Of a stretch of DNA of 64,000 nucleotides, positions 1 through 64,000 are shown piece by piece (positions within the stretch are counted from its first letter, which is position 1; every line of letters starts with the position of its first letter). The DNA is taken from positions 124,001 through 188,000 of IMG/VR virus record IMGVR_UViG_3300024502_000010. One strand, given 5' to 3'. The notes beneath the pieces are model-generated. The model worked only from the letters and a program-made list of their open reading frames with translations, searched no databases and was not told where the DNA came from. The translations under genes and the position numbers were made by a program.

Positions 1-42
1 GATATGTTGCCAATGTTACACCTCCATTGTATGTAAGGATAT

Positions 43-753
43 TTATTCAATAGTGATGGAAGGTGCATCAACACACTCAGAACACCCTTCACGAGACCAA
101 CCAAGTGCTTCAGACACTGCAGGAAACTGGCAAGTAAAGATGCAACGAACAAGTTCTGCAATTTCCATGTGTTCCTTCTGTGTACCATGAGCAGAACGAA
201 GATCAATATAATGAATCCATGACCTTACAGAACCGGTCATATAGAGTCTTGTAGGCGTCGCTAAGGGCAGTACAAACCTTGCACACTCCTTTGCCACACC
301 CTTCTCTAAAAGGCGGTTATAAAGGCGTAGAGACTGCTCAAAATGAACGCGGATATCTTCTGTCAGTGTCAGTTTCAGATAGTCGGGAATATCATCAATA
401 GAGTTCTGACGGTTCTTTGTATCTTGGCGGCGCAGTTCAGGCAGAGGAATAGTGCTATTCAGAAGATTTGTATCAGCATATCGTTGCGAAAATTCTTGAT
501 ATGTAAATGAACGATGGCGAAGAATCTGAGCTGCTAGTCCACGAGTAGTATTGATTTCAACAGTCATTGAAGCTTGTTCAAAGATACTCCAGTGTTGATG
601 TTGGATGCAATACTTGAGAAGACCAGAAAACTTATCATTATCCTGATTAGCAGGATTACTTACCCGAGCACAATATGCCATATGCTTTTCTGCATCGGGA
701 GTAACACTAATGAGTTTTACTTCTGGTTTCATAAACTCAAAATCATCGTACAT
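43..753 (-). CDS. thyX: FAD-dependent thymidylate synthase ThyX
   Basis: ThyX signature RHRSFTYQEFSQRY, plus HWSIFE and EISARFVLP-like ECARFVLP; ATG at 753 or 732 is more likely than the track start at 795. Confidence 0.95.
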   Translation of the reverse strand: MYDDFEFMKPEVKLISVTPDAEKHMAYCARVSNPANQDNDKFSGLLKYCIQHQHWSIFEQASMTVEINTTRGLAAQILRHRSFTYQEFSQRYADTNLLNSTIPLPELRRQDTKNRQNSIDDIPDYLKLTLTEDIRVHFEQSLRLYNRLLEKGVAKECARFVLPLATPTRLYMTGSVRSWIHYIDLRSAHGTQKEHMEIAELVRCIFTCQFPAVSEALGWSREGCSECVDAPSITIE

Positions 754-922
754 CGTATTCATCTTCCTCGTCATAAAATACTTCGTCGTAGTCACTTAAA
801 AAATTTTTAATTTCTTCATAGACAGGATCTTTAACCTCAGTCTCAGGTTCAATCTCTGCTTTTAAACAATCTACCAGAGACTCAAGGTTTCTGACAATAA
901 GTTTAAGTTTTTCTCTATCCAT
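743..922 (-). CDS. 59-aa hypothetical protein with acidic tail (MDREKLKLIVRNLESLV...)
   Basis: ORF read by hand; lies just downstream of a sigma70 promoter and overlaps the thyX start. Confidence 0.7.
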   Translation of the reverse strand: MDREKLKLIVRNLESLVDCLKAEIEPETEVKDPVYEEIKNFLSDYDEVFYDEEDEYDVR

Positions 923-944
923 TTTTTATAAACCTCGACAAAGG

Positions 945-974
945 TATTATAGACAAAAAAAGAGGTGGAGTCAA
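945..974 (-). promoter_or_regulatory. sigma70-type early promoter
   Basis: TTGACT-N18-TATAAT, overlapping a terminator hairpin. Confidence 0.7.
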
Positions 975-985
975 GTCCACCTCTT
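954..985 (-). terminator. Rho-independent terminator
   Basis: AAGAGGTGGAC-TTGA-CTCCACCTCT hairpin followed by a T-run. Confidence 0.8.
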
Positions 986-988
986 AAG

Positions 989-1087
989 TCATTTTGCTGC
1001 TACCAGAGTAGCAAGAGATGCTTTTTGACGCCTCTCTTCTTTTTGTTTTTGTTCTTTAATGAGTTGAAGAAAGTTTAGTTTTTTCAT
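989..1087 (-). CDS. 32-aa basic peptide (MKKLNFLQLIKEQKQKEERRQKASLATLVAAK)
   Basis: ORF read by hand; start overlaps the upstream stop (GTGATG) and it ends just before the terminator. Confidence 0.6.
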   Translation of the reverse strand: MKKLNFLQLIKEQKQKEERRQKASLATLVAAK

Positions 1088-1224
1088 CACTTATGCCCCT
1101 CCTTTACAAACTTAACACCACGATAGTTTTCGTTATACTGTTGGGGTTGTTGCATCATTTGCTGTTGATACTCAAGACGCTTTTGCTTGTCGTATTCAAC
1201 ACCGCGATAAACTACTTTTGACAT
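1087..1224 (-). CDS. DUF4278-like small protein, 45 aa
   Basis: MSKVVYRGVEYD...YRGVKFVK with two YRGV motifs; strong SD AAGGAGA; lies downstream of a glnA-type RNA. Confidence 0.85.
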   Translation of the reverse strand: MSKVVYRGVEYDKQKRLEYQQQMMQQPQQYNENYRGVKFVKEGHK

Positions 1225-1254
1225 TAGGTTTTCTCCTTAGTTTTTAGGTTAAAG

Positions 1255-1310
1255 AGCGTTCCTTCAGTCGGCGTTTCCGTTCGCTATTTGCGAATAGCGA
1301 ATGAACGAAT
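1255..1310 (-). ncRNA. glutamine riboswitch aptamer (glnA motif), second of a tandem pair
   Basis: CGUUCA-[P2 UUCGCUAUU/AAUAGCGAA]-CGGAAACGCCGACUGAAGGAACGC; P1 is CGUUC/GAACG; DUF4278 gene downstream. Confidence 0.75.
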
Positions 1311-1562
1311 TGCGTTCCGCGTCGGCTTACTTCCGTCCTATTAGGTTTTAGCACTTTACTATGAAATCCTTTCGGAGTTCTAATAACAATCGGTCCTCTA
1401 TCTTTTGAATTACTACATCGTCGTTTTTAACGATGTCCATTAGTTCCATCGCGGTGTCGCAAGAAACTGCAACCTGTTGGATGCTAGATGCTTGTGGCGC
1501 TGAAACGAAGAGGAAAGGAACCCATGCTAAAAGCAAGAGTGCTTTAGTCATAGGATGAACGG
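1311..1562 (-). ncRNA. split glutamine riboswitch aptamer (first of the pair) with an ORF in its P2 loop
   Basis: 5' half CCGUUCAUCCUAU (1550-1562) and 3' half AUAGGACGGAAGUAAGCCGACGCGGAACGC (1312-1341); P2 UCCUAU/AUAGGA is a perfect 6-bp stem. Confidence 0.65.
1348..1551 (-). CDS. 67-aa hypothetical protein with signal-peptide-like N-terminus and two Cys
   Basis: ORF track; hydrophobic N-terminus MTKALLLLAWVPFLFVSA; no SD sequence. Confidence 0.7.
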   Translation of the reverse strand: MTKALLLLAWVPFLFVSAPQASSIQQVAVSCDTAMELMDIVKNDDVVIQKIEDRLLLELRKDFIVKC

Positions 1563-1608
1563 TAGAGGATTATTATACCTCTATTCAACTTATATAGGAA
1601 GTTTTGTG

Positions 1609-1624
1609 TGTATTTCCTGATACA
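1609..1624 (-). promoter_or_regulatory. NtcA-binding site
   Basis: Perfect TGTA-N8-TACA (TGTATCAGGAAATACA) upstream of a TATAAT box at 1572-1577. Confidence 0.65.
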
Positions 1625-1629
1625 GTTTT

Positions 1630-1956
1630 CTATCTCTCAATATAACTTAATGTATGATTGGTAGCATAAAGTTGTTGGATAATAATATCACATCCAATCT
1701 TTGGATTACAATCACCACAAGTATAAACATCAACTGCTGCCTTACCTTCTTCTGGCCATGTATGAATGCTGATGTGACTTTCGGACAACAAGCATATTAC
1801 AGTAACTCCTTGTGGTTCAAACTTTTTTGAAATTGTTTGAACCACAGTAGCGCCGCTCGCTGCTGCCGCGTTTTCCAATAAGTCTATAAGACAACGCTCG
1901 TCGTCCAAAAGGACAAACGAGCATCCATACAAATTAAGTAGGTAATGCTTCCCCAT
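1630..1956 (-). CDS. speD: S-adenosylmethionine decarboxylase proenzyme
   Basis: LLSESHISIHTWPE self-cleavage motif; DVYTCG. Confidence 0.95.
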   Translation of the reverse strand: MGKHYLLNLYGCSFVLLDDERCLIDLLENAAAASGATVVQTISKKFEPQGVTVICLLSESHISIHTWPEEGKAAVDVYTCGDCNPKIGCDIIIQQLYATNHTLSYIER

Positions 1957-2168
1957 TACAACGGATTCTCCTCTGCTTCTTTAATTAATGAACTCACAAT
2001 ATCTTCTGTGCCATCCATTGTTTTGATAGCATACAGAGATGATTTCTTATATTTTTTAATTTTCTTATATTGTTTTAAAACTATGTCTATATTATCTAAG
2101 TCAATAGTAATTTTGGCATCTTTACCAATTCTATTTTCTTTTCCTTGACCACCAAATCCTGCGCTCAT
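1956..2168 (-). CDS. hypothetical protein
   Basis: ORF track; translationally coupled to its neighbours. Confidence 0.7.
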   Translation of the reverse strand: MSAGFGGQGKENRIGKDAKITIDLDNIDIVLKQYKKIKKYKKSSLYAIKTMDGTEDIVSSLIKEAEENPL

Positions 2169-2518
2169 TTTTTCTTCTTTTTCTCAGGTTGTTTGTATCC
2201 CCAAAGTTTTGGATTGGTTCTACCATATCCAAAATCAATCTTTTTAACAGCACCTGGACCATACTTGTCATAGTACATATCAAAAAGATTTACTCGTTTA
2301 GGGCAACGAGTCAAATCAATATATTCTTCACCATCAACAAGATACCAAATTAAATATGCATCATTGGGTAGAGAAGAATCTTTTGCTTTTTCTACAGTAG
2401 TTTTTTCTAAAATAATTTCGCATCCATATTCATATGGCAGAACTTTATTAATCTTAGTCTTATTTTCTGCCATTTTACTTTTTTCTCCTACCGCTGTACT
2501 CATGAACGACCCCCCCAT
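2165..2518 (-). CDS. hypothetical cyanophage protein
   Basis: ORF track; coupled overlap. Confidence 0.75.
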   Translation of the reverse strand: MGGSFMSTAVGEKSKMAENKTKINKVLPYEYGCEIILEKTTVEKAKDSSLPNDAYLIWYLVDGEEYIDLTRCPKRVNLFDMYYDKYGPGAVKKIDFGYGRTNPKLWGYKQPEKKKKK

Positions 2519-3093
2519 TGAATATCGGAGTAGGCTTCGGAAACAATTTCTTTAGTTATTTTATATTTAGTTTCAAGTCTTTTATCTTTTGTTAGAACTA
2601 AAACTTCCGCTTCTTTAGGATGAAGTCCCTCCAAAATATTAATGAACATGGTTTCTCTACGAAGAGAACTTAGTGTATCATTGCCACCTTTTACAAAGTT
2701 ATAGAACATATGATACTCTCTTCGGATAGAAGACTTCCCTTGGTCCATAGATCCAAGAGAATTGGAGTCTAACTCATCCATTTTAGAAACTGCATCATTA
2801 ATTTTTCCACTTAGAGTTCCACTGTAAGAGGTTTGTTCTCCAGTGCTTGCATATGGAACATCACCTTCAGGAAGCAGTGAAATCACAGTATCATCAAAAT
2901 TCCAAATAAAAATTGCTTTTAGGGAATCATGTTCATAAGTTTTAAGAACTTCCACTTTCTTTGCATTACTTCTTTGCTTTGATGTAAGCTCTAAAATCTC
3001 AAATATAAAAGGATTTGTGGGAAGAGTTTCAATCGGTTTTTCAGTCGTCGCTTTCTTCGTCTTCGTCGTAGTCATAATCGTAATCGTTTTCAA
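2500..3093 (-). CDS. conserved T4-like cyanophage hypothetical protein
   Basis: ORF track; RRETMFINILEGLHPKEAE motif. Confidence 0.8.
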   Translation of the reverse strand: MKTITIMTTTKTKKATTEKPIETLPTNPFIFEILELTSKQRSNAKKVEVLKTYEHDSLKAIFIWNFDDTVISLLPEGDVPYASTGEQTSYSGTLSGKINDAVSKMDELDSNSLGSMDQGKSSIRREYHMFYNFVKGGNDTLSSLRRETMFINILEGLHPKEAEVLVLTKDKRLETKYKITKEIVSEAYSDIQWGGRS

Positions 3094-3274
3094 ATCGTAC
3101 AGATACTATTTCGTCAGGAATCACCTGCCCATTTTCATCAAAGAACTCTGGATGTAAATATGGAGGTTTTGACTCCAACAAATGCCTATAAGTTAACCAA
3201 CCTATTATACCTCCTACCATAAAAAAGAGCAATGTGAACATTGTAACGAATGTTATTACATATGCTGTTTCCAT
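3041..3274 (-). CDS. small membrane protein
   Basis: N-terminal TM helix; PYLHPEFFDENG motif; acidic tail. Confidence 0.75.
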   Translation of the reverse strand: METAYVITFVTMFTLLFFMVGGIIGWLTYRHLLESKPPYLHPEFFDENGQVIPDEIVSVRFENDYDYDYDEDEESDD

Positions 3275-3292
3275 TTTTCTTCTCCAGAGAGT

Positions 3293-3523
3293 TTATTTTT
3301 TCCTAATATCAAAATGAAATTCTATAAAGAAATGAAACTCTCTACGGAAGAGAGAAATCATTTTACCAAACTTCACTTGAAAAGTCTTTGGCGTTGATGA
3401 TTTTCTCCTCCTATTGCGTAGTAATAATTCAACACCCCTATTAATTTGAGGTTCTGACTTATTTAGTTTGCTTCTTTCTCCTTCCTGGTCTTTTGTCATG
3501 ATTATATCTCCAGGCATCTTCAA
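3293..3523 (-). CDS. hypothetical protein
   Basis: ORF track; INRGVELLLR motif. Confidence 0.65.
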   Translation of the reverse strand: MKMPGDIIMTKDQEGERSKLNKSEPQINRGVELLLRNRRRKSSTPKTFQVKFGKMISLFRREFHFFIEFHFDIRKK

Positions 3524-3863
3524 GAATACCGTAAAGGTAATTTCTTATTTTTCTTGCTTGTGGTTTTGGAATATGTCCATATCCTTCACGAAGTTGTTTA
3601 TGAATCTCATCTGATCCACCCTCAAGATAATCATCCAAATCCATTACAAGATTACTCAGCTCGTGTGCTGTATTACTTTCAATAAATTGTTCAACCTCTA
3701 CTTTTTTAGTTCCACGAACTTTTAGATAATCATAAAAACTCAAAACAAATTGACCATTGAAAGCATAATCAATTGCTTTTTCTACATCGTTACAAACTTC
3801 GTGAATGGTGTTTTCCATTAAACTAGATTTTGCTCCTTTAGATATTGAACAGTATCGGTGCAT
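3459..3863 (-). CDS. hypothetical protein
   Basis: ORF track; true start probably MENTIHEV. Confidence 0.75.
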   Translation of the reverse strand: MHRYCSISKGAKSSLMENTIHEVCNDVEKAIDYAFNGQFVLSFYDYLKVRGTKKVEVEQFIESNTAHELSNLVMDLDDYLEGGSDEIHKQLREGYGHIPKPQARKIRNYLYGILEDAWRYNHDKRPGRRKKQTK

Positions 3864-4054
3864 CCACCAATGTGTTGGTCATTTACAATCACTTGAGGAA
3901 AGGTAGATCCCTCTCCGAATTCTGAATAAAATTCTTCTCTACTAAAATCACTATTCAATTTGTAGACTACATGTTGCAGTTGTGCCAACTCTAGCACCTG
4001 TTGAACTTTTGTGCAATATGGGCAACCATCTTTTGAATAAACTGTGAACTTCAT
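3818..4054 (-). CDS. nrdC: glutaredoxin
   Basis: CPYC active site, TFPQV and IGG motifs; start at MKFTVY. Confidence 0.92.
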   Translation of the reverse strand: MKFTVYSKDGCPYCTKVQQVLELAQLQHVVYKLNSDFSREEFYSEFGEGSTFPQVIVNDQHIGGCTDTVQYLKEQNLV

Positions 4055-4182
4055 TTTTTTCTGCAATTTTGTGGAATATTTATAGAAGATTTATTATAAG
4101 TCTTTACTGGTGGTCTGTAAAGTCCAGGCCATGTATCACGAATAATTTCTGCGAGTTTGTATGGTGTTGTAGAAGTTATCAT
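4051..4182 (-). CDS. 43-aa hypothetical peptide (MITSTTPYKLAEIIRDTWPGLYRPP...)
   Basis: ORF read by hand; ATGA overlaps at both ends. Confidence 0.55.
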   Translation of the reverse strand: MITSTTPYKLAEIIRDTWPGLYRPPVKTYNKSSINIPQNCRKK

Positions 4183-4253
4183 AAGTCCTGCATAACAGAT
4201 AATATAAACATTAGGATTCCAAAAAGTTGGAAGAGAACTAAGATGAGAAGCAT
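4179..4253 (-). CDS. 24-aa hydrophobic micropeptide (MLLILVLFQLFGILMFILSVMQDL)
   Basis: ORF read by hand; coupled to the next ORF. Confidence 0.4.
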   Translation of the reverse strand: MLLILVLFQLFGILMFILSVMQDL

Positions 4254-4807
4254 TTGAGGTTTTCTACTAGGAGTTCTAATTCTTGTAGGGATGCGTCCCA
4301 TTTTAGGGCATTCGCTCTTGAAGATATAACCCAAATATTATCGGGGGTATATCCTTTACCAGGAACCTTTTGATCTAAACTAGGATTTCTTGGATCTCTT
4401 TTATCATTAGTAGATACAAGAGGTATTCCAAGTAAAGGACAAGTTTCTGGAATAATAATATCATCTATAGTTATACTAAATGGAATACCCTTTCTTTTTG
4501 CCCTATGTTGAGCATTATGAAACATACTATATCTTCTATCGTCTTTTTTTAATTCACCTTCTGGTTTCTTTTTAGTTTTATTAAAAGCAATAGTAGTTTC
4601 TCTCCTAACACACCCACAACTAGTAGTTGAACCATTCATAAGACCATATCTCTCGCAAGTTTTTTCTCCACCACATTCACATTTACAAGTTGAATAAACT
4701 CTATTCTTCCCACTCTTAAAGACTACTTCTTCTTTCAGGACAGTAAGTTTTCCAAATTTTTTACCAATCAAAGCACCACAAGGTTTTGATTTATTATTTA
4801 AGGGCAT
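4238..4807 (-). CDS. free-standing HNH-family homing endonuclease
   Basis: N-terminal GKKFGKLTV...CKCECG...TTSCGC module; C-terminal CPLLG..SLDQKVP..GY...NIWVIS.RAN..K nuclease core. Confidence 0.8.
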   Translation of the reverse strand: MPLNNKSKPCGALIGKKFGKLTVLKEEVVFKSGKNRVYSTCKCECGGEKTCERYGLMNGSTTSCGCVRRETTIAFNKTKKKPEGELKKDDRRYSMFHNAQHRAKRKGIPFSITIDDIIIPETCPLLGIPLVSTNDKRDPRNPSLDQKVPGKGYTPDNIWVISSRANALKWDASLQELELLVENLKCFSS

Positions 4808-4900
4808 TATCCTAACTTTGAATATCTATTATTATTTATATTTTATCATACTTTGGGTCTTATGTAAATAAAAAAGACCCCAACAATGAGGTCTTTAAAA

Positions 4901-5962
4901 TCAAAGTGCGTTGCCCCGAGGCAAAACTTCCTCTGGAAAAACAAAATTTTCATGTGGTTGGTCTACGGGAGCCATCCAAGCACGAAGCCCTTCGTTAAGA
5001 AGTATATTCTTCGTGTAGAAAGTTTCGTATTCCGGATTGACGGCTGCTTCAATCTCCTGACTAACAAAGTCGTAAGCACGAAGATTGAGAGCAAGACCGA
5101 TAATCCCGATAGAAGATGTCCAGAGACCCATGACGGGAACAAAGAGCATAAAGAAATGTAACCAACGCTTGTTACTAAAAGCAATTCCAAAGATTTGCGA
5201 CCAGAAACGGTTAGCAGTAACCATTGAATAGGTTTCTTCCTCTTGTGTTGGTTCGAATGCCTTGAATGTATTTGCTTGATCACTATCTTCAAATAGTGTG
5301 TTTTCTACAGTTGCTCCGTGAATAGCACAGAGCAGTGCTCCACCCAGTATACCAGCAACACCCATCATATGAAATGGGTTAAGAGTCCAGTTGTGAAAAC
5401 CCTGAAGGAACAGAAGGAACCTGAAGATAGCAGCAACACCAAAGGAAGGTGCAAAGAACCAACTGGATTGACCCAGAGGGTACATCAGGAAGACGCTCAC
5501 AAACACTGCGATGGGACCAGAGAATGCAATTGCGTTGTAAGGACGGATGCCTACCAGTCGTGAGATCTCAAACTGGCGAAGCATAAATCCGATCAGACTA
5601 AAGGCCCCGTGGAGCGCCACAAAAGTCCATAGTCCCCCAAGTTGGAACCACCTGACGATATCCCCTTGAGCCTCAGGACCCCAGAGCAGAAGAAGAGAAT
5701 GACCCATAGAATCTGCTGGAGTACTAACTGCTGCAGTAAGAAAGTTTGCACCCTCAAGATAGGAACTCGCAAGCCCGTGAGTATACCAACTCGTGACGAA
5801 AGTTGTCCCAGTAATCCAACCACCAAGAGCAAGATAAGCAGTGGGAAAAAGAAGAAGTCCAGACCAGCCAACAAAAACGAAACGGTCTCTTTTAAGCCAG
5901 TCATCGAGTACATCAAACCATCCTCGTTGTTGAATAGGTTGTGAAAGTGTAGAAGAAGTCAT
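4901..5962 (-). CDS. psbD: photosystem II D2 protein
   Basis: Near-identical to D2 ([14 protein letters not shown]...[10 protein letters not shown]); no intron. Confidence 0.99.
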
Positions 5963-5983
5963 AACCTCCTTAGTTATTTCTCA

Positions 5984-6017
5984 TATTTATCTTAACATTC
6001 CTTAACAAAGTAGTCAA
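5984..6017 (-). promoter_or_regulatory. psbD promoter (sigma70 plus T4-late box) with 10-bp direct repeats
   Basis: TTGACT-N17-TAAGAT; TAAATA; CTTAACATTC/CTTAACAAAG repeat between -35 and -10. Confidence 0.55.
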
Positions 6018-6030
6018 TGAGTGTTTGTGC

Positions 6031-6153
6031 TTATCCCCAATACATCTGACCGAGAGTGAATAAGACAAATACAAGAACTGTAAATACCATCATACCTACA
6101 CCTGCCCAGATGATCCAGGGTTCCATAGGATGATGTTGATTATTATGAGACAT
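6031..6153 (-). CDS. 40-aa single-pass membrane peptide (MSHNNQHHPMEPWIIWAGVGMMVFTVLVFVLFTLGQMYWG)
   Basis: ORF read by hand; clean TM helix; directly upstream of the psbD promoter. Confidence 0.6.
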   Translation of the reverse strand: MSHNNQHHPMEPWIIWAGVGMMVFTVLVFVLFTLGQMYWG

Positions 6154-6179
6154 AAAAAAAGAGGGTTGTTACACCCTCT
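6154..6179 (-). terminator. Rho-independent terminator
   Basis: AGAGGGT-GTAACA-ACCCTCT followed by T7. Confidence 0.8.
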
Positions 6180-6201
6180 AATTATATCAGTTATTCAGTT
6201 G

Positions 6202-6246
6202 TTATCAACCAATTGAAGGTGCAGTGAGAGCAACAGGAGTTGCTTC
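6202..6246 (-). pseudogene. psbA: orphan 3' end of a second psbA allele
   Basis: GAA GCA ACT CCT GTT GCT CTC ACT GCA CCT TCA ATT GGT TGA TAA = [13 protein letters not shown], matching the D1 C-terminus. Confidence 0.85.
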
Positions 6247-6276
6247 AGAAAACTGAGGATAGGTTTTTATTATTAC

Positions 6277-6304
6277 TTGACTTTTTGATAATTTATGATA
6301 TAGT
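6277..6304 (+). promoter_or_regulatory. sigma70 promoter with extended -10
   Basis: TTGACT-N16-(TGa)TATAGT. Confidence 0.6.
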
Positions 6305-6346
6305 TTCTTAGTGGAAACACACATCACACACATTAGGAGAATATCT

Positions 6347-6550
6347 ATGACACCTTATGAACTTCGATTTGAAATCTTTAAGCAAGCATATAATATGCTT
6401 AATGACCAGTTTAGCATGGAATATGATACTGCTGTTCGTTGGAATGAAGATGAGAACAAAAAAGTAGCAATGGATTATCCAGAGTTTCCAACACTTAATC
6501 AAGTTCTAGAACAAGCAGAAATCATTAATGATTTTGTAAGTTCCAAATAA
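6347..6550 (+). CDS. 67-aa hypothetical protein (MTPYELRFEIFKQAY...)
   Basis: Own promoter, SD AGGAGA and a downstream terminator. Confidence 0.8.
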   Translation: MTPYELRFEIFKQAYNMLNDQFSMEYDTAVRWNEDENKKVAMDYPEFPTLNQVLEQAEIINDFVSSK

Positions 6551-6554
6551 AGTT

Positions 6555-6582
6555 AAAGGAGGGTTTTATCCCTCCTTTTTTA
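6555..6582. terminator. bidirectional terminator
   Basis: AAAGGAGGG-TTTTAT-CCCTCCTTT followed by a T-run, between convergent genes. Confidence 0.8.
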
Positions 6583-7317
6583 TTATCTTTTGTTTCTATT
6601 ATAAGTTGCTCTTACAGCATCAAAAGATACTCTATCCTTTTCCTTTTCATCATCGGGAAGATTTGAATATGATGTATTAGCAAGTTTTGCTCTTCTTTGT
6701 TTCTTTTCTGGTGTTTGGTCTGTACTTGTTTTAGCAGTTCTTGCCCAACCCTGATGAACTGCATCAGCACCTGCTTCTCTTGAAGTTCCACTACCACTTC
6801 TTTCACCTCTTCTAATAGCACGAAGGGCAGCGGCAGCAGATGAACGATTTGCTGCTCTACCGAAAGAACGCTTATCACCAGATGCTCTACCATATCCATA
6901 TCTTTTATCTAATGCAGCATCAGATGCTTTCTCATAAGGACTATCCTCTCTTTCTATAATATTGTCTCTCCACTCTTCACTCATATTCACCATAATTGCT
7001 TCTGCTGCTTGTTGAGTATCAGCATATCCTTCATCAAGTAAGTGTGAAAGAATTAGATCGTAAACATCTACTTCTTCTTTTGCTAAATCAGAATCGACAC
7101 GAACATTTGAACCTGTTCTTACATTTCTTCTTGCTGCTGCCTGATGAGCGCGGCGTCTTGCCATCCAAGCACCACTTATACCACCACTATCTACATCTTG
7201 TGCATCTCTCTTTCTTAACATTCCTTTGACTTTTCTATCAGAGATTTCATCCAGTTGCTGATTTTCAACAACTTCCATATATGCTTCTTGAAGATTGCGA
7301 AGTTCTTGTGCGTCCAT
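6583..7317 (-). CDS. late modular hypothetical protein (cyanophage LLDEGYA-module family)
   Basis: Late box CTAAATA upstream; module YDLILSHLLDEGYADTQQAAEAIMVNMSEEWR shared with the 63027 ORF. Confidence 0.8.
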   Translation of the reverse strand: MDAQELRNLQEAYMEVVENQQLDEISDRKVKGMLRKRDAQDVDSGGISGAWMARRRAHQAAARRNVRTGSNVRVDSDLAKEEVDVYDLILSHLLDEGYADTQQAAEAIMVNMSEEWRDNIIEREDSPYEKASDAALDKRYGYGRASGDKRSFGRAANRSSAAAALRAIRRGERSGSGTSREAGADAVHQGWARTAKTSTDQTPEKKQRRAKLANTSYSNLPDDEKEKDRVSFDAVRATYNRNKR

Positions 7318-7332
7318 TTTTATGAATACTTT

Positions 7333-7695
7333 TTAGTTATTTAGGTATTCTATCATCTTTTGAAGAGTGCTGATGTTGTCTCCTACAAGACCTAATGCAG
7401 TGTTGCAGTTGTTACAGAGAACACCACGAACCTTATTTGTAGAGTGGCAGTGGTCTATACACTTCTTGGTTAGTTCCACATCACATATTTGGCAGTTCTC
7501 ATTCTTCATTAGGTCATTATATTGGTCTTCTGTAAGTTTAAATCTGCGTCTAGCATATTCGTGAGTCTTATAATATTGCCTACGAACTTCCCGTTCACAA
7601 TCCTTACACTTTGATTGAACCCCAGAAGGTCTACTACTTCTTTTAGAGAAACTATCAAGTTCTTTTGTTTCTCCACATCTACTACAAGTTTTCAT
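7333..7695 (-). CDS. endonuclease VII-family homing endonuclease (F-CphI-like)
   Basis: CQIC...IDHCH..NKVRGVLCNNCNTALG Endo VII motif; N-terminal CxxC/CxxC; position downstream of psbA; start ATG at 7695. Confidence 0.88.
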   Translation of the reverse strand: MKTCSRCGETKELDSFSKRSSRPSGVQSKCKDCEREVRRQYYKTHEYARRRFKLTEDQYNDLMKNENCQICDVELTKKCIDHCHSTNKVRGVLCNNCNTALGLVGDNISTLQKMIEYLNN

Positions 7696-7740
7696 TATGG
7701 TATGGAAGTTTGGTATGGAACTATTTATGAATAATACCAT

Positions 7741-7768
7741 AAAAAAAGAGACCTGTAAAGGTCTCTTC
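7741..7768 (-). terminator. psbA terminator
   Basis: AAGAGACC-TTTACA-GGTCTCTT followed by a T-run. Confidence 0.8.
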
Positions 7769-7792
7769 ATTCTTATTCAGTTTTTATAAAAC

Positions 7793-8872
7793 TCAACCGA
7801 TTGCGGGTGCAGTAAGGGCAACAGGAGTGTTGCTAGCAGCAGCAAGATCCAGAGGGAAATTGTGTGCATTCCTTTCGTGCATCACCTCGAGCCCGAGTCC
7901 AGCACGGTTCAGAACATCTGCCCAAGTGTTGAGGACACGACCCTGTGAATCAATGATGGACTGGTTAAAGTTGAAACCGTTGAGGTTGAATGCCATGGTG
8001 CTAACACCAAGAGCAGTGAACCAGATACCAACTACAGGCCATGCAGCAAGGAAGAAGTGCAGCGAACGTGAGTTATTAAAGGAAGCATATTGGAAAATAA
8101 GGCGTCCGAAATAACCGTGAGCAGCAACGATGTTATAGGTCTCTTCTTCTTGACCAAACTTGTAACCATAGTTCTGTGACTCGTTCTCAGTGGTTTCACG
8201 AACCAGTGAGGAAGTAACCAGAGAACCGTGCATAGCACTGAACAGAGAACCTCCAAAGACACCAGCCACACCAAGCATGTGGAAGGGGTGCATCAGGATG
8301 TTGTGCTCTGCCTGGAACACAAGCATATAGTTGAACGTACCAGAGATACCCAGAGGCATCGCATCAGAGAAAGAACCTTGACCGAAAGGATACACCAGGA
8401 ACACAGCAGAAGCAGCAGCCACAGGTGCAGAGTAAGCAACACAGATCCAAGGACGCATACCAAGACGGTATGAAAGTTCCCATTCACGACCCATGTAAGC
8501 GTAGATACCGATAAGGAAGTGGAACACTACAAGTTGGAAAGGACCACCGTTGTAAAGCCACTCATCAAGCGAAGCAGCTTCCCAGATGGGATAAAAGTGC
8601 AGTCCAATCGCGTTGGACGAAGGAATAACAGCACCAGAGATGATGTTGTTTCCGTACATGAGTGAACCAGCAACGGGTTCACGGATACCATCAATGTCCA
8701 CTGGGGGAGCACCGATGAATGCGATGATGAAACAAGTCGTAGCAGCAAGCAGGCAAGGAATCATGAGGACTCCGAACCAACCGACATAAAGACGATTATC
8801 GGTTGATGTGACCCAGTTGCAGAATTGTTCCCAAGTATTCGATTGTCGTTGACGTGAAATTGTAGCAGTCAT
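7793..8872 (-). CDS. psbA: photosystem II D1 protein
   Basis: Full D1 sequence; E130; H332/E333 retained; no intron. Confidence 0.99.
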
Positions 8873-8886
8873 TGTTTTAAGCAGTT

Positions 8887-8992
8887 AGTAAGACCATCAG
8901 GGAAATGGTGGAGATACTATGCTCCCCGCACCCTTAGCGGGGATATGAGAGACGTAATTTATACACCCATAGGTCTCGGTTATCGGGTGTCT
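8887..8992 (-). ncRNA. PhotoRC-II-like structured psbA leader
   Basis: GAGAC...GUCUC, CACCC...GGGUG, CCCCGC...GCGGGG and ACCAU...AUGGU pairings in the psbA 5' UTR; family name from recollection, not a search. Confidence 0.6.
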
Positions 8993-9040
8993 AACAATGT
9001 TAAGGGAACGTTGCGTTCCGTAACATTTGTTTACCTATTT

Positions 9041-9069
9041 ATCATACTACGGTTTGCCGCCTGTGTCAA
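9041..9069 (-). promoter_or_regulatory. psbA sigma70 promoter (plus adjacent late TAAATA)
   Basis: TTGACA-N17-TATGAT. Confidence 0.75.
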
Positions 9070-9132
9070 CCCCCCTCCCCAAATGGGGACACTCTCCTAA
9101 ATACTCATAGTGTTTATCACAACAATAAGAAA

Positions 9133-9594
9133 ATGAAAAGACTTCTATTAGCCTTTTCGTTATTCTTCGCAATCCCAGTTAATGCTGCTGAAATTACATC
9201 AAAAATCACTGATTCCGTTCAATTGAAAGTTGATGGTGCCGCAGTTCAATCAACTCGAATTGGTGCTTCCTATTCGGCGTCAGGAACCAATATCCAAGCA
9301 ACATCCTTTGGAGGTGTTGGTGGTGCTGGAACCTATGACATTAATACTCCAGGTCAAGCATTTACTTTCTCTGAAAGTTTCAATGCTGCTGATACTCCAG
9401 TTAATACTCAAACAGTTACTAACGGTGTTATTGGAACACCAAATCTCTACGGAGATAGTGTAACTCAAGTTGGTGGTGAGAAAGGAACTCTTGCAGGTAC
9501 TCTTTCACCAACTGGTGTTCCTACTGTTACTGCTGGTGGTGCTGGAACAAGTGCTACTGCTCAAAGGTCCATTGAACTGAGTGTATTCAAATGA
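9133..9594 (+). CDS. secreted Gly/Thr-rich hypothetical protein
   Basis: Signal peptide ending VNA; late box CTAAATA at 9097-9103. Confidence 0.85.
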   Translation: MKRLLLAFSLFFAIPVNAAEITSKITDSVQLKVDGAAVQSTRIGASYSASGTNIQATSFGGVGGAGTYDINTPGQAFTFSESFNAADTPVNTQTVTNGVIGTPNLYGDSVTQVGGEKGTLAGTLSPTGVPTVTAGGAGTSATAQRSIELSVFK

Positions 9595-9956
9595 GACATT
9601 TAACTCCCGTTTTGCTTTTAGCAACGGGAGTCATTTGTACTCCCGTTTATGCTGAGAGCGTTGTGCCTAATTTTACTAGAGGCACAATCAATGCAACAAC
9701 AGAATCTACAACAAGAATTGTAGAAGCAATCCGCCAAGTTGAATATACAACTGGTGAATCTTATACTGTAACTGGTACGAACATCAACATTCCTGGAAAT
9801 CCTACTAAGGATACAAATTATAGTATTACAACTCCTGGTGCTCCATTCCAGTTCAGTGAAACCTATCTCGGACCTGGAGTGGCAAAAGAAACATGGATAG
9901 ATCGCACCACAGAAACTCAATCAACTACTACATCAATCTCTGTCTTTACGCAATAA
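9591..9956 (+). CDS. secreted Thr-rich hypothetical protein, paralogue of the 9133 ORF
   Basis: Signal peptide; shared TPG..F.FSE and C-terminal SVF motifs. Confidence 0.85.
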   Translation: MRHLTPVLLLATGVICTPVYAESVVPNFTRGTINATTESTTRIVEAIRQVEYTTGESYTVTGTNINIPGNPTKDTNYSITTPGAPFQFSETYLGPGVAKETWIDRTTETQSTTTSISVFTQ

Positions 9957-10471
9957 TTTCAACAGGGACTGCATTTGCTCAGCAAGCTCCATCAAATACA
10001 AACATCGCAGGACCTTCAGCATCTGCTACTGGTAATGTAACAAACCAGGCAGTTCAAGTGCTTCAGGGCCCTTATGCTATGAATACATTTGGTGCTGGTG
10101 TTTCTTGTCAAGGACCAACATTTTCCCTGGCACCATTTATTATTGGTAATGGTAATGCTAGTCAAGATCCAGAACAGTTTTCATCTTATTCTGGAAATGC
10201 TGGATTATCTATGGGATTTAATATTCCCTTAGATGGTTCTTTACAAGAACTCTGCAAATCAAGAGCAAGAGTTGAAATCTCAAGACAACAAGCCGAAGCT
10301 GATAAAGCAAGATTAGATTTTGAACTTGTAAGATTATTAAAATGTGGTGAAGCATACAAAGCAGGAATTATGTTCCATCCTGATAGTCCTTACTACAAAG
10401 TTTGTGAAGATATTGTTGTGAAGTACCCAAGAGTTGAGGATGTGGTCAATGGAACCAATACAACCTATTGA
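9893..10471 (+). CDS. secreted hypothetical protein with beta-rich N-half and Cys-containing helical C-half
   Basis: ORF track; AFA signal-cleavage-like site. Confidence 0.8.
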   Translation: MDRSHHRNSINYYINLCLYAIISTGTAFAQQAPSNTNIAGPSASATGNVTNQAVQVLQGPYAMNTFGAGVSCQGPTFSLAPFIIGNGNASQDPEQFSSYSGNAGLSMGFNIPLDGSLQELCKSRARVEISRQQAEADKARLDFELVRLLKCGEAYKAGIMFHPDSPYYKVCEDIVVKYPRVEDVVNGTNTTY

Positions 10472-11333
10472 TAATCCAAACTTAAGGCAAATAATCGGAA
10501 ATAATCCGATTAACATACCGAGTGCAAGTATCAACAGAATATCTGGTCCATCTATAATCTCAACTATAGATAGACCAAATGTTCGTTCTGTAGAAGCACC
10601 TGTTGTTCGTGGTCTTGAAGTTCCTGTTATTGATGCCCCAAATACTACGATTAAATATCCAGTTATTAATGTTCCAACTCAAGCAGAGTTTGATGCTGCT
10701 GTAAAAGCAGAGCGTGAAAAACAAGCAACAGAACAACAAGAAAAAACAAGGGGGTTGCCTGATACTACCCCCCCACCTCAACTGCCTCAGGTTGCTCAAA
10801 CCCCCCCTACTCAAACTCCTGTTGTTACTCCAGTTGCAGAAGTTCCAGCAGATAAACCACAACCAACATTTTCTGTTTATGGTGTCGATATTAATTTACC
10901 TGACCCTTCTCTTGTTGCTACGGCTGGTGCTGTCGCAGTAGTCACAACTGCTGCTACAATGGCATCCACAGCAGTTTTAAATGTATTGAAGAATGCTGCT
11001 GAACCATTTATCAAAGAAGCAACAAAGAATAAGTTTAAAATTAAAATCAAACAAGTTAAACCTGTTCTCCATTATGTGATGGCAGAAGCAGGTCATATTG
11101 ATATTTTTGAATATTCATCAGAGGGAACAAGACTTGTTGCACAAACAGATAATGTAGAACAATATATCCGTGATGAGATTGAAAAGAATACCCTATATGA
11201 AATTGAGAATAAAGTGATTATTGATGAACCAGTAAAAGATAAATTCACAAAAGAGGGGCAAGAAAGATTTAAGTCTCTCTATGCCCCTCCTAAAAAGATT
11301 GCTAAGAAATTATCTGCTCGCTTGTCTTTTTGA
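10434..11333 (+). CDS. Pro-rich hypothetical protein with central hydrophobic segment
   Basis: ORF track; LVATAGAVAVVTTAATMAS hydrophobic stretch. Confidence 0.8.
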   Translation: MRMWSMEPIQPIDNPNLRQIIGNNPINIPSASINRISGPSIISTIDRPNVRSVEAPVVRGLEVPVIDAPNTTIKYPVINVPTQAEFDAAVKAEREKQATEQQEKTRGLPDTTPPPQLPQVAQTPPTQTPVVTPVAEVPADKPQPTFSVYGVDINLPDPSLVATAGAVAVVTTAATMASTAVLNVLKNAAEPFIKEATKNKFKIKIKQVKPVLHYVMAEAGHIDIFEYSSEGTRLVAQTDNVEQYIRDEIEKNTLYEIENKVIIDEPVKDKFTKEGQERFKSLYAPPKKIAKKLSARLSF

Positions 11334-11750
11334 TTCTAATAGAGCAAAATCTTTCTTTTTAGTGCCACCAGAATATTCCCAAGCAAATCCTTCATCAATC
11401 ATCATTTGATTGACTGATTTCTTTTTATTGACTGCGGATACTTCAGCATCCCCAATAAACAAATGTCCAAGAATTCTTCCGTACTTTTCGGTAGAATCTG
11501 GGAGTTCTGTTTTGACAATAATGTCAGTTTGACCTTCTAACTTTTTCTTGAGCCATTCTTTAACTTCAAGACCAAGTGCCTTTTCTTTAGCATCAGTTGT
11601 TCTGCTCTCTGGGGTATCGACACCAGCAAGACGAATTCGTTTAGTAAGGGAGATATCAAACCCAAGGTCAATAGCAGCATCAATAGTGTCGCCATCTACT
11701 ACCTTATATACTGATTTGATTCTATAGATATACGGGTCTTTGTCTGCCAT
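11310..11750 (-). CDS. thermonuclease (SNase-like) family nuclease
   Basis: VVDGDTI, RIRLAGVDTPE and EKYGRILG motifs. Confidence 0.9.
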   Translation of the reverse strand: MADKDPYIYRIKSVYKVVDGDTIDAAIDLGFDISLTKRIRLAGVDTPESRTTDAKEKALGLEVKEWLKKKLEGQTDIIVKTELPDSTEKYGRILGHLFIGDAEVSAVNKKKSVNQMMIDEGFAWEYSGGTKKKDFALLESKRQASR

Positions 11751-11962
11751 TAGAAAGGAAACTTAATACTCCCAGTATTTAGTTTGGGAATTGGTAGTTT
11801 CTCAAATGCTTTATTCACTTGATTCTCCACAACCTTACCAACGAACTGTTCTGGGTTGTTTAAAATTGCTTCCGCTTTTTTATAAGTCACATAAGCACCA
11901 TAGCAAAGTGCTCCACTAATGAGAAGACTTGTTGTTGACAGAATGATTGCTAGGTTCTTCAT
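11750..11962 (-). CDS. small membrane protein
   Basis: N-terminal TM helix. Confidence 0.75.
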   Translation of the reverse strand: MKNLAIILSTTSLLISGALCYGAYVTYKKAEAILNNPEQFVGKVVENQVNKAFEKLPIPKLNTGSIKFPF

Positions 11963-12068
11963 TTTTCATTTCCTCGTGTGCTAATCGTAATATGTAGTAG
12001 ATTACATATAAAGTAAAGATAAGACCAGACCCCAATATTATAATTACTCCCCAAGGAAAGTCGCTCAT
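11916..12068 (-). CDS. 50-aa membrane peptide (MSDFPWGVIIILGSGLIFTLYVIYYILR...)
   Basis: ORF read by hand; TAATG overlap with the upstream stop. Confidence 0.55.
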   Translation of the reverse strand: MSDFPWGVIIILGSGLIFTLYVIYYILRLAHEEMKNEEPSNHSVNNKSSH

Positions 12069-12814
12069 TAAAACTTACCTTCTACACAATATTCTGCTTT
12101 CTTGTTTGGATAATATGGATACTTACCCTCTTGTGGTTTCATCCATCCACAACCAATCAGCCAATCCATTGTCATTGGAGTTGGTCTCATCTGTTCCCAC
12201 AGTGGACCCTTAGCACACATTTCTAACTTTTCTGCAGTGACATTTGATTGTTCTTCTGCCCAGTTAGCATCTGCTTCCCAAGGAACTGCACGACCTTGAC
12301 CCATCGTTTCATAAGTCAATCTTGTAGATTTCATAACCCAGGCAGGGATCTCACTATCTTGATGAACCTGTGCCATAAAAGATGTTTTTAATCCACCACC
12401 CATACAGTCTTGAACTGTATGCCATCCTTCGTGTCTCATTGTTCCTAGAAACTCTCTAGGATCTTTAAGAAGAGTTTCATTTACAAAGAAACGATTATAT
12501 TCTGGTTTATATAATCCTACTGTCCTTGGTGTGAAATATCTTTCTGGTGCAACATAAACAGGAACTCCAAGTTTATCAAGTCCTGCAATGATTGCTTTTA
12601 GTTCTTCTCTAAATGGATCAAAGTCTGGATCTTTTAGTAATTCAGAATCTACTGTAAGTCTTTCTACTCCTTCAGTACATTCCAAAAGTATCATACAACC
12701 CATTGCTGATAAACTATAAGGTTTTACAGTTGGTTGTGTTTTAATTATTGATTCTGCTGCTACTGGAGAAATCAATGCTAATGATAAACTAATTGCTGTG
12801 AGAATTTTTTTCAT
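12068..12814 (-). CDS. secreted putative zinc metallopeptidase
   Basis: Signal peptide; HEGWH (HExxH) and downstream WEADA. Confidence 0.7.
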   Translation of the reverse strand: MKKILTAISLSLALISPVAAESIIKTQPTVKPYSLSAMGCMILLECTEGVERLTVDSELLKDPDFDPFREELKAIIAGLDKLGVPVYVAPERYFTPRTVGLYKPEYNRFFVNETLLKDPREFLGTMRHEGWHTVQDCMGGGLKTSFMAQVHQDSEIPAWVMKSTRLTYETMGQGRAVPWEADANWAEEQSNVTAEKLEMCAKGPLWEQMRPTPMTMDWLIGCGWMKPQEGKYPYYPNKKAEYCVEGKF

Positions 12815-13011
12815 TCATCCCACCATCCTTCTTGTTTATGAATCCAGATTTTCAAATCTTTGACATATTTTCTCAAGATCTGGGCCTGTTCTTCATGCCA
12901 AAAATCACCCGTCTCCATATGAAGACGGGTGTGATTATCTATAGCTTTGAGTATTTGGTGGATGGGAGCATTCCAACACTCTCGTTTTGGAGTGTTCCAT
13001 TCTCTTGGCAT
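12811..13011 (-). CDS. hypothetical protein
   Basis: ORF track. Confidence 0.7.
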   Translation of the reverse strand: MPREWNTPKRECWNAPIHQILKAIDNHTRLHMETGDFWHEEQAQILRKYVKDLKIWIHKQEGWWDE

Positions 13012-13118
13012 TGGTATATAAATGTGTAAATTTGATTATCACTTAAAAAATCAGTTTGACATAAGTTAGGTCCAACTAACACATGACCAACAACCACCAA
13101 AGTAACAAATTCAATCAT
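12939..13118 (-). CDS. 59-aa hypothetical protein
   Basis: ORF read by hand; ATGA overlap with the upstream stop. Confidence 0.45.
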   Translation of the reverse strand: MIEFVTLVVVGHVLVGPNLCQTDFLSDNQIYTFIYQCQENGTLQNESVGMLPSTKYSKL

Positions 13119-13231
13119 TTTTTCTTTCCACCATTCTTTGCCTTTTTGGCGTTCGCATTGCCAGAATTCTGCTTTTTGTTATTAGCAGAACCTGCCGAAC
13201 CTTTCTTACCTTTGTTTGCTGACTTTGCCAT
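13115..13231 (-). CDS. 38-aa highly basic peptide (MAKSANKGKKGSAGSANNKKQNSGNANAKKAKNGGKKK)
   Basis: ORF read by hand; TAATG coupling. Confidence 0.65.
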   Translation of the reverse strand: MAKSANKGKKGSAGSANNKKQNSGNANAKKAKNGGKKK

Positions 13232-13575
13232 TATGCGCCACCTGTGCGAGGTTGTACTTGACCTTCTTCAAGTGCTTCAACTCTTTCTTCAAGAGTTGGT
13301 TCAGCAGCAACTTCTGGTGCTGGTGGTTCTGGAGTAGGTTCTACTACAACTTCTCTGCGTGGTTCTTCTTTCTTCTCATCTTCATCGCCACCCTTCTTCA
13401 TTGTATTAATACCGAAAGTTGCAGCAGATGCTGTGAATACAGTAGCAATAAAAGTAGGATCCATCTTAGATAGAGCCCCAGCATAACTGGCAGTAAGAAG
13501 AGCAGCGGACCAACCCAAAATCGCTATACGAATAACAGTACTCATACACTTTTCTCTTTTATTTGGATTATCCAT
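13231..13575 (-). CDS. two-TM membrane protein with acidic/Pro tail
   Basis: ORF track; two hydrophobic helices. Confidence 0.75.
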   Translation of the reverse strand: MDNPNKREKCMSTVIRIAILGWSAALLTASYAGALSKMDPTFIATVFTASAATFGINTMKKGGDEDEKKEEPRREVVVEPTPEPPAPEVAAEPTLEERVEALEEGQVQPRTGGA

Positions 13576-13611
13576 CAGTCTTTTGATGAAGTGTCTTTGT
13601 TATTTAGGATT

Positions 13612-15738
13612 TCAGAACTTAAATTTAAGTTTTGCAGATACTGCTGTGTTAGAAACTCCATCATTAATTTGATGTATTCCTTCAATAATAACCATTTCCT
13701 TATAATCAACAGAAGCAGATGCTTCAATCATTCCACTGGTTTCATAAGAACCACCAATAGTTACTCCAAATAAATCCTTTTTCTTTCCACCAAAACGGTG
13801 TGAAATATTTAGACCTACCTCACCAGAATGTGAAGTTTTGTTTATAGCATCAACAGTTCTTCTGGATTGAATAGAACCTTTCTCAGTAAATCCATCTCTC
13901 TGATAGTTACCAACAGTGTATCCAACAAATGGAGTTACATTCTTATTGAGATGCCAGAATAGTCTGTTATTTACAAACCACTCTTTTCCTTCTGTTGAAC
14001 TTTCATTATTGAAGACACTCTGAACATTTCTGGATACATTATATTTGTTCTGGGAGTATCCAGCATTTGTTAAGAGTGAGAATGTATTTCCACGGAACAT
14101 ATTGAATATTCCATAATGATTTTTGAGGAGTTTAGAAGTACTATCAACACCACCCAAATCAATGTTCATATTATTATATTGACCACCTATAGTCCAGGTT
14201 GGTTTAATATCAATCTCTAATCCACCACCAATGATTAAAGTCTTACCATTGTATCCATAATCACCAGAAGACCAGGCATAATAGTTGTTATTGAATACTC
14301 TTACTCTGTCTGTGGTTGGTTCAGTTGGTTCGTAAATAAACAGATTTTGTAATCCACCACCAATCTTATCTAAAACTTCATGCTGGTCAGTGCGTCCAGA
14401 AAGAACATCATGATTATTTTCAATATCAACAGAAAGAAGTAATGATGCTACAACGGTTCCATCACTATAAGTATCCTGTCTTAATAAAGGAGTTTGAGTT
14501 GTGGTTGCAAAGTCTCTTCTAATCTTTTGAACTCCATCCTTCTCAGATGCCTTATGAGTTACTTCTGTGGTAACAACAACTGGAAGTCCTGGTGCAGGAA
14601 CAGTCACAGAGTTTAATAATGTTGGTGGTTGTGGTTCAGGAGTTGGCTCTGGTGTAGGTTCAGGAGCAGGAGCAGGAGTGGGTTCAGGAGTTGGCTCTGG
14701 TGTTGGTTCTGGTTCTGGTGTAGGTTCAGGAGTTGGTTCGGGAGTTGGCTCTGGTGTAGGTTCAGGAGTTGGTTCGGGAGTTGGCTCTGGTGTAGGTTCA
14801 GGAGTTGGCTCTGGTGTAGGAGTTGGAGTTGGTGCTACCTCATCAACAGATGGAGCATCTGGATTATTTGGAGCAACAGGAGTGAATTCTTCACCATTTG
14901 CTGTTGTAGTTCCAGGTTGACTATCAACTAAAAGAACTGGTGATAGTGCGGTATCTCCAAGGTTGAATACTGCAAATCCCAAGAGATAATCACCATTAGC
15001 ACCTACTTGATAAGTTGAATACTGCCATCCAGTAGAACCAAAAGAACCTGTTGAATAATCACCAGTTCCTGGATTAGTAAATCCAAGTAATGCATAGTTT
15101 TGAAGTTGGTTATTAACTGTTACTGATGGAGAAGTTCCAGTTCCTTGATAAACAAGTGAAGTAATAGAACCATCATTGAAAGGAACATAGTCCGTTCCAA
15201 TGTAGTTCCAAGACATTGTATAAACTTTTCCAGTCTCCAAAGTGACTGATTTTGTAATCCAAGCAGCATCAGTAGGATTTGGATTTCCAAGTCCAGATGC
15301 TTGTTGCTGTTGAATAAGAAGGTCTCTTATTGCTTGATTTTGTTCTGCGGTTAAACCAAGTGCTTCTGTTGCCTGGTCGAATGTTTGCTGTCCATTTGGT
15401 TGTAGTGCTGCACCTGCGGTTCCGTAAGGAGCAAACTCCCAAGTGGTTGGTGTTACTGCGGGTGCGTAATATGGATTAGGAGAACCATCTTGTAATGTTG
15501 GACTTCCTTGTGCTGGGAAAGAACCGGCATTAAAGATAACTGGATTATCTACGACACTAACACCAGTTCCTCCTCCGTCGATTGTGGCATCTAATGTTCC
15601 TGTTTGAGTTCCAGTATTCCATCCTGAAGTATCTCCAGTCTCGAAATCTGTTCCAGATATTGTTTCTGCTAATGCTGCTGTTGATGCCCCCATTAAAAGA
15701 GCAGACGCTACAGCAAGCGCCCTTGTAGCGTAAGACAT
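13612..15738 (-). CDS. autotransporter-like protein: signal peptide, beta-rich passenger, (PEPT)n stalk, C-terminal beta-barrel
   Basis: Signal peptide ending ALA; amphipathic strands; terminal AKLKFKF ending in Phe. Confidence 0.75.
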   Translation of the reverse strand: MSYATRALAVASALLMGASTAALAETISGTDFETGDTSGWNTGTQTGTLDATIDGGGTGVSVVDNPVIFNAGSFPAQGSPTLQDGSPNPYYAPAVTPTTWEFAPYGTAGAALQPNGQQTFDQATEALGLTAEQNQAIRDLLIQQQQASGLGNPNPTDAAWITKSVTLETGKVYTMSWNYIGTDYVPFNDGSITSLVYQGTGTSPSVTVNNQLQNYALLGFTNPGTGDYSTGSFGSTGWQYSTYQVGANGDYLLGFAVFNLGDTALSPVLLVDSQPGTTTANGEEFTPVAPNNPDAPSVDEVAPTPTPTPEPTPEPTPEPTPEPTPEPTPEPTPEPTPEPTPEPEPTPEPTPEPTPAPAPEPTPEPTPEPQPPTLLNSVTVPAPGLPVVVTTEVTHKASEKDGVQKIRRDFATTTQTPLLRQDTYSDGTVVASLLLSVDIENNHDVLSGRTDQHEVLDKIGGGLQNLFIYEPTEPTTDRVRVFNNNYYAWSSGDYGYNGKTLIIGGGLEIDIKPTWTIGGQYNNMNIDLGGVDSTSKLLKNHYGIFNMFRGNTFSLLTNAGYSQNKYNVSRNVQSVFNNESSTEGKEWFVNNRLFWHLNKNVTPFVGYTVGNYQRDGFTEKGSIQSRRTVDAINKTSHSGEVGLNISHRFGGKKKDLFGVTIGGSYETSGMIEASASVDYKEMVIIEGIHQINDGVSNTAVSAKLKFKF
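14627..14830 (-). repeat. 12/24-bp coding tandem repeat encoding (PEPT)n
   Basis: Repeated GGTTCAGGAGTT/GGCTCTGGTGTA units on the plus strand. Confidence 0.95.
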
Positions 15739-15883
15739 AGAAAGTCCTCTGTGAGTTCAGTGTGTACTAAACAAAACAAACCGAAGTTATGTTTAAAAGT
15801 AAAGTAATCACCGAATCACAGAGGATTCGGACTATGTAGATTCAGACCATTTAAGATCAAGAATCAGTTATGATTGTAACTAT

Positions 15884-16552
15884 TTATCCCTTCTTCCAGG
15901 ATTCACCCTCTGCTTTTCTTCTACGTGCAAGTCCTGCTTCTACATTAGAACCAGGATTGCGATAGAGATAAAGAGCATCAGGAACTAAATCCCACTCCTT
16001 ATTTTTCAAGCGTTTAGTAATAGTATTAAAGTTATCGCCACCGTAAAAACCGGCACCAAGATTATAAGCAAAGCTGAGCAGAGCGCCTCTTTTTCCATCT
16101 GACATTTCATTCCAATGAGGGATTTTACGCAGAGCAGGAAGGAACTCTTTCTTACATTGTTCGATAAGAAGTTCATCTGCTTCTGCCTGTGTTAGGGTAT
16201 CACCCATTTTGAAGGGTGATCCATCCTTCTTGCGAGTAGATCCCCAACCAATAGTGATTGGAAGTCCACCAGTCAAGGGGTCTGGGTATGCCTTCAGATG
16301 ACATCCCTCAAACTCTTTGATTAACTTGATGCCCATTTGAGGAACATCATCACCACCTGTTACAGGAGCTGCAGCAGCAGTGGTTGCTGGTGCAGCACTA
16401 GTCTTTTTTCCTCTATAAATCTCCGCCCAATCAATATTATCTTCTAGATATTTGACTGGGAGGTTATCTTCCAACCACTGCACTGCTTTAACGTGGTTGG
16501 GGTTCTTCTCGTCATAAAACTTGAAGAAGTTATGTAAATCGATTCTTGCCAT
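15884..16552 (-). CDS. GH24 phage lysozyme with N-terminal accessory domain
   Basis: IKEFEGC..KAYPDP....ITIGWG and GLARRRKAEG motifs. Confidence 0.9.
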   Translation of the reverse strand: MARIDLHNFFKFYDEKNPNHVKAVQWLEDNLPVKYLEDNIDWAEIYRGKKTSAAPATTAAAAPVTGGDDVPQMGIKLIKEFEGCHLKAYPDPLTGGLPITIGWGSTRKKDGSPFKMGDTLTQAEADELLIEQCKKEFLPALRKIPHWNEMSDGKRGALLSFAYNLGAGFYGGDNFNTITKRLKNKEWDLVPDALYLYRNPGSNVEAGLARRRKAEGESWKKG

Positions 16553-16637
16553 TGTTTTCTCCGAAATACCGTTGATAAAGTTCGTTTGCTTCTACGTGCT
16601 TTCCATGATTTGTAAGTTCTTTGATCACTTTAAGCAT
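16530..16637 (-). CDS. 35-aa peptide (MLKVIKELTNHGKHVEANELYQRYFGE...)
   Basis: ORF read by hand, between the two lysin-like genes. Confidence 0.5.
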   Translation of the reverse strand: MLKVIKELTNHGKHVEANELYQRYFGENNGKNRFT

Positions 16638-16650
16638 TTTTGCCTTAAAT

Positions 16651-17322
16651 CTAATCGAAGATTCTGCCCCACCCATCATTGCCTCCTGGACACCAACGGT
16701 GCTTAAGAACTGCTTTGGTATAGATTGTTTTCTTACCGTTAGTTACAGGACCAGTATAGTTATCATTCAATGATCCATATGGGTCATTAACGTAATATCC
16801 TTTTCCGTCTGGAGTCTTACCAATTACAACGCACATGTGCCCACCAGTAGGTGCAGAAAGAGAACCCCTATGGAGTATGCCAATAACAACGGGCTTCCCA
16901 GCGTCCAAACTTTTATCAATATCAGCAAAAGATAGATTGTAACTAAAGTGTGACTTAACGCCATAACCTGCCAGAACCTTCGTCTGTACGGCATGGTCCG
17001 TTGTATCACCAATCGCAAATACTTTCTTGACGTATTCATCGTCACCTTTAATGCTTCCTGGCTTGAGGAACGCAAGACACATAGCGCACGATGAAGAGTT
17101 GCAAGTTCTATGTGCATCTCTGTAGTTATCTACTTGATTGAAATATGGAACGTTTAGAACCGCTGGTGTAGGGGGTTTGGTTCTAAAAATTCCAATCCAA
17201 TCTGTCTCCGCATCGTCTAAAAATTGGGGAGGAAGATTATCTTCTAACCACTGAACCGCTGCAACATGATTTGAATTGCTATCATCATAAAACTTAAAAA
17301 AGTTATGAAGATCTAGGGTCAT
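16651..17322 (-). CDS. peptidase C39-like protein with the same N-terminal domain as the lysozyme
   Basis: VPYFNQ...CNSSSCAM, GGH and VNDPYG motifs. Confidence 0.85.
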   Translation of the reverse strand: MTLDLHNFFKFYDDSNSNHVAAVQWLEDNLPPQFLDDAETDWIGIFRTKPPTPAVLNVPYFNQVDNYRDAHRTCNSSSCAMCLAFLKPGSIKGDDEYVKKVFAIGDTTDHAVQTKVLAGYGVKSHFSYNLSFADIDKSLDAGKPVVIGILHRGSLSAPTGGHMCVVIGKTPDGKGYYVNDPYGSLNDNYTGPVTNGKKTIYTKAVLKHRWCPGGNDGWGRIFD

Positions 17323-17387
17323 GGATTATCTCTATAAACACTGAAGATATTTATAAAAAAAGCGCCTTTTTGGGCGCTTGATTATCT

Positions 17388-17915
17388 TCAGGCAGTAACA
17401 GTTTCTCGAACCGTAGATTTTACATATTCAAAAACATTTTCTGGAGTAGTCTCAACATAAGGATCTTCAGGGGCATTATCGCGCTGTCCTGGTTCAACAA
17501 ACAGTTTCTCGATGATTCCGTTATCCACGACTGCAGCATAACGCCAAGAGCGATCACCGAAACCAAGGTTGGACTTACTAACAAGCATTCCCATAGAGCG
17601 TGTGAAATATGCATTTCCATCTGGAATGAGTTTTACTTTCTCAATGTTCTGGTCTTGTGCCCAGGCATTCATCACAAACCCATCATTAACAGAGATGCAG
17701 TAAATAGCGTCGATGCCACTACCAATAAAGTCGTCGTATTTCTCTTCGAATCCAGGTAGCTGATAGGCACTGCAAGTAGGAGTGAAAGCACCAGGCAGGC
17801 TAAAAATGACCACACGCTTTCCATTGAATAGTTCTGCGGATGTACGATTTACAAACTCACTATTCTCACGGAATACAAATTGTACTTGTGGAACTTGATA
17901 TTGCTCTTTACGCAT
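17388..17915 (-). CDS. peroxiredoxin (type II / Prx5-like)
   Basis: LPGAFTPTCS, CISVND.FVM.AW and RSWRYA motifs; start at MRKEQY. Confidence 0.92.
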   Translation of the reverse strand: MRKEQYQVPQVQFVFRENSEFVNRTSAELFNGKRVVIFSLPGAFTPTCSAYQLPGFEEKYDDFIGSGIDAIYCISVNDGFVMNAWAQDQNIEKVKLIPDGNAYFTRSMGMLVSKSNLGFGDRSWRYAAVVDNGIIEKLFVEPGQRDNAPEDPYVETTPENVFEYVKSTVRETVTA

Positions 17916-17926
17916 TTTGACCTCTA

Positions 17927-18046
17927 TCAAAACACACCGGGGATAATTTGACCGGTAGTAAGATAAGAACCAGCGGCTGCAACAAAACCAATCATTGCAA
18001 ACCAACCATTAATACGCTCAGCTTTTTCAGTAAAAAGATTTTTCAT
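17927..18046 (-). CDS. hli: high-light-inducible protein, 39 aa
   Basis: Not in the ORF track; [39 protein letters not shown] with the AExxNGxxAMIG motif; SD AGGAGA. Confidence 0.92.
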   Translation of the reverse strand: MKNLFTEKAERINGWFAMIGFVAAAGSYLTTGQIIPGVF

Positions 18047-18321
18047 TTGTTTTCTCCTTGATAAAGGTGGTGTTGTTTAAGTTCAGGATTTGGTTGTGAA
18101 GGAACAACTGGGTTCCTCGATTTGTTTTTAATTACGATGAAAGCATCGTTTTGGTAGGATACAGTTCCAAATGGTTTTGCCCATTTTGGATTTGCATTTG
18201 GACTGGTAGCAGTTCCTGTTACTGCTACTCCTCCAATCTCCACCGAGATTTCATCATCAGCATTCCACCCAAGTTCTTGAAGGGCAATTGCGAACTGCCC
18301 TAGCATACCAGCAGTGCTCAC
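18043..18321 (-). CDS. hypothetical protein
   Basis: ORF track; coupled to petF and hli. Confidence 0.75.
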
Positions 18322-18611
18322 AGATTCTCTTCCTGTTCAGTAAGAATTACACAATCACTTGTGGGATAAGCAACGCAAGTGAGAACCCAACCTTCTGCTT
18401 GTTGATCATCATCAAGGAACGATTGTTCTTCGTTGTCAACGGTGCCAGAAATGAGTTTGCCAGCACAGGCAGAGCAAGCGCCTGCCTTACACGATGAAGG
18501 GAGGTCAACACCTGCCTCTTCTGCTGCTTCAAGGATGTACTGGTCATCAGGACATTTGATAGTAGTTTCGGTGCCATCAGGGGATTGGAGAGTGACATTA
18601 AAAACGGTCAT
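18318..18611 (-). CDS. petF: plant-type [2Fe-2S] ferredoxin
   Basis: [13 protein letters not shown]...VLTCVAYP. Confidence 0.96.
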
Positions 18612-18697
18612 TAGTAAGTCTCGCAAATTTTTTCAACGGATGCTGCCAGTAAAACAAAAAAGGCAACTGATGTTATTGTAAAGATAGTTGAAGTCAT
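18611..18697 (-). CDS. 28-aa hydrophobic peptide ([28 protein letters not shown])
   Basis: ORF read by hand; TAATG overlap with the petF start. Confidence 0.5.
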
Positions 18698-18706
18698 TGT
18701 CAAGTC

Positions 18707-18916
18707 TCAAACTACTCCAAAGAAGAGGTGCCCAGTGAGAGCATAAGAAATAGCGCCAGCAACAATGCCGACCATAGCCCAGCGTCCATTCATTTTCTCC
18801 GCTTTTTCTGCATAGGGTTCGATGCCATAACGCTCAAGGTCTTCCTTGGTCATATACATCGCGGGTTCTTTGGCAAACATATTCATTTGCCCAAACTCGT
18901 TTTTTGTTACAGTCAT
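18707..18916 (-). CDS. hli: high-light-inducible protein
   Basis: AEKMNGRWAMVGIVAG motif; FAKEP N-terminal motif. Confidence 0.92.
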   Translation of the reverse strand: MTVTKNEFGQMNMFAKEPAMYMTKEDLERYGIEPYAEKAEKMNGRWAMVGIVAGAISYALTGHLFFGVV

Positions 18917-19012
18917 TTTTCGTTTTATTACGAATTGTTACACAATTATATAGCAAAAATAAAGGGGTGTCAAGCACCCCTCGTAGTCATTTATACCTAG
19001 TTTTGTTAGGAA

Positions 19013-19975
19013 TTACTGACCAATACGCCCAACAGCAATGCGTGATTTGTTGAGAACCGAACCTGCAAGAGGAACATAACCCAAATCATCAGCAATCATC
19101 TGTGCTTTTGTGCTCAAAGCATAGTTCAGAGCAGCACGGATATCATCAGTCTTAGCACCATTACCTTTCTTATATGCAAGGATCCAAGTCAGAGTAGAAA
19201 TTGGATATGCATTTGTTCCAGAGGGATTGGGATTTTCGCCAGCAAGGTTTGCATCCAGAGTAATGCTATTCAGAGCAGCAGCACCAGTCACAGCGGAAGG
19301 ACCGACAAACTTACCTGCCTTGTTTTGAATAACTGCTGCTTTAAGTTTGTTGGCACGAACAAATCCAGTATTCACATAACCAATAGCACCAGGAGTGTTT
19401 TTGATAGTACCAGAAACACCTTCGTTACCTTTTGAACCAACACCAGTAGGCCAATTAATAGACTTACCTACACCATAAGTCCAACCACCAAATGCTTCCA
19501 AAGAGTTGGTGAATGCAAAAGTAGTTCCAGAACCATCAGAACGATGAACAACTTTCATCGGACCAGCAGCACATCCGACTTGCTTCCAGTCTTTAATACG
19601 ACCAGCAAAAATATCAACAGTTTGCTTTTGAGTGAGTTTCAGAGTGCAACTAGGATTGTTGTAAGCAACAGCAATCGTTCCACCAATCATAGGGATCTGG
19701 ACAACACCACGCTTCACTTTTGCCGCTTCTGCGGGTTTGATGGGTTCGTCACTTGCTGCGAAATCAACCGTTCCCGCAAGGAATTGACGAACACCAGCAC
19801 CAGAACCAACGGACTGATAATTAACCCTACTCCCAGAAGTTCGTGCATAATCTTGGAACCATCGTTGATAAAGAGGTGCTGGGAAGGTGGCACCTGCACC
19901 GTTCAAAGTAGTCCCAGCAAATGCAGCAGCAGGAGCAAGAGCAAGACTAATAGAAATAAAGTTTTTGAGTTTCAT
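19013..19975 (-). CDS. pstS: phosphate ABC transporter substrate-binding protein
   Basis: GAGATFP, YQSVGSGAG, HRSDGSGTT and YPI motifs. Confidence 0.97.
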   Translation of the reverse strand: MKLKNFISISLALAPAAAFAGTTLNGAGATFPAPLYQRWFQDYARTSGSRVNYQSVGSGAGVRQFLAGTVDFAASDEPIKPAEAAKVKRGVVQIPMIGGTIAVAYNNPSCTLKLTQKQTVDIFAGRIKDWKQVGCAAGPMKVVHRSDGSGTTFAFTNSLEAFGGWTYGVGKSINWPTGVGSKGNEGVSGTIKNTPGAIGYVNTGFVRANKLKAAVIQNKAGKFVGPSAVTGAAALNSITLDANLAGENPNPSGTNAYPISTLTWILAYKKGNGAKTDDIRAALNYALSTKAQMIADDLGYVPLAGSVLNKSRIAVGRIGQ

Positions 19976-20014
19976 AAAAAGTGAATAACTACAAAGAAAT
20001 TCTAAAGGAAATGA

Positions 20015-20043
20015 AAATTAAAGTCCACTAAGAGAAGGTTAAG
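20015..20043 (-). promoter_or_regulatory. putative cyanobacterial pho box
   Basis: CTTAACCT-tct-CTTAGTGG-ac-TTTAATTT; ~11-bp periodic YTTAAYYW-like repeats upstream of pstS. Confidence 0.45.
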
Positions 20044-20045
20044 GT

Positions 20046-21338
<1,293 letters not shown>

Positions 21339-21357
21339 TTATCACACTTTCAGTTTA

Positions 21358-22854
21358 TCAGAAAGTAAATTTGGTTTGGATTACACCACCAAAGTTGGAA
21401 GAAGCATCAGTGAATGCTTGGTTGTTAGAAGCATAGAACACTGCAGGAGTAATAGTAATGTTATCGCTTACACGATACTTGTAGAATACTTCCCACATCG
21501 TTGCATCCTCATCCAGTCCTTCTGCATTACCAGGTTGACCCACAGCAAAACCTGCAGAATTACCCTTGGCAAGTACATCACTCCACTGAAGACCAGCATA
21601 CCAAGTTTGAGAATCGGTAGCACCAGCAGGAGTTGCTGCACCTTCAGCATTCAGACTTACAGTGTTCCAACCATAACCAGCAGATACCGAGGGAACAATG
21701 CCAGACTTAGAGGGTTGCCAGTAAGCACTCAGAGCATAACCGTTGGAGGTTTGACCTGGAGCAAGAGCACCAGAAGCACCAGCAACACCATTAAAGGTGC
21801 GAACACGAGTGCCTTCAGTACCATAACGATAACCGAATGCAATACCGTAGTTAGGAGCACGATAACCAATCTGTGCCAGAGTGTTCAGGGCACCCTTTTC
21901 GTTGAACTCACCTTTGGTGGAATCGCCACCATTTTGAGCAACATAGTTCAGACCAGCAACAAAACCTTTCTTACCTTGTGACCACTGGGCACCAAAACCA
22001 GCACCAGTTGCCTTGTTATAGACGCCAGGAGCACCAGCAAGTTGGAAGAAGTCAAGAACTTCCGACTTATATGCAGTAGGAATCCAGGTCATTTCAGTGT
22101 TACGAACCAGAGCACCAGCAGTCAGAGTTACACCCTTAGCAAGTGCAGGGAACTGATAGTAGAGACGGTCGAGAGTAACTGCATTTGCGGTACTCTCTGC
22201 CTTATCCAGTTTGAACAGAGAAGAAGAAGAACCGAAGGGTTGACTGGAGAAGTTGCCAGAACGCAGACGAGTGCGGAGCAGATCTTTACCAGTGAACGAT
22301 GTGTCAAAGTTCAGGCGAAGATCATAGTTGAATGCAGTATTACCAACATTCGTACTTGCAGTTGAACCGGGAGTCCAAGCATTATCTACACCACCAAGAA
22401 CAAAGTTTGCTTCACCGCGAAGTTTTGTGGTGGTAGAGAACTGAGTTGCTTCAAGAGCACCTACTTTGGTTTCCAAACTTGCAACCTTACCTTGAATAAC
22501 AGTGAGTTCATCACGGAACTCATTAGCAAGACGCTTGAGTTCATCAGTATTTTCTGTTACGCGATCCAAGCAAGCATTCAGAAGTGCTGCTGCCTCATAG
22601 CGAGTCATTGCTTTGCCACCACTGAAGGTGCCATTTGGATAACCAGCAACGCAACCATAACGCTCTACAAGGTTGCTGAGTGCCTGATATGCCCAATCCG
22701 TAGGTTGAACATCAGACAGTTGTGAGACGCTTGTGACCTGCTCAGAGGTTGCATATTGGTTGACTGCTGCCATGTTAAGGTCTGCCGCATTCGCAGCAAC
22801 AGGAGCAACCATTCCCAGAGCAACAGGTGCAAGCATCAGTTGTTTGAGTTTCAT
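21358..22854 (-). CDS. cyanobacterial SLH-domain outer-membrane porin (SomA/B, iron-uptake porin family)
   Basis: DVQPTDWAYQAL..LVERYGCVAGYP SLH domain; QFSTTTKL; terminal QTKFTF. Confidence 0.92.
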   Translation of the reverse strand: MKLKQLMLAPVALGMVAPVAANAADLNMAAVNQYATSEQVTSVSQLSDVQPTDWAYQALSNLVERYGCVAGYPNGTFSGGKAMTRYEAAALLNACLDRVTENTDELKRLANEFRDELTVIQGKVASLETKVGALEATQFSTTTKLRGEANFVLGGVDNAWTPGSTASTNVGNTAFNYDLRLNFDTSFTGKDLLRTRLRSGNFSSQPFGSSSSLFKLDKAESTANAVTLDRLYYQFPALAKGVTLTAGALVRNTEMTWIPTAYKSEVLDFFQLAGAPGVYNKATGAGFGAQWSQGKKGFVAGLNYVAQNGGDSTKGEFNEKGALNTLAQIGYRAPNYGIAFGYRYGTEGTRVRTFNGVAGASGALAPGQTSNGYALSAYWQPSKSGIVPSVSAGYGWNTVSLNAEGAATPAGATDSQTWYAGLQWSDVLAKGNSAGFAVGQPGNAEGLDEDATMWEVFYKYRVSDNITITPAVFYASNNQAFTDASSNFGGVIQTKFTF

Positions 22855-22888
22855 AAAATTATTTTTTATGTACTATAGGACAAATGTT

Positions 22889-22950
22889 AAGAATTACAAC
22901 TGAATTCTTAAGTACTTATTTAGTATAGAGAGATTCTTAAATTTTGTCAA
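22889..22950 (-). promoter_or_regulatory. porin promoter (sigma70 plus late box)
   Basis: TTGACA-N17-TATACT followed by CTAAATA. Confidence 0.65.
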
Positions 22951-23762
22951 GTGTTTTGCTGAGAAGTAGAATTTTCGGTTATTCTCCCCAGATATGGATC
23001 ATAATCCATGTATTCTTCTATTTTAATTTTAGAACCATTTTGCTCCCAAAATTCGGAGAGTGCAGTGTGATTTCCTTTATGAAAAATATCAACATGTTCC
23101 GGATGAATAGATGATCCAAGTTCAATTCTATAAAAGAGAAGAGGAATTGAATATGTATTTCCAGAATTATAAATCAAATCATCCGCAACTGGACGAGGTT
23201 TGACTCCATTATCCAGTTTATATTTTTCTCCACGGACATGGAACTTCAATAACTTTTCTGCATGATGTCTATTAATAAGATAGCAAGCTGTTGAAAAGTC
23301 ATTAACAAATCTCTTATGCAATCTAACATGCAAATCACCAGTACAAATGATTGCGATTTGAACTACATCCCAATCATATGGAATATGTGCATAAAAATCT
23401 GACCAATTAAAATCCCAGTATTTCACCAAATCAAGATTACAATCATCTTCCATGATGATTGCATATGGACTATCTGAGGTTTCATACCAATGCTTTATTG
23501 CCTTAAGGTGAGATGTAATACATCCAATCTCACCCGATGTCATATTTTCAGGATAGCGACCTATTATAATATCACTTAAGTCATCTTCACGACCATCGTA
23601 TGCAGAGATGCGTGTATAATTTTCAACTTCCCAATATTTAAATTGGGACTCCATATATTCTCTCCTTTCTTGCTGTCCATCAAGATTAAGATAATAAATG
23701 GGTCCAATATTTTTTAGTTTGTATGCTGATTTATTCTTATCCAATTTATTAAAATCCATCAC
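22947..23762 (-). CDS. glycosyltransferase family 25
   Basis: YYLNLD...ERR...RISAYDG, GEIGC..SH.KA and IMEDD motifs. Confidence 0.88.
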   Translation of the reverse strand: MMDFNKLDKNKSAYKLKNIGPIYYLNLDGQQERREYMESQFKYWEVENYTRISAYDGREDDLSDIIIGRYPENMTSGEIGCITSHLKAIKHWYETSDSPYAIIMEDDCNLDLVKYWDFNWSDFYAHIPYDWDVVQIAIICTGDLHVRLHKRFVNDFSTACYLINRHHAEKLLKFHVRGEKYKLDNGVKPRPVADDLIYNSGNTYSIPLLFYRIELGSSIHPEHVDIFHKGNHTALSEFWEQNGSKIKIEEYMDYDPYLGRITENSTSQQNT

Positions 23763-24943
23763 AAATCAATCCAGTATACCTCTTCATTGGGAATTCCATC
23801 AACCACAACTCTATCTCCATATTTTGATTCTAGGAAATCTTTTACTTGACCAAGAATTGCTTGATTGTCAAGTACATATACTTTATAACCCTCATCGAGA
23901 AGGTCTAAGCAAAGACGATACTGCTGACTCTCGGTAAGGATATCAGTTCCTTCTTTATATGAAATGTAATGAAAAGCAAATGGAATTTTATTCTCGTTCT
24001 TTTTGATAAAGTAGGTTTTCAAAAACTTTGCGTGTTCATTATTAAAGTCATCAGTTGTTTTTCCAAGGTTATATTCTAAACCAAGTTTTTTTGCATAAGC
24101 AGCAAAAGAACGATTGTCTCTTGGTAAGCACGGACCACCAAATCCATATCCATATTTCAGATATTTACTACCAACTCTTGTATCAGAACCGATTGCTTTA
24201 AGAACATGATCAATTTCTTCTTCAAGACCAGCAAGAGACATGACTTCGCCAACCATATTTGCATAACTAATCTTGGTAGTTAAGAAACAATTGACTGCAA
24301 GTTTAACTAACTCTGCAGCAGTCGTTGACATAAAATAAATTCTTGGTTCTGTTACTTGAATTCTATTATAAATTTCTTCAATGAATGGGCGATACTGACC
24401 TTCGGGTCCACCAACAAGGACCATATCTGCATTCTGCAGGTCCTTAATAATATTTCCCTGAGCAATAAACTCAGGATTATAGTAAACATCTACGCCATAA
24501 GCATTGAGTTGGGATTGAAAATTATCACAATCACCCGGATTAGTTGTACATCCAACTACAAAACATTTACCTTTAACTTCAATCCCAAGGTCTGGAGCAT
24601 TTTGAATATCATTGATAACACCCCAAACAGCACTAACATCATAACTTCCGTCAGGAAGAGATGGCGTCGCTACCAGAGTATAAAGAACATCACACTCTCG
24701 GATAACATCATAGTTTCCAGTTTTAAATGTAATATTCTTTGCTTCAGAAAGAAGTTGCTGAACTTCTGGTTCGTGAGTATCAATGGTTCTTTGTAGAAGA
24801 CCATTTACATAGTCTTCTCTAACATCAGAGGCTACAACCTCATAACCTGCTTTTTCTAAAAGAAGGGCAAAGCAAATACCAAGTCTACCTGCCCCAATAA
24901 CTCCTACTTTCATTTTAGTTTTGCTGTAATAAGTAAATGCCAA
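23759..24943 (-). CDS. UDP-glucose/GDP-mannose dehydrogenase family protein
   Basis: GxGxxG, YNPEF, AELVKL and GFGGPCLPRD motifs. Confidence 0.92.
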   Translation of the reverse strand: MAFTYYSKTKMKVGVIGAGRLGICFALLLEKAGYEVVASDVREDYVNGLLQRTIDTHEPEVQQLLSEAKNITFKTGNYDVIRECDVLYTLVATPSLPDGSYDVSAVWGVINDIQNAPDLGIEVKGKCFVVGCTTNPGDCDNFQSQLNAYGVDVYYNPEFIAQGNIIKDLQNADMVLVGGPEGQYRPFIEEIYNRIQVTEPRIYFMSTTAAELVKLAVNCFLTTKISYANMVGEVMSLAGLEEEIDHVLKAIGSDTRVGSKYLKYGYGFGGPCLPRDNRSFAAYAKKLGLEYNLGKTTDDFNNEHAKFLKTYFIKKNENKIPFAFHYISYKEGTDILTESQQYRLCLDLLDEGYKVYVLDNQAILGQVKDFLESKYGDRVVVDGIPNEEVYWIDL

Positions 24944-25683
24944 CCAAGATTTTTTTCAAGAACTCTAAACATTTCCGGAGGCATGGATTCAAACCAAGGT
25001 TGTCTCACATACTCACCATTCTTATAAGGTTCTATTTGATAGGGGAAGATATGATCCTGTTCAATTGATAGAACTTCATATCCATCCAACAAGTCTACCA
25101 CATCTTGCTTAGTATATGTATTAGCGATTGGACAACCATACTGTGCTTCTGGTTGATCAAGACCAGACTCAATCATATAATTTTTCCAAGAGTCTTTTGC
25201 ATAAAGCATAATCTTGAGAACACTATTCTCGTTCATATACTTTTTAATCTCAGAAATAATCTTTTCTGGGTGAGGACTATGATGAATTACCCCAAAAGAA
25301 TAAACCAAATCATAAGTCTCTGCAGGGACAAAGGTTGAAAGTTCTTCAGCGTTTCCAGAATAAAACTTTCCAGTCTGCTCAAATACTTCAAATCTTTGTT
25401 TAGCAAGTTCAAGACTTGATTCAGAAAGTTCTACTCCAGTATAATCTGCCCCATTAAGAGCAAAGTTCAAACCAACTGTAGCAAGACCACAACCAATCTC
25501 TAAAACTTTTTTACCTTCCCATTTGGAAAATTCAGTGAAGTCAAGGATGTGAGGTTCAACAAAAAATTTCTTTCTTTCTACCTCATTAAAATATTCTTTA
25601 GTACCAACCTCTTTTGAAGAATGTCTGACATTGCAGGGACGATCATCCCAAAACTTTTTTACTTCGGTAATTGTTGCAGTCAT
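24910..25683 (-). CDS. class I SAM-dependent methyltransferase
   Basis: VLEIGCG and YDLVYSFGVIHH motifs. Confidence 0.88.
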   Translation of the reverse strand: MTATITEVKKFWDDRPCNVRHSSKEVGTKEYFNEVERKKFFVEPHILDFTEFSKWEGKKVLEIGCGLATVGLNFALNGADYTGVELSESSLELAKQRFEVFEQTGKFYSGNAEELSTFVPAETYDLVYSFGVIHHSPHPEKIISEIKKYMNENSVLKIMLYAKDSWKNYMIESGLDQPEAQYGCPIANTYTKQDVVDLLDGYEVLSIEQDHIFPYQIEPYKNGEYVRQPWFESMPPEMFRVLEKNLGWHLLITAKLK

Positions 25684-26564
25684 AATGGAATATTGAAATT
25701 ATAGTCTACTTTAATTGTTGACGGATAAGTGAAACACCAAAAATTATCTCTCACATAGGTCAAATCAGTTCTCATAAATGAAGCAATATATGAAAAAGCA
25801 CTGTTTGCCATAATAAAGCAATCTGAGTATATCATATGATATAAGTCACTGATTGGATGTTCATCTATATGAAGTTTAACTTCAAACATTTCTGTTGTTA
25901 GATTTACAAATTCTTCAAATGAATTAGTAAATCCCTGAGAGTAAATATGAAGAACTGTCTTCTTATTATAATATTTTTGTTTCAACCTGTCAATCAGATT
26001 CAAATATCTAGAGAAATCTCTCTCATAATTATAAAGTTCCCTTTCGGTTGAAGAGGCATCAACATCTTTTGGATTTTCCGTCCTTATATGTAGGGCAATA
26101 TTTACCTCATCATTATTGAAATATTTTTCTCCACTAAATCGCAAATTATTCTTTGCCTCTTTTACTAACTCTTCAGTAAAAATTATATCAGAATTCTGCT
26201 CACAGAAACACATCATGGGCCAAGTTGCACCATGCTGAGGAAGTTCAATTAAAATTTCTTTGTTAGTATTTCTATTTTCTGCAATAAAATTTACAAGATT
26301 TTGATCAAAAGAAAAACCTCTAATTATTTCATCTGGATTTTTTAACTTAGGAAAATTAAAAAACTCTTCAAATGATTTGGACCAAGATTCACTGTCACCA
26401 GTATAATCAGTATACTCAAAGTGAGACAGGTCTTTAACTCCTGAAAAAGAAAACTCAACTCCAAAAAATTTGGAAACAAAACTGAGCATAATGGGGTACA
26501 TCATCATAGCACCCGCACCCTCAGTTTTATTTCCGTTCATGTCCAACGATAAGTGTAAAGACAT
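25680..26564 (-). CDS. GT11/O-fucosyltransferase-like protein
   Basis: IALHIR and DLYHMIYSD..IMANSAFSY motifs. Confidence 0.55.
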   Translation of the reverse strand: MSLHLSLDMNGNKTEGAGAMMMYPIMLSFVSKFFGVEFSFSGVKDLSHFEYTDYTGDSESWSKSFEEFFNFPKLKNPDEIIRGFSFDQNLVNFIAENRNTNKEILIELPQHGATWPMMCFCEQNSDIIFTEELVKEAKNNLRFSGEKYFNNDEVNIALHIRTENPKDVDASSTERELYNYERDFSRYLNLIDRLKQKYYNKKTVLHIYSQGFTNSFEEFVNLTTEMFEVKLHIDEHPISDLYHMIYSDCFIMANSAFSYIASFMRTDLTYVRDNFWCFTYPSTIKVDYNFNIPL

Positions 26565-26571
26565 ATAATAA

Positions 26572-27330
26572 TTACAGAGTAAAAGTTGGAATAGGAATCA
26601 TTTTATGTTTGTTTTGAGTATTAAATCTTTGCAGAATCTTTACTGCACTGCCCGTCCCAAATTCCATTGCCTCTTCAAGTTCTGCGTAAGAAGCACCAAT
26701 TTGAGATTCATCACTTCTACCATCTTCCCAAAGTCCATCAGTAGGAGGTGCAGAAATAATCCGTTCATCAACACCAAGATGTTCCCCCAACATCCAAACC
26801 TCAGTTTTATACAGGTCGGCAATAGGAGCAATATCTACTCCACCATCACCATACTTAGTATAGAATCCTACACCATAATCTTCAACCTTGTTCCCAGTAC
26901 CAACTACAATACCACCAACACATCCAGCAACTTGATACAAAGTAACCATACGAATGCGTGACTTTGTATTTGCATTTGCAAGATTATTCTTGGTAAACTC
27001 TCCTTCCCCTGTCCAGAAATCAAATGACTTCATAAGTTGATCGTATGTACCAGTCAAATCAATTCTAACTTTAGTTACATTATCATACTTATCTTCCAAT
27101 ACATTGGAATAAGAATCAGATAGTTCATCATTTTTAAAAGATGAATGAAGAGGCATAGACAAAACATATGTTGGAAGTCCTGTCTCGGCACAGAGAGTAG
27201 AGACAACGGCAGAATCAATTCCACCAGAGACTCCAACTACAAGAGATTTAATATTATTCTCAGAAGCATAATTTTGAATCCAAGAAACTATTTTATTTTT
27301 TAATTCTGAGTAATCATTAATACGGTTCAT
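26572..27330 (-). CDS. nadE: NH3-dependent NAD+ synthetase
   Basis: GVSGGIDSA, N.KSRIRM, GTGNKVE, YTKYGDGG.D..PI.DLYK and PTDGLW motifs. Confidence 0.95.
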   Translation of the reverse strand: MNRINDYSELKNKIVSWIQNYASENNIKSLVVGVSGGIDSAVVSTLCAETGLPTYVLSMPLHSSFKNDELSDSYSNVLEDKYDNVTKVRIDLTGTYDQLMKSFDFWTGEGEFTKNNLANANTKSRIRMVTLYQVAGCVGGIVVGTGNKVEDYGVGFYTKYGDGGVDIAPIADLYKTEVWMLGEHLGVDERIISAPPTDGLWEDGRSDESQIGASYAELEEAMEFGTGSAVKILQRFNTQNKHKMIPIPTFTL

Positions 27331-28184
27331 AACACAATCCAGTTTTCTACATAAAGGTCTTTAGTATCTTTATCGGCATAAGAAGGTCCAAACCAATTTT
27401 TAGGTGCAATGACCTTTTTATTTGGATTAGAAATTAACCAAGCACCCCACCAACTCATACTACTATTAGCAATAATAGCATGAGAACACAGAGACATCAA
27501 GCACAAATCGGAGTATGGAGTATAGGAACCATCTGCATATTTTTCCTGTGGTTCAGAATGAAGAAAGCGATCACCAGAGAAAAACTCCTGTTCCTTTACC
27601 CATTCGGGAGAGTCGGAAAAAATAACAACTGGTTGCTCATCATCAAACTCTGCTAATGCTTTTTCATAGTATTCAATTGTTTGTGGAGGATGTTGCGAAG
27701 AACACTGAGTATAACTCCACTTAAATCCACGAGGGTCTGTAAGATTAGGATCACCTCTACGAACATGAAGCATAATCGGTTCTTGTCCTTCAAGGGAACT
27801 CATCATTTCTTTACATGGTCCAAGATGCTCATCGTGAAATGTAAAGTCTTTTCTAATTTCATCTGAAATATGTTTGAAATATTTTTCAGATTGAAAGAAC
27901 CCGTGAATACTTACATCATTTGGGCAATTTTCAAAGAGTTCATCATCAAAGTGAAAGAACCTTTCCTGAACATATCCAAAATCATCTCTGACTGCTAAGT
28001 TTTCCTCCTTAACAGATTCTAACTTAAAACACTGATGAAGACTGTAATTTTCAATACCGTTTCTGTTGAATGGGGGGATACACCAATTATATCCATGCTT
28101 GGCAGCAATACCTCTCACTGCTGCATATTCGAACATTTGATTTCCAAGTCTACCAAGATTTCCAATCTGATTAAATGCTAACAT
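27327..28184 (-). CDS. alpha-1,2-fucosyltransferase-like (GT11)
   Basis: GRLGNQMF, GFFQSEKYF, HVRRGD and IIANSSMSWWGA motifs. Confidence 0.9.
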   Translation of the reverse strand: MLAFNQIGNLGRLGNQMFEYAAVRGIAAKHGYNWCIPPFNRNGIENYSLHQCFKLESVKEENLAVRDDFGYVQERFFHFDDELFENCPNDVSIHGFFQSEKYFKHISDEIRKDFTFHDEHLGPCKEMMSSLEGQEPIMLHVRRGDPNLTDPRGFKWSYTQCSSQHPPQTIEYYEKALAEFDDEQPVVIFSDSPEWVKEQEFFSGDRFLHSEPQEKYADGSYTPYSDLCLMSLCSHAIIANSSMSWWGAWLISNPNKKVIAPKNWFGPSYADKDTKDLYVENWIVL

Positions 28185-28986
28185 ATTTTTTAAGATAATT
28201 TTGCTTAGAATAATATTCTTTTAATTGCTCTTTATTCATAGTTTGAATTTTTTCCCACTCTTGCATATTTGATTGCATATGTGGATTACTAAACCAAGAA
28301 TTTTCCCCTCGACTATGTTCTAAGTGATAAACATAATCAGTAATCCTACCTACATTATAATCTAAAGTAGTAAACCTGTAAAATCTTTCTTTATCTTCTG
28401 GTGCATATGCTTTGAAATTTTCATTTTCCATCCCACCATCAATGTAGACTTTACGATTAAAGAACTGAACCCAACCAAAGTCAGAAGTATGAAGATTAGA
28501 ATTCTTATCGAGCACTTGATAATCTTTTGTTTCTAAAAATTCAGAGACAATCTCATCAGTTGCTCTAACCTGATACTGATGCATTCCTTGTCCATAAGGA
28601 TAGATTACATCGTGAGTATGATGAAGAATAGATTGATATGCTTCATGATATGAATCTAAAGGAAGCAAAACATCACAGTCATAATTTACAACGATTTCTG
28701 TTTTGGATTCGGCAATCATTTCATTCAGAACTCTTTGACGATGAAATAGAGGATCATCACTCTTCTCAAAGATATGGTTCACATTTATTTCAACATCCAA
28801 AATATCCTTGAGAATGGGAAGAGCATCCTTTTGAAAAACTGATTCTGAATCTACTTCTTTGATGGTGATATTAGTATCAAAATTTTCCAGAAGAAACGCC
28901 GTTGTTGTAATAACATTACGCAACCTATCTTGAGATTCAATCCGAATAGGAATAATAAATGTTGCTTCCTTTAAATCAATTTTCAT
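28171..28986 (-). CDS. GT-A fold glycosyltransferase (GT2/GT7C-like)
   Basis: YDCD, GGMENENF..Y.PED and YHLEH motifs. Confidence 0.75.
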   Translation of the reverse strand: MKIDLKEATFIIPIRIESQDRLRNVITTTAFLLENFDTNITIKEVDSESVFQKDALPILKDILDVEINVNHIFEKSDDPLFHRQRVLNEMIAESKTEIVVNYDCDVLLPLDSYHEAYQSILHHTHDVIYPYGQGMHQYQVRATDEIVSEFLETKDYQVLDKNSNLHTSDFGWVQFFNRKVYIDGGMENENFKAYAPEDKERFYRFTTLDYNVGRITDYVYHLEHSRGENSWFSNPHMQSNMQEWEKIQTMNKEQLKEYYSKQNYLKKYVSI

Positions 28987-29746
28987 CTGGATACTTCCTG
29001 TTCATGCAAAAATCTCTATGCTTATCCTGTATATAATGATATTCTTTGGTATTGATTAACCACCCACCTTCCGGATGTTCAATTGCAGCATCATATTGAG
29101 AGGTTTGTTGACTACTAATTCTATCATCATGATCTCTATTTGCAACTAATGTATCTTCAATAATATGAGGCATACCATTTTCCCACCTCATGCGATGATA
29201 AAATTCTGTGTCTAAAAATAGTTTCAAATTTTCATCAAAGTGTTGTTTAGAAGTATTCAAAAAAGAGACAACTGTTGGACTACTTAAAAGATTTCTTCCC
29301 TCCAACATATAGTCAGACCACTTTGGAGTTTTGTAATCATAAAATTGTTTGCCATCTTTAGTTCCACAGAATCCACTAAATGCCCACTTACAATTAGTTT
29401 GTTTATATTCTTGGTCTATTATTTCAAGAGCAGAATCGTTCACAAAAATATCATCAGAGAACATAATCTTAATTATCTCTCCCTCACACTCATCTAAAGC
29501 AATATTAATATTTTCGCAGGGAACTTTTCCTTCATACCTCACATACTTAAACTCAAAGTCATCAGAGTATTCTTGACAGACATTCAAGATATTATCATTT
29601 TTACTCTGGTCAGAAACAACAATTTCCAAATCAAGAAGAGTTTGCCTCTTAATGGAATCAAGCAGTTCTCTCATCCATATTGAACCATTTTCTCCACGGT
29701 CATGGGCAGGAATAGCAATAGAAAATCTCATCAGATTCTCTCCCAA
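28976..29746 (-). CDS. glycosyltransferase family 2
   Basis: FSIAIP, IVVSD.S and MFSDD motifs. Confidence 0.8.
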   Translation of the reverse strand: MGENLMRFSIAIPAHDRGENGSIWMRELLDSIKRQTLLDLEIVVSDQSKNDNILNVCQEYSDDFEFKYVRYEGKVPCENINIALDECEGEIIKIMFSDDIFVNDSALEIIDQEYKQTNCKWAFSGFCGTKDGKQFYDYKTPKWSDYMLEGRNLLSSPTVVSFLNTSKQHFDENLKLFLDTEFYHRMRWENGMPHIIEDTLVANRDHDDRISSQQTSQYDAAIEHPEGGWLINTKEYHYIQDKHRDFCMNRKYPDEN

Positions 29747-30531
29747 CCATCAGGAACTAAATCTTTATCATCAACATCCGAACTTGGTCCAAACCAATTC
29801 TTGGGACAAATAACTTTTTCACTTTTAGCAAGCCAAGCACCCCACCAACTAAAAGTACTTGCAGCAATGATATGATATTGGCACATGGACATGAGGCACA
29901 TATCATGAATATTATCACTTGATTCCGAAATTAAAAATCTATCATCCTCAAACAAATTACTATTCTGACACCACTTTGGTTCATCGGAAAATACAATTAC
30001 AGGAATATCTTGCGGAAGTTTAGAAAGTGCTTCAGCAAAATATTCATCTGTCTGAAGATAATGATAATCTTTTTTCTCCACTTGATCGGTTCTTCTTACA
30101 TGCAAAGAAATTGCTTTACCTTCGGGAACTACTTGATCGAATATTTCTTTGCAGGTATTCCAAACATCATCTCTCCAAGTAAAGTCTTGGCGAATTTCAT
30201 TTTCAATGTGCCAGAAATATCTTTCGGATTGAAAATATCCATAGAGATTAATATCATCAGGACATCTTTTCACAAGTTCTTTATCATATCCGAAAGAACT
30301 TTCTTGTTTGTATGGTGCTTTCAATAATCCAACATTTTTAAGTCCCGACATTTTAAATGCCATGAAAAGTTTATGTTGGTTTTCTTCATCATAAAACTCT
30401 TCATCGGTTCTTGGTCCATCAGGAATAATAAAATCATATCCACGAGCAGCAGCGATACCCCTCGTTGATGCATATTGGAACATTTGATTCCCAAATCTCC
30501 CATTTTTACCTAAGTGATTATGTCCTATCAT
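29731..30531 (-). CDS. alpha-1,2-fucosyltransferase-like (GT11)
   Basis: GRFGNQMFQ, GYFQSERYF, HVRR and STFSWWGAWL motifs. Confidence 0.9.
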   Translation of the reverse strand: MIGHNHLGKNGRFGNQMFQYASTRGIAAARGYDFIIPDGPRTDEEFYDEENQHKLFMAFKMSGLKNVGLLKAPYKQESSFGYDKELVKRCPDDINLYGYFQSERYFWHIENEIRQDFTWRDDVWNTCKEIFDQVVPEGKAISLHVRRTDQVEKKDYHYLQTDEYFAEALSKLPQDIPVIVFSDEPKWCQNSNLFEDDRFLISESSDNIHDMCLMSMCQYHIIAASTFSWWGAWLAKSEKVICPKNWFGPSSDVDDKDLVPDGWERI

Positions 30532-31232
30532 TCTAATACAACTCCTGGAGGCAATCTATAATGAAATCCGAAGGGAGTGATCCCTTCACACTCAGGAACT
30601 CTTGCTTCCTGAGAAAATTTAACAGCAACTTCAACCGGAGCAAACTTACATCCTTGCTCAACAAATATGTGTCTGTTGTGTACACATATGTTTCCGTCCT
30701 CATGATAGTTAACAACTCCAGGGGGCATCCAATAGAAATCACTATTGTTTACCTCCCAAGGAACTTCAACTTTATTTGGAACATTTAGAAGTTTTTTACT
30801 TCTCAAAGAAAATCCACCATTACCAACTCGATGATGATTTCCAAAAGGATCAATATAAGAATCCTCAACATATTCCCAAGGAGCGCCTATGTAATCATAT
30901 TCCAACCAACTATCATCCCACTTTTCGGGGAACAAAACAAATCCATCTGGTTGAACTAACAAACAGTGAGATGTTTCTATATGTTCACAAATTTTATAAA
31001 TTACATAATAATTATAATCGTTGTAATTATTAACTTCTATTGTAGGTTCTTCTAAGATAATTCCATCATTTTCAAGTTGATCTTTATGTTTTTCTATTTG
31101 CTCTTTTGTTGTTACTAATTTAACAGCACCATAATTAATACCACTCATACTTGTATATAAAGCACGAAGGGTTTTATCAATTTCTCCAGTAGTGTCTATA
31201 GTAAACAGAGTTACATCAGGAAGATTAATCAT
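30528..31232 (-). CDS. DUF5672-family protein (glycosyltransferase-like)
   Basis: LLVQPDG, YDYIGAPW, VGNGGFSLRS, EDG and FGFH motifs. Confidence 0.8.
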   Translation of the reverse strand: MINLPDVTLFTIDTTGEIDKTLRALYTSMSGINYGAVKLVTTKEQIEKHKDQLENDGIILEEPTIEVNNYNDYNYYVIYKICEHIETSHCLLVQPDGFVLFPEKWDDSWLEYDYIGAPWEYVEDSYIDPFGNHHRVGNGGFSLRSKKLLNVPNKVEVPWEVNNSDFYWMPPGVVNYHEDGNICVHNRHIFVEQGCKFAPVEVAVKFSQEARVPECEGITPFGFHYRLPPGVVLE

Positions 31233-31250
31233 ATATTATTTTTATTATTC

Positions 31251-31790
31251 TCAACCAATCCAGAAACCAATCAGAGCATCAAAATTATGAGCAGGTCCAT
31301 GGGTTTTATCCAACTTAAATCCAAGTTCTTCATAATCAGATTCGTACCAAGAACTCAGATGAGATTCATGAATATTACCATACATCTCACCTTGCTCATA
31401 AACACCATTTGGAGTTTGGATTATAATAAGAGAAAAATATTCTTTTGCTTCTTCCAAAAGTTTTTTAGAAGCATCCATCTCCAGATGCTCTGGACCATCA
31501 GACCAATATAAAATATTTTTATCTTTCTCTTCTTTGTTTACATACTGAGCGAAATTTTCAACAGAATCACATACTACAGTAGCATTATATTCTTCCTTCG
31601 GAAATGCATTAGCATTAGGTTCAAAAATTTCAATAAGAGTTATATTACAATTCCTCTCTTTAAAGAAATCATACTGCCACATATGAGAATCTGGTCTCCA
31701 TCCAACAGTATAAACATTAGTATTTTGCTTCACACTATTAGTCAACTCTCTGGAATACTCTTCACGCATTCCATCCAAATAAAAATCCAT
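31251..31790 (-). CDS. hypothetical protein, possibly methyltransferase-like
   Basis: ORF track; GPEH and TPNG...N.HE.H motifs. Confidence 0.55.
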   Translation of the reverse strand: MDFYLDGMREEYSRELTNSVKQNTNVYTVGWRPDSHMWQYDFFKERNCNITLIEIFEPNANAFPKEEYNATVVCDSVENFAQYVNKEEKDKNILYWSDGPEHLEMDASKKLLEEAKEYFSLIIIQTPNGVYEQGEMYGNIHESHLSSWYESDYEELGFKLDKTHGPAHNFDALIGFWIG

Positions 31791-31791
31791 T

Positions 31792-32865
31792 CTATTTCTC
31801 CAATAATCTTTGCAGTTTATTTATTTTTACTAAAGCACCTTCGGACATATTAGTTCCGCGATTAGGAACTATAAAGTAATCCAATTCTATAGAGCTAGCA
31901 ATATTATACAATGTATACATGCAATCTGTAAACACATACTCTATAAATTTTGTACCTTTAGGGCAGAATATTATATTATAATTTGCTCCGCCATGGCACC
32001 CAACTACAGTATGTGCATTTTTAAAAATATCAAATGTTTCTTCAATCGTATAATTTGTGTCAATATAATCTATAAAATTCAAATCGTTTTTCTCTGCATA
32101 TTGTTTCAAGTAATCAACAGTTTCTTCTTCATTAATAAAAATTCTTGAGGTTGCTGTTTTGTTTCTGTTCAGATAAATTAAATTTTTATTTTCAAATTTC
32201 TCATCTCTCAATATAAACTCATTAGCCTCTTGATAGAAAAAGTTATTCCACCAATAACAAGGCATATGATTATTACAATCAAGTAGATATAACTTGTTTG
32301 CTCTTGCTAAAATTTCAGCATACCTAAATGGAGTATAATTTGGAACATAATATACTGGGTTTTTTAAATTTAATTTATTGAGAAAAAAGTCAGATATAGA
32401 TTTCTTATTAACACCTTCATATAATAAAATTGTTACATCAGGATTCTGTTCAAGAAATTCTCTTGCAAATGCGATAATGGGTAGAGCATCTTGAACAAAG
32501 TGTTGCCATATATAACCACCATAATTTAGAGCAGAGAATACTCGGTCAAACTCTAAGTCAACATATGATGGTTCTATATTTAAAGCTTCTACCCTACTTC
32601 CCTCACAATAATAAGTAAAGTTTTCAATACCTATCATTCTAAAGTAGGAATTATCATATTCTTTCAATAAAAATTCATTAAATGGTAGTTTAAACTCTTC
32701 ACCATCCCACAACTTGGGATAGTTTATTTCCCTCTCGCCCAAGAAAATCATTCCCGTACTCTTAGCATCACTAAGAGAAACTACATCTTCATCACTATCA
32801 ACCTTGATTGGATATGAATAGTGCTTCTCTTTCTCGCTTAATACTTTTTCTTTAATGATTTTCAT
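31792..32865 (-). CDS. GT61-like glycosyltransferase
   Basis: WQHFVQDALP, IYLNR, R...NEEE and VVGCHGGA..N..F motifs. Confidence 0.8.
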   Translation of the reverse strand: MKIIKEKVLSEKEKHYSYPIKVDSDEDVVSLSDAKSTGMIFLGEREINYPKLWDGEEFKLPFNEFLLKEYDNSYFRMIGIENFTYYCEGSRVEALNIEPSYVDLEFDRVFSALNYGGYIWQHFVQDALPIIAFAREFLEQNPDVTILLYEGVNKKSISDFFLNKLNLKNPVYYVPNYTPFRYAEILARANKLYLLDCNNHMPCYWWNNFFYQEANEFILRDEKFENKNLIYLNRNKTATSRIFINEEETVDYLKQYAEKNDLNFIDYIDTNYTIEETFDIFKNAHTVVGCHGGANYNIIFCPKGTKFIEYVFTDCMYTLYNIASSIELDYFIVPNRGTNMSEGALVKINKLQRLLEK

Positions 32866-32868
32866 AGA

Positions 32869-33813
32869 TTATTTCACGTAATAATTATCCCGCTCTTCCT
32901 TACACACACTACCCGGATATAAATCTCCATCAGTATCCAACCATAACCATCTTTCATCATTTACGATTCCATCTTCAGGTCTCCACCAACCATTAGAGCG
33001 AGACCAATCAAACCAATACTTAGGTGCAATTACATTAATAAGTTCATTATTAGTCCAAACTGGCCAAAATGCAAAAGTAGATGCTGAAATAATAGCATAC
33101 TTAGCAGTATTCAAAATACTATAATCAATAGATACTGGACCACCAGGATAAATATACCAACTGATATTCTTTTGGTAAGGATCCTTTTCTTCAGAAATTG
33201 CAGATCCAACAATCTTAACACCAGGAACTAATTGACCAGCAAACTCTGGGTCATCAGTAATGATTACAAACTCAATATCTGGATTATTTTCTTTCATATG
33301 CTTCATAGCAAATCGATAATACTCAGCAGGTAGTACCGAATGCCCAGTTTTGTAGTCACCACCCCTAATTTGAATTACACAGATATTTTCCGAAGAATAG
33401 TCCCGGACTTTATATTTGTCGTCATAAGATAACCAGTCACATATTTTATCTCGATAATCTTCAATATAAGACATCCTCTGGAAGTTACCATTAATATAAG
33501 TATTATCCTTTACTGTAAAGAAATTTTTATCTGCTGCTCCAATTTCTCCAGGAGCAGTTTTATGATGGATGCTTTCTTCTTCATAATAATGTAAGATACC
33601 ATCGGGAAGTTCTCTACAGTCATAAAAATCAGATGCTTGTTCTACATTAAGAGAGATATCTTTTCCAAAATCAAAATTTAAAAATGGACCTCTCCAACCG
33701 GGTGAACTAATCGCATAATCATAACCCAAACGATCAGCAAAGACACGACAACAAACCGCTCTCCAGATTTGGTTTCCCAAACCCGCGTGTTCATGAATAC
33801 TTACTGCTAACAT
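32869..33813 (-). CDS. GT11-like glycosyltransferase
   Basis: GLGNQ, GNFQ, IRGGDY and STFAFW motifs. Confidence 0.8.
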   Translation of the reverse strand: MLAVSIHEHAGLGNQIWRAVCCRVFADRLGYDYAISSPGWRGPFLNFDFGKDISLNVEQASDFYDCRELPDGILHYYEEESIHHKTAPGEIGAADKNFFTVKDNTYINGNFQRMSYIEDYRDKICDWLSYDDKYKVRDYSSENICVIQIRGGDYKTGHSVLPAEYYRFAMKHMKENNPDIEFVIITDDPEFAGQLVPGVKIVGSAISEEKDPYQKNISWYIYPGGPVSIDYSILNTAKYAIISASTFAFWPVWTNNELINVIAPKYWFDWSRSNGWWRPEDGIVNDERWLWLDTDGDLYPGSVCKEERDNYYVK

Positions 33814-33815
33814 AA

Positions 33816-34412
33816 TTATCTCCGATGATATTTGTTACTGTATTTTTTTCTCAAAATAGTAAGACCATTATTCCAAGGAAGTGTTGACCATTCCCAGAAT
33901 TGTGGGTCAAGTTCTGCTACTGCTCTATATGGACCACCACCAGCCCATTGACCATCTTTAAGTGTAAGATCAGAATGGTAGAATGGGTCAGTGCTTCCAT
34001 ACATCAAATCGTGCAAAAGAATAACACTTGTTGGACCAACTAATTCATCAAGAAGTTCTAACTGCTTTTTAACATGAGGATATGAATGCCAGTCATCGAC
34101 ATAAACAACATCTATTTTTTTATCCTTAGGCCAATCTTCAAGGAACTTGATACTATCTCCTTGATGAAATGTATAGTTGCCATTATTTGGTTTAAATTCT
34201 GACGGTGGATTAAGATCAACAGACCACAGATGTCCGTTATTTAACTTTGCTGCTTCATATAAAGGTTCTGTGGTATGTCCTTCCCTAACACCAAGTTCAA
34301 CATATGTAGAACCTTTAGATGCCAAAGCGATTGAAAAAATTGTAATAATATGCCTATCAGAATCTAGGTTTCCGTTTAAAGCTTTATTACAAAAATCAGT
34401 TAGATACTTCAT
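33816..34412 (-). CDS. class I SAM-dependent methyltransferase (Methyltransf_24-like)
   Basis: VELGVREG, VYVDDWH and ILLHD motifs. Confidence 0.8.
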   Translation of the reverse strand: MKYLTDFCNKALNGNLDSDRHIITIFSIALASKGSTYVELGVREGHTTEPLYEAAKLNNGHLWSVDLNPPSEFKPNNGNYTFHQGDSIKFLEDWPKDKKIDVVYVDDWHSYPHVKKQLELLDELVGPTSVILLHDLMYGSTDPFYHSDLTLKDGQWAGGGPYRAVAELDPQFWEWSTLPWNNGLTILRKKYSNKYHRR

Positions 34413-35345
34413 TTAATTCGTGTACTTATTTACGATATTATCAAAAAATTTTGGAAGTGTCAATCCAGACAAATCCATTTTTTGAGCTTTTTGGAATAAA
34501 TGATCGTTTTCTATTAATAGATTTTCATTTACTTCGGAGTATTTATCCACAAAAAGAACAGGGTAATCTGCAAATAAAGTTTCCAAATAAAGATGCCTCT
34601 TCATAATTGGAACTCTTCTCATATAAAGAACTTCCCAATTACGATGACAATCAATAGCATTTCCTCTTGGGCATATCATAAATTTTGATTGACTAAGATT
34701 ATAAAGAAACACAGAAAAAGAAACTCTATTTTCATGTACCACTGCCCAAGATTTATTCCTGAACATTTCTTTTATTCCCTTCCTTTCTTCATTGGAAGAT
34801 TCGTTGTGACTCACATATAAAAGTCCGGGAGGATTATTTGGAAGATTTTTTGAAGCGCCTTTAATTTCAGATACTCTCATATCATTAGGATTCATTGCTC
34901 TCTGCAGTCCATAAGGAGCTGGGATAACTTTTCCACCATTAGCAATAGCATTTACTGCAGAAATGCACAAAACATTATTGGGTATCAAGTCAAAGATATA
35001 ATCATCAATGGGAGTATCCTCAAGATTTGTGAAAATAATAAAATTCATTTCAGGAAAATTTGAGCAAAGATTTAATAAATCACTCCTTTCCATTAATGAA
35101 TTGACATATGGTCTATCAGAATCACTAACCTCAACAATATGTCTTTTATATAAACGAATATTATCAATAAACAGAGTCATATAATCTCTGCTTTTTTTAA
35201 TCTCAAATAATCTATTAACGAATTCAAGATTCAATAAATTAGCATCTTTCATAAATGATGTAAAAATATTCCCCCATTGACCAGACTGGTCTCCGAAAGA
35301 ATAATCACATAGTTTTGAAAGTGCTACACCTTCAATCAATTCCAT
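34413..35345 (-). CDS. exostosin/GT47-like protein
   Basis: SKFMICPRGNAIDCHRNWEVLY...PI. Confidence 0.75.
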   Translation of the reverse strand: MELIEGVALSKLCDYSFGDQSGQWGNIFTSFMKDANLLNLEFVNRLFEIKKSRDYMTLFIDNIRLYKRHIVEVSDSDRPYVNSLMERSDLLNLCSNFPEMNFIIFTNLEDTPIDDYIFDLIPNNVLCISAVNAIANGGKVIPAPYGLQRAMNPNDMRVSEIKGASKNLPNNPPGLLYVSHNESSNEERKGIKEMFRNKSWAVVHENRVSFSVFLYNLSQSKFMICPRGNAIDCHRNWEVLYMRRVPIMKRHLYLETLFADYPVLFVDKYSEVNENLLIENDHLFQKAQKMDLSGLTLPKFFDNIVNKYTN

Positions 35346-36190
35346 GGCGTAATAAATTCTGAATATTTTTCTTGATTATCTACAATGTACTGTGGAAATG
35401 ATTCATCTATAGGAACAGGAAAATAATTTACACCTCTACCCAAAGGGTCTTTCTTTTCACTGACTATATCTTCGGCATTCACTATTATTGAAGGTTGAGC
35501 ATCGGCACCTGCGACCATTTTTTGTTTATATCTTTCCACACCACCAAAATAACTCCAATGCCATCCACCATCTTGAATTCGATAAGATTCATTCCACATA
35601 CTATCTCTCAGTTTGTCTATAGAAAGATTTTTTATTTTTTTCCAAGTACAAATTCTTGAACCTCTCCAATTATCATGATAATGAGTATTAAGATTATAAT
35701 AAAATGCTCTCTGCATTGCAACATATAAATTATTAGGATTAAACCAATTTAGATTTTCTAAAATTAATGGATTTACAATTTCATCAGCATCACTTGTTAT
35801 AACAATATCATCATCAGTCACTCCTGCTTTTTCAATCGAGACTGCAGTATAATTTCTTGCATACATATCCCTTTGATAGGGGAGAGGAATATCAATATAT
35901 CTTTGTCCACAATTTGGATCAATGTCTTCATATGCAGTATGAAATTTTTGTTTTTCTAAAAATGCAGTAAAATCCACAGGGATTTCATCCATTACATCAT
36001 GAATAACCTTATCGTTAAATTTGGAAAAACGTTCTTTGTTCTCCAAATAATAAAGAGGTTTTTCATCACCCATAGTAGTATATGGACATTCTGTTATAAC
36101 AAAATAATCCACATAGTCATAAAGGAGATTGAAACGTATTTCAAGTATCTCTAACTCATTAAAAAATCTAAAGGAATCAAATATTTTCAT
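35336..36190 (-). CDS. glycosyltransferase family 17
   Basis: FFNELEILEIR, VDYFVITE, SDADEI and GGWHWSY motifs. Confidence 0.88.
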   Translation of the reverse strand: MKIFDSFRFFNELEILEIRFNLLYDYVDYFVITECPYTTMGDEKPLYYLENKERFSKFNDKVIHDVMDEIPVDFTAFLEKQKFHTAYEDIDPNCGQRYIDIPLPYQRDMYARNYTAVSIEKAGVTDDDIVITSDADEIVNPLILENLNWFNPNNLYVAMQRAFYYNLNTHYHDNWRGSRICTWKKIKNLSIDKLRDSMWNESYRIQDGGWHWSYFGGVERYKQKMVAGADAQPSIIVNAEDIVSEKKDPLGRGVNYFPVPIDESFPQYIVDNQEKYSEFITPWN

Positions 36191-36848
36191 AAATTTTTTC
36201 TCTGGACAAATAGGTTATCATTCTTTCATTTGGACTATAATCTTTAATAGAATAAGAATAATCATTTTCATTATCGGAAAAAACCATATTACAAAAATCT
36301 CTTAAGGCAGCGGTTACTTGTCCCATATCACAATCATCGATTAAGATATTTTCTATTCCCAATTTTCCACAATTTACCAAATCGGAAATAGCACATTCGT
36401 AACTATGTCCACCATCTACCCATGCCATATCAAATGGAATGTCATCTGGGTTGTCAAAAGAAGTTAAAGTTTCTAAAGAATCTCCGGGAAAAAAAGTAAT
36501 AAAATTTTCACCATAAAGTTCATTAATTGCATCAACACAAAGTTGACTTTCCTCATTAATACCAAAAGTATAAACTTTTACTTCAGGTATTTCTTTTTTA
36601 ACAACGTAAGAATAAAATCCCTTAAAAGTTCCAATTTCCAAGATATACTTTGGTTGAATCTTTTGCAAATATTTTTTATGAAATTTTAATTGGTGAACCA
36701 TATTTTCAGCTGTTCTCCAATTAAATAATCCACCTTCACTATGATCAAACATTCCTTCCAATTTGGAAAGAAATTCATAATCATATTCCAGCAGTTCCGA
36801 TTTAGATTCAAAATCTTGTTTTGTAATTTCGATAGTTCTAGTTGTCAT
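36177..36848 (-). CDS. class I SAM-dependent methyltransferase
   Basis: LEIGT..G.YS, FDMAWVDGGHSY and ILIDD motifs. Confidence 0.8.
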   Translation of the reverse strand: MTTRTIEITKQDFESKSELLEYDYEFLSKLEGMFDHSEGGLFNWRTAENMVHQLKFHKKYLQKIQPKYILEIGTFKGFYSYVVKKEIPEVKVYTFGINEESQLCVDAINELYGENFITFFPGDSLETLTSFDNPDDIPFDMAWVDGGHSYECAISDLVNCGKLGIENILIDDCDMGQVTAALRDFCNMVFSDNENDYSYSIKDYSPNERMITYLSREKIYENI

Positions 36849-37841
36849 TTAATTTCTCCAATAATCGTAAATGTCTTTAGTAACTTCATATTCCATACTC
36901 TTCACTTTTCTATTCGGTTGCTTCATAGCCCAGATAAACATACTTTCAATTAGTTCTTCAAGTTTTGTTTCATCCCTGAATTCTAACATACTTTTTGCTT
37001 TTGTATGATCACAATATGCGTGCTTAACTTCATGTCTTGGTTCACCATGTTCAATAGGAACTTCATATCCATATTTCTTACCAATCTTCTGTACGGTTTC
37101 AGCAACCTCATTCAAAGTAAAATGTTTATCGGCACCAATATTAAAAATTTCTCCATCATATTCTGTAAGAAGTTTATCAAATGGTTCCATATAATATTTG
37201 ATATCGGAGAAAGCACGAGTCTGTTCCCCATCACCATAAACAAGAATTGGTTGACCATTCAAAGTTTTGCGAATGAAAATACCAATCACATTTCGATAAC
37301 GGTCCCAAATGTTTTGGTAAATTCCAAGAACATTATGAGGACGAACAATATTGTATCGAAGTCCAAACTGTTCGTGAGCTAATTTTAAATCACACTCGAC
37401 AGCATACTTAGCAATACCATATGGGTCAATTGGTTGAGGACGCTTATCTTCAGTGAATGGTGGTTCTTGCTCACCATAGACTGCCATACTAGAGGTGAAA
37501 ATCATTTTAGTATCGTGCTTGATACATTCATTAATTAAATTGGCAGAACAAATAAGATTGTTTCTATAGTTATAGTTTCGAATAAAAGGTGATAGTCCTT
37601 CAGCAGCATATGCAGCAAAATGCAAAAGGACATCTGGTTTATGTTCTTCGAACAATTCAACTACTTTTTTTCTCCTTTCAAGATCAAATTTTGCAAATGT
37701 AAAATTTTCTGCCTTTGGAAGAAACGCTTTATATCCACCAGAAAGATCATCAATACCTATTACCTTATGACCGTTCGCTAAAAGATGTCGAGTATAATTG
37801 GACCCAAGGAGTCCCGCGCATCCAGTAACAAATATCTTCAT
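36849..37841 (-). CDS. NAD-dependent epimerase/dehydratase
   Basis: TGCAGLLG, SSMAVYG, YGIAK and RPHNV motifs. Confidence 0.9.
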   Translation of the reverse strand: MKIFVTGCAGLLGSNYTRHLLANGHKVIGIDDLSGGYKAFLPKAENFTFAKFDLERRKKVVELFEEHKPDVLLHFAAYAAEGLSPFIRNYNYRNNLICSANLINECIKHDTKMIFTSSMAVYGEQEPPFTEDKRPQPIDPYGIAKYAVECDLKLAHEQFGLRYNIVRPHNVLGIYQNIWDRYRNVIGIFIRKTLNGQPILVYGDGEQTRAFSDIKYYMEPFDKLLTEYDGEIFNIGADKHFTLNEVAETVQKIGKKYGYEVPIEHGEPRHEVKHAYCDHTKAKSMLEFRDETKLEELIESMFIWAMKQPNRKVKSMEYEVTKDIYDYWRN

Positions 37842-38689
37842 AGATAATCTCCTTTCATTGCTTCAAATACTTTAGCAATACCTTGATCAATTGTGGTTTT
37901 AGGGGTCCACCATTTCATCAAATAGGTATCTGGTCTATTTCTTTTATCCATCTGTACACTATCTTTTTGATCAGATGGTTGAACTTTTACATCATACTTT
38001 CCGATCAAATTAAATTGTCCACAAATAATACTTGCAATGTCAATGATTTTTGTTGACTTAAAGCTTGTAATATGAAGATTATCTTCTGAGGTAAATTCAT
38101 TATAGTTTTCCATAATTGCCTCAAGTGCTTCGCAGCAGTCTTCAGCATATAGAAACTCCCGTTCTTCCTGACCATCAGTAAGCATATCAATTGCACCAGT
38201 CTCAAATCCTTTACGGATGAAGTCTGTGATAACATGTGCTTTGTCATGGTCCTTTTCGATACCATATACATTCCAGAACTTAACAATAAGTCCATTAAGA
38301 GATTTGGTATAAAGTTCTCCAACATTTTTGAGTACCCCATATGGAGAGTAACTCATGTTGCTCATTTGAGATGATGCAAATACAAATCTCTTATTATACT
38401 TTTTAAGAAGTCCAAATGCATTTGCCATCAAGCGAGCGTTATTATCAATGAACTGGAAAGTATGTTGATACTTCTTCAGGTAACGAGACCCACCAACATC
38501 AAATGCAAGAAAGAATACAAAGTCTGCAGTCTCAATTGCATTCTCAAGATATTGATTCGGTATCACAGTCATATCATGATTGGGTGTTTCCACCTTATCA
38601 AAGTCAATAACAGTATGACCTTTTTCTCGAAGATACTCCGAAAGGTAGGCACCAATTTGCCCACTGGAACCAAGAATAGTAATTTTCAT
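37838..38689 (-). CDS. NAD-dependent epimerase/dehydratase
   Basis: GSSGQIG, YGVLK, WNVYG and REFLY motifs. Confidence 0.85.
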   Translation of the reverse strand: MKITILGSSGQIGAYLSEYLREKGHTVIDFDKVETPNHDMTVIPNQYLENAIETADFVFFLAFDVGGSRYLKKYQHTFQFIDNNARLMANAFGLLKKYNKRFVFASSQMSNMSYSPYGVLKNVGELYTKSLNGLIVKFWNVYGIEKDHDKAHVITDFIRKGFETGAIDMLTDGQEEREFLYAEDCCEALEAIMENYNEFTSEDNLHITSFKSTKIIDIASIICGQFNLIGKYDVKVQPSDQKDSVQMDKRNRPDTYLMKWWTPKTTIDQGIAKVFEAMKGDYL

Positions 38690-39429
38690 TCTACATCAAC
38701 CATAACTTCATGAGATTCAAATGTATAATCATCCGAATACTTATCTATGTCTTCTATTAGAGTGTTCATATATCGCGTATCTTCAACCATCATATCTCTT
38801 GTCGGTTGAAGAATCATCTGATATTTTTTAAAATTATTTTCTACCAAATATTCATCTAACTCACCACCAGTATTTGCATTTTCATAGTCATCAGATTCAT
38901 CATATTCAGAATCAATGAAGACGACATTTTTAATGTGGTCACCAAGACTCTTAATAACATTAAGATCGTTACCCTGCGTGTCAGTTTTTAAGACTTCTAC
39001 TACATCATAATCAATATTATCCAATATAGACTTTAAAGAAATGACATCCACATTATACACATTTTCTGTAGAATTCTCAAACCTACCCTTTGGTTTGAGT
39101 AGTGAAGAACATCCTGGATTATTTGGCCAAACATCCCAACCAAATCCATAAAATTCTTTTGTAGTTGGTTCTTCAACATTATCAATTGCAGCTTCGATAA
39201 GATAGAATCTATCTCCACCTCTTGTTCTAACTAAAAGTTCCTTTAGGGAAGAACAATTTTCTGGGTGGGGTTCAATACCAATAACAAAAACATCATCAAT
39301 AAAATTAATCCATCGTTTAGATCTTCCCATATCACAGGAAAGACCCACATCAATTCTAAGTTTTAGTCCAGATTTAAGTTTTTGATTAATATAATCAAAG
39401 TCGATATCCAAATCATTCTTTACTGTCAC
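38686..39429 (-). CDS. FkbM-family methyltransferase
   Basis: IDVG, GIEPHP and LKTDTQG.D motifs. Confidence 0.75.
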   Translation of the reverse strand: MTVKNDLDIDFDYINQKLKSGLKLRIDVGLSCDMGRSKRWINFIDDVFVIGIEPHPENCSSLKELLVRTRGGDRFYLIEAAIDNVEEPTTKEFYGFGWDVWPNNPGCSSLLKPKGRFENSTENVYNVDVISLKSILDNIDYDVVEVLKTDTQGNDLNVIKSLGDHIKNVVFIDSEYDESDDYENANTGGELDEYLVENNFKKYQMILQPTRDMMVEDTRYMNTLIEDIDKYSDDYTFESHEVMVDVE

Positions 39430-40525
39430 CTTTCACCTCTTCCACCTTTTTCATTTGCGTATTAATCCACTCATAAGTCTTGCGGATACCTTCTTCCAGA
39501 GTCTGTGAATAATCCCAACCAAGTTTTTCGCGAATCAAATCATTATTTGAATTGCGTCCACGAACTCCAAGAGGACCATCAATATGATTCTTCTCTACGA
39601 CTTTACCTGCAACTTTAGCAGCAGTATCTACGAGTTGATTAATGGTTACCATTTCTTCGGAACCAATATTAACAGGTCCGATGAAATCACTATTCATCAT
39701 TCTGCGGGTTGCTTCGATGCATTCATCAATATACAGGAAGGAACGAGTTTGTAGCCCGTCTCCCCACACCTCGATGGTTCCACCTTCCTCTGAAAGGTAG
39801 GCAACTTTACGACAGATTGCTGCGGGTGCTTTTTCTCTACCACCAGTCCAGGTTCCTTCAGGTCCAAAGATATTATGATACCTAGCAACCCGCACAGGAA
39901 TACCATAGTTGCGGTGATAAGCGAAGAAGAGTCTCTCTGAGAAGAGTTTTTCCCAACCATACTCGGAATCTGGGTTAGCAGGATAAGCGGACTCTTCACG
40001 ACAATCGGGATTGTCTGGATCTAATTGATTATGTTCTGGATACATACAAGCAGATCCAGAATAGAAAATTTTAGTTTTATAATCTAATACTGGGCGAACA
40101 CAAGCGGTGCCATTATCAACACCATCAAAAGTTTCATTCAATTGACGCTGTGCTTCAAGAACATTTAAGTTGATGGTTGCAGAGTTGTGCATAATATCAG
40201 CATCATTTTCTCCAGTGAAAACAAATCCTGCACCGCCCATATCAGCAGCGAACTGATAGATTTCATGGAAGGGTAGAATATATCGATAAGGAACTGAGTT
40301 ATAAAAGTTTCCTTGCTCTCCTTTAAATTCAAGAACACGGCGAACAAAGTTCATATCCCTCAGGTCTCCCTGAATGAATTCATCTGCTTCAGAAATTGAA
40401 AATTCTGGATACTTGAGGTCTACACCACGCACCCAATAACCTTCAGACTTTAATCTTCTTACCATATGACTTCCAATAAAGCCACCAGCACCTAACACAA
40501 GTGCCGTTTTCTTGTACTCACTCAT
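39413..40525 (-). CDS. GDP-mannose 3,5-epimerase-like NAD-dependent epimerase
   Basis: GAGGFIG, QFAADMGG.G, YGWEK, RYHNIFGP and GGREKAPAA motifs; start at MSEYKK. Confidence 0.9.
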   Translation of the reverse strand: MSEYKKTALVLGAGGFIGSHMVRRLKSEGYWVRGVDLKYPEFSISEADEFIQGDLRDMNFVRRVLEFKGEQGNFYNSVPYRYILPFHEIYQFAADMGGAGFVFTGENDADIMHNSATINLNVLEAQRQLNETFDGVDNGTACVRPVLDYKTKIFYSGSACMYPEHNQLDPDNPDCREESAYPANPDSEYGWEKLFSERLFFAYHRNYGIPVRVARYHNIFGPEGTWTGGREKAPAAICRKVAYLSEEGGTIEVWGDGLQTRSFLYIDECIEATRRMMNSDFIGPVNIGSEEMVTINQLVDTAAKVAGKVVEKNHIDGPLGVRGRNSNNDLIREKLGWDYSQTLEEGIRKTYEWINTQMKKVEEVKGDSKE

Positions 40526-40560
40526 AGACCAATAAATTTCTCTTAGTATATAGTATACAA

Positions 40561-40589
40561 AAAAAGAGGAGTTTATGCAACTCCTCTTA
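40561..40589 (-). terminator. terminator hairpin after the wcaG-type RNA
   Basis: AAGAGGAGT-TGCATAA-ACTCCTCTT followed by a T-run. Confidence 0.75.
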
Positions 40590-40596
40590 TGTAACT

Positions 40597-40692
40597 CAGG
40601 CTCGCCACTTGCCCTTTGACTGGAGGCAAGAAACCAGGCGGGAGAGAGTCCCATCCGCACCAATTGCCCTTGAGAGAGGCAATAAACTCATA
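40597..40692 (-). ncRNA. wcaG-type RNA: tandem pseudoknot modules each ending in UGGYG
   Basis: UGAG/CUCA with AUUGCC/GGCAAU then UGGUG; CUGG/CCAG with CUUGCC/GGCAAG then UGGCG; upstream of an NDP-sugar epimerase. Confidence 0.7.
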
Positions 40693-40724
40693 ATAGGGTC
40701 ATTTTGACTCCACCAGTATAAGTT

Positions 40725-40961
40725 TTAAGTCGTTCCAGGACTAAAGAAAAGTTGGGTTAACTTTGATATCTCGGTAATACCAAAGAATGCACATAAGAAT
40801 AGTACATCCCAAAGTTTAAGTTTAATAGCAAAGGGTACTGTGAGTAATCCTCCAACAACCTTTATCATTAAACCATATTTAAATTCTCCCCATAGCATAG
40901 TTTGATAACCAATTATGAGGAGAATGTTTCCAATCCAACGAAGTAGATCAGATTTTGCCAT
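40725..40961 (-). CDS. small multi-TM membrane protein
   Basis: ORF track; three hydrophobic segments. Confidence 0.7.
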   Translation of the reverse strand: MAKSDLLRWIGNILLIIGYQTMLWGEFKYGLMIKVVGGLLTVPFAIKLKLWDVLFLCAFFGITEISKLTQLFFSPGTT

Positions 40962-40989
40962 AAGGGGTTGCTCCCGACCAGTGCGCTTT

Positions 40990-41646
40990 TTAAGTCATCC
41001 CGGGACTTTCACCCATCATTGGACCATGCATATACTTGAGATTAAAAGTCATAACATATCTATCAAAATCAGAATTGCTTTCTTCTGTTTTGTGATTTAC
41101 CCATCCAGGAAAGATTACAAGTTCATTTGTTTTAACAGGAACTTCAATCCAAGGATACTGATATTTTACTTGTTTAGAGAAAGCAGATTCTACGACATCA
41201 TTTGCCCTATGATATTCTAATGGATCTCTTATCAAGAGATTTCCACTATTTGGTGGACAATGAAGGTAAGAACTAACAACAATATCAACAAATTGATGCT
41301 TGTGTTCTACAGTTCTTCCCCCTTTAGAATGACGATTAATCCAAGAATTTGCTACTTCAATTGGTTGATTGGAGAGACCAAATTCTTTGAGAATGTAAGG
41401 CATATTTGCATTCAAAAATTGAATGTATTTCCTATTCTCTGTCCAAGTATGAGGTTGCCCATTGATATTATGTATAACAGTAGATGTTGCTTCTCCTTTT
41501 TCTAAGGGTACTTGTTCTTTTTGATTTTTAGAATAGTCTACTGTCTCATCCGCTTTTGCTTTTAGACTATATTCGAAATTAAAATCGTAATAAAGTTTAA
41601 TAGCTACTTCGGAACAAATTTTTATTCGTTCAATATGATTTAACAT
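40990..41646 (-). CDS. putative 2OG-Fe(II) oxygenase (TIGR02466-like)
   Basis: SW.N....G.....H.H, SSY and LVIFPGWVNH...R.VMTFN motifs. Confidence 0.8.
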   Translation of the reverse strand: MLNHIERIKICSEVAIKLYYDFNFEYSLKAKADETVDYSKNQKEQVPLEKGEATSTVIHNINGQPHTWTENRKYIQFLNANMPYILKEFGLSNQPIEVANSWINRHSKGGRTVEHKHQFVDIVVSSYLHCPPNSGNLLIRDPLEYHRANDVVESAFSKQVKYQYPWIEVPVKTNELVIFPGWVNHKTEESNSDFDRYVMTFNLKYMHGPMMGESPGMT

Positions 41647-41651
41647 TTTAA

Positions 41652-41900
41652 TTAATCTTCATCGTCTTTCACATAACAAGGAACACGGTCTGGGTCCAAC
41701 CATTTAGCATATTCAATATCCTCCATTGCAGTAGAGCATTGTAGAACATTATCAAAAAGATAAATGTCATTCCAGCGTTTGGTGTACTCATTTTGTTTTT
41801 GGAGACGGTAATCGGGTTTACCGTTAATCTCAAGAATACCAACTTCTACGAAGCGATATCCTTCTCGTTCCAAAAGAACCTTAGGAAGTCGTGTTGTCAT
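41652..41900 (-). CDS. hypothetical protein
   Basis: ORF track. Confidence 0.75.
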   Translation of the reverse strand: MTTRLPKVLLEREGYRFVEVGILEINGKPDYRLQKQNEYTKRWNDIYLFDNVLQCSTAMEDIEYAKWLDPDRVPCYVKDDED

Positions 41901-42112
41901 GCAACTTCAACGGATTCAAGATCAGCAAGAACATATTCCATAAGCATCTCATAATCATCCAGTGGATCACCAGAGAATACTACACCCTCATTCTCATAAA
42001 AACGACGAACCTTTTTATAGAGTTTAGGATTCTTTACATCAAGGTAGAAGTCACCGTTTGCTGCACCACGAAGGGTTTGAACGTCTTTCTTGAATTTTGC
42101 TGTGAGAGTCAT
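41897..42112 (-). CDS. hypothetical protein
   Basis: ORF track; early promoter TTGACA-N18-TATAAT upstream. Confidence 0.75.
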   Translation of the reverse strand: MTLTAKFKKDVQTLRGAANGDFYLDVKNPKLYKKVRRFYENEGVVFSGDPLDDYEMLMEYVLADLESVEVA

Positions 42113-42165
42113 TGTTTTGAATGTTGACCTTAGTATTATAAGGGTTTGACAGGTAATCTGTCAAG

Positions 42166-42238
42166 TGCTCCTTGCGTGGATCGAACACGCCTCAGGCGAA
42201 TTATGAGTTCGCTGCATTCACCAGATTGCTAAAGGAGC
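42166..42238 (-). tRNA. tRNA with CAU anticodon (Met or Ile2)
   Basis: GCUCCUU/AAGGAGC acceptor; GCGAA-CUCAUAA-UUCGC; UUCGAUC T-loop. Confidence 0.85.
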
Positions 42239-42242
42239 AAGG

Positions 42243-42330
42243 TACGAGTGGGTGGATTCGAACCACCTCAAAGCCGCTAATCTGGCGGAAAGAGTTTATA
42301 AGACTCCTCTGACTACCAAGTCTCACTCGC
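42243..42330 (-). tRNA. tRNA-Ile(UAU) with long variable arm
   Basis: GCGAGUG/CACUCGU; GGAGU-CUUAUAA-ACUCU; variable arm CCGC/GCGG; UUCGAAU T-loop. Confidence 0.8.
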
Positions 42331-42369
42331 TTAAATTCAGGTCTATTATAGAGGACCTGAAACTCTGTG

Positions 42370-42600
42370 TCAACAACCTTCTTCGTGGTCGGTATGTATT
42401 CGTATCACATCGTCGTCCACTTTAGATTCTACTGCAAACTTTATGGTTTCGTTGTATGGAACTATCACTGCGTTTCTTTCTCCGTCAGTAATGACAAATG
42501 ATTCACCATTTTCTACTCTTTCTATTAGGTTGTCAAAATCTTCTTGAAACTCTTGAACTGTAAACTTTTGGAGATCTGAAAGTTCTGGATACATTTTCAT
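42370..42600 (-). CDS. Phd/YefM-like small protein
   Basis: FTVQEFQEDFDNLIERVENGESFVITD...AVIVP pattern. Confidence 0.55.
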   Translation of the reverse strand: MKMYPELSDLQKFTVQEFQEDFDNLIERVENGESFVITDGERNAVIVPYNETIKFAVESKVDDDVIRIHTDHEEGC

Positions 42601-42618
42601 AAAGTGAAGTTTTATGAG

Positions 42619-42694
42619 TCCGGATATTCAGATTTGAACTGAAATTATTCCTGCTCCCAAAGCAGGTGCCATGACCAAGTTAGGCGATATCCGG
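42619..42694 (-). tRNA. tRNA-Pro(UGG)
   Basis: CCUGC-UUUGGGA-GCAGG anticodon arm; UUCAAAU T-loop. Confidence 0.9.
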
Positions 42695-42811
42695 TTATTT
42701 GTTTTTATGTATAAACATAATACCAGCGAATGGTACGATTGTCAACCCACATCCACAAAGAAAAAGAAAGAAAGGACTTGCTGCTAGGGTTTCAACCAAG
42801 TGGAAAATCAT
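42695..42811 (-). CDS. 38-aa membrane peptide (MIFHLVETLAASPFFLFLCGCGLTIVPFAGIMFIHKNK)
   Basis: ORF read by hand; SD GAGGA; ATGA overlap. Confidence 0.55.
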   Translation of the reverse strand: MIFHLVETLAASPFFLFLCGCGLTIVPFAGIMFIHKNK

Positions 42812-43092
42812 CTTCCTCTCCAGTTCTTGTATTCATAATACATGTATTGGTCTGCTTCGTCAAGCCCCTGTAAAGGAGCTTGACAATCCCAATATGACCA
42901 TTCAATACAGAACTGTTTAATATGTATATCATTAGAAGCAGTTTTTACTCCATACATTCTTGAAAAGGCAGACATTGCAAACCAATATCTCTGCCTAATG
43001 TGCGGTTCCATTTCCCTTATAGTCTTTGGAGTCATAGTATCCGCCTCTTGTTCCGAAATAGAGTGTAGATAATACAAATGGAATAGCAACAA
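42808..43092 (-). CDS. hypothetical protein
   Basis: ORF track; true start probably MTPKTIRE. Confidence 0.65.
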   Translation of the reverse strand: MLLFHLYYLHSISEQEADTMTPKTIREMEPHIRQRYWFAMSAFSRMYGVKTASNDIHIKQFCIEWSYWDCQAPLQGLDEADQYMYYEYKNWRGR

Positions 43093-43103
43093 AAATAAGT
43101 GCT

Positions 43104-44138
43104 TTACCTAACATGATGACCACCAAACATATAACGCATTCCGTTCAGGATTTTTGCTCCAAATGATCCGAGATTGCGTGAGTTAAATCTTTCAAATAGT
43201 GCCGTAGTAATAACAGGAGCGGGAACCCCCAAGTCCACAGCGGCAGAAACAGTCCAACGACCCTCACCGCTATCGGATACTCCTCCAGAGAAGCGTTTAA
43301 GGCTACCATCCCTGCGTAGCACATCAGCAGTAAGATCGAGTAACCAACTACCAACCACGCTACCGCGACGCCATAACTCAGCCACCTCAGCAACATCAAT
43401 GTCGTAACAATAACTTTCTGGGTCTGCCATAGGAGCAACTTCAGCATCTCCTTCTTTGACATACTGTGCTCCGTTATTTGCGTTCTTTAAGATATTAAAT
43501 CCTTCAGCATATGCCTGCATCATTCCATATTCAATTCCATTGTGAACCATCTTCACAAAATGTCCAGCACCAGGACCACCACAATGTAACCAACCAAACT
43601 CAGCAGAAGTTACATCCGAGTCATACTGAGTCCTGGGGGCAGCGTTGATTCCTGGGGCAAGGGCATCAAAAATCCTCGCACAAGTGGCGACCGCAGTATT
43701 TCCGCCACCAACCATAAGACAGTATCCACGATCCAAACCATAAACACCGCCGCTAGTACCACAATCAATATATTGGATACCAAGTTTTGCCAGACGCTCT
43801 GCTCTTTTCCGACTGTCTTTAAAATTGCTATTGCCATGATCAATAATAATATCTCCTTCACCACAATATCGTAGTAACTCATTGATCGTTTCCTCTACTG
43901 TTTCGGATGGAACAACCATTTGAAAAATACCTGGTTGTTGTCTACCGTTTTTATTTTGTTTAACTACTTTAACAAGGCTTTCAATATCAGTCGTAATTCC
44001 ATTAACAAATCCCTTTTCAAAAGCTTCGTTTGCTTTCTCATAATTTCTTCTATATCCCCAAACCTCTATACCCGATTTCATCATGCGGCGAGACATACCT
44101 TCGCCCATTCTTCCTAAACCGATTAATCCTACTTTCAT
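43104..44138 (-). CDS. gnd: 6-phosphogluconate dehydrogenase (decarboxylating)
   Basis: GLGRMG, DHGNS, DCGTSGG, GAGHFVKMVHNGIEY and DSGEGRW motifs. Confidence 0.96.
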   Translation of the reverse strand: MKVGLIGLGRMGEGMSRRMMKSGIEVWGYRRNYEKANEAFEKGFVNGITTDIESLVKVVKQNKNGRQQPGIFQMVVPSETVEETINELLRYCGEGDIIIDHGNSNFKDSRKRAERLAKLGIQYIDCGTSGGVYGLDRGYCLMVGGGNTAVATCARIFDALAPGINAAPRTQYDSDVTSAEFGWLHCGGPGAGHFVKMVHNGIEYGMMQAYAEGFNILKNANNGAQYVKEGDAEVAPMADPESYCYDIDVAEVAELWRRGSVVGSWLLDLTADVLRRDGSLKRFSGGVSDSGEGRWTVSAAVDLGVPAPVITTALFERFNSRNLGSFGAKILNGMRYMFGGHHVR

Positions 44139-44230
44139 AAAACCTCTGGATATGCGTGCGTAAGTCCCCAATATATAAAAAGTCCAATTGAACCAAACAA
44201 AGTCATTGAAGTGAATATTAACCTAATCAT
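44135..44230 (-). CDS. 31-aa membrane peptide (MIRLIFTSMTLFGSIGLFIYWGLTHAYPEVL)
   Basis: ORF read by hand; ATGA overlap with gnd. Confidence 0.5.
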   Translation of the reverse strand: MIRLIFTSMTLFGSIGLFIYWGLTHAYPEVL

Positions 44231-44513
44231 CTTCTTCGTCCTCATAGGTAGATGGTTCTTCAAAGAGTTCATCCATTTTTTGTTGTATAATTCTTTGTTG
44301 CAGTTCTTGCAAGTCTTCTTCGGTGAATTTAACCACTAGTAAAGGATCTCCTGCTTTAACGTCGTTTAATTCTGGATGTTTTACTTTTGGACTTTTAGAA
44401 TACCCATGATGAGCATTCATAATCATCCAACCCTGCACGAACATTGTAAGTGCAATCACCACAAGAACAAACCAAGGAACCAAGAAAATCAGTTCAGAGT
44501 GATTTTGAGCCAT
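44223..44513 (-). CDS. small membrane protein
   Basis: TM helix; HPE motif; acidic tail. Confidence 0.7.
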   Translation of the reverse strand: MAQNHSELIFLVPWFVLVVIALTMFVQGWMIMNAHHGYSKSPKVKHPELNDVKAGDPLLVVKFTEEDLQELQQRIIQQKMDELFEEPSTYEDEEDD

Positions 44514-44692
44514 GGAAGCAACGGAGGAATTACCCCTACAAGTCTCAAAAGTCCTTCAGCAAATAAAGCAAGAACCACCCAACCGACGCACATACTAATG
44601 ATAGAAGCATTACGGTTGTGTCGTCGTATTGCTGCATCGATCATCTCCTGAACTTCAGAACGTGTAATAAATTCGTCTTGTTCGTGCATCAT
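44489..44692 (-). CDS. small membrane protein
   Basis: ORF track; HNRNASIISM plus TM helix. Confidence 0.7.
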   Translation of the reverse strand: MMHEQDEFITRSEVQEMIDAAIRRHNRNASIISMCVGWVVLALFAEGLLRLVGVIPPLLPWLKITLN

Positions 44693-44838
44693 TTCTCGTC
44701 TCCAAGAAACTTTGCGAGAGGATCTTTTCGGGTTTTTAAAATCTCACATGCTCGATAATAAAACATATTATTAGTGTTGCCAGAGGCTTCAAAAGTTGCC
44801 TTGATCTTCACCCAATTATCATAGGTGTGCTGATCCAT
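44689..44838 (-). CDS. 49-aa hypothetical protein (MDQHTYDNWVKIKATFEASGNT...)
   Basis: ORF read by hand; SD AGGGA. Confidence 0.65.
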   Translation of the reverse strand: MDQHTYDNWVKIKATFEASGNTNNMFYYRACEILKTRKDPLAKFLGDEK

Positions 44839-44953
44839 AGGTTTGTCCCTGTGATACTATTATATACTAATCACAGACATTTCAAAGTCAATTTTTTGTG
44901 TTCATATCGTAACACTGTTGAAGAAAATATTAAATTTGTAACTTAACTTAAAA

Positions 44954-45038
44954 CGGAAAGGGTGGGATTCGAACCCACGGATGCTTTCACATCGCTAGTT
45001 TTCAAGACTAGAGCCTTCAACCACTCGACCACCTTTCC
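44954..45038 (-). tRNA. tRNA-Ser(UGA)
   Basis: CUAGU-CUUGAAA-ACUAG; long variable arm; G73. Confidence 0.95.
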
Positions 45039-45048
45039 AGTGGGAGGT

Positions 45049-45300
45049 TCAACGAACCTCAAAATCCAAACGCTTTACTTTGCGTTGGCGTCTTGCCTCT
45101 TGCCAGGCAATATCTTGTGAAGTCAGAACATTTGATTTTTGTTCTTTCTGAATAGAGTTTAACATAACAATACGAGATAAGTCAAGTGCTGAAATCTTAT
45201 CTCCACGAATTGTTGCCATATTAGGACAACCACAGGTCACTGTTTTTGAATGATGTCCTGTTATTTCTCTATTACAATCTTTGCATCTTATTGAAATCAT
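45049..45300 (-). CDS. small Cys-rich (zinc-ribbon-like) protein
   Basis: CKDC...CGCPN. Confidence 0.7.
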   Translation of the reverse strand: MISIRCKDCNREITGHHSKTVTCGCPNMATIRGDKISALDLSRIVMLNSIQKEQKSNVLTSQDIAWQEARRQRKVKRLDFEVR

Positions 45301-45315
45301 TATTCTTCATCCTAA

Positions 45316-45750
45316 TCATTGCAGGTGTGCTCTCAACTGCCAAACAAACTTACCATGAGATTCCATCAAATCTTGAACTAAATTTGCTGTAGCATATGAC
45401 TTTTGATTTTCAGACTCTTCCGAAATTTCTCCCATCAATTCACAAAACTTGGTATTGTTATCAAGAAGTTCTTGAAGCATTTCTTTTGCTCCGGTTGAAC
45501 TTGCTGCCTCTTTGATTTGAGTTACCTCAAGCATTCTTGAGAGAGAACTGAGAGGTTTTACATTCAGATAACGCATATGTTCTGAGAGACGATCAATCTC
45601 TTCAAACATAGTCTCATACTGACCACCAAAGAGTTGATGTAGTTGAGTGAAATCTTCACCTACAACATTCCAGTGAAATGCCCAAGTTTTATGGAATAAA
45701 ACAAAAAGCGATGACTGTGCATCACTCAAGAGTTTATAAAGTTTTTCCAT
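45316..45750 (-). CDS. dps: Dps/ferritin-like DNA protection protein
   Basis: HWNVVG..F..LH.LF..QY......D..SE and H.K..WQL motifs. Confidence 0.92.
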   Translation of the reverse strand: MEKLYKLLSDAQSSLFVLFHKTWAFHWNVVGEDFTQLHQLFGGQYETMFEEIDRLSEHMRYLNVKPLSSLSRMLEVTQIKEAASSTGAKEMLQELLDNNTKFCELMGEISEESENQKSYATANLVQDLMESHGKFVWQLRAHLQ

Positions 45751-45778
45751 TATACTCTTTTTGAAATATTTATGCAAA

Positions 45779-45795
45779 TGGGAGCAGAGGGATTC
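45779..45795 (-). pseudogene. orphan tRNA 3' end (T-arm 3' strand, acceptor 3' strand and A73)
   Basis: GAAT-CCCTC-TGCTCCC-A directly after the HNH gene. Confidence 0.6.
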
Positions 45796-45801
45796 ATTTT
45801 T

Positions 45802-46338
45802 TTACTTATTCATACAAAACTTAGGATGTTGCTTGTCCTTACTGTAACGTCCACCGTTACTCTTTTGGGGTGGTAAAGTTTTTTGTGCGTGGCAGTTGGG
45901 ACAGACCACTTGTAGATTTTCAGGGGCGTGGTTGAAAGGGTCGTCGTCTATGTGGTCCACCTCAAGGCAGGTTCGTCCGGTATGAATGTTTGTTCCAGAC
46001 CAACCACAAAGGGAACACTTACCCCCACTCGCTTCTAATAAGTAAGCACGAACACCGCTGGGAACATAACCCTGCCCTGTATGGTTCAGTTCTCCTACTT
46101 TCCACTTATCTATTGTCCATTGTCTCTTGGCTGCAGCACTACACTTGTTAGAACAGAACTTGCCAGTAGAACTCTTTTTCTTATAGTCAAACTCTACACT
46201 GCAGTAATTACAGATGGCGGTGTCCCAACCAGTTCTTTTCCTCTTAGGAGACTTCTTATTATTATAGGTTACAGAACACGAACGGGAGCAGAACTTAGGT
46301 TTATCGTTCTCACACCCGCAGTTTAAACAAGTAGTCAT
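45802..46338 (-). CDS. HNH homing endonuclease
   Basis: CSLC...LEVDHID.....N...NLQVVCPNCH; N-terminal FCSRSC / FCSNKC zinc repeats. Confidence 0.9.
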   Translation of the reverse strand: MTTCLNCGCENDKPKFCSRSCSVTYNNKKSPKRKRTGWDTAICNYCSVEFDYKKKSSTGKFCSNKCSAAAKRQWTIDKWKVGELNHTGQGYVPSGVRAYLLEASGGKCSLCGWSGTNIHTGRTCLEVDHIDDDPFNHAPENLQVVCPNCHAQKTLPPQKSNGGRYSKDKQHPKFCMNK

Positions 46339-46392
46339 AATAGAACCGAATACCTTTTATTATTTATAACACAAGTATTCGTTTTAGTAAAG

Positions 46393-46464
46393 TGCCCGAA
46401 GAGGGACTTGAACCCCCAACATTTTCGGTGTAAACGAAACGCTCTGCCTTTGAGCTATTCGGGC
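46393..46464 (-). tRNA. tRNA-Val(UAC)
   Basis: GCCCGAA/UUCGGGC; UUUCG-UUUACAC-CGAAA. Confidence 0.92.
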
Positions 46465-46466
46465 AA

Positions 46467-46540
46467 GCTCCCATCGTAGGTACTGCCCCTACCAATCTCT
46501 GATTAACAGTCAGGCCCGTTCGCTTGCTCGGTCGATGGGA
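46467..46540 (-). tRNA. atypical tRNA-Asn(GUU)
   Basis: UCCCAUC/GAUGGGA, G73; CUGA-CUGUUAA-UCAG; T-loop GGCAGUA; D-loop lacks GG. Confidence 0.7.
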
Positions 46541-46544
46541 ATAA

Positions 46545-46614
46545 AGGAAGTTACTGGACTTACACCAGTTCAAAGGGCATTGTCTGCTTGTCTCGATTCT
46601 TTGACTTAACTTCC
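46545..46614 (-). ncRNA. tRNA-like element with degenerate anticodon arm
   Basis: GGAAGUU/AACUUCC; D-like GUC/GAC; T-like ACUGG-UGUAAGU-CCAGU. Confidence 0.55.
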
Positions 46615-46654
46615 TTTGGCGTCTTTCTATGCTATCTGCATAACGACTACCAAG

Positions 46655-46726
46655 AGCGAAAGACGAGATTCGAACTCGCAACAACCTGCTTGGAAGGCAG
46701 GGACTCTACCGTTGAGTTACTTTCGC
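46655..46726 (-). tRNA. tRNA-Gly(UCC)
   Basis: CCUGC-CUUCCAA-GCAGG; U73. Confidence 0.95.
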
Positions 46727-46765
46727 AATGAGACAATCATAAACTATTTAAGTTTGATTGTCAAG

Positions 46766-46848
46766 TGCTCCAGAGAAGATTTGAACTTCCACGCTTTTTA
46801 AGGCGGCGGATTCTAAGTCCGCTGTGTCTACCGTTCCACCACTGAAGC
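46766..46848 (-). tRNA. tRNA-Leu(UAG)
   Basis: GCGGA-CUUAGAA-UCCGC; long variable arm; A73. Confidence 0.93.
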
Positions 46849-46931
46849 AGATGGAGTAAGCGTAATATACCTCATAAGGATATAACAGAGGCTTACCCTC
46901 TATCACTTTTATGTATGGAGATAAACTCCAA

Positions 46932-47004
46932 CAGGCACAGAGGGACTCGAACCCCCAATCGTCATCTTAGAAGGATGTTGCATTATCCATTATGCTATGT
47001 GCCC
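46932..47004 (-). tRNA. tRNA-Arg(UCU)
   Basis: CAUC-CUUCUAA-GAUG; UUCGAGU T-loop. Confidence 0.93.
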
Positions 47005-47009
47005 ATAAA

Positions 47010-47060
47010 GTAGGTTCCTATCGCCGCCATTCCTGAACCTACCGAAGGGGAATGCCGCAG
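47010..47060 (-). ncRNA. candidate H-type pseudoknot RNA in a tRNA spacer
   Basis: P1 CUGC..CAUUCC/GGAAUG-GCGG; P2 GUAGGUUC/GAACCUAC. Confidence 0.55.
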
Positions 47061-47109
47061 TTGATTTCTCAACTCTTATATTGTACCAGTTGTTTGGAAA
47101 CTGGTCAAG

Positions 47110-47181
47110 TGGGAAATGGTGGATTTGAACCACCGACCTCTGCGTTATCAGCACATTGCTCTACCACTGAGCTAATCTCCC
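47110..47181 (-). tRNA. tRNA-Ile(GAU)
   Basis: UGUG-CUGAUAA-CGCA; canonical D and T arms. Confidence 0.93.
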
Positions 47182-47273
47182 TGGCGGAAGTGGTTGGATT
47201 CGAACCAACGGATGCACTTAGGTACATCGGCGGATTAGCAATCCACTGCATTAGACCTCTCTGCCACACTTCC
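47182..47273 (-). tRNA. tRNA-Ser(GCU), CCA encoded
   Basis: GUGGA-UUGCUAA-UCCGC; long variable arm. Confidence 0.95.
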
Positions 47274-47275
47274 AA

Positions 47276-47347
47276 TAGTCCCTACGGGAATCGAACCCGT
47301 GTCTACACCGTGAAAGGGTGGTGTCCTAACCGCTAGACGAAGGGACC
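47276..47347 (-). tRNA. tRNA-Glu(UUC)
   Basis: CACC-CUUUCAC-GGUG. Confidence 0.95.
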
Positions 47348-47350
47348 AGG

Positions 47351-47432
47351 TGGGCAGGGAGGGATTTGAACCCCCGTAGGCAGAGCCAGCGGATTTACAG
47401 TCCGCCTCCATTAACCACTCGGACACCTACCC
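47351..47432 (-). tRNA. tRNA-Tyr(GUA)
   Basis: GCGGA-CUGUAAA-UCCGC; long variable arm. Confidence 0.95.
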
Positions 47433-47442
47433 GACTTTTCTA

Positions 47443-47847
47443 TTATATAGGTTCTTTGGGGCAACTGTCAACCCATGGAGCGCATAGTCTCATCTCCCCA
47501 CCAAGTAATCGTTGAGCCTCAGAGTTATCTGGAGCTTTCTCAATCAACCTGGGCAAAGGTACTCTAGGTGGATCTGAGTCTCTTGTCAAGTCCTCATAAT
47601 CACGAATTGCTTTATCCACATCACGCTCAACTCTCCTACCAACCACAGCAGGGTCCTGAAGCAGCACATCGTTGATTACGGTGCCTGGGAACAGAGATCT
47701 CTGAACCTCGTCTAGAAGGTCCCAGAGGCGCTCCTGAGGCGCTCCTGTGCATTGGGAGAGGGTTGCTACGATACCACTGAGTATGACGCTTATAAGGATT
47801 ATCTGCTTCTTATCAGGTTTCTTCTTTCCGAAGTTAAAATTGAACAT
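47443..47847 (-). CDS. membrane-anchored hypothetical protein
   Basis: ORF track; N-terminal TM helix. Confidence 0.75.
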   Translation of the reverse strand: MFNFNFGKKKPDKKQIILISVILSGIVATLSQCTGAPQERLWDLLDEVQRSLFPGTVINDVLLQDPAVVGRRVERDVDKAIRDYEDLTRDSDPPRVPLPRLIEKAPDNSEAQRLLGGEMRLCAPWVDSCPKEPI

Positions 47848-47883
47848 AAAAAAAGAGGAGTAGCAACCGCTCTCCTCTATTTA

Positions 47884-49086
47884 TTATTTTTGTCTAGCTC
47901 TTTGAAGGGCTCTCATAAGAGCACCAGATCTAGTCGTTGATTTTTCAGTATTACTAGAATTTTTTTCACGATTTTCTCTACTTGGAATTACTCTCCTATT
48001 ATCAGAAGAATCACCCGGATGAATTGCTTGAAATCTTGATTTTGTTGTTTCACTTCTTCTATTTGGTTGTGCTTGAATATGATCTACATCATGCTTTTGC
48101 CCTGTTTCCTGAGACTTACTTTTTGCCTCATCTCTTTGAGACTTTTTCCTTCCCCTTTCAATTCTTAATGCTCTATTCGCATTTTTTTTACAATCACCCG
48201 GATGCAAATTTCTTTTACAATGATCTTCCAACTCTTTATGACTAATCGCTTTTAGATTTTCTTTTCTCCTTTCATCTTGGTCTTTTCTTTTTTCTTTGGA
48301 TTCTAGTCCCCAATATGGAGTTTCTGCAGTTTGTCTATTTTTTAATCTATAAGCATTTGGATTTTCTTGTGATTGTCGAATTTTCTCAGCATCTTCTCTA
48401 GAACGGATTCTAGTATATTTTCTTGCTTCTAAAATAATATAACACTCATATATAAACTCACTAAAAGTTTTTCCATTAAAGGAATCACTCAACTTCGCCA
48501 TCTGAACACCAGTCTTGGGATTTCTTTCTCCCATTCCTAGTTTCTTATAAATTCTACCTCTTTGTTCTGCACCTTCCTCACCACTTCTACTCTTTTTACC
48601 CTTAGACTTAGCAGAATCAATAGCAGTAGGAGTATTTGTAGCAACTCCTTTCTTTGACTTCATAGTATCTTTTACGCCTTTGAGAGCACCAACAAATTGT
48701 CTTGCTCTTTGTCCGGGATCTTTTACTTTAGATTTTGGAGAACCAACAGTGATATCATGAACTGGAGAATCTTTCTTAGCACCAGTTTTACCAAACTGTT
48801 TTTTTAATTCTTTACTCTGTGGCTTATCACCCTCTCTATGTTGCTTTCTTGCAGTATGAGCAGCATAATCTCCAGGAGACTTATGAGTTCTTACCCAAAC
48901 AGGAACATCTTTTCCACTCTTTTCTACTTTTGGATCTTGAATGGGACCTTTTTTCCTAAACCCCGCACGAGAAACATCTTTTCTCGCGGCACCTTCTGAT
49001 CCACGCATATTCATAGTTCCGGAAGGTCTAACTTTTTTCCCTACCATCAAAGTCCTTTCATCAAGGATTTCTTCTTGAAACTGCAT
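47884..49086 (-). CDS. late modular basic protein with C-terminal HNH-like domain
   Basis: HDVDHIQ...G.SSDNRRVIP.REN.EK at the C-terminus; internal KTFSEFI..ILE linker. Confidence 0.7.
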   Translation of the reverse strand: MQFQEEILDERTLMVGKKVRPSGTMNMRGSEGAARKDVSRAGFRKKGPIQDPKVEKSGKDVPVWVRTHKSPGDYAAHTARKQHREGDKPQSKELKKQFGKTGAKKDSPVHDITVGSPKSKVKDPGQRARQFVGALKGVKDTMKSKKGVATNTPTAIDSAKSKGKKSRSGEEGAEQRGRIYKKLGMGERNPKTGVQMAKLSDSFNGKTFSEFIYECYIILEARKYTRIRSREDAEKIRQSQENPNAYRLKNRQTAETPYWGLESKEKRKDQDERRKENLKAISHKELEDHCKRNLHPGDCKKNANRALRIERGRKKSQRDEAKSKSQETGQKHDVDHIQAQPNRRSETTKSRFQAIHPGDSSDNRRVIPSRENREKNSSNTEKSTTRSGALMRALQRARQK

Positions 49087-49101
49087 CTTTATAAGTACTT
49101 T

Positions 49102-49761
49102 TTAGGTATTTATGAAAACTCTACCATACCAAAAACCACTTGGAACTTCATCAATAGAGTTTATGTATTTGTTTTCATTTCCATTTGTAATCCACTTTTT
49201 ACCATAACAAGGATTTTTCTCACCAAGTTTTGCCTCAATATGTTTTCTTTTTGTTTCTGGATTTTGATGAGATTTGAGTGCTGCCTGTCTATGGTTCTCA
49301 ACTACTTCTGGACGATTGTGTGCTTTCTTTCCAACTCTACTTTTTAGTTTTCTCATTTCTGGATTACTCAAAGTTCTAATCAAGTTTTTTCTTGCTTTCT
49401 CTTTGAGTTTTGGATTACTCATAGGATTGTATTCTGTTTTCATCAACTCACTTCTTTTCTTGTTTGCTTCTTCACCAGCACCTTTATTACAATAAAATCC
49501 AGTAGAAGTTTGTTTTGCCCTATTAGCAAAGTGTGGATTTTTATCTACTTCATAAAAATCGTGGAGAGCACATTCTGCTTCAAGTGCTTCTTCAACACTC
49601 CCAAAAGTTTCTAATATTATTTTTTGAGTTGGATTGAAAGTTTTATCTTTGAAACTTCCAAAATAACTTACATCTTCTTCTGGAAGACATTTACATTCTC
49701 TTTTTCCAATATAACCTCTTCCATATTCCTCATAGGAATAATACACATAAAAGTGTTTCAT
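49102..49761 (-). CDS. GIY-YIG (Seg-like) homing endonuclease
   Basis: FYVY..GYIG.R...YFGS..EALEAE..N; NUMOD3-like GEKNPCYGKKW; late promoter within an RBS-masking hairpin. Confidence 0.85.
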   Translation of the reverse strand: MKHFYVYYSYEEYGRGYIGKRECKCLPEEDVSYFGSFKDKTFNPTQKIILETFGSVEEALEAECALHDFYEVDKNPHFANRAKQTSTGFYCNKGAGEEANKKRSELMKTEYNPMSNPKLKEKARKNLIRTLSNPEMRKLKSRVGKKAHNRPEVVENHRQAALKSHQNPETKRKHIEAKLGEKNPCYGKKWITNGNENKYINSIDEVPSGFWYGRVFINT

Positions 49762-49796
49762 ACTACTCTAACTTGCTGACATTACTATTTATACAA

Positions 49797-49819
49797 GAAA
49801 GGAGTGCCGAAGCACTCCA
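49797..49819 (-). terminator. terminator hairpin
   Basis: TTGGAGTGC-TTCG-GCACTCCTTTC. Confidence 0.7.
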
Positions 49820-49858
49820 ATCCCACCTGAAAAGTGTCAGCAAGTCAGGTAAAGTTAT

Positions 49859-50512
49859 TTAGACATCAGCAAGAACCAATCGTTTAGCATAGTCATAAGC
49901 ATATTGTGTTCTTGCTCCATGGTGTCCCCATCCAATCCATTCGTAGGCATAATTCATATACCTATCAATAGATTTTCCAGAAACTTTCATTCTGTTTTCA
50001 ATACTCTTCCATTGTGGTTCAGTAGTAATATACCGAAGTTGAGTATCAGCAGTAGAAGGATTACCTCCTATTTTTTTAGCAAAAGCACCCAGTCCATAAT
50101 AACGAGAAGCAGAAGTAAATTGTATCAAACCATAACCTCTTCCACAATTATAGTATGAGGTTCTACTACCACCTTCACAAATGTTAGGCACGAATGTTGA
50201 TTCCTGTCTAATATTGCCCATGATGGTAGCAAGGGCGTTTCTGTCTCTAATACCACGATCCTGGAAAAATGCCAGGGTAGCATTCTCATGTTCATTACAC
50301 CCTTTACAAATTAGTCTTTTCTCTTTTGGCTTTGGTGGTGCAACCTCTAGGATTGCTGTCTTCTCGGGTTCAAACTCTTTAATAATAGAATAAGGTTTTT
50401 CATCCACTGGGGGAGGAGGACCTTGCAGTTTATAACTAGAGAAAGGCAGTGATGCCGTATTGGTTGTAACCATTGCTAAAAGAGGAACGGCTACAGTAAA
50501 GAAGTTTAGCAT
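49859..50512 (-). CDS. phage tail lysozyme-family protein with N-terminal signal/anchor
   Basis: ATIMGNIRQES.F.P...E, GYGLIQFT and TQL.Y motifs; start at MLNFFTV. Confidence 0.75.
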   Translation of the reverse strand: MLNFFTVAVPLLAMVTTNTASLPFSSYKLQGPPPPVDEKPYSIIKEFEPEKTAILEVAPPKPKEKRLICKGCNEHENATLAFFQDRGIRDRNALATIMGNIRQESTFVPNICEGGSRTSYYNCGRGYGLIQFTSASRYYGLGAFAKKIGGNPSTADTQLRYITTEPQWKSIENRMKVSGKSIDRYMNYAYEWIGWGHHGARTQYAYDYAKRLVLADV

Positions 50513-50666
50513 TAAAATTAATTGAACTCTACATCCGTATAGAAAGGGGGTACACCCTTTTCTCAAAGGGCACTTTCCACGGCTCTAATTGTCACTCAAA
50601 GTCTCATTACAAGAAAACCCACCTTATGGTGGGTTATAAACATTATAAGTTTTTATTTAGAATCTG

Positions 50667-50861
50667 TCAAGATTCCACTTCTTCAGAAGTTTCTTTGGAT
50701 TCTGGCTCTGGCAAAGTAACTCCAATTTGTGTTAGATACTCAATAGCTCCTTGAACTTTCCAAAAAAGTTCTCTGTTTTGATTAATTTCTGATTCAAGTT
50801 TAACTCTTTGTTCTAAAAGTTGTTGTAGATGTTGCTGCTGTTCTGTCATTTTTTTTCTCAA
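50667..50861 (-). CDS. small coiled-coil protein
   Basis: ORF track. Confidence 0.65.
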   Translation of the reverse strand: MRKKMTEQQQHLQQLLEQRVKLESEINQNRELFWKVQGAIEYLTQIGVTLPEPESKETSEEVES

Positions 50862-50879
50862 ATTTTATTAAAAGTTTAT

Positions 50880-51056
50880 TTAGTAATCTTCAGGTTCTAG
50901 AGAGACAATCTCAAGTTCATCATCTTCCGGTTCAATCCACTCATAAAACTCAGCAAGAATTGCGCGTGCATCCTCTTTAGGAATGCTCATATCAGCGGCA
51001 CGGTCAAGAGACCATGACCTAACATGAGCAACAATATCTTCAGTCGTTGCGTTCAT
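50880..51056 (-). CDS. 58-aa hypothetical protein (MNATTEDIVAHVRSW...)
   Basis: C-terminal part of the track ORF; SD AAGGA. Confidence 0.65.
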   Translation of the reverse strand: MNATTEDIVAHVRSWSLDRAADMSIPKEDARAILAEFYEWIEPEDDELEIVSLEPEDY

Positions 51057-51483
51057 AATAGTCCTTTCGGAAGTACCTGTTGAGGATGTTGCTATTGTAG
51101 TATCTGGGCACTCCACTGTCAAGGGATTCTGTGAGAACATTGTTGAAGAAGAGTTGCCTTGTTTCTTCAAAGTTTGTTTTGCCCTTTGTTTTATGTAATG
51201 ATAAAATAGTGCGCGTAAAATTCTCCCTACCATATTTCTCTATATCTTCTTTGAGTTCTGGACATGAACCATAGTATTTTTTCCAATCAGATTCTGCCTT
51301 AACCTTTCTAGATTTTCCTCTCGGTGTGCGGAAGCTCCAGAAATATTTTCGACCAATATAGTCACGATTAGTTTTGTTGCAATGAATATGATATACGAAA
51401 CCAAAATAATCCTGAATATCACTCGAACCAAATTCTTTTCCATTGTAGGTCCAAGGATTCTCATAGTCAATATCTGTACTCAT
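51040..51483 (-). CDS. GIY-YIG nuclease (Seg-like)
   Basis: GFVYHI....RDYIGRK, YYGS and NFEE...YYNSNI motifs. Confidence 0.8.
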   Translation of the reverse strand: MSTDIDYENPWTYNGKEFGSSDIQDYFGFVYHIHCNKTNRDYIGRKYFWSFRTPRGKSRKVKAESDWKKYYGSCPELKEDIEKYGRENFTRTILSLHKTKGKTNFEETRQLFFNNVLTESLDSGVPRYYNSNILNRYFRKDYYERND

Positions 51484-51628
51484 CAATAATATCAAGAACT
51501 TCGTTCAGATATTTATGAGCAAGTCCTTTCATATCCATTTCGGGTCTAATATGATCTTTATAAAGATTGTCTTTTAATTTCAAAACACGAACTTTAATTT
51601 CATCTTTAGTCAGTTGATTTTTAGACAT
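51467..51628 (-). CDS. 53-aa hypothetical protein
   Basis: ORF read by hand (MSKNQLTKDEIKVRVLKLK...). Confidence 0.6.
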   Translation of the reverse strand: MSKNQLTKDEIKVRVLKLKDNLYKDHIRPEMDMKGLAHKYLNEVLDIIDEYRY

Positions 51629-51666
51629 AAAAAAGGGGAAGGATAACTTCCCCTATCTATATGAGA

Positions 51667-51816
51667 TTAAGTATTCTCACCTAACCATTCTTTGCAAAAG
51701 TCATAATCTCCAAACATAAACTCATCACATTCTGCTGCTTCTTTGTATGCGTTCAGAATTTCCTGTTCACACCATTCATCATAATTGGAATCCTGCGAAA
51801 GTATTTTTGGTAACAT
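51667..51816 (-). CDS. 49-aa acidic peptide overlapping the nrdB 3' end
   Basis: ORF read by hand (MLPKILSQDSNYDEWCEQEILNAY...). Confidence 0.5.
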   Translation of the reverse strand: MLPKILSQDSNYDEWCEQEILNAYKEAAECDEFMFGDYDFCKEWLGENT

Positions 51817-52969
51817 CTTGTTTGATTCCGCCGACTACATAACTCTCGACTTCCGTTTCCTGGGGAGCAACCTGGAGACCTTTAGAGGAAATCCAGTGCT
51901 GTGTCCAAGGAAGTGGATTATTGTTTGCTGAAATATCGTATTGGGGTTTTAGTCCAATTGCTTTAAGTCTTCTATTTGCTACCCATTCAACATATTGTTG
52001 AAGAAGTTTGTCGTTTAATCCAATCATGCTGCCATCTTTGAACAGATAATCTGCCCATTTCTTCTCTTCGTTTACAGCACGATCAAACATCTTATAAGTC
52101 CATTCCTCTTCTTCTTTCATAATCTTTTGCATTTCTGGATCATCACCTTCTCTCCACTTATTCAGAATGTTCTGAGTAAGTGCTAAGTGTTGGTTTTCAT
52201 CTCTTGCGATAAGAGAGATGATTTTAGCAGATCCTTCCATAAGCTTAAGTTCACCAAAGGCGAAACTACAAGCAAAACTAACGTAGAAGCGAATACCTTC
52301 AAGAATATTAACGTTTGCGACTGCTCTGTACAGTTTTCGTTTGACATCATTGAGATTTTCCCTTGCGTATGTGACTCCTTCAAGTTGTTGCTTCCAAGTT
52401 TCGGAAGTACCATAATTCTGTGCAGATTGAATAAAGTCATCATAAGACTCTGTGACGCTCTTAGCACGTTCCAGAATACGCTCATCACCAATAATAGTAT
52501 CAAACACCTCAGATGGGTCTGAATATACGTTCTTGATAATGTAAGTGTATGAGCGACTATGGATCATCTCCATAAATCCCCACACTTCCATACATGCTTC
52601 TAACTCAGGGAGTGAGCAGTATGGAATGAATGCCATACCAGGACCACGACCCTGAACAGAATCAAGCATAATCTGATACTTCAGGTTAGAAGTATAAATG
52701 TGCTTCTGTTCAGGGCGAAGTGTTTGATAATCTCCACGATCCTTCTGGAGAGACACCTCTTCGGGTCTCCAGAAGTATCCAAGTTGCTGAGTGGTTAGTT
52801 TATCAAAAATAGGATATTTGTATGAATCGTATCTTTGAACCCCAAGTGGTTTACCAAAAAACATTGGTTGTTTTTTGGTGTCAACTTTTTCAGTATTAAA
52901 AACAGTCATTCCTTTAATATTTGTTTGAGGTTCTTCTGTTGAAGAAATTTTAAACTGCACAGGATTCAC
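51779..52969 (-). CDS. nrdB: ribonucleotide reductase class Ia beta subunit
   Basis: FWRPEEV, DSVQGR, EMIHSRSY, LEGIRFY and RDENQH di-iron ligands; no intron. Confidence 0.97.
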   Translation of the reverse strand: MNPVQFKISSTEEPQTNIKGMTVFNTEKVDTKKQPMFFGKPLGVQRYDSYKYPIFDKLTTQQLGYFWRPEEVSLQKDRGDYQTLRPEQKHIYTSNLKYQIMLDSVQGRGPGMAFIPYCSLPELEACMEVWGFMEMIHSRSYTYIIKNVYSDPSEVFDTIIGDERILERAKSVTESYDDFIQSAQNYGTSETWKQQLEGVTYARENLNDVKRKLYRAVANVNILEGIRFYVSFACSFAFGELKLMEGSAKIISLIARDENQHLALTQNILNKWREGDDPEMQKIMKEEEEWTYKMFDRAVNEEKKWADYLFKDGSMIGLNDKLLQQYVEWVANRRLKAIGLKPQYDISANNNPLPWTQHWISSKGLQVAPQETEVESYVVGGIKQDVTKNTFAGFQL

Positions 52970-55247
52970 ACTCTCCCTCCTCTACTGAACTTAACTCACT
53001 TAACAAATCTTGAAGATTGGGTTTCTCTTCTACTACCTCATCAGTTTTAATATCATAAGTGTTTTGGTAGTAAGAAGTCTTCCACCCGTACTTGTATGTA
53101 GTCAAAAAGTCTTGTGCCATCACGGACACTGGGACTTCATTATCCGTATAATTCTCCGGGTTATAGGACCAGTTGCCTGAGATTGCTTGGTCAAAGAATT
53201 TTTGCATCACAGCAACAATATTAATATAACCACGGTTACTAGGCATATCCCAAAGAAGCGTATACGCATTCTTGAGGGTATGATACTGTGGAACAATCTG
53301 TTTGAGTGGTCCCTTTTTACTTTTCTTAACGGACAAGAATCCGCGAGGAGGTTCAATTCCATTGGTTGCATTTGACACAACGGAACTGCTCTCCGAAGGC
53401 ATTTGTGCGGACAGTGTTGAGTGCCTGAGACCGTGTTCCAAGATGGATGCTCTAAGAGTTTCCCAATCATGCTGAAGTTGAACAGAAGAAATTTCATCTA
53501 CATCTTTTTTGTAAGTATCAATTGGAAGAATTCCATCAGCATACTTAGTGCGACCAAAGTATTCGCAATATCCTTTTTCTTTAGCAAGTTGATTAGATGC
53601 TTTTAGAAGATAATACTGGAATGATTCGGATAAACCATGAACTGCATCCCATGCTTCTTGGGAATCATAATTAAACCCAAGTTTTGCCAAATAGTGCGCT
53701 AACCCTATAAACCCTATACCAAGAGAACGACGCGCCTTGGTGGCGATTTCTGCCGCATCCACGGGGTAATTTTGATAATCAATCAACTCATCCAAACCGC
53801 GAACAGAAAGGTCACAAAGTTCTTCAAGTTCTTCATCAGACTTTACCTTTCCAACATTAATTGCAGAAAGAATGCAAAGTGCAATCTCACCCATCTTGTC
53901 ATCAATATGCTGAAGAGGGTCTGTTGGAAGAGTAATCTCTTGACAAAGATTACTCATATTAACTTTGTCTTTAAAAGAAGAATGAGAATTGCAGTGGTCA
54001 ATATTCATAATGTAGACTCGACCCGTCTCTGCGCGTTCTTTAAGAAGGCTAAGGATGAGTTCTTGTGCTTTAATAGTTTTTTTCGCAATGGACGGATCTT
54101 TTTCATATTGTACGTAGAGAGAATCAAACTCAGGGAGTCCAAAGCTATCATAAAGTCCAGGGACATCATGTGGAGAGAAAAGCGTGATCTCACCGTCTTG
54201 AATAAATCTTTCATAGAACAACTTGCTAATTTGAATGGAGTAATCAAGTTTGCGGACACGATTATCTTCCGTTCCCTTGTTATTCTTAAGGACTAAAATA
54301 TCTTCTATTTCTTGGTGCCAGATTGGGAAGTGGACTGTCGCGGATCCACCTCGTATGCCATTCTGCGTGCAACATCTGACAGTTGCTTCAAACTTCTTGA
54401 GAAATGGTACAACACCCGTGTGTTGAACTTCTCCCCCTCTGATTTTGCTGTTGATGCCACGGATCCTACCAGCGTTGATGCCGATTCCCGCCCTCTGTGC
54501 AACGTATCGACCAATAGCCATATCACTGCTAAAGATAGAATCGAGGGTGTCATCAACATCAACAAGAACACAACTAGCAAATTGTCGAAGTGGCGTTCTA
54601 ACTCCTGCCATGATGGGAGTTGGGATGTTGATTTTGTGTTTGGAGATTGCGTCATAATACCTCTTTACATATGACATTCTAGTTTCTTTTGGATACTCAG
54701 CAAAGATAGTCAAAGCAATCATCATATACATGAACTGCGGAGTTTCATATACTCCACCGCCGCTTCTATCTTGCACAAGGTACTTATCAACGACTTGACG
54801 TAAACCCGCATAAGTGAAGAGATAGTCGCGGTCATGATCAATATATGAATCAGCCCTATCAATCTCTTCTTTCGAGTACTTATTGAAAATGTCATTATCA
54901 TAAACTTCATGATTAACACATTGGTAAATGTGTTGCTCTAGAGTTGGGAGTTCTTTCATCTTTCCATAAAGTTGCTTACGAACAGCAAACAAAAGAAGAC
55001 GAGCAGCAACATACTGATAATTTGGATGATCCAAATCAATCAAGTCACTAGCAGAGCGAATCAAAATTTCCTGAATCTCCCCCGTAGTAATACCATCATA
55101 AAATTGAATGCCAGAAGTCATTTCAACTTGACTCGCAGATACACCTGCAAGACCCTTACATGCCTCTTCGACCATCAAATGCATCTTGTCTAAGTCAAGA
55201 GACTCAATTCGACCATCACGCTTTTTAACCTTTGTACCGTTGCTCAT
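52950..55247 (-). CDS. nrdA: ribonucleotide reductase class Ia alpha subunit
   Basis: ATP cone; PTPIMAG, FASCVL, SNLCQEI and MPSESSS motifs; no intron or intein. Confidence 0.98.
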   Translation of the reverse strand: MSNGTKVKKRDGRIESLDLDKMHLMVEEACKGLAGVSASQVEMTSGIQFYDGITTGEIQEILIRSASDLIDLDHPNYQYVAARLLLFAVRKQLYGKMKELPTLEQHIYQCVNHEVYDNDIFNKYSKEEIDRADSYIDHDRDYLFTYAGLRQVVDKYLVQDRSGGGVYETPQFMYMMIALTIFAEYPKETRMSYVKRYYDAISKHKINIPTPIMAGVRTPLRQFASCVLVDVDDTLDSIFSSDMAIGRYVAQRAGIGINAGRIRGINSKIRGGEVQHTGVVPFLKKFEATVRCCTQNGIRGGSATVHFPIWHQEIEDILVLKNNKGTEDNRVRKLDYSIQISKLFYERFIQDGEITLFSPHDVPGLYDSFGLPEFDSLYVQYEKDPSIAKKTIKAQELILSLLKERAETGRVYIMNIDHCNSHSSFKDKVNMSNLCQEITLPTDPLQHIDDKMGEIALCILSAINVGKVKSDEELEELCDLSVRGLDELIDYQNYPVDAAEIATKARRSLGIGFIGLAHYLAKLGFNYDSQEAWDAVHGLSESFQYYLLKASNQLAKEKGYCEYFGRTKYADGILPIDTYKKDVDEISSVQLQHDWETLRASILEHGLRHSTLSAQMPSESSSVVSNATNGIEPPRGFLSVKKSKKGPLKQIVPQYHTLKNAYTLLWDMPSNRGYINIVAVMQKFFDQAISGNWSYNPENYTDNEVPVSVMAQDFLTTYKYGWKTSYYQNTYDIKTDEVVEEKPNLQDLLSELSSVEEGECESCAV

Positions 55248-56212
55248 ATTTTCTTCCAGGTAGTAAATTTAAGTTTTGCTTCTAATCCAGAGTAAGTATT
55301 TGATTCTATCACAGACTGAACATCTAGTCCAGATAAAACCATATCATTAATATCTTTTTCTTTTATTCTTGAGGGCCAGATGACAACTTTTTGTCCACTA
55401 CTAATAACTCTGGAGATTCTAGAGTGGATTTCTGCATTACGTGGTTCGTTATCGTATATCCAAACACAATCGCGAATATTCCACTTAGTAATATCACCGT
55501 CAGCTCCGCAAAGAGCAATCGAGTTGCGAATGAAAGTTGAGTCGAATGGACCTTCGGTGATGTAGACAGTTTCACTTTTTTGGACTTCATCGAGACCATA
55601 GATTTTTGGTGCGTCATCGTTAAGCATTACTGTAATGTATTTTACCTTGCTGGGACCAAGTGCTCTTCCCTGAAACCCGACTAGATTATTTTGATAGAAC
55701 AAAGGAATGATAATCCTTGGTTCATCTTTATCTGTGCTGTCGAATGTTTGGTGAAGAGAGTTAGTCCACTCCTTAAATTTTTCGGCGTAATAATAGTTAT
55801 CTGGATTTAATTTTCTACTTTCCAAATAACTCTTTGCGTCAGTATTTGCTGATGCTTTAGGTAGATTTAATTTTGGTTTGAACTTAGGTGCCTCAAATTT
55901 AAATACTGGTTCTTCTACAGTAAAGTTTTTTCCAGTATGACCTTCCTTAAACTTTTCAAATGTATATTGTTTGTATATTGCAGTATCAATTTGTTTTAAA
56001 AAGTTATTAAAGGATATATTGAGACCGCAATTGTGACATTTAAAATTTGTATTATTTTTTACCTGATACAAATATCCCCTTGCTTTATTCTTATTCTTTT
56101 GAGAATCTCCACAAATAGGACAACGAAAATTATAAAGGTTGTGCTTTACCTTTTTAAATTTTTGAAATCTGGAAGAAATCAAATTGATGTATTTAACATC
56201 AACAAAATCCAT
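55244..56212 (-). CDS. T4-like DNA primase (gp61)
   Basis: CPICGDS zinc finger; TOPRIM EGPFDS and YDNEPRN motifs. Confidence 0.95.
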   Translation of the reverse strand: MDFVDVKYINLISSRFQKFKKVKHNLYNFRCPICGDSQKNKNKARGYLYQVKNNTNFKCHNCGLNISFNNFLKQIDTAIYKQYTFEKFKEGHTGKNFTVEEPVFKFEAPKFKPKLNLPKASANTDAKSYLESRKLNPDNYYYAEKFKEWTNSLHQTFDSTDKDEPRIIIPLFYQNNLVGFQGRALGPSKVKYITVMLNDDAPKIYGLDEVQKSETVYITEGPFDSTFIRNSIALCGADGDITKWNIRDCVWIYDNEPRNAEIHSRISRVISSGQKVVIWPSRIKEKDINDMVLSGLDVQSVIESNTYSGLEAKLKFTTWKKI

Positions 56213-56378
56213 GACAATACACTTAGGAGTCTACTTATTCTACCAGATTATTGAGTCTTGTCAATACACAAAACGGTTATGAGAGCGGTCCATTTTATAA
56301 CCGAATTTGTTATTTTTTGGAGAGAATAAATCGTCGTCTTATTTTTAGTTTTCACTGGCATCTTGTGCCAACACTCAA

Positions 56379-56726
56379 TTATTTATTTCTTACTTGTTCT
56401 GTTAGAGAATTTACTGAAGAAGTTATAAAATCTGTTACAACTGGAACAAATAATAAAGCAACAGCAACTATACCTGCTGCCATCCATTTAAATCTAGAAA
56501 GTTCGTCTACTTTTACTTCCAACTTACCCATTTTCTCATTGATATCTTCATCACTTCTGACACAGTTAAAAATTCTTTCGTCATGTACCGCAAGCATCTT
56601 ACAAATGTTTTGATTAGTTTCACTCAAAGTTTGGATGGCAGCATCTACACGCTCAACCATTTCCTCATGGATTTTTACTCTTTCTTCAAGAACTGCAACC
56701 TTGATCTTTGAGTCTTGTCCAAACAT
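56379..56726 (-). CDS. coiled-coil protein with C-terminal TM helix
   Basis: ORF track. Confidence 0.75.
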   Translation of the reverse strand: MFGQDSKIKVAVLEERVKIHEEMVERVDAAIQTLSETNQNICKMLAVHDERIFNCVRSDEDINEKMGKLEVKVDELSRFKWMAAGIVAVALLFVPVVTDFITSSVNSLTEQVRNK

Positions 56727-56730
56727 TAGT

Positions 56731-56946
56731 TTACTGCGATGGTTTGTTTTTCATCCAGCGTTTGCGGGATCCCACTCCTAAAGATGCATATTTTTTTCTT
56801 CTCGTTAAACCCATAACAGGATCAAAACCAGCAGTTGGACCTTTTGGTTCAGCAGATGCACTAAACCCAGGAGCACCAGCAGAAGAACCAGTTACCATCT
56901 GCTCTCTAACTATTTGAATTATCCAGTCCAATTTCTTCTTTTCCAT
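56731..56946 (-). CDS. hypothetical protein
   Basis: ORF track; IIQIVRE and GPTAGFDP motifs. Confidence 0.7.
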   Translation of the reverse strand: MEKKKLDWIIQIVREQMVTGSSAGAPGFSASAEPKGPTAGFDPVMGLTRRKKYASLGVGSRKRWMKNKPSQ

Positions 56947-57319
56947 TGTAGATTTTATAGAGTTCAGAGAGGCAGTTTATGTCAACTTGAATATCATGTA
57001 TATAACATTTTGGATATTCGGGTAACCTATTAAGAAAAATAATGAAGGTTTTCATGGCAGACCACAACTCTCTTTCTATTTTATAGAAAAGCATTGGAGT
57101 TGCTGCCTCCCCAAAAATATTATAAAGAATAATAAAATGATTAAGAAGAAGGTGAGTTTTTAACTGACCAGTATTCTTATATCGTTTCAATAATCTTTTA
57201 ATATATTTGAAATGATTTAAATCCTTTTCAAAATCTTCTTTGGTTACTGCTTGAGGATTTTCATAATGTTTAATAGCGAATAATATAAAATTATCCTCAT
57301 TCAACTCATTAAAAATCAT
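56906..57319 (-). CDS. conserved T4-like phage hypothetical protein
   Basis: F..FAIKHYENP...F..DL..FKYIKRL. Confidence 0.8.
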   Translation of the reverse strand: MIFNELNEDNFILFAIKHYENPQAVTKEDFEKDLNHFKYIKRLLKRYKNTGQLKTHLLLNHFIILYNIFGEAATPMLFYKIERELWSAMKTFIIFLNRLPEYPKCYIHDIQVDINCLSELYKIYNGKEEIGLDNSNS

Positions 57320-57322
57320 AGA

Positions 57323-58075
57323 TTATAGAGCAGGTGGATAATTTGTATTTCCAGTAGTAATTCCAGACATTGCAACAAGAACTTCCTTCCTAACTCTCAG
57401 ATTACCTTCACTATCTTTATATGTCGTAATACCGACCCAACCACCATGAGTTAACTCATAGCGAGTTGCTGATGCCGCAGTAACAACAGTTCCATTAGCA
57501 CCAATAACAGCAGTCTCACGACCACCAGTTACCCTTGAGAAAGTAACTAAGTTTCCAGCAGTAATTGCAGTTGCGATGGTTGATGCAAGAGAAACTGAAG
57601 TTGATCCAACAGATGCGACAACCTTAGAAACAGCTCCACTGGCAAGAGTATCTCCAGCAACAACACCAGCAACACTATTAACTAAAACTATATCAGTTCC
57701 AACACCTGCAGTATAAGTTGCGGATGTCTTAAGGAAGGTATAGTTTTCAGTTACTGACCCAGTTGACTGATTTAAATGACTATCTAAAACTGCATACTTA
57801 GGCGATTCGCTAATTTCAAATGCAACTCCAGAAATAGCAGACCCATTTAATCCTGCAGTTGATGCAATAGAAAGACTCGTCGTACTTGCAATACCAACAA
57901 TTACAGCATCACCGTAGTGAACACCAAATGCAGTACCAAATCTAATCACATCTCCAGTTGCAGCAGCACCTACTTGACCAAATGTAGTTCCACTGCCAGT
58001 TACAGTAAGGGTTGCATAATCAAGAGATACTGTACCACCAGATCCTTTAGCATCATTATTTCCCCAGAGTGCCAT
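57323..58075 (-). CDS. late Gly/Ser/Thr-rich structural protein
   Basis: MALWG start; HGGWVG..RVRKEVLVAM end; late box TATAAATA. Confidence 0.75.
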   Translation of the reverse strand: MALWGNNDAKGSGGTVSLDYATLTVTGSGTTFGQVGAAATGDVIRFGTAFGVHYGDAVIVGIASTTSLSIASTAGLNGSAISGVAFEISESPKYAVLDSHLNQSTGSVTENYTFLKTSATYTAGVGTDIVLVNSVAGVVAGDTLASGAVSKVVASVGSTSVSLASTIATAITAGNLVTFSRVTGGRETAVIGANGTVVTAASATRYELTHGGWVGITTYKDSEGNLRVRKEVLVAMSGITTGNTNYPPAL

Positions 58076-58129
58076 GTTCTTTCTTCCGTAAAGTTATTTG
58101 CTAAAAATTATTTATAAAAAAAAGAGACC

Positions 58130-58294
58130 TTACTTTTGGTCTCCCTTATGTAAAACAACTCTCAAAAAATTAGTTGTTAAATCAAGCAATCCATTCTCCT
58201 CAAATCTTTTTGTTTTTGCCAACCACTCGGATGTAGTTAGTAATAGACCAAGAATAATGGTTACTCCCCAGTTAGTTACAAGGCAGGTAATCAT
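58130..58294 (-). CDS. 54-aa membrane peptide (holin-like size)
   Basis: ORF read by hand (MITCLVTNWGVTIILGLLLTTSEWLAK...). Confidence 0.55.
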   Translation of the reverse strand: MITCLVTNWGVTIILGLLLTTSEWLAKTKRFEENGLLDLTTNFLRVVLHKGDQK

Positions 58295-58464
58295 GCTTGT
58301 GGTGTAAAGAGTTTATCCTTTACTAAATCATAAACGACATTATCAATACTGTTATCGGTGCTATCAACATACTTTTTAAGTAGGTCAAGAACAAGACCTT
58401 TAACAGCTGGATGAGTTGCAATCTGAATAAGAAGTGGTTTTACCACTGCTACTACTGCGCCCAT
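58291..58464 (-). CDS. 57-aa hypothetical protein
   Basis: ORF read by hand (MGAVVAVVKPLLIQIATHPAVK...); SD GGAGGA; late box. Confidence 0.65.
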   Translation of the reverse strand: MGAVVAVVKPLLIQIATHPAVKGLVLDLLKKYVDSTDNSIDNVVYDLVKDKLFTPQA

Positions 58465-58518
58465 AATGTCCTCCGTAAAAGAGTATCCAAAGATATTTAG
58501 GATTTTTATATAACAGAT

Positions 58519-60819
58519 TCACTTCATATATTTTTGCATTTCTGGATTATCTCTATAGTTAATCCTTCTATCATACTTATTTGCGACATCTGCAACATTT
58601 CCTAAAAGAGGAACTCCCTTGAGACCTTTAGCAAGTGCTGCAGATGCAGTTTGTGGTTTAGATTTAGCAGTAGCAGGTTTTGCTACTGGTTTTGCTGCAG
58701 GAGGTTTCTTATCTGGAGTTACGCCAACAGTAGTTTGACCACCACGTTCTTTACCCAAAAGTTGATTCATAGATTGTTTATTTGGTTTAATCTGTGAACC
58801 AGAACCAACTCTTTGATTATGTCTATTTACATCGGACTGAGAAACTCCTGGTTTAAAACTTCCAGGAACTGTCTTACCAAAAACTTTCTGAACCGTTCCA
58901 GCCTGTGTAAATTTTGATCCAGAATTATATCCTGCTTGAGTTTTTCCAGCAACAACTCTACCAGTTCCTAAGAATTCGTTAATATTTTGCTCTGCGATTT
59001 TCTTTGCCATTTTAGTAGCAGTCGCATACATTACTTCTTTACCGCGACCAGGATATCTCTTCTCAAAGTCTCCTGCCTTGGACTTCATTGACTTAACGAT
59101 TCTTTCCTTTTCTTTAGTCTCCGCAGAGGTTAGGGTTTTTTCATCAATTATGTTTCCATCAGGTTCGTAATGAGCAACCATTGTAGAAGGCTTTTTCTTT
59201 AAACTTGCCTGAGGTAGATTTAACCCCGGTGTTGGACGAGGAACATCTCCAGGAATTCCCCCTTCCCATGCACCAGATCCACCTGTTTTTTGTGCATCTT
59301 TTCTATACCACTGCCCACCAGCAGTTCTACCATATTTATTAGGAGCATACTCAGCTTCATCAATATGCACTTCCTCACTTCTTACACTTGCAAGAAGATC
59401 ATCTAACTTAGACTTTCTTTTTGGTTTTGCTTTTGGTTTTGTCTTTTCTTTAGCATCAATTTTTGCTTTTACTTCAGCAGGTGATGGAGATCCTTTTCTT
59501 GCTTTTTTAGCTGGTCTCCCCTCTTCTTTTTTGGGAGGAGTTGTTGCACTTCCTTCCCATGGGTCAGCGGGTTTTTCTGCTTTCTTAGGTGCTGCCGTTG
59601 GTTTTGGTGCCTCTTTTTGTGCTTTTGATTTTGAAGGTTTGCCACCTTCAATCTTACGAGCAACATTTCTTGCTCCTCTTGATACCGACCTTGCGGCTTT
59701 TGCAAGACCTCTCTTCAATTTTGAACCAATTCTCGAAAGAAGACCTGGTTTTTTATCTTCTCCATCTGAAGTTGATTTACCACTACCAGAATCTGAAGTA
59801 GTTGAAGTTCCTGAAGTTGTAGTTGATGATGAAGAAGATCCACTTCTACCTCTCTCATAACCTTTTCTTGCTGCAGAACCCAGTGCTCTTGCTCCTCTTA
59901 CTGCAGCACCAGCTGCATATCCAAGTCCACCAGCAATTGCTTTACCAACTTTCTTTACAGCACCTTTGACTTTTTGAAGTCTATCACTCTTAATATCAGT
60001 GTCGTGACCATAAGTAACTTTTGCCTCATTTAAAAGTGCAGAAGAAATTTCAAGAGATTCAAGTAACTCATTTTCAATATCATTGATATCATATCCTTCT
60101 TCAATACACTCATAGAAAAATTCTTGGACAACTTCTTCAATTAAAGAATCTGACAGTAGGAAAATTTCCATGTCTGACATTTCATCAAGAACTCCATTGA
60201 AATCTTCAATCTCATTCATTTCAAGAAGAGTTCCACCAAGTTCTTCAATTTTTTCCCCAAGATCAAGTTTTGGATTGATGTCAACTTTATTGTTAACTTC
60301 CTTTTCAACTACTCTTGGTTCTTTACCTTCACCTTTAATCTTATCTGCAACTTCAATTAAATCATCTCTCCAATTTGAAAAACTCTCTTTTCTAACGCCA
60401 ATTGCTTTTCCACGAACTTTTCTACGATGCTTCAGATATTCATCAGACTTATCTACATCACCATCATTGTCAATATCCGAATCTTCTTTTCCTACAGGAT
60501 CAAGTGCTTCTTTTTGGGTTGCAATTGCTTTACCAATTGCTTTACGACGCTTATGGAGGTACTTATCTGACTTATCTACATCACCATCATTGTCAATATC
60601 CGAATCTTCTTTTCCTACAGGATCAAGTGCTTCTTTTATTTTTTTCTTATCTCTCATTGCCTTTGCTTTAGCAAGAGTTCTTTCTCTTGCAGCATCCTGC
60701 TCAGACTTAGGAATAGCAGTCACTGCACCAAGTCTCTCGGCGGGTTTACCGGGAACCGCAGATTCGACAACCTGCTCCAAATAAAGTTTGGAGATATCTT
60801 TTAAATTATTGGAGTTCAT
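58519..60819 (-). CDS. large late modular low-complexity protein
   Basis: Alternating basic and acidic modules; duplicated DIDNDGDVD motif. Confidence 0.8.
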   Translation of the reverse strand: MNSNNLKDISKLYLEQVVESAVPGKPAERLGAVTAIPKSEQDAARERTLAKAKAMRDKKKIKEALDPVGKEDSDIDNDGDVDKSDKYLHKRRKAIGKAIATQKEALDPVGKEDSDIDNDGDVDKSDEYLKHRRKVRGKAIGVRKESFSNWRDDLIEVADKIKGEGKEPRVVEKEVNNKVDINPKLDLGEKIEELGGTLLEMNEIEDFNGVLDEMSDMEIFLLSDSLIEEVVQEFFYECIEEGYDINDIENELLESLEISSALLNEAKVTYGHDTDIKSDRLQKVKGAVKKVGKAIAGGLGYAAGAAVRGARALGSAARKGYERGRSGSSSSSTTTSGTSTTSDSGSGKSTSDGEDKKPGLLSRIGSKLKRGLAKAARSVSRGARNVARKIEGGKPSKSKAQKEAPKPTAAPKKAEKPADPWEGSATTPPKKEEGRPAKKARKGSPSPAEVKAKIDAKEKTKPKAKPKRKSKLDDLLASVRSEEVHIDEAEYAPNKYGRTAGGQWYRKDAQKTGGSGAWEGGIPGDVPRPTPGLNLPQASLKKKPSTMVAHYEPDGNIIDEKTLTSAETKEKERIVKSMKSKAGDFEKRYPGRGKEVMYATATKMAKKIAEQNINEFLGTGRVVAGKTQAGYNSGSKFTQAGTVQKVFGKTVPGSFKPGVSQSDVNRHNQRVGSGSQIKPNKQSMNQLLGKERGGQTTVGVTPDKKPPAAKPVAKPATAKSKPQTASAALAKGLKGVPLLGNVADVANKYDRRINYRDNPEMQKYMK
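60446..60637 (-). repeat. perfect 69-bp direct repeat (60446-60514 and 60569-60637)
   Basis: Identical copies 123 nt apart, encoding KEALDPVGKEDSDIDNDGDVDKS. Confidence 0.95.
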
Positions 60820-60820
60820 C

Positions 60821-62122
60821 TTAAAAAGTACTTGCTTTTTTTGCTTTATACTTATTTATGAAATTGATACCATAAGCCTTGCCACCCTTCTGCAAATATT
60901 GTTTATTAGTTCCCACTGCACCGGGAGTTTTTGATGCATAATGCTTAAATGCCCCCAATGTACCAACAAGAGTATTTGGATGCTTTTCGTCTCTCATTGG
61001 ACTATCCATTTGAACTTCGGTATATTCCATCACATCTTTAATCCAAGACTTAAACATATAACCCTCTTCAGTCACACAGATTAAATGATTGGTTCCCCTA
61101 CGCATTACTTCACCAATCAAACCAGTATTAAGGTTTTGAACTTTATCACCGATTCTGAAAATTTTACCTCTCACATAATTCTCACGAAGATTTCTCATAT
61201 CATACTTTGGAGCAATCTCCCATAAAGCAAAACTTTCCTTTTTGATTGCTGACTTTTTAACACCCATTCCCTGACGAACAGCATTGAATAAACCTTGAGT
61301 TTCTGCATCATCAAGAGACTTTGGAGTGCCTCTTCTAAAAGATTTAAAATCGCCATCAATAACTGCCTTTCTCATCTTCGATGCCGACATTCCCTCAACA
61401 CCCTCAGCATCAGCATCACGAACACCAGCAGAGATTACCCTAATTTGATCAAAGGTATAAAGTTCTCCATTATACTTTTGTGCCAGATTTTCAAACTCTG
61501 CTTGCCTATCTGAACCAACAACAATATTGACATTAGTATACCCGTCTTCATTAGCGGTAATGAGAACATTAAAAATTGTCTTCATTTCCTTATCATTAAT
61601 AATGTTCTCCTCGAACTCAGGGAACATTTTCTTCATATAAGAAACTTTACTATCAGGGTCTAAAGGATTCTTCTTTGGATCTTGAGACCTTGAAGGATAA
61701 ATCTTAATATCTCCACCGGCAGAAATTCTCTTTGCTGACTTGAGAAGTTTTTCGTGCCCCACTGTTGGTGGATTGAAGCGACCAAATACAACAGTGAGTG
61801 GTGGAAGTTCTTCTGCAGGTTGCTCTTCGGGTTCTTGTCCTGGTGCTGCTTGAGGTTGTGGTGCAGGTTCTTGTGCTGTAGCGATTGGTTGAGGAGATGG
61901 TGCTTGTGCTGCTTGAGGTGCTTGTGTCTCTGGTTGTTTTGCACCTTTTGCTTGGCGACCATCAATATATTTAAGTTTCCCCTTCTCCGTTCTCGCAATG
62001 ACTTTACCGGAACGGTCAATCCATCCACCATGACCATCACCAACCAATCCAAGTTTTTTCGCTTGCATCGCTGCTTGCGATTGTGTTGCCTCAGACAAAA
62101 ACTGAAAGAAATTTTTCATCAA
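60821..62122 (-). CDS. cytidylyltransferase-like (HxGH nucleotidyltransferase) protein
   Basis: FGRFNPPTVGHEKL, VVGSDR and MSASKMR motifs. Confidence 0.85.
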   Translation of the reverse strand: MMKNFFQFLSEATQSQAAMQAKKLGLVGDGHGGWIDRSGKVIARTEKGKLKYIDGRQAKGAKQPETQAPQAAQAPSPQPIATAQEPAPQPQAAPGQEPEEQPAEELPPLTVVFGRFNPPTVGHEKLLKSAKRISAGGDIKIYPSRSQDPKKNPLDPDSKVSYMKKMFPEFEENIINDKEMKTIFNVLITANEDGYTNVNIVVGSDRQAEFENLAQKYNGELYTFDQIRVISAGVRDADAEGVEGMSASKMRKAVIDGDFKSFRRGTPKSLDDAETQGLFNAVRQGMGVKKSAIKKESFALWEIAPKYDMRNLRENYVRGKIFRIGDKVQNLNTGLIGEVMRRGTNHLICVTEEGYMFKSWIKDVMEYTEVQMDSPMRDEKHPNTLVGTLGAFKHYASKTPGAVGTNKQYLQKGGKAYGINFINKYKAKKASTF

Positions 62123-62159
62123 TGTATTTTAACGCACTTACCTGTCTTTTAGTTATTTA

Positions 62160-62849
62160 TTACTTTGCATATTGTGCAAGTAAAAAATCAACTCCTTTAT
62201 CAATATCATACTTTGATTTTGGTGGTTTATTTGTGATTTGCAATGCGGTTGTAAATCTATAATTATAGATTGTTCCACTCCCACCTCTTTTCAACCTCAA
62301 TCTAATTCTCAAACCAGGATTAAATTGAGGAACTGGAAGACCGGCAGGGTTTGCTGCCATATAATATAATCCATATCCACCAATTTGAATATAATAAGTT
62401 TGTTTAGAACCATAGTAACCCCATAAAGCACTTGATTTAATTGGTAAAAATGCATCAGTAAATCTCGCATAGTCAGATTTTACCATATCATCAGTCATTG
62501 CTTTATTATCAATGATTCCTTTATTTGGTGGTCCTTTAGGTCCCCATTGCTTATTTGCAAAATTTTCAATGCCAACAGTTCTCATTAAATTTCTAAGTTC
62601 TTCAGCTGCGGCAGTTTTTGCTCCACCAAGAACCCATCTTCCATTCTGATATTCTAAGGTTCCTTGACCATAATCGGCTTTCAAATCAAGTTTTACTTCA
62701 AGTTTATATGGTTTTTTATTATATAAAAACATTGCGTCTGGTGCATTAGAATCAGAACCTGCTGGAGTAAATCCCGGAGGCACTAATTTTTTAGACAACA
62801 ATTTTCTATGAATTTTACCTTCGTAGATAAACCCCTGTTCGCCAGCCAT
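62160..62849 (-). CDS. putative PD-(D/E)XK nuclease
   Basis: G..YE..I, PDA and LEVK spacing. Confidence 0.5.
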   Translation of the reverse strand: MAGEQGFIYEGKIHRKLLSKKLVPPGFTPAGSDSNAPDAMFLYNKKPYKLEVKLDLKADYGQGTLEYQNGRWVLGGAKTAAAEELRNLMRTVGIENFANKQWGPKGPPNKGIIDNKAMTDDMVKSDYARFTDAFLPIKSSALWGYYGSKQTYYIQIGGYGLYYMAANPAGLPVPQFNPGLRIRLRLKRGGSGTIYNYRFTTALQITNKPPKSKYDIDKGVDFLLAQYAK

Positions 62850-62886
62850 TTATACAAATACTCTTTCAAGTATTTATTATTCTGTA

Positions 62887-62958
62887 TGGAGTGTAAGGAA
62901 ATCGAATCCTTATTGCTGGAATGCAAATCCAGAGTAATAACCGTTATACGAACACCCC
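62887..62958 (-). tRNA. tRNA-Ala(UGC)
   Basis: GGGGUGU/ACACUCC with G3-U70; CUGGA-UUUGCAU-UCCAG. Confidence 0.9.
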
Positions 62959-63026
62959 GTGTTTAGATATTATAAAACCCCTCAACTGAAAAGTCAAGGG
63001 GTTAGAGCAACCTTCCGACTTATTTA

Positions 63027-64000
63027 TCAGTCGTGCTCACCCATTGCTTTTTGCTTACGGAGTTTCTTAGGATTCTTAGTAATTCCACCAGGACCCTCTG
63101 AAGGATAATCGTGGTCGGCACGAGTTCCTACACCGTGAGCAGAACCTGCTCTTGCTCTTTCTCTATCATCGGCAGTTAGACCCTTTCTTGGAGAACCATA
63201 AGCATCCTTTCTGTTGGCAGGATTGGTTCTCCTTTGCATTGCTTTTAAGAATGGCTTTCTCTTTGCAGTCATCTTGGTTTTTAATGCTGCACTATATGCT
63301 TTTGGAGTTTCGCCGTATGAACCTTCTGCTTCAGAAATAATTTCAGATCTCCACTCTTCACTCATATTTGCCATAATAGCGATTGCTGCCTCTTCAGTTT
63401 CAGCATATCCTTCATCGAGCAAATATCCTTTTACAATATCGAACATATCAAATCCAGAAACAATACTTCCTGGCTTTTTGGAACCAGTTGCCTTATTTAC
63501 TGGAGCAGGGGCTGCTGCTGGGGTTGGTTTTAGTGCTGCAACGGCACCACTCTTTACAATAGCATCAGCTTTTGCTTTTTGTTGATCTGGAGCATTACCA
63601 GTTTGATATCCAAATGTCTTTTGCATTAAAGGATTTGGAGTTTTTGGTTTGATTGATTCTGGACCTGCTGCCTTTGTTCCAGGAGCTGGTTTTGCTGCAG
63701 CGGTTGGTGCTGGTTTTGTTGCAGGAGCAGTTGGCGCTGGTTTTGCTGCTGCTGGTCTTGCTGCTGGGGTTGCTGCTGGTCTTGCTGCTGCTGGTCTTGC
63801 TGCTGCTGGTTTTGCTGCTGGTTTTGCTGCTGGTTTTGCTGCTGGTTTTGCTGCAGGGGGTTTTGCTGCTTGCTTTTGGAGATATTCACCAGTTGTAGAG
63901 ACTCTTCTGTTTGCCTCAACACCACTCATTCCAGTTTTCATTAATTTTTGAACTTTTGCTTTACCACCACCAGCAGAAAATGCAGTCATTACAGGTGCTT
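63027..64000 (-). CDS. late modular protein (5'-truncated) with PAAK repeats and LLDEGYA module
   Basis: Frame appears open to the window edge; FDIVKGYLLDEGYAETEEAAIAIMANMSEEWR. Confidence 0.8.
   Translation of the reverse strand, partial: APVMTAFSAGGGKAKVQKLMKTGMSGVEANRRVSTTGEYLQKQAAKPPAAKPAAKPAAKPAAKPAAARPAAARPAATPAARPAAAKPAPTAPATKPAPTAAAKPAPGTKAAGPESIKPKTPNPLMQKTFGYQTGNAPDQQKAKADAIVKSGAVAALKPTPAAAPAPVNKATGSKKPGSIVSGFDMFDIVKGYLLDEGYAETEEAAIAIMANMSEEWRSEIISEAEGSYGETPKAYSAALKTKMTAKRKPFLKAMQRRTNPANRKDAYGSPRKGLTADDRERARAGSAHGVGTRADHDYPSEGPGGITKNPKKLRKQKAMGEHD
63720..63870 (-). repeat. 12/15-bp coding repeats encoding (A)AKP/(A)ARP
   Basis: Tandem TGCTGCTGGTTT / TGCTGCTGGTCT units on the plus strand. 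Confidence 0.9.

Follow-up and report, generated by a model that had tools for sequence, protein, structure and literature searches.

Putative precursors of internal head proteins with a conserved leader and an acidic LLDEGYA module in a T4-like cyanomyovirus

We analysed a 64,000-nucleotide stretch (hereafter the window; positions 124,001 to 188,000) of the IMG/VR record IMGVR_UViG_3300024502_000010, a 204.8-kb T4-like cyanophage genome that is 78% complete. Our results suggest that the products of one gene of the window, ORF A, and of the paralogous genes B, C and D are late-made precursors from which internal proteins of the head (prohead core) of this T4-like cyanomyovirus would derive, and we put the probability of this reading at about one half. 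The four genes are scattered over the genome (59 kb, 130 kb, 187 kb and 195 kb), and their products (182-401 aa) contain no Pfam enzymatic domain. For the proteins of this family, the location inside the head, the cleavage, the roles of the conserved module and the injection into the host are what we infer from the evidence set out below.

The features considered are listed in Table 1, in which, as in the text, an arrow marks a known or potential cut. The leader of ORF A contains two L-x-E sites, LQE↓A (residues 9-11) and LDE↓ (22-24). The C-terminal domain carries the stretch AVHQGW...Y.NLPDDEKEKDR, which resembles the signature of ryanodine receptor (RyR) repeats (..H..W......Y..LPeeEKe.DR). 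The match of ORF A to the Pfam RyR repeat (PF02026; 15.5 bits, E 0.021) lies below the cut-off of 27.4. A profile of the ORF A family matched RyR repeats in the PDB, with the signature aligned (6uhi, E 2.4e-4; 4n05, E 0.018) and with weaker matches to 6uag and 3nrt (E 0.09-0.12). In the AF2 model of ORF A, pLDDT is 73-96 in the C-terminal domain, and the leader and the module are of low confidence. A Foldseek search of the whole model against the PDB returned nothing at E<=0.001, only generic helical repeats, and the jumbo-phage review makes no mention of RyR domains. The term polyprotein, used for ORF A in the initial annotation, is overstated for a protein of 244 aa that would receive perhaps two or three cuts.

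Table 1. Features of ORF A and of related late genes (window coordinates unless stated otherwise)
Feature	Position	Strand	Remarks
ORF A	6583-7317	-	244 aa
Late-promoter-like motif and conserved 5' leader (CCTAAATAACTAAAAAGTATTCATAAAA)	7318..7345	-	directly 5' of the ORF A ATG
ORF A residues 1-24, acidic N-terminal leader MDAQELRNLQEAYMEVVENQQLDE	7246..7317	-	conservation in IMG/VR ORFs, leader HMM
ORF A residues 25-80, hypervariable basic linker	7078..7245	-	pairwise identity, net charge
ORF A residues 81-122, LLDEGYA module EEVDVYDLILSHLLDEGYADTQQAAEAIMVNMSEEWRDNIIE	6952..7077	-	strongly acidic, I-x-E end
ORF A residues 123-244 and stop, helical C-terminal domain	6583..6951	-	highly conserved; RyR-repeat-like signature
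Paralogue D (63027 ORF)	63027..64000	-	cut by window end
Paralogue D, full gene	genome 187027-188232		401 aa; start at 188232, outside the window
LLDEGYA module of paralogue D	63330-63452		ends IISE↓AEGSYG
Late protein, 400 aa	47884..49086	-	very basic, pI 10.2; leader MQFQEEILDE↓R
Leader of the 47884 ORF	49057-49086		MQFQEEILDE
Internal leader copy in the 47884 ORF	48427-48471		KTFSEFIYECYIILE↓A
Late protein, 766 aa	58519..60819	-	acidic EEGYD-type and DNDGD repeat modules, then long basic stretches
NMNAT/cytidylyltransferase-like late protein	60821..62119	-	PHROG 395, E 1e-102
N-terminus of the NMNAT-like protein	62090-62119		MKNFFQFLSE↓A
Basic late protein, 229 aa	62160..62849	-	10-aa N-terminus ending in I-x-E (MAGEQGFIYE↓GK)
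MKTFQEF-leader ORF, predicted SAM lyase	genome 202735-203448		outside the window; PF23780 match

The starting point was the claim that ORF A and the 63027 ORF (paralogue D) share a module set in otherwise unrelated sequence. The module is indeed common to both (BLASTP E 7e-17, 43/119 identities, mostly within residues 83-122 of ORF A and 180-220 of the 63027 ORF), and its pattern, (Y/F)D(L/I)..(H/Y)LLDEGYA(D/E)T..AA.AIM.NMSEEWR, had been read correctly. The match cannot be a chance one, given the four copies of the module in the whole record (E 3e-28 to 8e-14), at least 549 IMG/VR loci with this unit of approximately 40 aa, and 2785 metagenomic proteins at E<=1e-3. The same protein is also encoded on a 284-kb contig. 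The remainder of the claim was too strong, since the paralogues have more in common than the module: A, B and C share a 24-aa N-terminus, MDAQ(E/D)xRxLQEAYMEVVE(NQQLDE), the unit TKNPKKLRKQ(K/Q)AMGE occurs in B, C and D, and all four genes have the same promoter/leader cassette. Besides the LLDEGYA module, paralogue D has an EEGYDLS module and H1-like repeats rich in AKP, together with a basic unit that ends in TKNPKKLRKQKAMGE; this AEGSYG...KAMGE unit is found twice in ORF219 of S-CREM1, both times after h-x-E. The relationship between the paralogues extends to the DNA level. They share exact stretches of 30-40 nt, third codon positions at identical residues are 0.71-0.90 identical, and for the A-B pair nucleotide identity exceeds amino-acid identity.

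Members of the family (126-472 aa) are mostly non-enzymatic and basic, and most of the candidate proteins have a pI of 8.7-10.4. Their N-terminal motif is MDAQELRNLQEAY..V; among 69 distinct IMG/VR ORFs, 57-63 retain each of its residues L9, E11, A12, Y13 and V16. The charge alternates along the proteins (-4 / +10.5 / -10 / +7), beginning with a leader of mean charge -4.2. The linker that follows has a mean pairwise identity of 0.10 among orthologues whose C-terminal domains are 0.87 identical, and its net charge is positive in 100% of the 69 ORFs (mean +10.5). As many as 41 linker clusters stand behind one and the same leader plus module. The same units were found in varying order and behind different leaders, which supports the earlier suggestion of a shuffled repertoire.

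The assignment of these genes to the late class, also proposed initially, is supported by promoter motifs. Comparison with the T4-type late promoter consensus (TATAAATA) identified, as a motif, CCTAAATA for ORF A and likewise [TAC]ATAAATA 5' of B, C and D and of the 47884, 58519, 60821 and 62160 ORFs, so that each of these genes has such a motif, as do 82/83 of the IMG/VR family ORFs (ATAAATA or CTAAATA within 50 nt upstream). The longer cassette ATAAATA[AC]CTAAAAAGTA(T/C)T..TAAA(A/G)ATG precedes B, C, D and the 47884 ORF as well. N-terminal leaders of 9-11 aa ending in [LI]xE were found in 6/38 late-promoter genes and in 8/257 others (Fisher p 0.004, a value that overstates independence because A, B and C are paralogues). 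Contigs identical to the ORF A locus are present in an RNA library; being contigs, they are silent on transcription, starts and timing.

The (L/I)-x-E sites listed in the initial annotation all exist; the motif itself, however, carries little information. Judged against composition-shuffled sequences, four proteins (A, C, D and the 766-aa protein) contain it approximately twice as often as expected (p 0.001-0.06), and the other six candidates show no enrichment. We rejected global enrichment as stand-alone evidence, since the segregation of acidic helical and basic blocks can explain the excess. Basic segments do not begin after every such site, as had been suggested (e.g. NIIE↓REDSPYEK), and the presence of the motif within the core of the module as well (LLDE↓GYA) means that the sites cannot all be cut. 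A strict T4-like N-terminal pattern is present in 3/295 genes, with 1.1 expected, which is suggestive only.

The end of the module is more informative. After its conserved Trp, Ile occupies position +4 in 51/51 instances and Glu position +6 in 46/51, and past the module end the information content falls from 3.67 to 1.63 and then below 1 bit. Another 21 ORFs terminate within a residue of W+6 (19 of them exactly there, with Gly), and Glu is found at W+6 in 0/21 of these. This module-terminal state requires at least two changes on the module tree (approximately ten by parsimony) and occurs behind at least 15 unrelated linker clusters. What follows the module can also be found elsewhere: the cargo unit GMTMKDFKANR..KAMGEL, which stands after ...EEWRESIMIAE↓ in paralogue C and in the protein L093, occurs elsewhere after a T4-like capsid-targeting leader (MKTFQEFMVIAE; MKTFQEFM[VEM]IAE↓ in L119, L136, L147 and L171).

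A search of the 204.8-kb record for the prohead protease gp21 (PF03420) and the capsid protein gp23 (PF07068) gave no match. The record lacks the whole gp13-gp23 block and is incomplete, and this result is therefore uninformative rather than negative. In the positive control, all five complete module-bearing cyanophages encode gp21 (Peptidase_S77, E 1e-33 to 1e-38), and their gp23 keeps the site FL[GSA]E↓[AT], the T4 counterpart being FLTE↓AE. In T4, an Asp at P1 prevents processing. Cleavage of the family proteins is supported only indirectly, by the module boundary with its Glu/Gly dichotomy, the shared cargo and the conserved gp23 site.

Several neighbouring genes carry leaders that are closer to those of T4. 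In the capsid targeting sequence (CTS) of T4, residues 4 and 7 serve targeting and residues 8 and 10 serve processing; under this rule positions 4 and 7 are aromatic or hydrophobic, position 8 is L/I and position 10 is E, in line with the L/I-x-E specificity (PMC9026906). A-D depart from it: the leader MDAQELRNLQE has Q4 and R7, and its L9 and E11 are shifted by one residue. The CTS proposed at the outset does not extend to ORF A. It does hold for the NMNAT-like protein, whose start was correctly recognised as CTS-like and which, together with its orthologues, begins with MK[NS]FxxF[LIF]xE↓A and fits positions 4, 7, 8 and 10; the four orthologues start with MKSFLQFLKE↓A, MKNFHQFITE↓A, MKSFSKFFSE↓A and MKSFLNFLFE↓A. 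A second family with such leaders is that of the MKTFQEF[ILVM]xE↓A ORFs, which are abundant in IMG/VR (79/82 have the motif at the ORF start, 62/82 have the late motif). Two such ORFs of this genome nearly fit the T4 rule, with V/M at position 8. The MKTFQEF-leader ORFs of this genome include the one that matches the S-adenosylmethionine (SAM) lyase family (PF23780; 66.1 bits, cut-off 28, E 3.9e-18); the domain of this predicted enzyme covers residues 33-169 and leaves the 32-aa leader outside. One IMG/VR protein with the MKTFQEF leader has a weak ART-PolyVal/PARP match.

The internal MKTFQEF-type copy that had been reported for the 47884 ORF was found, and many MKTFQEF-leader proteins can be aligned, through their residues 2-27, with residues 206-232 of this protein. 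The 766-aa protein passes from acidic to basic sequence at an L-x-E (LLNE↓AKVTYG), and this transition motif is kept in S-CREM1 ORF219 (YLEE↓AKVTVG). The 62160 ORF, with orthologues in P-SSM2, P-SSM5 and P-TIM40, is a candidate member only, to judge from its position, promoter and N-terminal pattern.

That such proteins are packaged in the head, as was initially suggested, is supported by homology. Three proteins of S-SCSM1 encoded in a syntenic cluster, ORF89, ORF91 and ORF92, are annotated as virion proteins on the basis of LC-MS/MS of CsCl-purified virions (PMC9602691). Of these, ORF89 is a member of the family (E 5e-6 with the leader HMM and 2e-6 with the module HMM), and its predicted cuts follow LSE11 and ILDE. 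ORF91 is an NMNAT that shares 60% identity with the 60821 ORF and begins with MKSFLQFLKE, and ORF92 is a homologue of the 766-aa protein. Further cultured phages carrying the family are S-CAM7 (gp210), S-SRM01 (gp231) and S-CRM01 (g291/g292). NMNAT-like proteins have been detected repeatedly in cyanophage virions, and the S-SZBM1 orthologue (cytidylyltransferase) is among them. ORF194 of S-SZBM1, which shares B-like segments, is absent from the 30 virion proteins detected by MS in that phage, which constitutes weak negative evidence.

Taken together, these observations are consistent with precursors in which acidic, conserved "handling" parts (the 24-aa leader and the 42-aa LLDEGYA module) would alternate with basic, hypervariable "cargo" parts, the latter consisting of protamine-like stretches, to which some of the proteins would add a folded domain (in A, the RyR-like one). 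The proteins would be made late and then built into the prohead core, where a gp21-type serine protease would cut after Glu at (I/L)-x-E: at two places within the leader (LQE↓A, LDE↓) and at the module end (I-x-E↓). The basic pieces would remain with the packaged DNA, and enzymes with a T4-type leader (the NMNAT and, elsewhere in the genome, the SAM lyase) may enter the host with it. Before cleavage, the acidic module would probably shield the basic cargo and/or aid targeting, and the conserved promoter, leader and module sequences may double as recombination handles by which cargo is shuffled between genes. The interpretation given initially is supported in part, namely as regards late expression, packaging by homology, CTS on neighbouring genes and shuffling; cleavage, injection and effector function would be its putative components, and it went too far in speaking of unrelated sequence and polyproteins.

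Other explanations have to be weighed against this one. The family might consist of virion-associated proteins that stay unprocessed and full-length, be they internal proteins that condense DNA or neutralise charge or accessories of the capsid or tail, with I-x-E being simply the end of the last helix of the module. Detection of homologues in virions cannot tell cleaved from intact forms, and [LI]xE is of low information content. Moreover, within the A subfamily conservation continues through I120-x-E122 into the C-terminal domain (E124, S126, Y128 and onwards are invariant as well), and Glu at this place could therefore be merely structural. We nevertheless consider this explanation rather unlikely, because Glu is found at W+6 in most instances when sequence follows it and never at an ORF end, because the same cargo stands behind a CTS-type leader, which T4 removes by cleavage, and because gp21 and the cleavage motif of gp23 are conserved in the relatives.

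The basic composition of most candidates and the AKP repeats of D, which resemble H1-type tails, would also suit late intracellular H1- or protamine-like proteins that are not packaged but bind or regulate phage or host DNA, the module then serving oligomerisation or partner binding. The presence of S-SCSM1 ORF89, with the same leader and module, and of its syntenic neighbours in purified virions, together with the cargo shared with CTS-type leaders, makes this quite improbable. Finally, the leader and module might be mainly DNA-level cassettes for recombination and high late expression, in which case their protein motifs would contribute neither to targeting nor to processing, and function would reside in the variable stretches alone. 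Such a possibility accords with the nucleotide-level similarity of the paralogues described above and with the RNA-library unitigs, which break exactly at the repeated segments. As the main explanation it seems very unlikely to us, since the module protein is conserved across distant cyanophages with diverged DNA (S-CRM01, S-CAM7, S-SCSM1) and specific residues are kept (I at W+4, E at W+6, the DEGYA core). A cassette function is, however, compatible with the precursor reading and does not exclude it.

If ORF A and its paralogues are precursors of internal head proteins, their closest analogues are the internal proteins of T4, which pass with the DNA into the host (e.g. the anti-restriction protein IPI* and Alt). 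Like IPI, IPII, IPIII and Alt, they are small basic products of late genes, and their cargo is diverse and poorly conserved. Leaders of approximately 10 aa ending in (I/L)-x-E, comparable with the T4 CTS MKTYQEFIAE↓A, occur here on the NMNAT and, in the form MKTFQEF[IV]xE, on two other ORFs, and a gp21-type protease is encoded by the relatives. Unlike in T4, A and its paralogues have a longer leader and an internal acidic module, and several units can be strung in one ORF. Homology of the module to a T4 core protein was rejected: searches of the leader and module HMMs against T4 IPI-III, Alt, gp67 and gp68 (sequences checked in the T4 record NC_000866) gave nothing below E 5. The polymorphic internal-protein loci of T-even phages, in which a conserved CTS leader-coding sequence precedes interchangeable, fast-diverging basic cargo (PMC9026906), provide a further parallel, with a conserved handle, variable cargo and DNA-level identity of the conserved parts between paralogues. 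They differ in that there are two handles here (leader and module) and that the genes are dispersed rather than confined to one locus.

More distant systems share the principle only in part. The inner-body and ejection proteins of phiKZ, 201phi2-1 and SPN3US are processed by the gp21-like protease gp175; their propeptides are cut after Glu at a minimal x-x-E, with redundant sites, and the products are DNA-associated (PMC9026906). Those phages are jumbo phages with an inner body, their proteins are unrelated to the present ones and their motif is S/A/G-x-E, whereas P3 is Ile/Leu here, as in T4. The polyvalent proteins of phages and conjugative elements (Iyer, Aravind et al., cited in PMC7824862) are multi-unit precursors that are delivered with DNA and cut into effectors. 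They are very large and consist chiefly of enzymatic domains with their own peptidases, and A-D do not fit this description beyond the shared principle. The core precursors pVII and pre-Mu of adenovirus are basic, DNA-condensing and trimmed by the viral protease inside the particle; the virus, the protease and the motif are unrelated, and the analogy is one of principle only.

To conclude, the family is most likely a cyanophage counterpart of the T4 internal proteins and a variant of the internal-protein/CTS system. The literature searched contained neither an annotated cyanophage counterpart of these proteins nor a link between capsid targeting sequences and cyanophages. T4-like cyanophages are among the most abundant viruses of sunlit waters. 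A wider scenario, which we put forward tentatively and with the odds against it, is that the capsids of these phages are packed with cleavable precursors from a large repertoire shuffled by recombination. The products would be protamine-like peptides, which remain on the DNA, and enzymes that enter the host together with the DNA at infection (NMNAT, SAM lyase, possibly ADP-ribosyltransferase-like proteins). Two interchangeable address systems would operate, one being the ancestral T4 CTS (MKTFQEFxxE↓A) and the other, specific to cyanophages, a leader combined with an acidic LLDEGYA prodomain, which would mask the basic cargo until gp21 cuts at I-x-E.

If the interpretation is true, it would explain the repeated and puzzling finding of an NMNAT-like enzyme, and of many "hypothetical" proteins, in cyanophage virions. 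The combination of late promoter, leader and I-x-E junction would then become a rule predicting packaged cargo, applicable to thousands of uncultured marine and freshwater phages. The predicted SAM lyase would be in a good position to counter host restriction upon DNA entry, and a hypervariable class of genes, probably driven by interaction with the host, would have been identified.

The LLDEGYA module that the initial annotation noticed in both ORF A and the 63027 ORF (paralogue D) was confirmed as a common segment of ~40 aa (BLASTP E 7e-17), and the whole record holds four copies of it (paralogues A-D, see the table). The surrounding sequence, which had been regarded as otherwise unrelated, proved to be mosaic, since the N-terminus MDAQ(E/D)xRxLQEAYMEVVE(NQQLDE) is common to A, B and C, and a basic unit ending TKNPKKLRKQ(K/Q)AMGE to B, C and D. 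The remaining motifs of that annotation were all found.

Coordinates of the features discussed (↓, predicted cut; identity, mean pairwise identity among A-type orthologues)
Feature	Position	Strand	Length	Remark
Paralogue A (ORF A)	window 6583-7317	minus	244 aa	
ORF A leader	residues 1-24			identity 0.56
ORF A linker	residues 25-80			identity 0.10
ORF A module	residues 81-122			identity 0.76
ORF A C-terminal domain	residues 123-244			identity 0.87
Paralogue B	genome 195636-196184		182 aa	
Paralogue C	genome 59003-59647		214 aa	
Paralogue D	genome 187027-188232		401 aa	truncated by window end
psbD	window 4901-5962			
psbA	window 7793-8872			
PstS-like gene	window 19013-19975			
AdoHcyase gene	window 20046-21299	minus		E 1.7e-65
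ORF run	window 23000-40700	minus		~20 co-oriented ORFs, 200-420 aa each
tRNA cluster	window 42165-47432	minus		12 genes: Met, Ile x2, Pro, Ser x2, Val, Gly, Leu, Arg, Glu, Tyr
Rejected ORFs	window 47052-47426			
SLH/OprB porin gene	window 21358-22854			
47884 ORF, C-terminal third	window 47884-48300	minus		
Internal KTFSEFIYECYIILE	window 48427-48471			
MQFQEEILDE	window 49057-49086			
58519 ORF	window 58519-60819	minus	766 aa	
60821 ORF (NMNAT/cytidylyltransferase-like)	window 60821-62119			start MKNFFQFLSE↓A
MKNFFQFLSE	window 62090-62119			
NMNAT orthologue	S-SCSM1			start MKSFLQFLKE↓A
NMNAT orthologue	S-SRM01			start MKNFHQFITE↓A
NMNAT orthologue	S-SCSM2R			start MKSFSKFFSE↓A
NMNAT orthologue	S-CAM7			start MKSFLNFLFE↓A
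MKTFQEF ORF	genome 57669-58277			
MKTFQEF ORF (L008)	genome 202735-203448	minus	237 aa	outside window
S-SCSM1 ORF93	L015 6560-6769		69 aa	
L165 ORF	L165 962-1504		181 aa	IMG/VR
Unitig breaks	window 6981-7010, 7272-7291			

The source phage is a T4-like cyanomyovirus. Its IMG/VR record (204,829 bp, estimated to be 78% complete; the window covers positions 124001-188000) carries T4-type genes for replication and the baseplate (gp32, gp41, gp43, gp44, gp61, UvsX, NrdAB, gp5, gp6 and gp25), with psbD and psbA on either side of ORF A; searches of the whole 78%-complete record found no gp13-gp23 head/neck block. At the DNA level Synechococcus phage S-SKS1 comes closest, with 83% across endonuclease VII and psbA, and riverine metagenomes and metatranscriptomes contain the window stretch at a word share of 100%. 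The long run of co-oriented ORFs looks like a sugar-modification/glycosyltransferase (LPS-like) cluster, as in P-SSM2-type cyanophages. Immediately downstream of the 47884 ORF is the tRNA cluster, in which several apparent ORFs were rejected as genes, being tRNA DNA read as protein.

A word-based protein search recovered the module in 2785 proteins (E<=1e-3), and a scan of IMG/VR confirmed at least 549 loci. Among cultured phages it occurs in S-SRM01, S-CAM7, B3/B23, DSL-LC02/03, S-CRM01 and S-SCSM2R, with a divergent version in S-SCSM1. Pieces of the family have been placed in PHROGs 3708, 22522 and 26015 (no assigned function), and Pfam has no family for them.

The best-conserved part of ORF A is its C-terminal 120 residues. 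This domain, treated here as a putative folded "cargo", gave a confident helical model (pLDDT 73-96); its RyR-repeat-like signature stays under the Pfam cut-off (E 0.021), and the family profile matches PDB RyR repeats at E 2.4e-4 to 0.12. Charge follows one constant pattern in 69 distinct complete IMG/VR ORFs: leader and module are acidic (means -4.2 and -9.9), and linker and tail are positive in 100% of ORFs (means +10.5 and +7.3). Composition, and not sequence, is therefore selected in the variable parts, as expected of DNA-associated, protamine-like polypeptides.

The (L/I)-x-E motifs, which had been read as cleavage sites, are weak evidence on their own; our argument rests on boundary statistics at the module end, cargo exchange and the virion data of relatives. 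The conserved Trp of NMSEEW (W) served as the anchor for aligning 72 instances of the module. In the 51 proteins that continue beyond the module, Ile occupies W+4 without exception and Glu occupies W+6 in 46, information content dropping after W+6, from 3.67 bits there to 1.63 at the next position and mostly to ~1 bit or less beyond. The other 21 modules are C-terminal, the ORF ending at W+6 or within one residue of it; 19 have Gly as their last residue, precisely at W+6 (..SIIG, ..SILG, ..SIVG), and none has Glu at that position. On a poorly resolved module tree, built without W+5 and W+6, the terminal state implies ~10 changes, at least two of them forced by well-supported branches, and at least 15 unrelated linker clusters precede terminal modules. 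All module instances from cultured phages are followed by I/L-x-E (EILE↓G, EILE↓N, NILIDE↓G, FILDE↓M, SILE↓G, SILDE↓A), and the best-conserved leader positions are L9, E11, A12 and Y13, i.e. LQE↓AY. A Glu that is present only when sequence follows is expected of a P1 residue. The same pattern speaks against the view that family members are virion proteins which stay uncleaved, since it is not what a purely structural residue would be expected to show; the weakness of the bare motif favours that view, which we consider unlikely.

T4 IPII and IPIII start MKTYQEFIAE↓A (verified in the T4 record), and two more ORFs of this genome start MKTFQEF. A scan of IMG/VR for this pattern gave at least 120 loci; it stands at the ORF start in 79 of the 82 ORFs examined (late motif in 62/82) and is typically followed by [ILVM]xE↓A, some IMG/VR ORFs having MKTFQEFIAEA. 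The cargo behind it forms 23 clusters among 70 sampled proteins. One cargo unit, GMTMKDFKANR...TKNPKKLRKQKAMGEL, stands behind the LLDEGYA module in paralogue C (...EEWRESIMIAE↓GMTM) and locus L093 (...EEIME↓GMTM), and a bare CTS-type leader, resembling the T4 capsid targeting sequence (CTS), in loci L119, L136, L147 and L171 (MKTFQEFM[VEM]IAE↓GMTM and ...YAIEE↓GMTL). Module and CTS-type leader are therefore interchangeable before this cargo, with the joint exactly after I-x-E. The 47884 ORF (400 aa) has an internal leader copy, its residues 206-232 aligning with positions 2-27 in many MKTFQEF proteins, and its units stand in reverse order in one relative. Its C-terminal third contains HDVDHIQ...HPGDSSDNRRVIPSRENREKN, which looks like an HNH nuclease signature; Pfam gave no match to this region at E<0.1.

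The MKTFQEF-type late ORF L008, with the T4-CTS-like start MKTFQEFVVECYSIQE, has an S-adenosylmethionine lyase domain at residues 33-169 (PF23780, E 3.9e-18) with the leader outside it, and ~260 cyanophage records share its C-terminal module. L008 may encode a packaged anti-restriction enzyme. The same genome encodes an S-adenosyl-L-homocysteine hydrolase (AdoHcyase), adjoined by genes for a PstS-like phosphate-binding protein and an SLH/OprB porin. The L165 ORF starts MKTFQEFIAEAKRLKF, the T4 CTS except for Y4F, and may be an Alt-like packaged ADP-ribosyltransferase, its weak PARP and ART-PolyVal matches (E 4e-4 and 6e-3) being under the cut-off.

In the T4 CTS, residues 4 and 7 serve targeting and residues 8 and 10 processing, gp21 (the prohead protease) cutting after L/I-x-E (PMC9026906). 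The NMNAT N-termini fit it at all four positions. Window 56.7-64 kb shows synteny with S-SCSM1 ORF89-97, entered in GenBank as "virion protein" from LC-MS/MS of CsCl-purified particles (PMC9602691). Here ORF89 combines the leader of the family, MDSKTFNSLSEAYAAVY (HMM E 5e-6), with a divergent module that closes with SILDE↓A (HMM E 2e-6), ORF91 is an NMNAT 60% identical to the 60821 ORF, and ORF92 is a homologue of the 58519 ORF. NMNAT-like proteins are recurrent in cyanophage virion proteomes, according to the S-SCSM1 authors (PMC9602691). The S-SZBM1 virion list includes a cytidylyltransferase; ORF194 of that phage, which shares B-like segments, is absent from the published list. The S-SCSM1 data, above all those for ORF89, count against family members being late DNA binders that are never packaged, an explanation we find rather improbable.

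The MS-detected virion protein S-SCSM1 ORF93 has a DUF3008-like start, MPAVSKAQQRFMGMVHAVKKG, and its C-terminus ...KKKRTFKEFLEYIE is a CTS-like motif at the protein end; T4 Alt is processed at both ends. Residues 65-147 of the 58519 ORF form a tandem repeat, EALDPVGKEDSDIDNDGDVDKSD(K/E)YL..RRK, with a DxDxDG calcium-binding-like motif; ~150 cyanophage records contain this unit, which in Syn9 lies within the "cytidyltransferase" gene.

All five complete module-bearing cyanophages encode gp23 and a Peptidase_S77 (gp21) homologue (E 1e-33 to 1e-38). The T4 gp23 segment FLTE↓AE, which we take to be its maturation cleavage site, aligns with FLGE↓AA, FLSE↓AS, FLSE↓TP and FLAE↓AP in these phages, so L-x-E specificity is plausible for cyanophage gp21.

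The cassette ATAAATA[AC]CTAAAAAGTA(T/C)T..TAAA(A/G)ATG lies upstream of all four paralogues (in ORF A as the variant CCTAAATA) and the 47884 ORF, and [ACT]ATAAATA at -28 to -41 of the 58519, 60821, 62160 and 57323 ORFs; 82 of 83 complete family ORFs from IMG/VR have the late motif within 50 nt. The motif is the T4-type late promoter consensus, and late expression is predicted. RNA-library contigs span the ORF A locus, which is no proof of transcription. In leader and module, paralogues of this genome are identical over stretches of 30-40 nt, with third-codon-position identity of 0.71-0.90 at identical residues, which would suit leader and module being purely DNA-level cassettes, the least probable of the explanations considered. 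De Bruijn unitigs from public runs break exactly at two sites, as do the contigs of all four RNA-library runs; these sites coincide with the repeated module (6981-7010) and the repeated leader/promoter cassette (7272-7291). Together with the shared stretches, this suggests that shuffling proceeds by recombination or gene conversion through the conserved handles, as has been proposed for T-even IP loci.

We give a probability of about 0.5 to the reading that the family comprises head-internal precursors of T4-like cyanophages. Either the ancestral CTS or a leader and acidic prodomain peculiar to cyanophages would address them, the acidic module having a masking or targeting role, and gp21 would cut them at I/L-x-E; the products would lie inside the head and be injected into the host. 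CTS plus gp21 processing is a textbook T4 principle. Literature searches on capsid targeting sequences combined with cyanophage or Synechococcus yielded T4 and SPN3US work only, and the published cyanophage virion proteomes containing these proteins make no mention of CTS. What appears to be new is the LLDEGYA leader/prodomain architecture, along with its scale of thousands of genes and its ability to swap with the T4-type CTS. The idea of injected effectors finds its clearest case in the SAM lyase with the MKTFQEF leader, the NMNAT being a second.

Follow-up and report, generated by a model that had tools for sequence, protein, structure and literature searches.

The window analysed here is a 64,000-nt stretch covering positions 124001-188000 of the IMG/VR virus record IMGVR_UViG_3300024502_000010 (204,829 bp; completeness estimate 78%). 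On its minus strand, a PhotoRC-II RNA motif, psbA, a hairpin, a nuclease ORF, a 244-codon ORF with several small ORFs, and psbD follow one another in this order (Table 1). The psbA product matched Pfam Photo_RC (E 2e-89), and the gene shares 82-88% nucleotide identity with cyanophage psbA genes. The sequence-only reading of this DNA had described psbA as intronless. Indeed, its 359 codons run uninterrupted, and no match to the group I intron family RF00028 was found within 4000-10000 of the window. Over psbA and the adjoining nuclease gene, the nearest cultured relative is Synechococcus phage S-SKS1 (82.7% nucleotide identity). The PhotoRC-II motif was likewise found upstream of psbA at five related loci (L010, L012, L031, L039 and L159).

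Table 1. Features of the psbA-psbD region, in window coordinates
Feature	Position	Strand	Remarks
psbD	4901-5962	minus	ORF; far edge of the variable psbA-psbD interval that houses the nuclease gene
244-codon ORF	6583-7317	minus	between nuclease gene and psbD; small ORFs also in this interval
Free-standing Endo VII-motif (DHHRN, F-CphI-type) nuclease, 120 aa	7333-7695	minus	N-terminal CxxC...CxxC; C-terminal D81, H82, H84, R90, N98
Promoter-like site (TTTACA, 17 nt, TATTAT, with TG)	7731-7759	minus	5' of nuclease start; consensus match only
Terminator-like hairpin and T run	7745-7768	minus	intergenic, psbA/nuclease gene
psbA (photosystem II D1)	7793-8872	minus	359 codons, one open frame, without intron
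Stretch matching the 60-bp S-BM4 duplex (F-CphI substrate)	7842-7901	minus	14 of 60 positions differ; oligonucleotide SBM4-60Top, PMC6083498 supplement
Recoded island, codons 325-342	7847-7900	minus	GGG327, CTC328 (M328L), GAG329, GAA333, AGG334, GCA336, AAT338, GAT342
PhotoRC-II RNA motif (RF01717)	8909-9002	minus	psbA leader; 84 bits, E 3e-14

The phage was detected in at least 18 riverine metagenomes and 6 metatranscriptomes. Contigs from public runs (contigs only) contained no variant letters across 6000-9200. Over 7272-8302, which takes in the nuclease gene and the psbA 3' end, RNA-library contigs showed no differences; they agree with transcription of the nuclease gene but are no proof of it. 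The psbA terminator hairpin and the promoter-like site overlap just 5' of the nuclease start (7731-7768, minus strand). A Shine-Dalgarno-like reading of GAAAGGAATG was dropped, because an ATG follows it directly with no spacer, and this ATG is out of frame and heads no ORF. The ORF at 6583-7317 had no Pfam family and only weak PHROG matches, to groups with no assigned function; it also showed no real similarity to the S-PM2 gene at the same position.

The nuclease gene next to psbA

The start of the nuclease ORF was set at 7695 because its homologues begin with MKTCSRCG. The product matched Pfam Endonuclease_7 (PF02945) with 65 bits (E 5.7e-18, cut-off 23.6) and PHROG 2633, endonuclease VII, with an E value of 7e-37. 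Aligned with F-CphI, it has 36% identity throughout its length (E 1e-22), with residues 2-118 opposite F-CphI 10-138, and in this pairwise alignment D81, H82, H84, R90 and N98 correspond to F-CphI D101, H102, H104, R110 and N118. F-CphI belongs to the DHHRN or Endo VII-motif nucleases, and mutagenesis showed that its D101, H102, R110 and N118 matter (PMC6083498). The catalytic D-H-H-R-N motif was invariant across 16 relatives of the window's nuclease. Among these, dN/dS was 0.084 at a dS of 0.5-1.9, indicating a gene that is maintained under purifying selection and is functional rather than decaying.

The best relative of solved structure over the whole length was Hpy99I (E 4e-6), whereas only residues 55-104 of the nuclease (50 residues, E 0.004) aligned with T4 Endo VII (1E7D). 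The C-terminal motif and the whole-length F-CphI alignment are those of the endonuclease clade; the S-SKS1 orthologue (gp28) is listed with a C-terminal motif in PMC6083498, where it appears solely in the homologue table. The catalytic beta-beta-alpha-metal motif (PF02945) is shared with T4 endonuclease VII (gp49), but in gp49, of about 157 aa, it is N-terminal and followed by a dimerisation domain, whereas in the window it is C-terminal after a zinc-finger-like domain. A gp49-type Holliday junction resolvase was rejected as an assignment, given 120 aa, the C-terminal motif and 50 aligned residues. No second Endo VII-family gene turned up in the 205-kb record, whose completeness is estimated at 78%.

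The closest known system is the F-CphI/psbA intron pair of phage S-PM2, which spreads by collaborative homing (Zeng, Bonocora and Shub 2009; PMC6083498). There, the CGT of codon 334 and the AAT of codon 335 flank the psbA intron, and the F-CphI gene follows psbA. A 60-bp S-BM4 duplex that serves as F-CphI substrate spans codons 324-344, with codon 334 at its centre (PMC6083498), and the S-PM2 intron interrupts the F-CphI recognition sequence and so provides self-immunity (PMC5931967). The sequence-only reading had started from this background, which agrees with the published record. Throughout this work, the F-CphI site means this 60-bp substrate rather than mapped cut positions. The two systems share the enzyme family and its architecture (N-terminal Cys pairs, C-terminal D-H-H-R-N), the nuclease gene just downstream of psbA with psbD beyond, and the involvement of the codon 334 region. 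Unlike S-PM2, the window has no intron, and its site is altered by synonymous changes and M328L; moreover, its enzyme, whose activity is a prediction, belongs to a distinct S-SKS1-type clade and has 120 aa compared with 142 aa. Collaborative homing was rejected for the window because the defining group I intron is absent from its psbA.

A nuclease protein scan of viral contigs yielded about 40 loci with homologues of 52-100% identity. In nearly all scanned loci reaching far enough upstream, the nuclease gene lies just 3' of psbA, and the psbA-nuclease-...-psbD layout is common to the window and S-PM2. In four loci without the nuclease (L086, L088, L095 and L099), psbD begins 63-248 nt after psbA. 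At least 19 changes of nuclease state were counted on the psbA tree; the gene is optional among relatives and lies between conserved genes.

The recoded segment of psbA and its link to the nuclease

The run of codons that had attracted attention, GGA CTC GGG CTC GAG GTG ATG CAC GAA AGG AAT GCA CAC AAT, is the reverse complement of 7859-7900 and corresponds exactly to psbA codons 325-338; the sequence-only reading had placed its end at 7855, 4 nt too generously. Its description of this patch as dense in unusual synonymous codons, with M328L and with H332, E333 and H337 retained, was accurate. AGG occurs once among the 13 Arg codons of the gene, at 334, and GGG once among the 33 Gly codons, at 327, while AAT accounts for 5 of the 23 Asn codons, two of these five being at 335 and 338. 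Met331 is kept, and N325G, also present in the window, is common in cyanophage D1. Scored by the gene's own codon usage, codons 325-338 had the lowest codon preference among 346 14-codon windows. Shuffling of synonymous codons gave P<1/5000 for the fixed window 325-338 and 0.038 for any window. AAT335 alone is non-discriminating, being the most frequent codon at 335 among nuclease-free alleles. Additionally, the raw number of mismatches to the F-CphI substrate (14 of 60 nt, nuclease-free median 12) is not unusual; the oddity of the patch lies in the type and location of the changes, not in their number.

We compared 164 distinct intronless cyanophage psbA alleles, of which 33 were nuclease-linked and 131 nuclease-free; a first comparison set held 30 and 54 distinct alleles, respectively. 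An unbiased sample came from two pattern scans of intronless alleles, AGR334 and CGN334, with 120 loci each. The sequence-only reading had proposed a codon-level scan along psbA, and it came out positive: in the first set, the four codons of the whole gene most strongly associated with the nuclease were 339, 337, 336 and 327, and 8 of the top 17 codons fell within 327-341. Divergence from the nuclease-free consensus in codons 327-341 reached 23.5% in nuclease-linked alleles, compared with 13.2% in nuclease-free ones (P 4e-8), whereas no excess was found in codons 1-320 (P 0.99) or 343-359 (P 0.31).

The local drop in codon preference, measured against the usage of each gene, was -0.50 in the 33 nuclease-linked alleles and -0.04 in the 131 nuclease-free ones (P 1e-14). 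It was confined to codons 325-342 (P 1e-14), extending past codon 338, the last of the codons quoted earlier, and was absent in the flanks (310-324, P 0.50; 343-357, P 0.59). A drop below -0.5 was seen in 17/33 nuclease-linked alleles and 2/131 nuclease-free ones. In sliding windows, a single peak appeared at starts of codons 325-327, where -log10 P reached 13; all other windows stayed at or below 3.5. The drop was found both in the window-type clade (n=15, P 1e-9) and in clades whose nucleases are 31-61% identical to the window's (n=18, P 2e-8). Many nuclease-linked alleles are related, and kinship is allowed for only in the paired test, which is of modest power: of 11 independent pairs on a tree of codons 1-320, 6.6 went the same way and 0.1 the opposite way (median p 0.03). 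On this evidence, codons 325-342 are a candidate nuclease recognition region in putatively resistant form.

An association of Leu328 and AGG334 with the nuclease had likewise been proposed, and it was borne out for Leu328 and for AGR334. Leu328 was present in 13/30 nuclease-linked alleles and in 3/54 nuclease-free ones. Anomalous AGR334, that is, AGR in a gene that otherwise uses CGN, was found in 23/33 and 16/131 alleles, respectively (P 2e-10), and in 7/8 and 11/88 when only the pattern-scan loci, drawn regardless of nuclease, were counted (P 2e-5). On its own, AGR334 is a weak marker, as lineages of AT-rich phages have AGR all along psbA: in the unbiased sample, the nuclease accompanied 14/102 AGR and 6/100 CGN alleles (P 0.10). 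Normalising to each gene's own codon usage removed this problem. Some nuclease-linked alleles of other clades keep CGN334.

In the window-type clade, first codon positions are among those with the strongest shifts. The first-position C was kept at codon 334 in 7% of nuclease-linked and 57% of nuclease-free alleles and at codon 341 in 27% and 87%, while the first-position A at codon 328 was kept in 27% and 73%. First-position shifts are protein-neutral only via six-fold degenerate codons, and the pattern fits an enzyme that reads conserved, non-wobble positions. Moreover, Met331, which adjoins the Mn-cluster ligands H332 and E333 of D1, was replaced in 6/30 nuclease-linked and 2/54 nuclease-free alleles. 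The replacements seen were Ser in L009, L028, L029, L050 and L051, Ile in L001 (S-SKS1) and L099, Val in L035 and L114, and Leu in L138. The isolate RB11-B, whose nuclease is only 40% identical, carries nearly the same recoded core, and the core of S-SKS1 is similar.

Introns, remnants and methylases at related loci

Group I introns are present in many psbA genes of the nuclease-scan loci, and all of them matched RF00028 above the gathering score. Three insertion points are used, which together span no more than 17 nt: codon 331 (AT^G) in L012 and L013; 334/335 in L031, L033, L034, L039, L040, L047, S-PM2 (L163) and S-SRM01 (L165); and 336/337 in L010, L011 and L159. S-CBWM1 (L164) adds a fourth point at or beside 337/338, so that the four lie within about 20 nt. 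The nucleases of L010-L013 and L031 are identical or about 93% identical to that of the window; L010 and L012, with introns at 336/337 and in codon 331, have an identical nuclease protein, and in the nuclease tree L031, with its intron at 334/335, and the intronless window allele share one tight clade. In the same clade, CGT or CGC is retained at codon 334 wherever the intron is at 334/335 or 336/337, and AGA or AGG stands there in 14 of 15 distinct intronless alleles. Since the alleles with an intron in codon 331 also have AGR334, AGR is not a strict alternative to an intron. The 336/337 intron of L159 is 73% identical to the codon-331 intron of L012, and that of L010 is about 65% identical to both 334/335 subfamilies; as introns at different points are related, they seem to have shifted their insertion point. 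Introns and recoding concentrate in codons 325-342, which form a nuclease-linked hot spot.

The patch is enriched in nuclease carriers and not exclusive to them: a similar one occurs in psbA of L086, L088, L095 and L099. The deepest dips among nuclease-free alleles were those of L099 and L125. In L125, a C-terminal nuclease remnant stands right after psbA, and the site is still recoded. The order at L125:3489-4800 is nuclease remnant, N6/N4 methylase-like ORF, 156-aa ORF, a duplicate of psbA codons 336-359, and psbD; the locus resembles a homing element in decay, with the target as the breakpoint of a rearrangement. Resistant alleles thus seem to persist after the nuclease is lost, in keeping with the life cycle expected of homing elements.

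In L014 (positions 4012-4737), and likewise in L015 and L087, an N6/N4 DNA methylase gene (PF01555, E 3e-47) directly follows a nuclease 93% identical to the window's, and a 237-aa ORF of unknown family overlaps after the L014-type methylase.

Proposed homing with a recoded target, and the alternatives

From the family and position of the gene, its conservation under selection, the recoded island and the statistical link of this island to the nuclease, all obtained directly, we consider it likely that ORF 7333-7695 encodes a free-standing homing endonuclease that is self-immune through a recoded psbA site and spreads by intronless homing. Its target would be psbA around codons 327-341 in phages without the nuclease gene. 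This segment encodes invariant D1 residues beside the manganese-cluster ligands and so is conserved in every competitor. The phage's own psbA would escape cutting because the segment has been rewritten by several synonymous substitutions and the conservative M328L; among them, the first-position changes from CGN to AGG at 334 and from ATG to CTC at 328 alter positions that ordinary silent drift never touches. In a mixed infection, the enzyme would cut the sensitive psbA of a rival, and repair templated by the nuclease-carrying genome would transfer to it the resistant segment together with the nuclease gene and the 3' end of psbA. Cutting of the site by this enzyme, its block by recoding and the ensuing gene conversion are inferred. 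The earlier suggestion of immunity by recoding in an intronless-homing version of the S-PM2 system gains support from the comparative tests, in which recoding was linked to the nuclease in codons 325-342 only.

Such a system, with no intron, would work like intronless homing rather than collaborative homing. In the T-even phages, SegF at gene 56, SegG at gene 32 and MobE at nrdB (Belle 2002; Liu 2003; PMC2790892) are also optional nuclease genes between conserved genes. Their target lies in the neighbouring conserved gene of genomes without the nuclease, the carrier owes its protection to sequence differences at that site, and break repair with co-conversion spreads the gene; the same would hold for the window by analogy. 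The T-even enzymes are GIY-YIG or HNH nucleases, whereas the window phage has an Endo VII motif, another host system and a photosynthesis gene as the putative target, and marker exclusion is known for the T-even side only.

The patch might instead be a passenger that came along with the nuclease gene from a donor with other codon habits, either as a co-conversion tract or as what a lost intron left behind, with protection achieved otherwise or not needed. Homing by T4 SegF, SegG and I-TevI co-converts flanking markers, psbA is mosaic, with the frequent nuclease state changes noted above on its tree, and exon 2 of L013, which has its intron in codon 331, shares the GAA AGG AAT ... AAT codons with the window. 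However, a tract of this kind should start at the cut site and reach the nuclease gene by way of codons 343-359, yet these codons gave no signal (P 0.59 and 0.31), and the edges of the island are sharp on both sides. The island also recurs with nuclease clades 31-61% identical to that of the window, and by differing codon solutions at the same positions (AGA or AGG; CTC or TTA; M331 to S, I or V). Among psbA genes of other species, none exceeds 91.5% identity to that of the window, too distant for placing co-conversion breakpoints. We regard a passenger origin as unlikely. Chance clustering of rare codons is a far poorer candidate and extremely improbable: the any-window permutation of the single gene (P 0.038) leaves some room for it, but the window was pre-specified by the known F-CphI site, and the same island is found across 33 distinct nuclease-linked alleles.

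It is also improbable, somewhat more so than a passenger origin, that the enzyme is not aimed at psbA but is a junction resolvase or has another target, with the codons serving RNA or translation needs such as a CfrI-like antisense RNA, mRNA folding or pausing before the D1 C-terminus. The absence of a second Endo VII-family gene from what was recovered of the genome (78% by estimate) would suit a resolvase, and in S-PM2 an antisense RNA overlaps psbA at its 3' end as well as the beginning of F-CphI. This RNA, however, covers exon 2 and not codons 325-334. The C-terminal motif and the whole-length match to Hpy99I rather than T4 Endo VII point to the endonuclease type of PMC6083498. In addition, the gene is optional among relatives, the codon anomaly tracks nuclease presence rather than phage lineage, and four separate intron points crowd into the same 20 nt. 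It is very unlikely that DNA methylation provides the self-protection, in the manner of restriction-modification pairs like Hpy99I and its methylase (PDB 3FC3, 3GOX), and that recoding is secondary. Hpy99I is the nearest solved relative, some relatives' nucleases adjoin a DNA methylase gene (L014, L015 and L087, and L125 beside its remnant), and the window genome has an N6/N4 methylase gene of its own (G000:C1:54535-55284). That gene, however, lies about 76 kb from the nuclease gene, its product is only 38% identical to the L014 methylase, although of the same family, and psbA of L014 has a recoded island too. Methylation would also leave the bounded synonymous island unexplained, and with no adjacent methylase in the window, the context and optional distribution of the nuclease fit a homing element rather than a restriction-modification pair.

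Beyond the homing endonuclease proposed for the window, a broader reading is quite possible, although we put it at somewhat less than an even chance: codons 325-342 may be an arms-race hot spot, in which one long-lived F-CphI-type lineage has been tolerated through interchangeable solutions, either introns that hop among four points or recoding. Recoding would proceed by first-position changes, for which the six-fold degenerate codons of Arg and Leu give room, and would in some phages extend to replacement of Met331 by Ser, Ile or Val. If this is true, a selfish nuclease acts on the evolution of a photosynthesis gene found in abundance worldwide, at its silent sites and in its protein sequence alike, and resistant alleles outlive it, as L125 and L099 would illustrate. 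Among marine auxiliary metabolic genes, viral psbA ranks with the most abundant and best studied, and its variation is widely used to infer host range, recombination and selection; if the nuclease drives this bounded set of unpreferred codons, together with amino-acid changes near the water-splitting cluster in some phages, the region should be read as the trace of genetic conflict rather than as the outcome of adapted photosynthesis or of exchange with hosts. For studies of target sharing between nuclease and intron, the locus is a rare natural series: one nuclease is found with introns at three positions or with recoding, and S-PM2, the only experimentally studied case so far, showed one such state. 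We found no paper on recoded psbA targets beside F-CphI homologues; the enzyme family and intronless homing are already known.

Two further features of environmental cyanophage psbA genes were observed. In L096, L101, L114 and L042, an Endo VII-type gene lies convergently on the opposite strand right after the psbA stop, and psbA of these loci has Leu328 or Val331. Additional splits of psbA were found near codons 61, 108, 185, 216-231 and 298 (L031, L032, L038, L040, L042, L047 and L053), and some of these environmental genes have at least three interruptions.

What the first reader, a model, noticed from the sequence alone, without database searches (positions are those of the whole stretch)
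40597..41007. Repeated RNA module captures the stop codons of two unrelated genes ahead of the wcaG-type RNA
Seen: two 34-nt copies, AGTCCCGGGATGACTTAAAAAGCGCACTGGTCGG (40974-41007) and AGTCCTGGAACGACTTAAAACTTATACTGGTGGA (40709-40742), match at 24 of 34 positions. An oxygenase and an unrelated membrane protein therefore end in SPGMT-stop and SPGTT-stop. Each copy has an AGUC/GACU stem and ends in a UGGY(G/C) motif, like the two pseudoknot modules that follow, giving four UGGY units in series with an ORF interleaved. Inference: a modular protein-binding RNA array that also serves as a recombination point for gene-cassette gain, or that senses ribosome termination.
Basis: partly seen in the sequence, partly recalled or inferred. 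Interest (0 to 1): 0.6.

Follow-up and report, generated by a model that had tools for sequence, protein, structure and literature searches.

The report
Extra wcaG-type pseudoknot units overlapping gene ends
The two 34-nt copies are real: they are extra, unannotated small RNA pseudoknot units of the kind that make up the cyanophage wcaG RNA, and neighbouring genes have been packed against them so tightly that they borrow the RNA's own UAA as their stop codon.

Summary
Confirmed. The window is a T4-like cyanophage. On the minus strand, copy A (41008..40973) and copy B (40743..40708) lie upstream of the Rfam wcaG RNA (40691..40594) and an intrinsic terminator.

About 208 copies were found in about 120 cyanophage contigs, none matching an Rfam family. 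Each has:
- a 4-bp hairpin that covaries (98% paired);
- a 7-nt loop;
- an A-rich linker;
- a long-range pair between loop position 2 and linker position -3 (C-G 92, U-A 40, other 2 of 134);
- an invariant CUGGU;
- a G+C hairpin.

This is the same pseudoknot layout as the wcaG units.

Each genome has only 1-2 copies, always just upstream of its single wcaG RNA (own genome plus 12 of 13 isolates).

Of 131 first-in-array copies, 84 hold the upstream ORF's stop. At least 13 unrelated ORF families end there. The UAA is as frequent in copies that no ORF reads into (94% against 89%), so it belongs to the RNA.

Homology with relatives breaks at the module edges. The oxygenase and the membrane ORF are therefore cassettes inserted between units.

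Protein binding, termination sensing and recombination remain untested.

The parts
40973..41008 (-). Module A core. Stem S1 AGUC 41007..41004 pairs with GACU 40996..40993. Loop CCGGGAU 41003..40997. Linker 40992..40982, starting with the oxygenase stop UAA 40992..40990. Loop C41002 pairs with linker G40984. CUGGU 40981..40977.
   Evidence: Model R1 46.1 bits; sequence; covariation of the stem and the long-range pair.
40964..40976 (-). Module A 3' hairpin (CGGG-AGCAA-CCCC). It contains a GGAG Shine-Dalgarno-like stretch. The AUG of the 78-aa ORF follows 2 nt later (40961).
   Evidence: Sequence; RNAfold pairs GGG with CCC; the same arrangement occurs in relatives that carry the membrane ORF.
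40708..40743 (-). Module B core. Stem AGUC 40742..40739 pairs with GACU 40731..40728. Loop CUGGAAC 40738..40732. Linker 40727..40717, starting with the membrane-ORF stop UAA 40727..40725. Loop U40737 pairs with linker A40719. CUGGU 40716..40712.
   Evidence: Model R1 43.1 bits; sequence; covariation.
40696..40711 (-). Module B 3' hairpin: GG-A-GUCA, loop AAA, UGAC-CC.
   Evidence: RNAfold minimum-energy structure. It is invariant in type-B copies, but it was part of the search pattern, so that invariance is not independent evidence.
40594..40691 (-). Canonical wcaG RNA (two pseudoknot units, each followed by UGGYG).
   Evidence: Rfam RF01761, 102.9 bits, full length; the pseudoknot of unit 1 covaries in relatives.
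40558..40588 (-). Intrinsic terminator: 10-bp stem, loop, then a U run. It closes the RNA array ahead of the epimerase gene.
   Evidence: Terminator scan; RNAfold; present after wcaG in S-SKS1, S-SRM01, Bellamy and SynMITS9220M01.
40990..41646 (-). 2OG-Fe(II) oxygenase cassette. Its last 5 codons and its stop lie in module A. It has no stop of its own upstream of the module.
   Evidence: Pfam PF13759 and phrog_81; no nucleotide match in about 130 related loci; homology resumes at 41007.
40725..40961 (-). 78-aa predicted three-helix membrane protein (phrog_2318) lying between modules A and B. Its last 5 codons and its stop lie in module B.
   Evidence: phrog_2318, E 3.8e-20, covering residues 2-70, so the module-encoded tail falls beyond the matched part. 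15 homologues end in a type-B module. It is present or absent between A and B in relatives.
41652..41900 (-). gp206-like ORF (phrog_481). In most relatives this gene, not an oxygenase, runs into module A.
   Evidence: cluster 1 (38 members ending in modules); junction sequences.
39413..40525 (-). NAD-dependent sugar epimerase/dehydratase (wcaG-type gene) downstream of the terminator.
   Evidence: Pfam PF01370 and PF16363.

Best explanation
The two copies are additional, divergent wcaG-type RNA units. Each is a small H-type pseudoknot: a 4-bp stem S1, a 1-3-bp second helix S2 between the loop and the linker, and an A-rich third loop. It is followed by CUGGU(C/G)G and a G+C hairpin. Together with the two units of the canonical wcaG RNA they form a four-unit, cis-acting structured RNA at the 3' end of an early operon. 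The array ends in an intrinsic terminator just ahead of the sugar-nucleotide genes. My inference is that the array acts as one regulatory leader. Its folded or effector-bound state would set read-through of that terminator, and the extra units would add further UGGYG-bearing sites for the same still unknown ligand or protein. The units fold autonomously, so genes can sit in the spacers between them. The oxygenase and the membrane ORF are such inserted cassettes. They abut the next unit at its first nucleotide, carry no stop of their own, and read 5 codons through S1 to the UAA that the motif always has after S1. Shared tails such as SPG(M/T)T are by-products of the RNA sequence. Shown: conservation, structure, linkage to wcaG, ORF overlap and breakpoints. 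Inferred: the regulatory role and the shared effector.
For: Family: the pattern scan and model R1 find about 208 copies in about 120 cyanophage contigs, at 26-51 bits against a background of 13.5 bits or less. No Rfam family matches them at E up to 10. Structure: S1 is 98% paired with compensatory changes at 3 of 4 pairs. The loop-linker pair is C-G 92, U-A 40, other 2 of 134, and 70 of 70 in type A. Every shuffle and slide control falls far below these values. Same topology as wcaG: the pseudoknot of canonical unit 1 covaries (AGG/CCU 21, GAG/CUC 16 and others; 64 of 72), and is followed by an A-rich loop and UGGUG. The discoverers' raw alignment already places module-type hairpins in the first half of wcaG. 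Linkage: there are 1-2 copies per genome, always on the same strand as the single wcaG RNA. In the window's genome and 12 of the 13 isolate genomes they lie upstream of wcaG, 6 nt to about 750 nt away. Transcription context: consensus sigma-70 promoters lie upstream of the operon, and a terminator follows wcaG directly. ORF overlap: 84 of 131 first-in-array copies contain the upstream stop, and at least 13 unrelated ORF clusters end there. UAA follows S1 in 89% of ORF-adjacent copies and 94% of tandem-second copies. Breakpoints with relatives fall at 41007, 40961 and 40744.
Against: Thermodynamic folding of the window copies is no better than shuffles. S2 is only 1-3 bp in most copies. The function of wcaG itself is unknown, so 'shared effector' rests on analogy. 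In five isolates wcaG is followed by tRNA genes rather than a protein gene. Up to about 750 nt of coding sequence can separate modules from wcaG (S-CAM3), which sits poorly with a single cooperative aptamer. Most loci were collected with a type-B pattern, which biases type counts and makes the type-B 3' hairpin look invariant.
Confidence: 0.6

Rival explanations
1. Translation-coupling or termination-sensing device. The ribosome finishing the upstream ORF melts S1 and the pseudoknot. This opens the following hairpin, whose 5' arm is a GGAG Shine-Dalgarno-like stretch, and so switches on the next ORF or changes how wcaG folds.
For: 64% of first-in-array copies hold the upstream stop, mostly 0-2 nt after S1. 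In the A-ORF-B arrangement the start codon lies 2-3 nt after a hairpin containing GGGAG or GGUGA. Both module types carry GGAG.
Against: UAA is equally conserved where no ORF reads in. 36% of first copies are not overlapped. Most modules are followed by another RNA unit rather than an ORF: A-B 55, B-A 13, against A-ORF-B 18. Some copies follow tRNA genes.
Confidence: 0.15
2. DNA-level recombination site, PeSL-like, whose role is to mediate cassette gain and loss. RNA structure would be secondary.
For: Indel breakpoints fall at module edges in many relatives, and upstream gene content differs among phages sharing the A-membrane ORF-B-wcaG block. An HNH endonuclease ORF ends in a module in L049. 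Conserved 35-50-nt patches could support crossover between co-infecting phages.
Against: There are only 1-2 copies per genome, all at one locus, whereas PeSLs are scattered through hyperplastic regions and carry a promoter. The covariation is of RNA type, includes a non-nested long-range pair, and the modules keep a strict strand relation to wcaG. The same breakpoints are expected if insertions survive only between functional units.
Confidence: 0.12
3. Array of binding sites for a multimeric RNA-binding protein that recognises the GGA hairpin loops or the four UGGYG sites. It would titrate the protein or be regulated by it.
For: Loops read N-Y-G-G-A-N-N in most copies, and the window has four UGGYG sites in series. 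The wcaG discoverers noted that duplicated UGGYG may bind a dimeric protein.
Against: No CsrA homologue is found in the phage genome, while the controls are positive. Loops also read GGG or GGU. Loop position 2 is used by the long-range pair. No candidate protein is known.
Confidence: 0.12
4. Chance similarity or a recent local duplication without function.
For: 24/34 identity is reached by 3 of 200 shuffles. Folding energies are unremarkable.
Against: There are hundreds of conserved copies across distant cyanophage genera, with compensatory changes.
Confidence: 0.01

Closest known systems
wcaG RNA motif (Rfam RF01761; Weinberg et al. 2010, PMC2864571)
   Same: Same phages, same locus and same strand. 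Both have a pseudoknotted hairpin with an A-rich third loop, followed by UGGYG and a G+C hairpin. In the 2010 raw alignment some sequences have module-type hairpins aligned as the first half of wcaG.
   Different: The helix lengths are swapped: S1 is 4 bp and S2 1-3 bp in the modules, against S1 3 bp and S2 4-7 bp in wcaG. The Rfam model does not detect the modules. The modules are extra units upstream of a complete wcaG. ORFs can separate them from it, and upstream ORFs overlap them.
PeSL promoter-terminator cassettes of T4-type phages (PMC2839356, PMC4122927)
   Same: Short conserved motifs at the boundaries of variable ORF cassettes in T4-like genomes.
   Different: PeSLs combine a sigma-70 promoter with a terminator stem-loop and occur many times per genome. 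The modules have no promoter or U tract and occur once or twice, only next to wcaG.
Small H-type pseudoknot riboswitch aptamers (preQ1-I, SAM-II; from my own knowledge)
   Same: About 34 nt, with a short stem, an A-rich tail and a very short second helix formed by the loop and the 3' tail. Tandem copies occur.
   Different: No sequence or covariance-model similarity. No ligand is known. The loop and tail consensus differ.
CsrB/RsmZ-type GGA-hairpin arrays (from my own knowledge)
   Same: Repeated short hairpins with GGA in the loop, plus a second GGA in a Shine-Dalgarno-like stretch.
   Different: No CsrA in the phage. The A of GGA is not invariant, and the loop takes part in a pseudoknot pair.

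Membership tests
Rfam wcaG (RF01761) | Scores above the family gathering threshold (42 bits) with the Rfam covariance model | tested here: not met
   Only 40691..40594 matches (102.9 bits). With E up to 10 over 40560-41100, neither module matches wcaG or manA.
Rfam wcaG (RF01761) | Hairpin unit followed by a conserved UGGYG | tested here: met
   CUGGUCG (A) and CUGGUGG (B) are invariant in 134 copies. UGGYG is named as a wcaG feature in the 2010 supplement.
Rfam wcaG (RF01761) | Pseudoknot order S1a-S2a-S1b-A-rich loop-S2b before UGGYG | tested here: met
   Modules: S1 and the loop-linker pair covary. Canonical unit 1: 64 of 72 have the upstream triplet paired with the loop, with covariation. 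Whether this reflects common descent or only a shared layout remains an inference.
Rfam wcaG (RF01761) | Cyanophage or marine location upstream of sugar-nucleotide or high-light genes | tested here: met
   All copies lie in cyanophage-type contigs, upstream of wcaG and of epimerase, GDP-mannose dehydratase, hli or tRNA genes.
PeSL (promoter-early stem-loop) | Sigma-70 promoter joined to a terminator stem-loop | tested here: not met
   The scan finds no promoter or terminator at the modules.
PeSL (promoter-early stem-loop) | Many copies spread over hyperplastic regions of one genome | tested here: not met
   Two copies in the 204,829-bp own genome, and 1-2 in five other genomes.
CsrA/Rsm-binding RNA | A CsrA-family protein available in the system | tested here: not met
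   PF02599 is absent from the phage genome, with positive controls. The host was not tested.
Intrinsic terminator | G+C stem followed by a U run | tested here: not met
   No U run follows either module hairpin. The true terminator is at 40588..40564.
preQ1-I / other Rfam pseudoknot riboswitches | Match to the family covariance model | tested here: not met
   No match at E up to 10.

The most novel reading that the evidence does not exclude
The wcaG locus encodes a modular switch of two to four autonomous mini-pseudoknot units. Each unit's first stem doubles as the last codons of whatever cassette gene lies upstream. Ribosome traffic on the variable cassettes would then gate the folding of the units. 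Through them it would gate read-through of the terminator into the sugar-nucleotide, hli or tRNA genes. The same conserved units would also give co-infecting phages the homology to swap those cassettes.
Probability: 0.12. Interest if true: 0.8.

Novelty: new variant of a known kind. Interest (0 to 1): 0.6.

Why it matters
wcaG has been an orphan riboswitch candidate since 2010. This work shows that it is usually preceded by one or two further units of the same pseudoknot-plus-UGGYG design. That redefines the element as a variable-length array and raises the number of putative effector sites from two to as many as four. It also gives a 36-nt minimal unit with a defined tertiary pair that can be probed or crystallised. 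It explains why unrelated cyanophage proteins share odd C-terminal tails such as SPGMT, DTDGL and DMESL. Finally, it marks a precise and recurrent cassette boundary in the hypervariable region of cyanomyovirus genomes.

Tried and rejected
- Three-frame stop 'translation insulator': stops in all three frames occur in 10% of modules against 6% of shuffles, so this was rejected.
- CsrA-type binding: no CsrA in the phage, and the loop is not strictly GGA.
- Thermodynamic support: RNAfold z-scores are +0.5 and +0.2, and for copy A the minimum-energy fold is not the conserved one. The structure claim therefore rests on covariation only.
- Known family: Rfam at E up to 10 gives only noise hits, a Tetrahymena snoRNA and a microRNA.
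- Genome-wide repeat: no further copies in the own genome.
- Bacterial occurrence: 78 of 80 exact matches to the type-B core in bacterial genomes are chance, scoring 13.5 bits or less. Two MAG contigs carry true modules plus the wcaG 5' half.
- Literature: searches found no description of the modules. Anonymous entries in the 2023 catalogue of viral structured RNAs (PMC10690425) could not be checked.
- Embedded promoter: a -35-like TTGCAT in the terminator loop with a -10-like box after the U run was seen in relatives. It does not pass the promoter scan in the window, so it is only noted.
- Not used: no protein-complex, structure or large protein searches were run, because the question concerns RNA.

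Full report
Setting. The window comes from a T4-like cyanophage. Its nearest DNA matches are Synechococcus myoviruses. It carries PhotoRC-II and wcaG RNAs and a tRNA array. Around the finding, all genes lie on the minus strand, in this order:
- 71-aa ORF (42112..41897)
- gp206-like ORF (41900..41652)
- 2OG-Fe(II) oxygenase (41646..40990)
- copy A
- 78-aa membrane ORF (40961..40725)
- copy B
- wcaG RNA (40691..40594)
- intrinsic terminator (40588..40564)
- NAD-dependent epimerase (40525..39413)

Consensus sigma-70 promoters lie upstream at 42373..42345 and 42164..42135.

Observation. The two ORFs end SPGMT-UAA and SPGTT-UAA, and the proteins are unrelated. On its own the 24/34 match is weak, because 3 of 200 shuffles reach it. 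RNAfold does not favour the copies over shuffles. The case for the modules rests on comparison with other phages.

A conserved family. Four isolate phages showed the same element just upstream of their wcaG RNA. A scan of viral contigs for the type-B core returned more than 120 loci. Nearly all of them carry the full element, often twice in tandem. The element consists of:
- a 4-bp stem, mostly AGUC/GACU;
- a 7-nt loop reading N-Y-G-G-A-N-N;
- a linker that begins (N)UAAA and is 9 or 11 nt long;
- an invariant CUGGU;
- then either CGG..CCC (type A, as in copy 1) or GGAGUCA..UGACCC (type B, as in copy 2).

No Rfam family matches either copy at E up to 10. A covariance model of the 36-nt core (R1) finds 208 copies in about 1.03 Mb of these loci, at 26-51 bits. 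As a negative control I used 586 kb of bacterial DNA chosen for containing the bare type-B core. Nothing there exceeds 13.5 bits, apart from two MAG contigs that carry the same locus with the wcaG 5' half.

Structure. On 134 distinct copies the stem is 98% paired, with compensatory changes at three of its four pairs (for example U-A 103, A-U 24, C-G 7). Loop position 2 pairs with the third-last linker base: C-G 92, U-A 40, other 2. In type A alone this pair holds in 70 of 70. No shuffle or slid register comes close. The neighbouring loop G pairs with the next linker base in about 80% of the 11-nt-linker copies. Rarer variants have longer loops in which the same loop-linker helix reaches 5 bp (L005, L006, L031, L032, L084).

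Each module is therefore a small H-type pseudoknot, in the order S1a, S2a, S1b, A-rich loop, S2b, followed by UGGYG. The canonical wcaG units have the same order. In wcaG unit 1 the triplet before UUU pairs with the 5' part of the hairpin loop in 64 of 72 sequences, with covariation (AGG/CCU, GAG/CUC, UGG/CCA, UUG/CAA). The loop then continues A-rich, and UGGUG follows the hairpin. In the discoverers' raw 2010 alignment several sequences have module-type hairpins aligned as the first half of wcaG. Their supplement also notes the duplicated UGGYG. I therefore read the modules as extra, divergent wcaG-type units that the Rfam model misses. With them the window has four units in series.

Distribution. 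The window's whole genome (204,829 bp) holds only these two copies. Five other genomes hold one or two each, all within about 320 nt upstream of their single wcaG RNA. I also picked eight isolates from the wcaG side. Seven of them have modules upstream of wcaG, on the same strand and 6 nt to about 750 nt away. S-RS29 has none. Architectures per locus are A-B 55, B 26, A-ORF-B 18, B-A 13 and A 7. These counts are biased by the type-B search pattern.

ORF ends. Of 131 first-in-array copies with enough upstream sequence:
- 84 contain the stop of an upstream open frame of 45 codons or more;
- 29 have that stop 3-30 nt upstream;
- 15 have it 31-120 nt upstream;
- 3 have no such frame.

The stops used are bases of the motif itself. 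UAA at the start of the linker accounts for 52, UGA spanning the loop and the 3' arm for 9, and a stop at the 5' edge of the stem, mostly UAG, for 14. The ORFs fall into at least 13 unrelated clusters:
- gp206-like (38)
- the 78-aa membrane protein (15)
- a phrog_552-like 71-75-aa family (11)
- several 2OG oxygenases
- a cupin
- an HNH endonuclease
- others

The same tails recur on unrelated proteins: SPGMT on the oxygenase and on the membrane protein, and DMESL on gp206-like proteins and on a 207-aa protein. Compensatory changes in the stem alter the residues, as in DTDGL against VTDGL. Selection therefore acts on the RNA and not on the peptide. UAA directly after the stem is present in 123 of 138 ORF-adjacent copies and in 64 of 68 tandem-second copies that no ORF can enter. 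The stop codon is a feature of the RNA that ORFs use. An idea that the module supplies stops in all three frames did not hold.

Cassettes. I compared 39000-43000 with about 130 related loci by blastn. Homology runs through the 71-aa and gp206-like genes to about 41656. It then resumes at 41007 (first base of module A), stops again at 40961 (end of module A) and resumes at 40744 (start of module B). No related locus matches the oxygenase gene at the DNA level. In relatives, gp206 or the 71-aa gene abuts or runs into module A. The oxygenase is therefore an insertion between the gp206 stop and the first base of S1. It has no stop of its own. The membrane ORF is a second present-or-absent insertion between A and B. 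ORFs between the modules and wcaG likewise end at the first bases of wcaG. This fits tight packing of genes against autonomous RNA units. It would equally fit crossover within the conserved units, and the present data cannot separate the two.

Mechanism. The shown facts are:
- a conserved, strand-specific pseudoknot unit tied to wcaG;
- its place at the 3' end of an operon, directly before a terminator;
- overlap with ORF ends;
- cassette boundaries at the unit edges.

What follows is inferred. The array works as one cis-regulatory leader controlling terminator read-through into the sugar-nucleotide genes, or into hli or tRNA genes in other phages. The extra units add sites for the same unknown effector. 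I give this 0.6 as a package, with most of the uncertainty on the regulatory part. The rivals are:
- a termination-coupled switch that exposes the GGAG in the following hairpin (0.15);
- a DNA recombination site (0.12);
- a protein-binding array (0.12).

The last two are not exclusive with the main reading. No CsrA homologue is present in the phage.

Novelty. I found no paper describing these upstream units, their tertiary pair, their overlap with gene ends or their cassette boundaries. However, wcaG itself and its UGGYG repeats are known, and the 2010 alignment implicitly contains module-type halves. I rate the finding a new variant of a known kind.

Limits. Most loci were collected with a type-B pattern. 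E-values from the short-calibrated model are rough, and the bit-score separation is the safer measure.

Noticed in passing
window 40540-40590 (- strand); L001 1640-1690, L002 1630-1670, L004 1625-1665: The terminator after wcaG has a conserved loop (GUUGCAUAAAC, containing a -35-like TTGCAT). In relatives a TATAAT-like box follows the U run, which would make it a composite terminator-promoter like a PeSL. In the window the box is TATACT, and the pair does not pass the promoter scan.
   Followed up: partly
L131 1933-2149; L134 1497-1687; L135 1497-1748; L136 1499-1663; L137 1471-1664: In S-CREM1, S-CAM1, Sf-CH11, S-H35 and S-CAM3 the wcaG RNA is followed by a tRNA gene rather than a protein gene. 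This sits oddly with the usual description of wcaG as a 5' UTR element of sugar genes.
   Followed up: partly
L005, L006, L031, L032, L084, L088, L105 (just downstream of their type-B module): These loci hold a third unit type. It has a longer loop whose GUCG(G/U) pairs with (A/C)CGAC in the linker (4-5 bp), followed by CUGGUGCGG. It looks intermediate between the modules and wcaG unit 1.
   Followed up: partly
L049 7814-8254 (- strand): A 147-aa ORF with HNH-endonuclease-like cysteine and histidine motifs ends (EDTDGL) inside a type-A module, placing a possible homing nuclease at the cassette boundary.
   Followed up: no
L035, L071, L110: Open frames of 45-101 codons read straight through a whole type-A module (peptide PGRDDPK) and stop at the UAA of the next type-B module. 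They may be spurious, or real genes that span a module.
   Followed up: no
L185 (Crocinitomicaceae MAG contig) and L166 (Acidimicrobiaceae MAG contig): Two contigs filed under bacterial MAGs carry true modules followed by the wcaG 5' half. They are probably cyanophage contigs binned with bacteria.
   Followed up: partly
window 42370-42600 (- strand): A 76-aa Phd-like antitoxin homologue (phrog_375) lies upstream of the operon, next to consensus sigma-70 promoters with 12 of 12 matches at 42373..42345 and 42164..42135.
   Followed up: no
window 8909-9002 and 44954-47432, 62887-62958 (- strand): A PhotoRC-II RNA (84 bits) and ten tRNA genes are present, nine of them in one cluster.
   Followed up: no
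window 40725-40961 (- strand): The 78-aa ORF appears to have three hydrophobic helices, judged by eye, and belongs to phrog_2318 (unknown function). It has no Pfam match. It always travels with one type-B module subtype (loop CUGGAAY, linker ending CUUAUA).
   Followed up: partly
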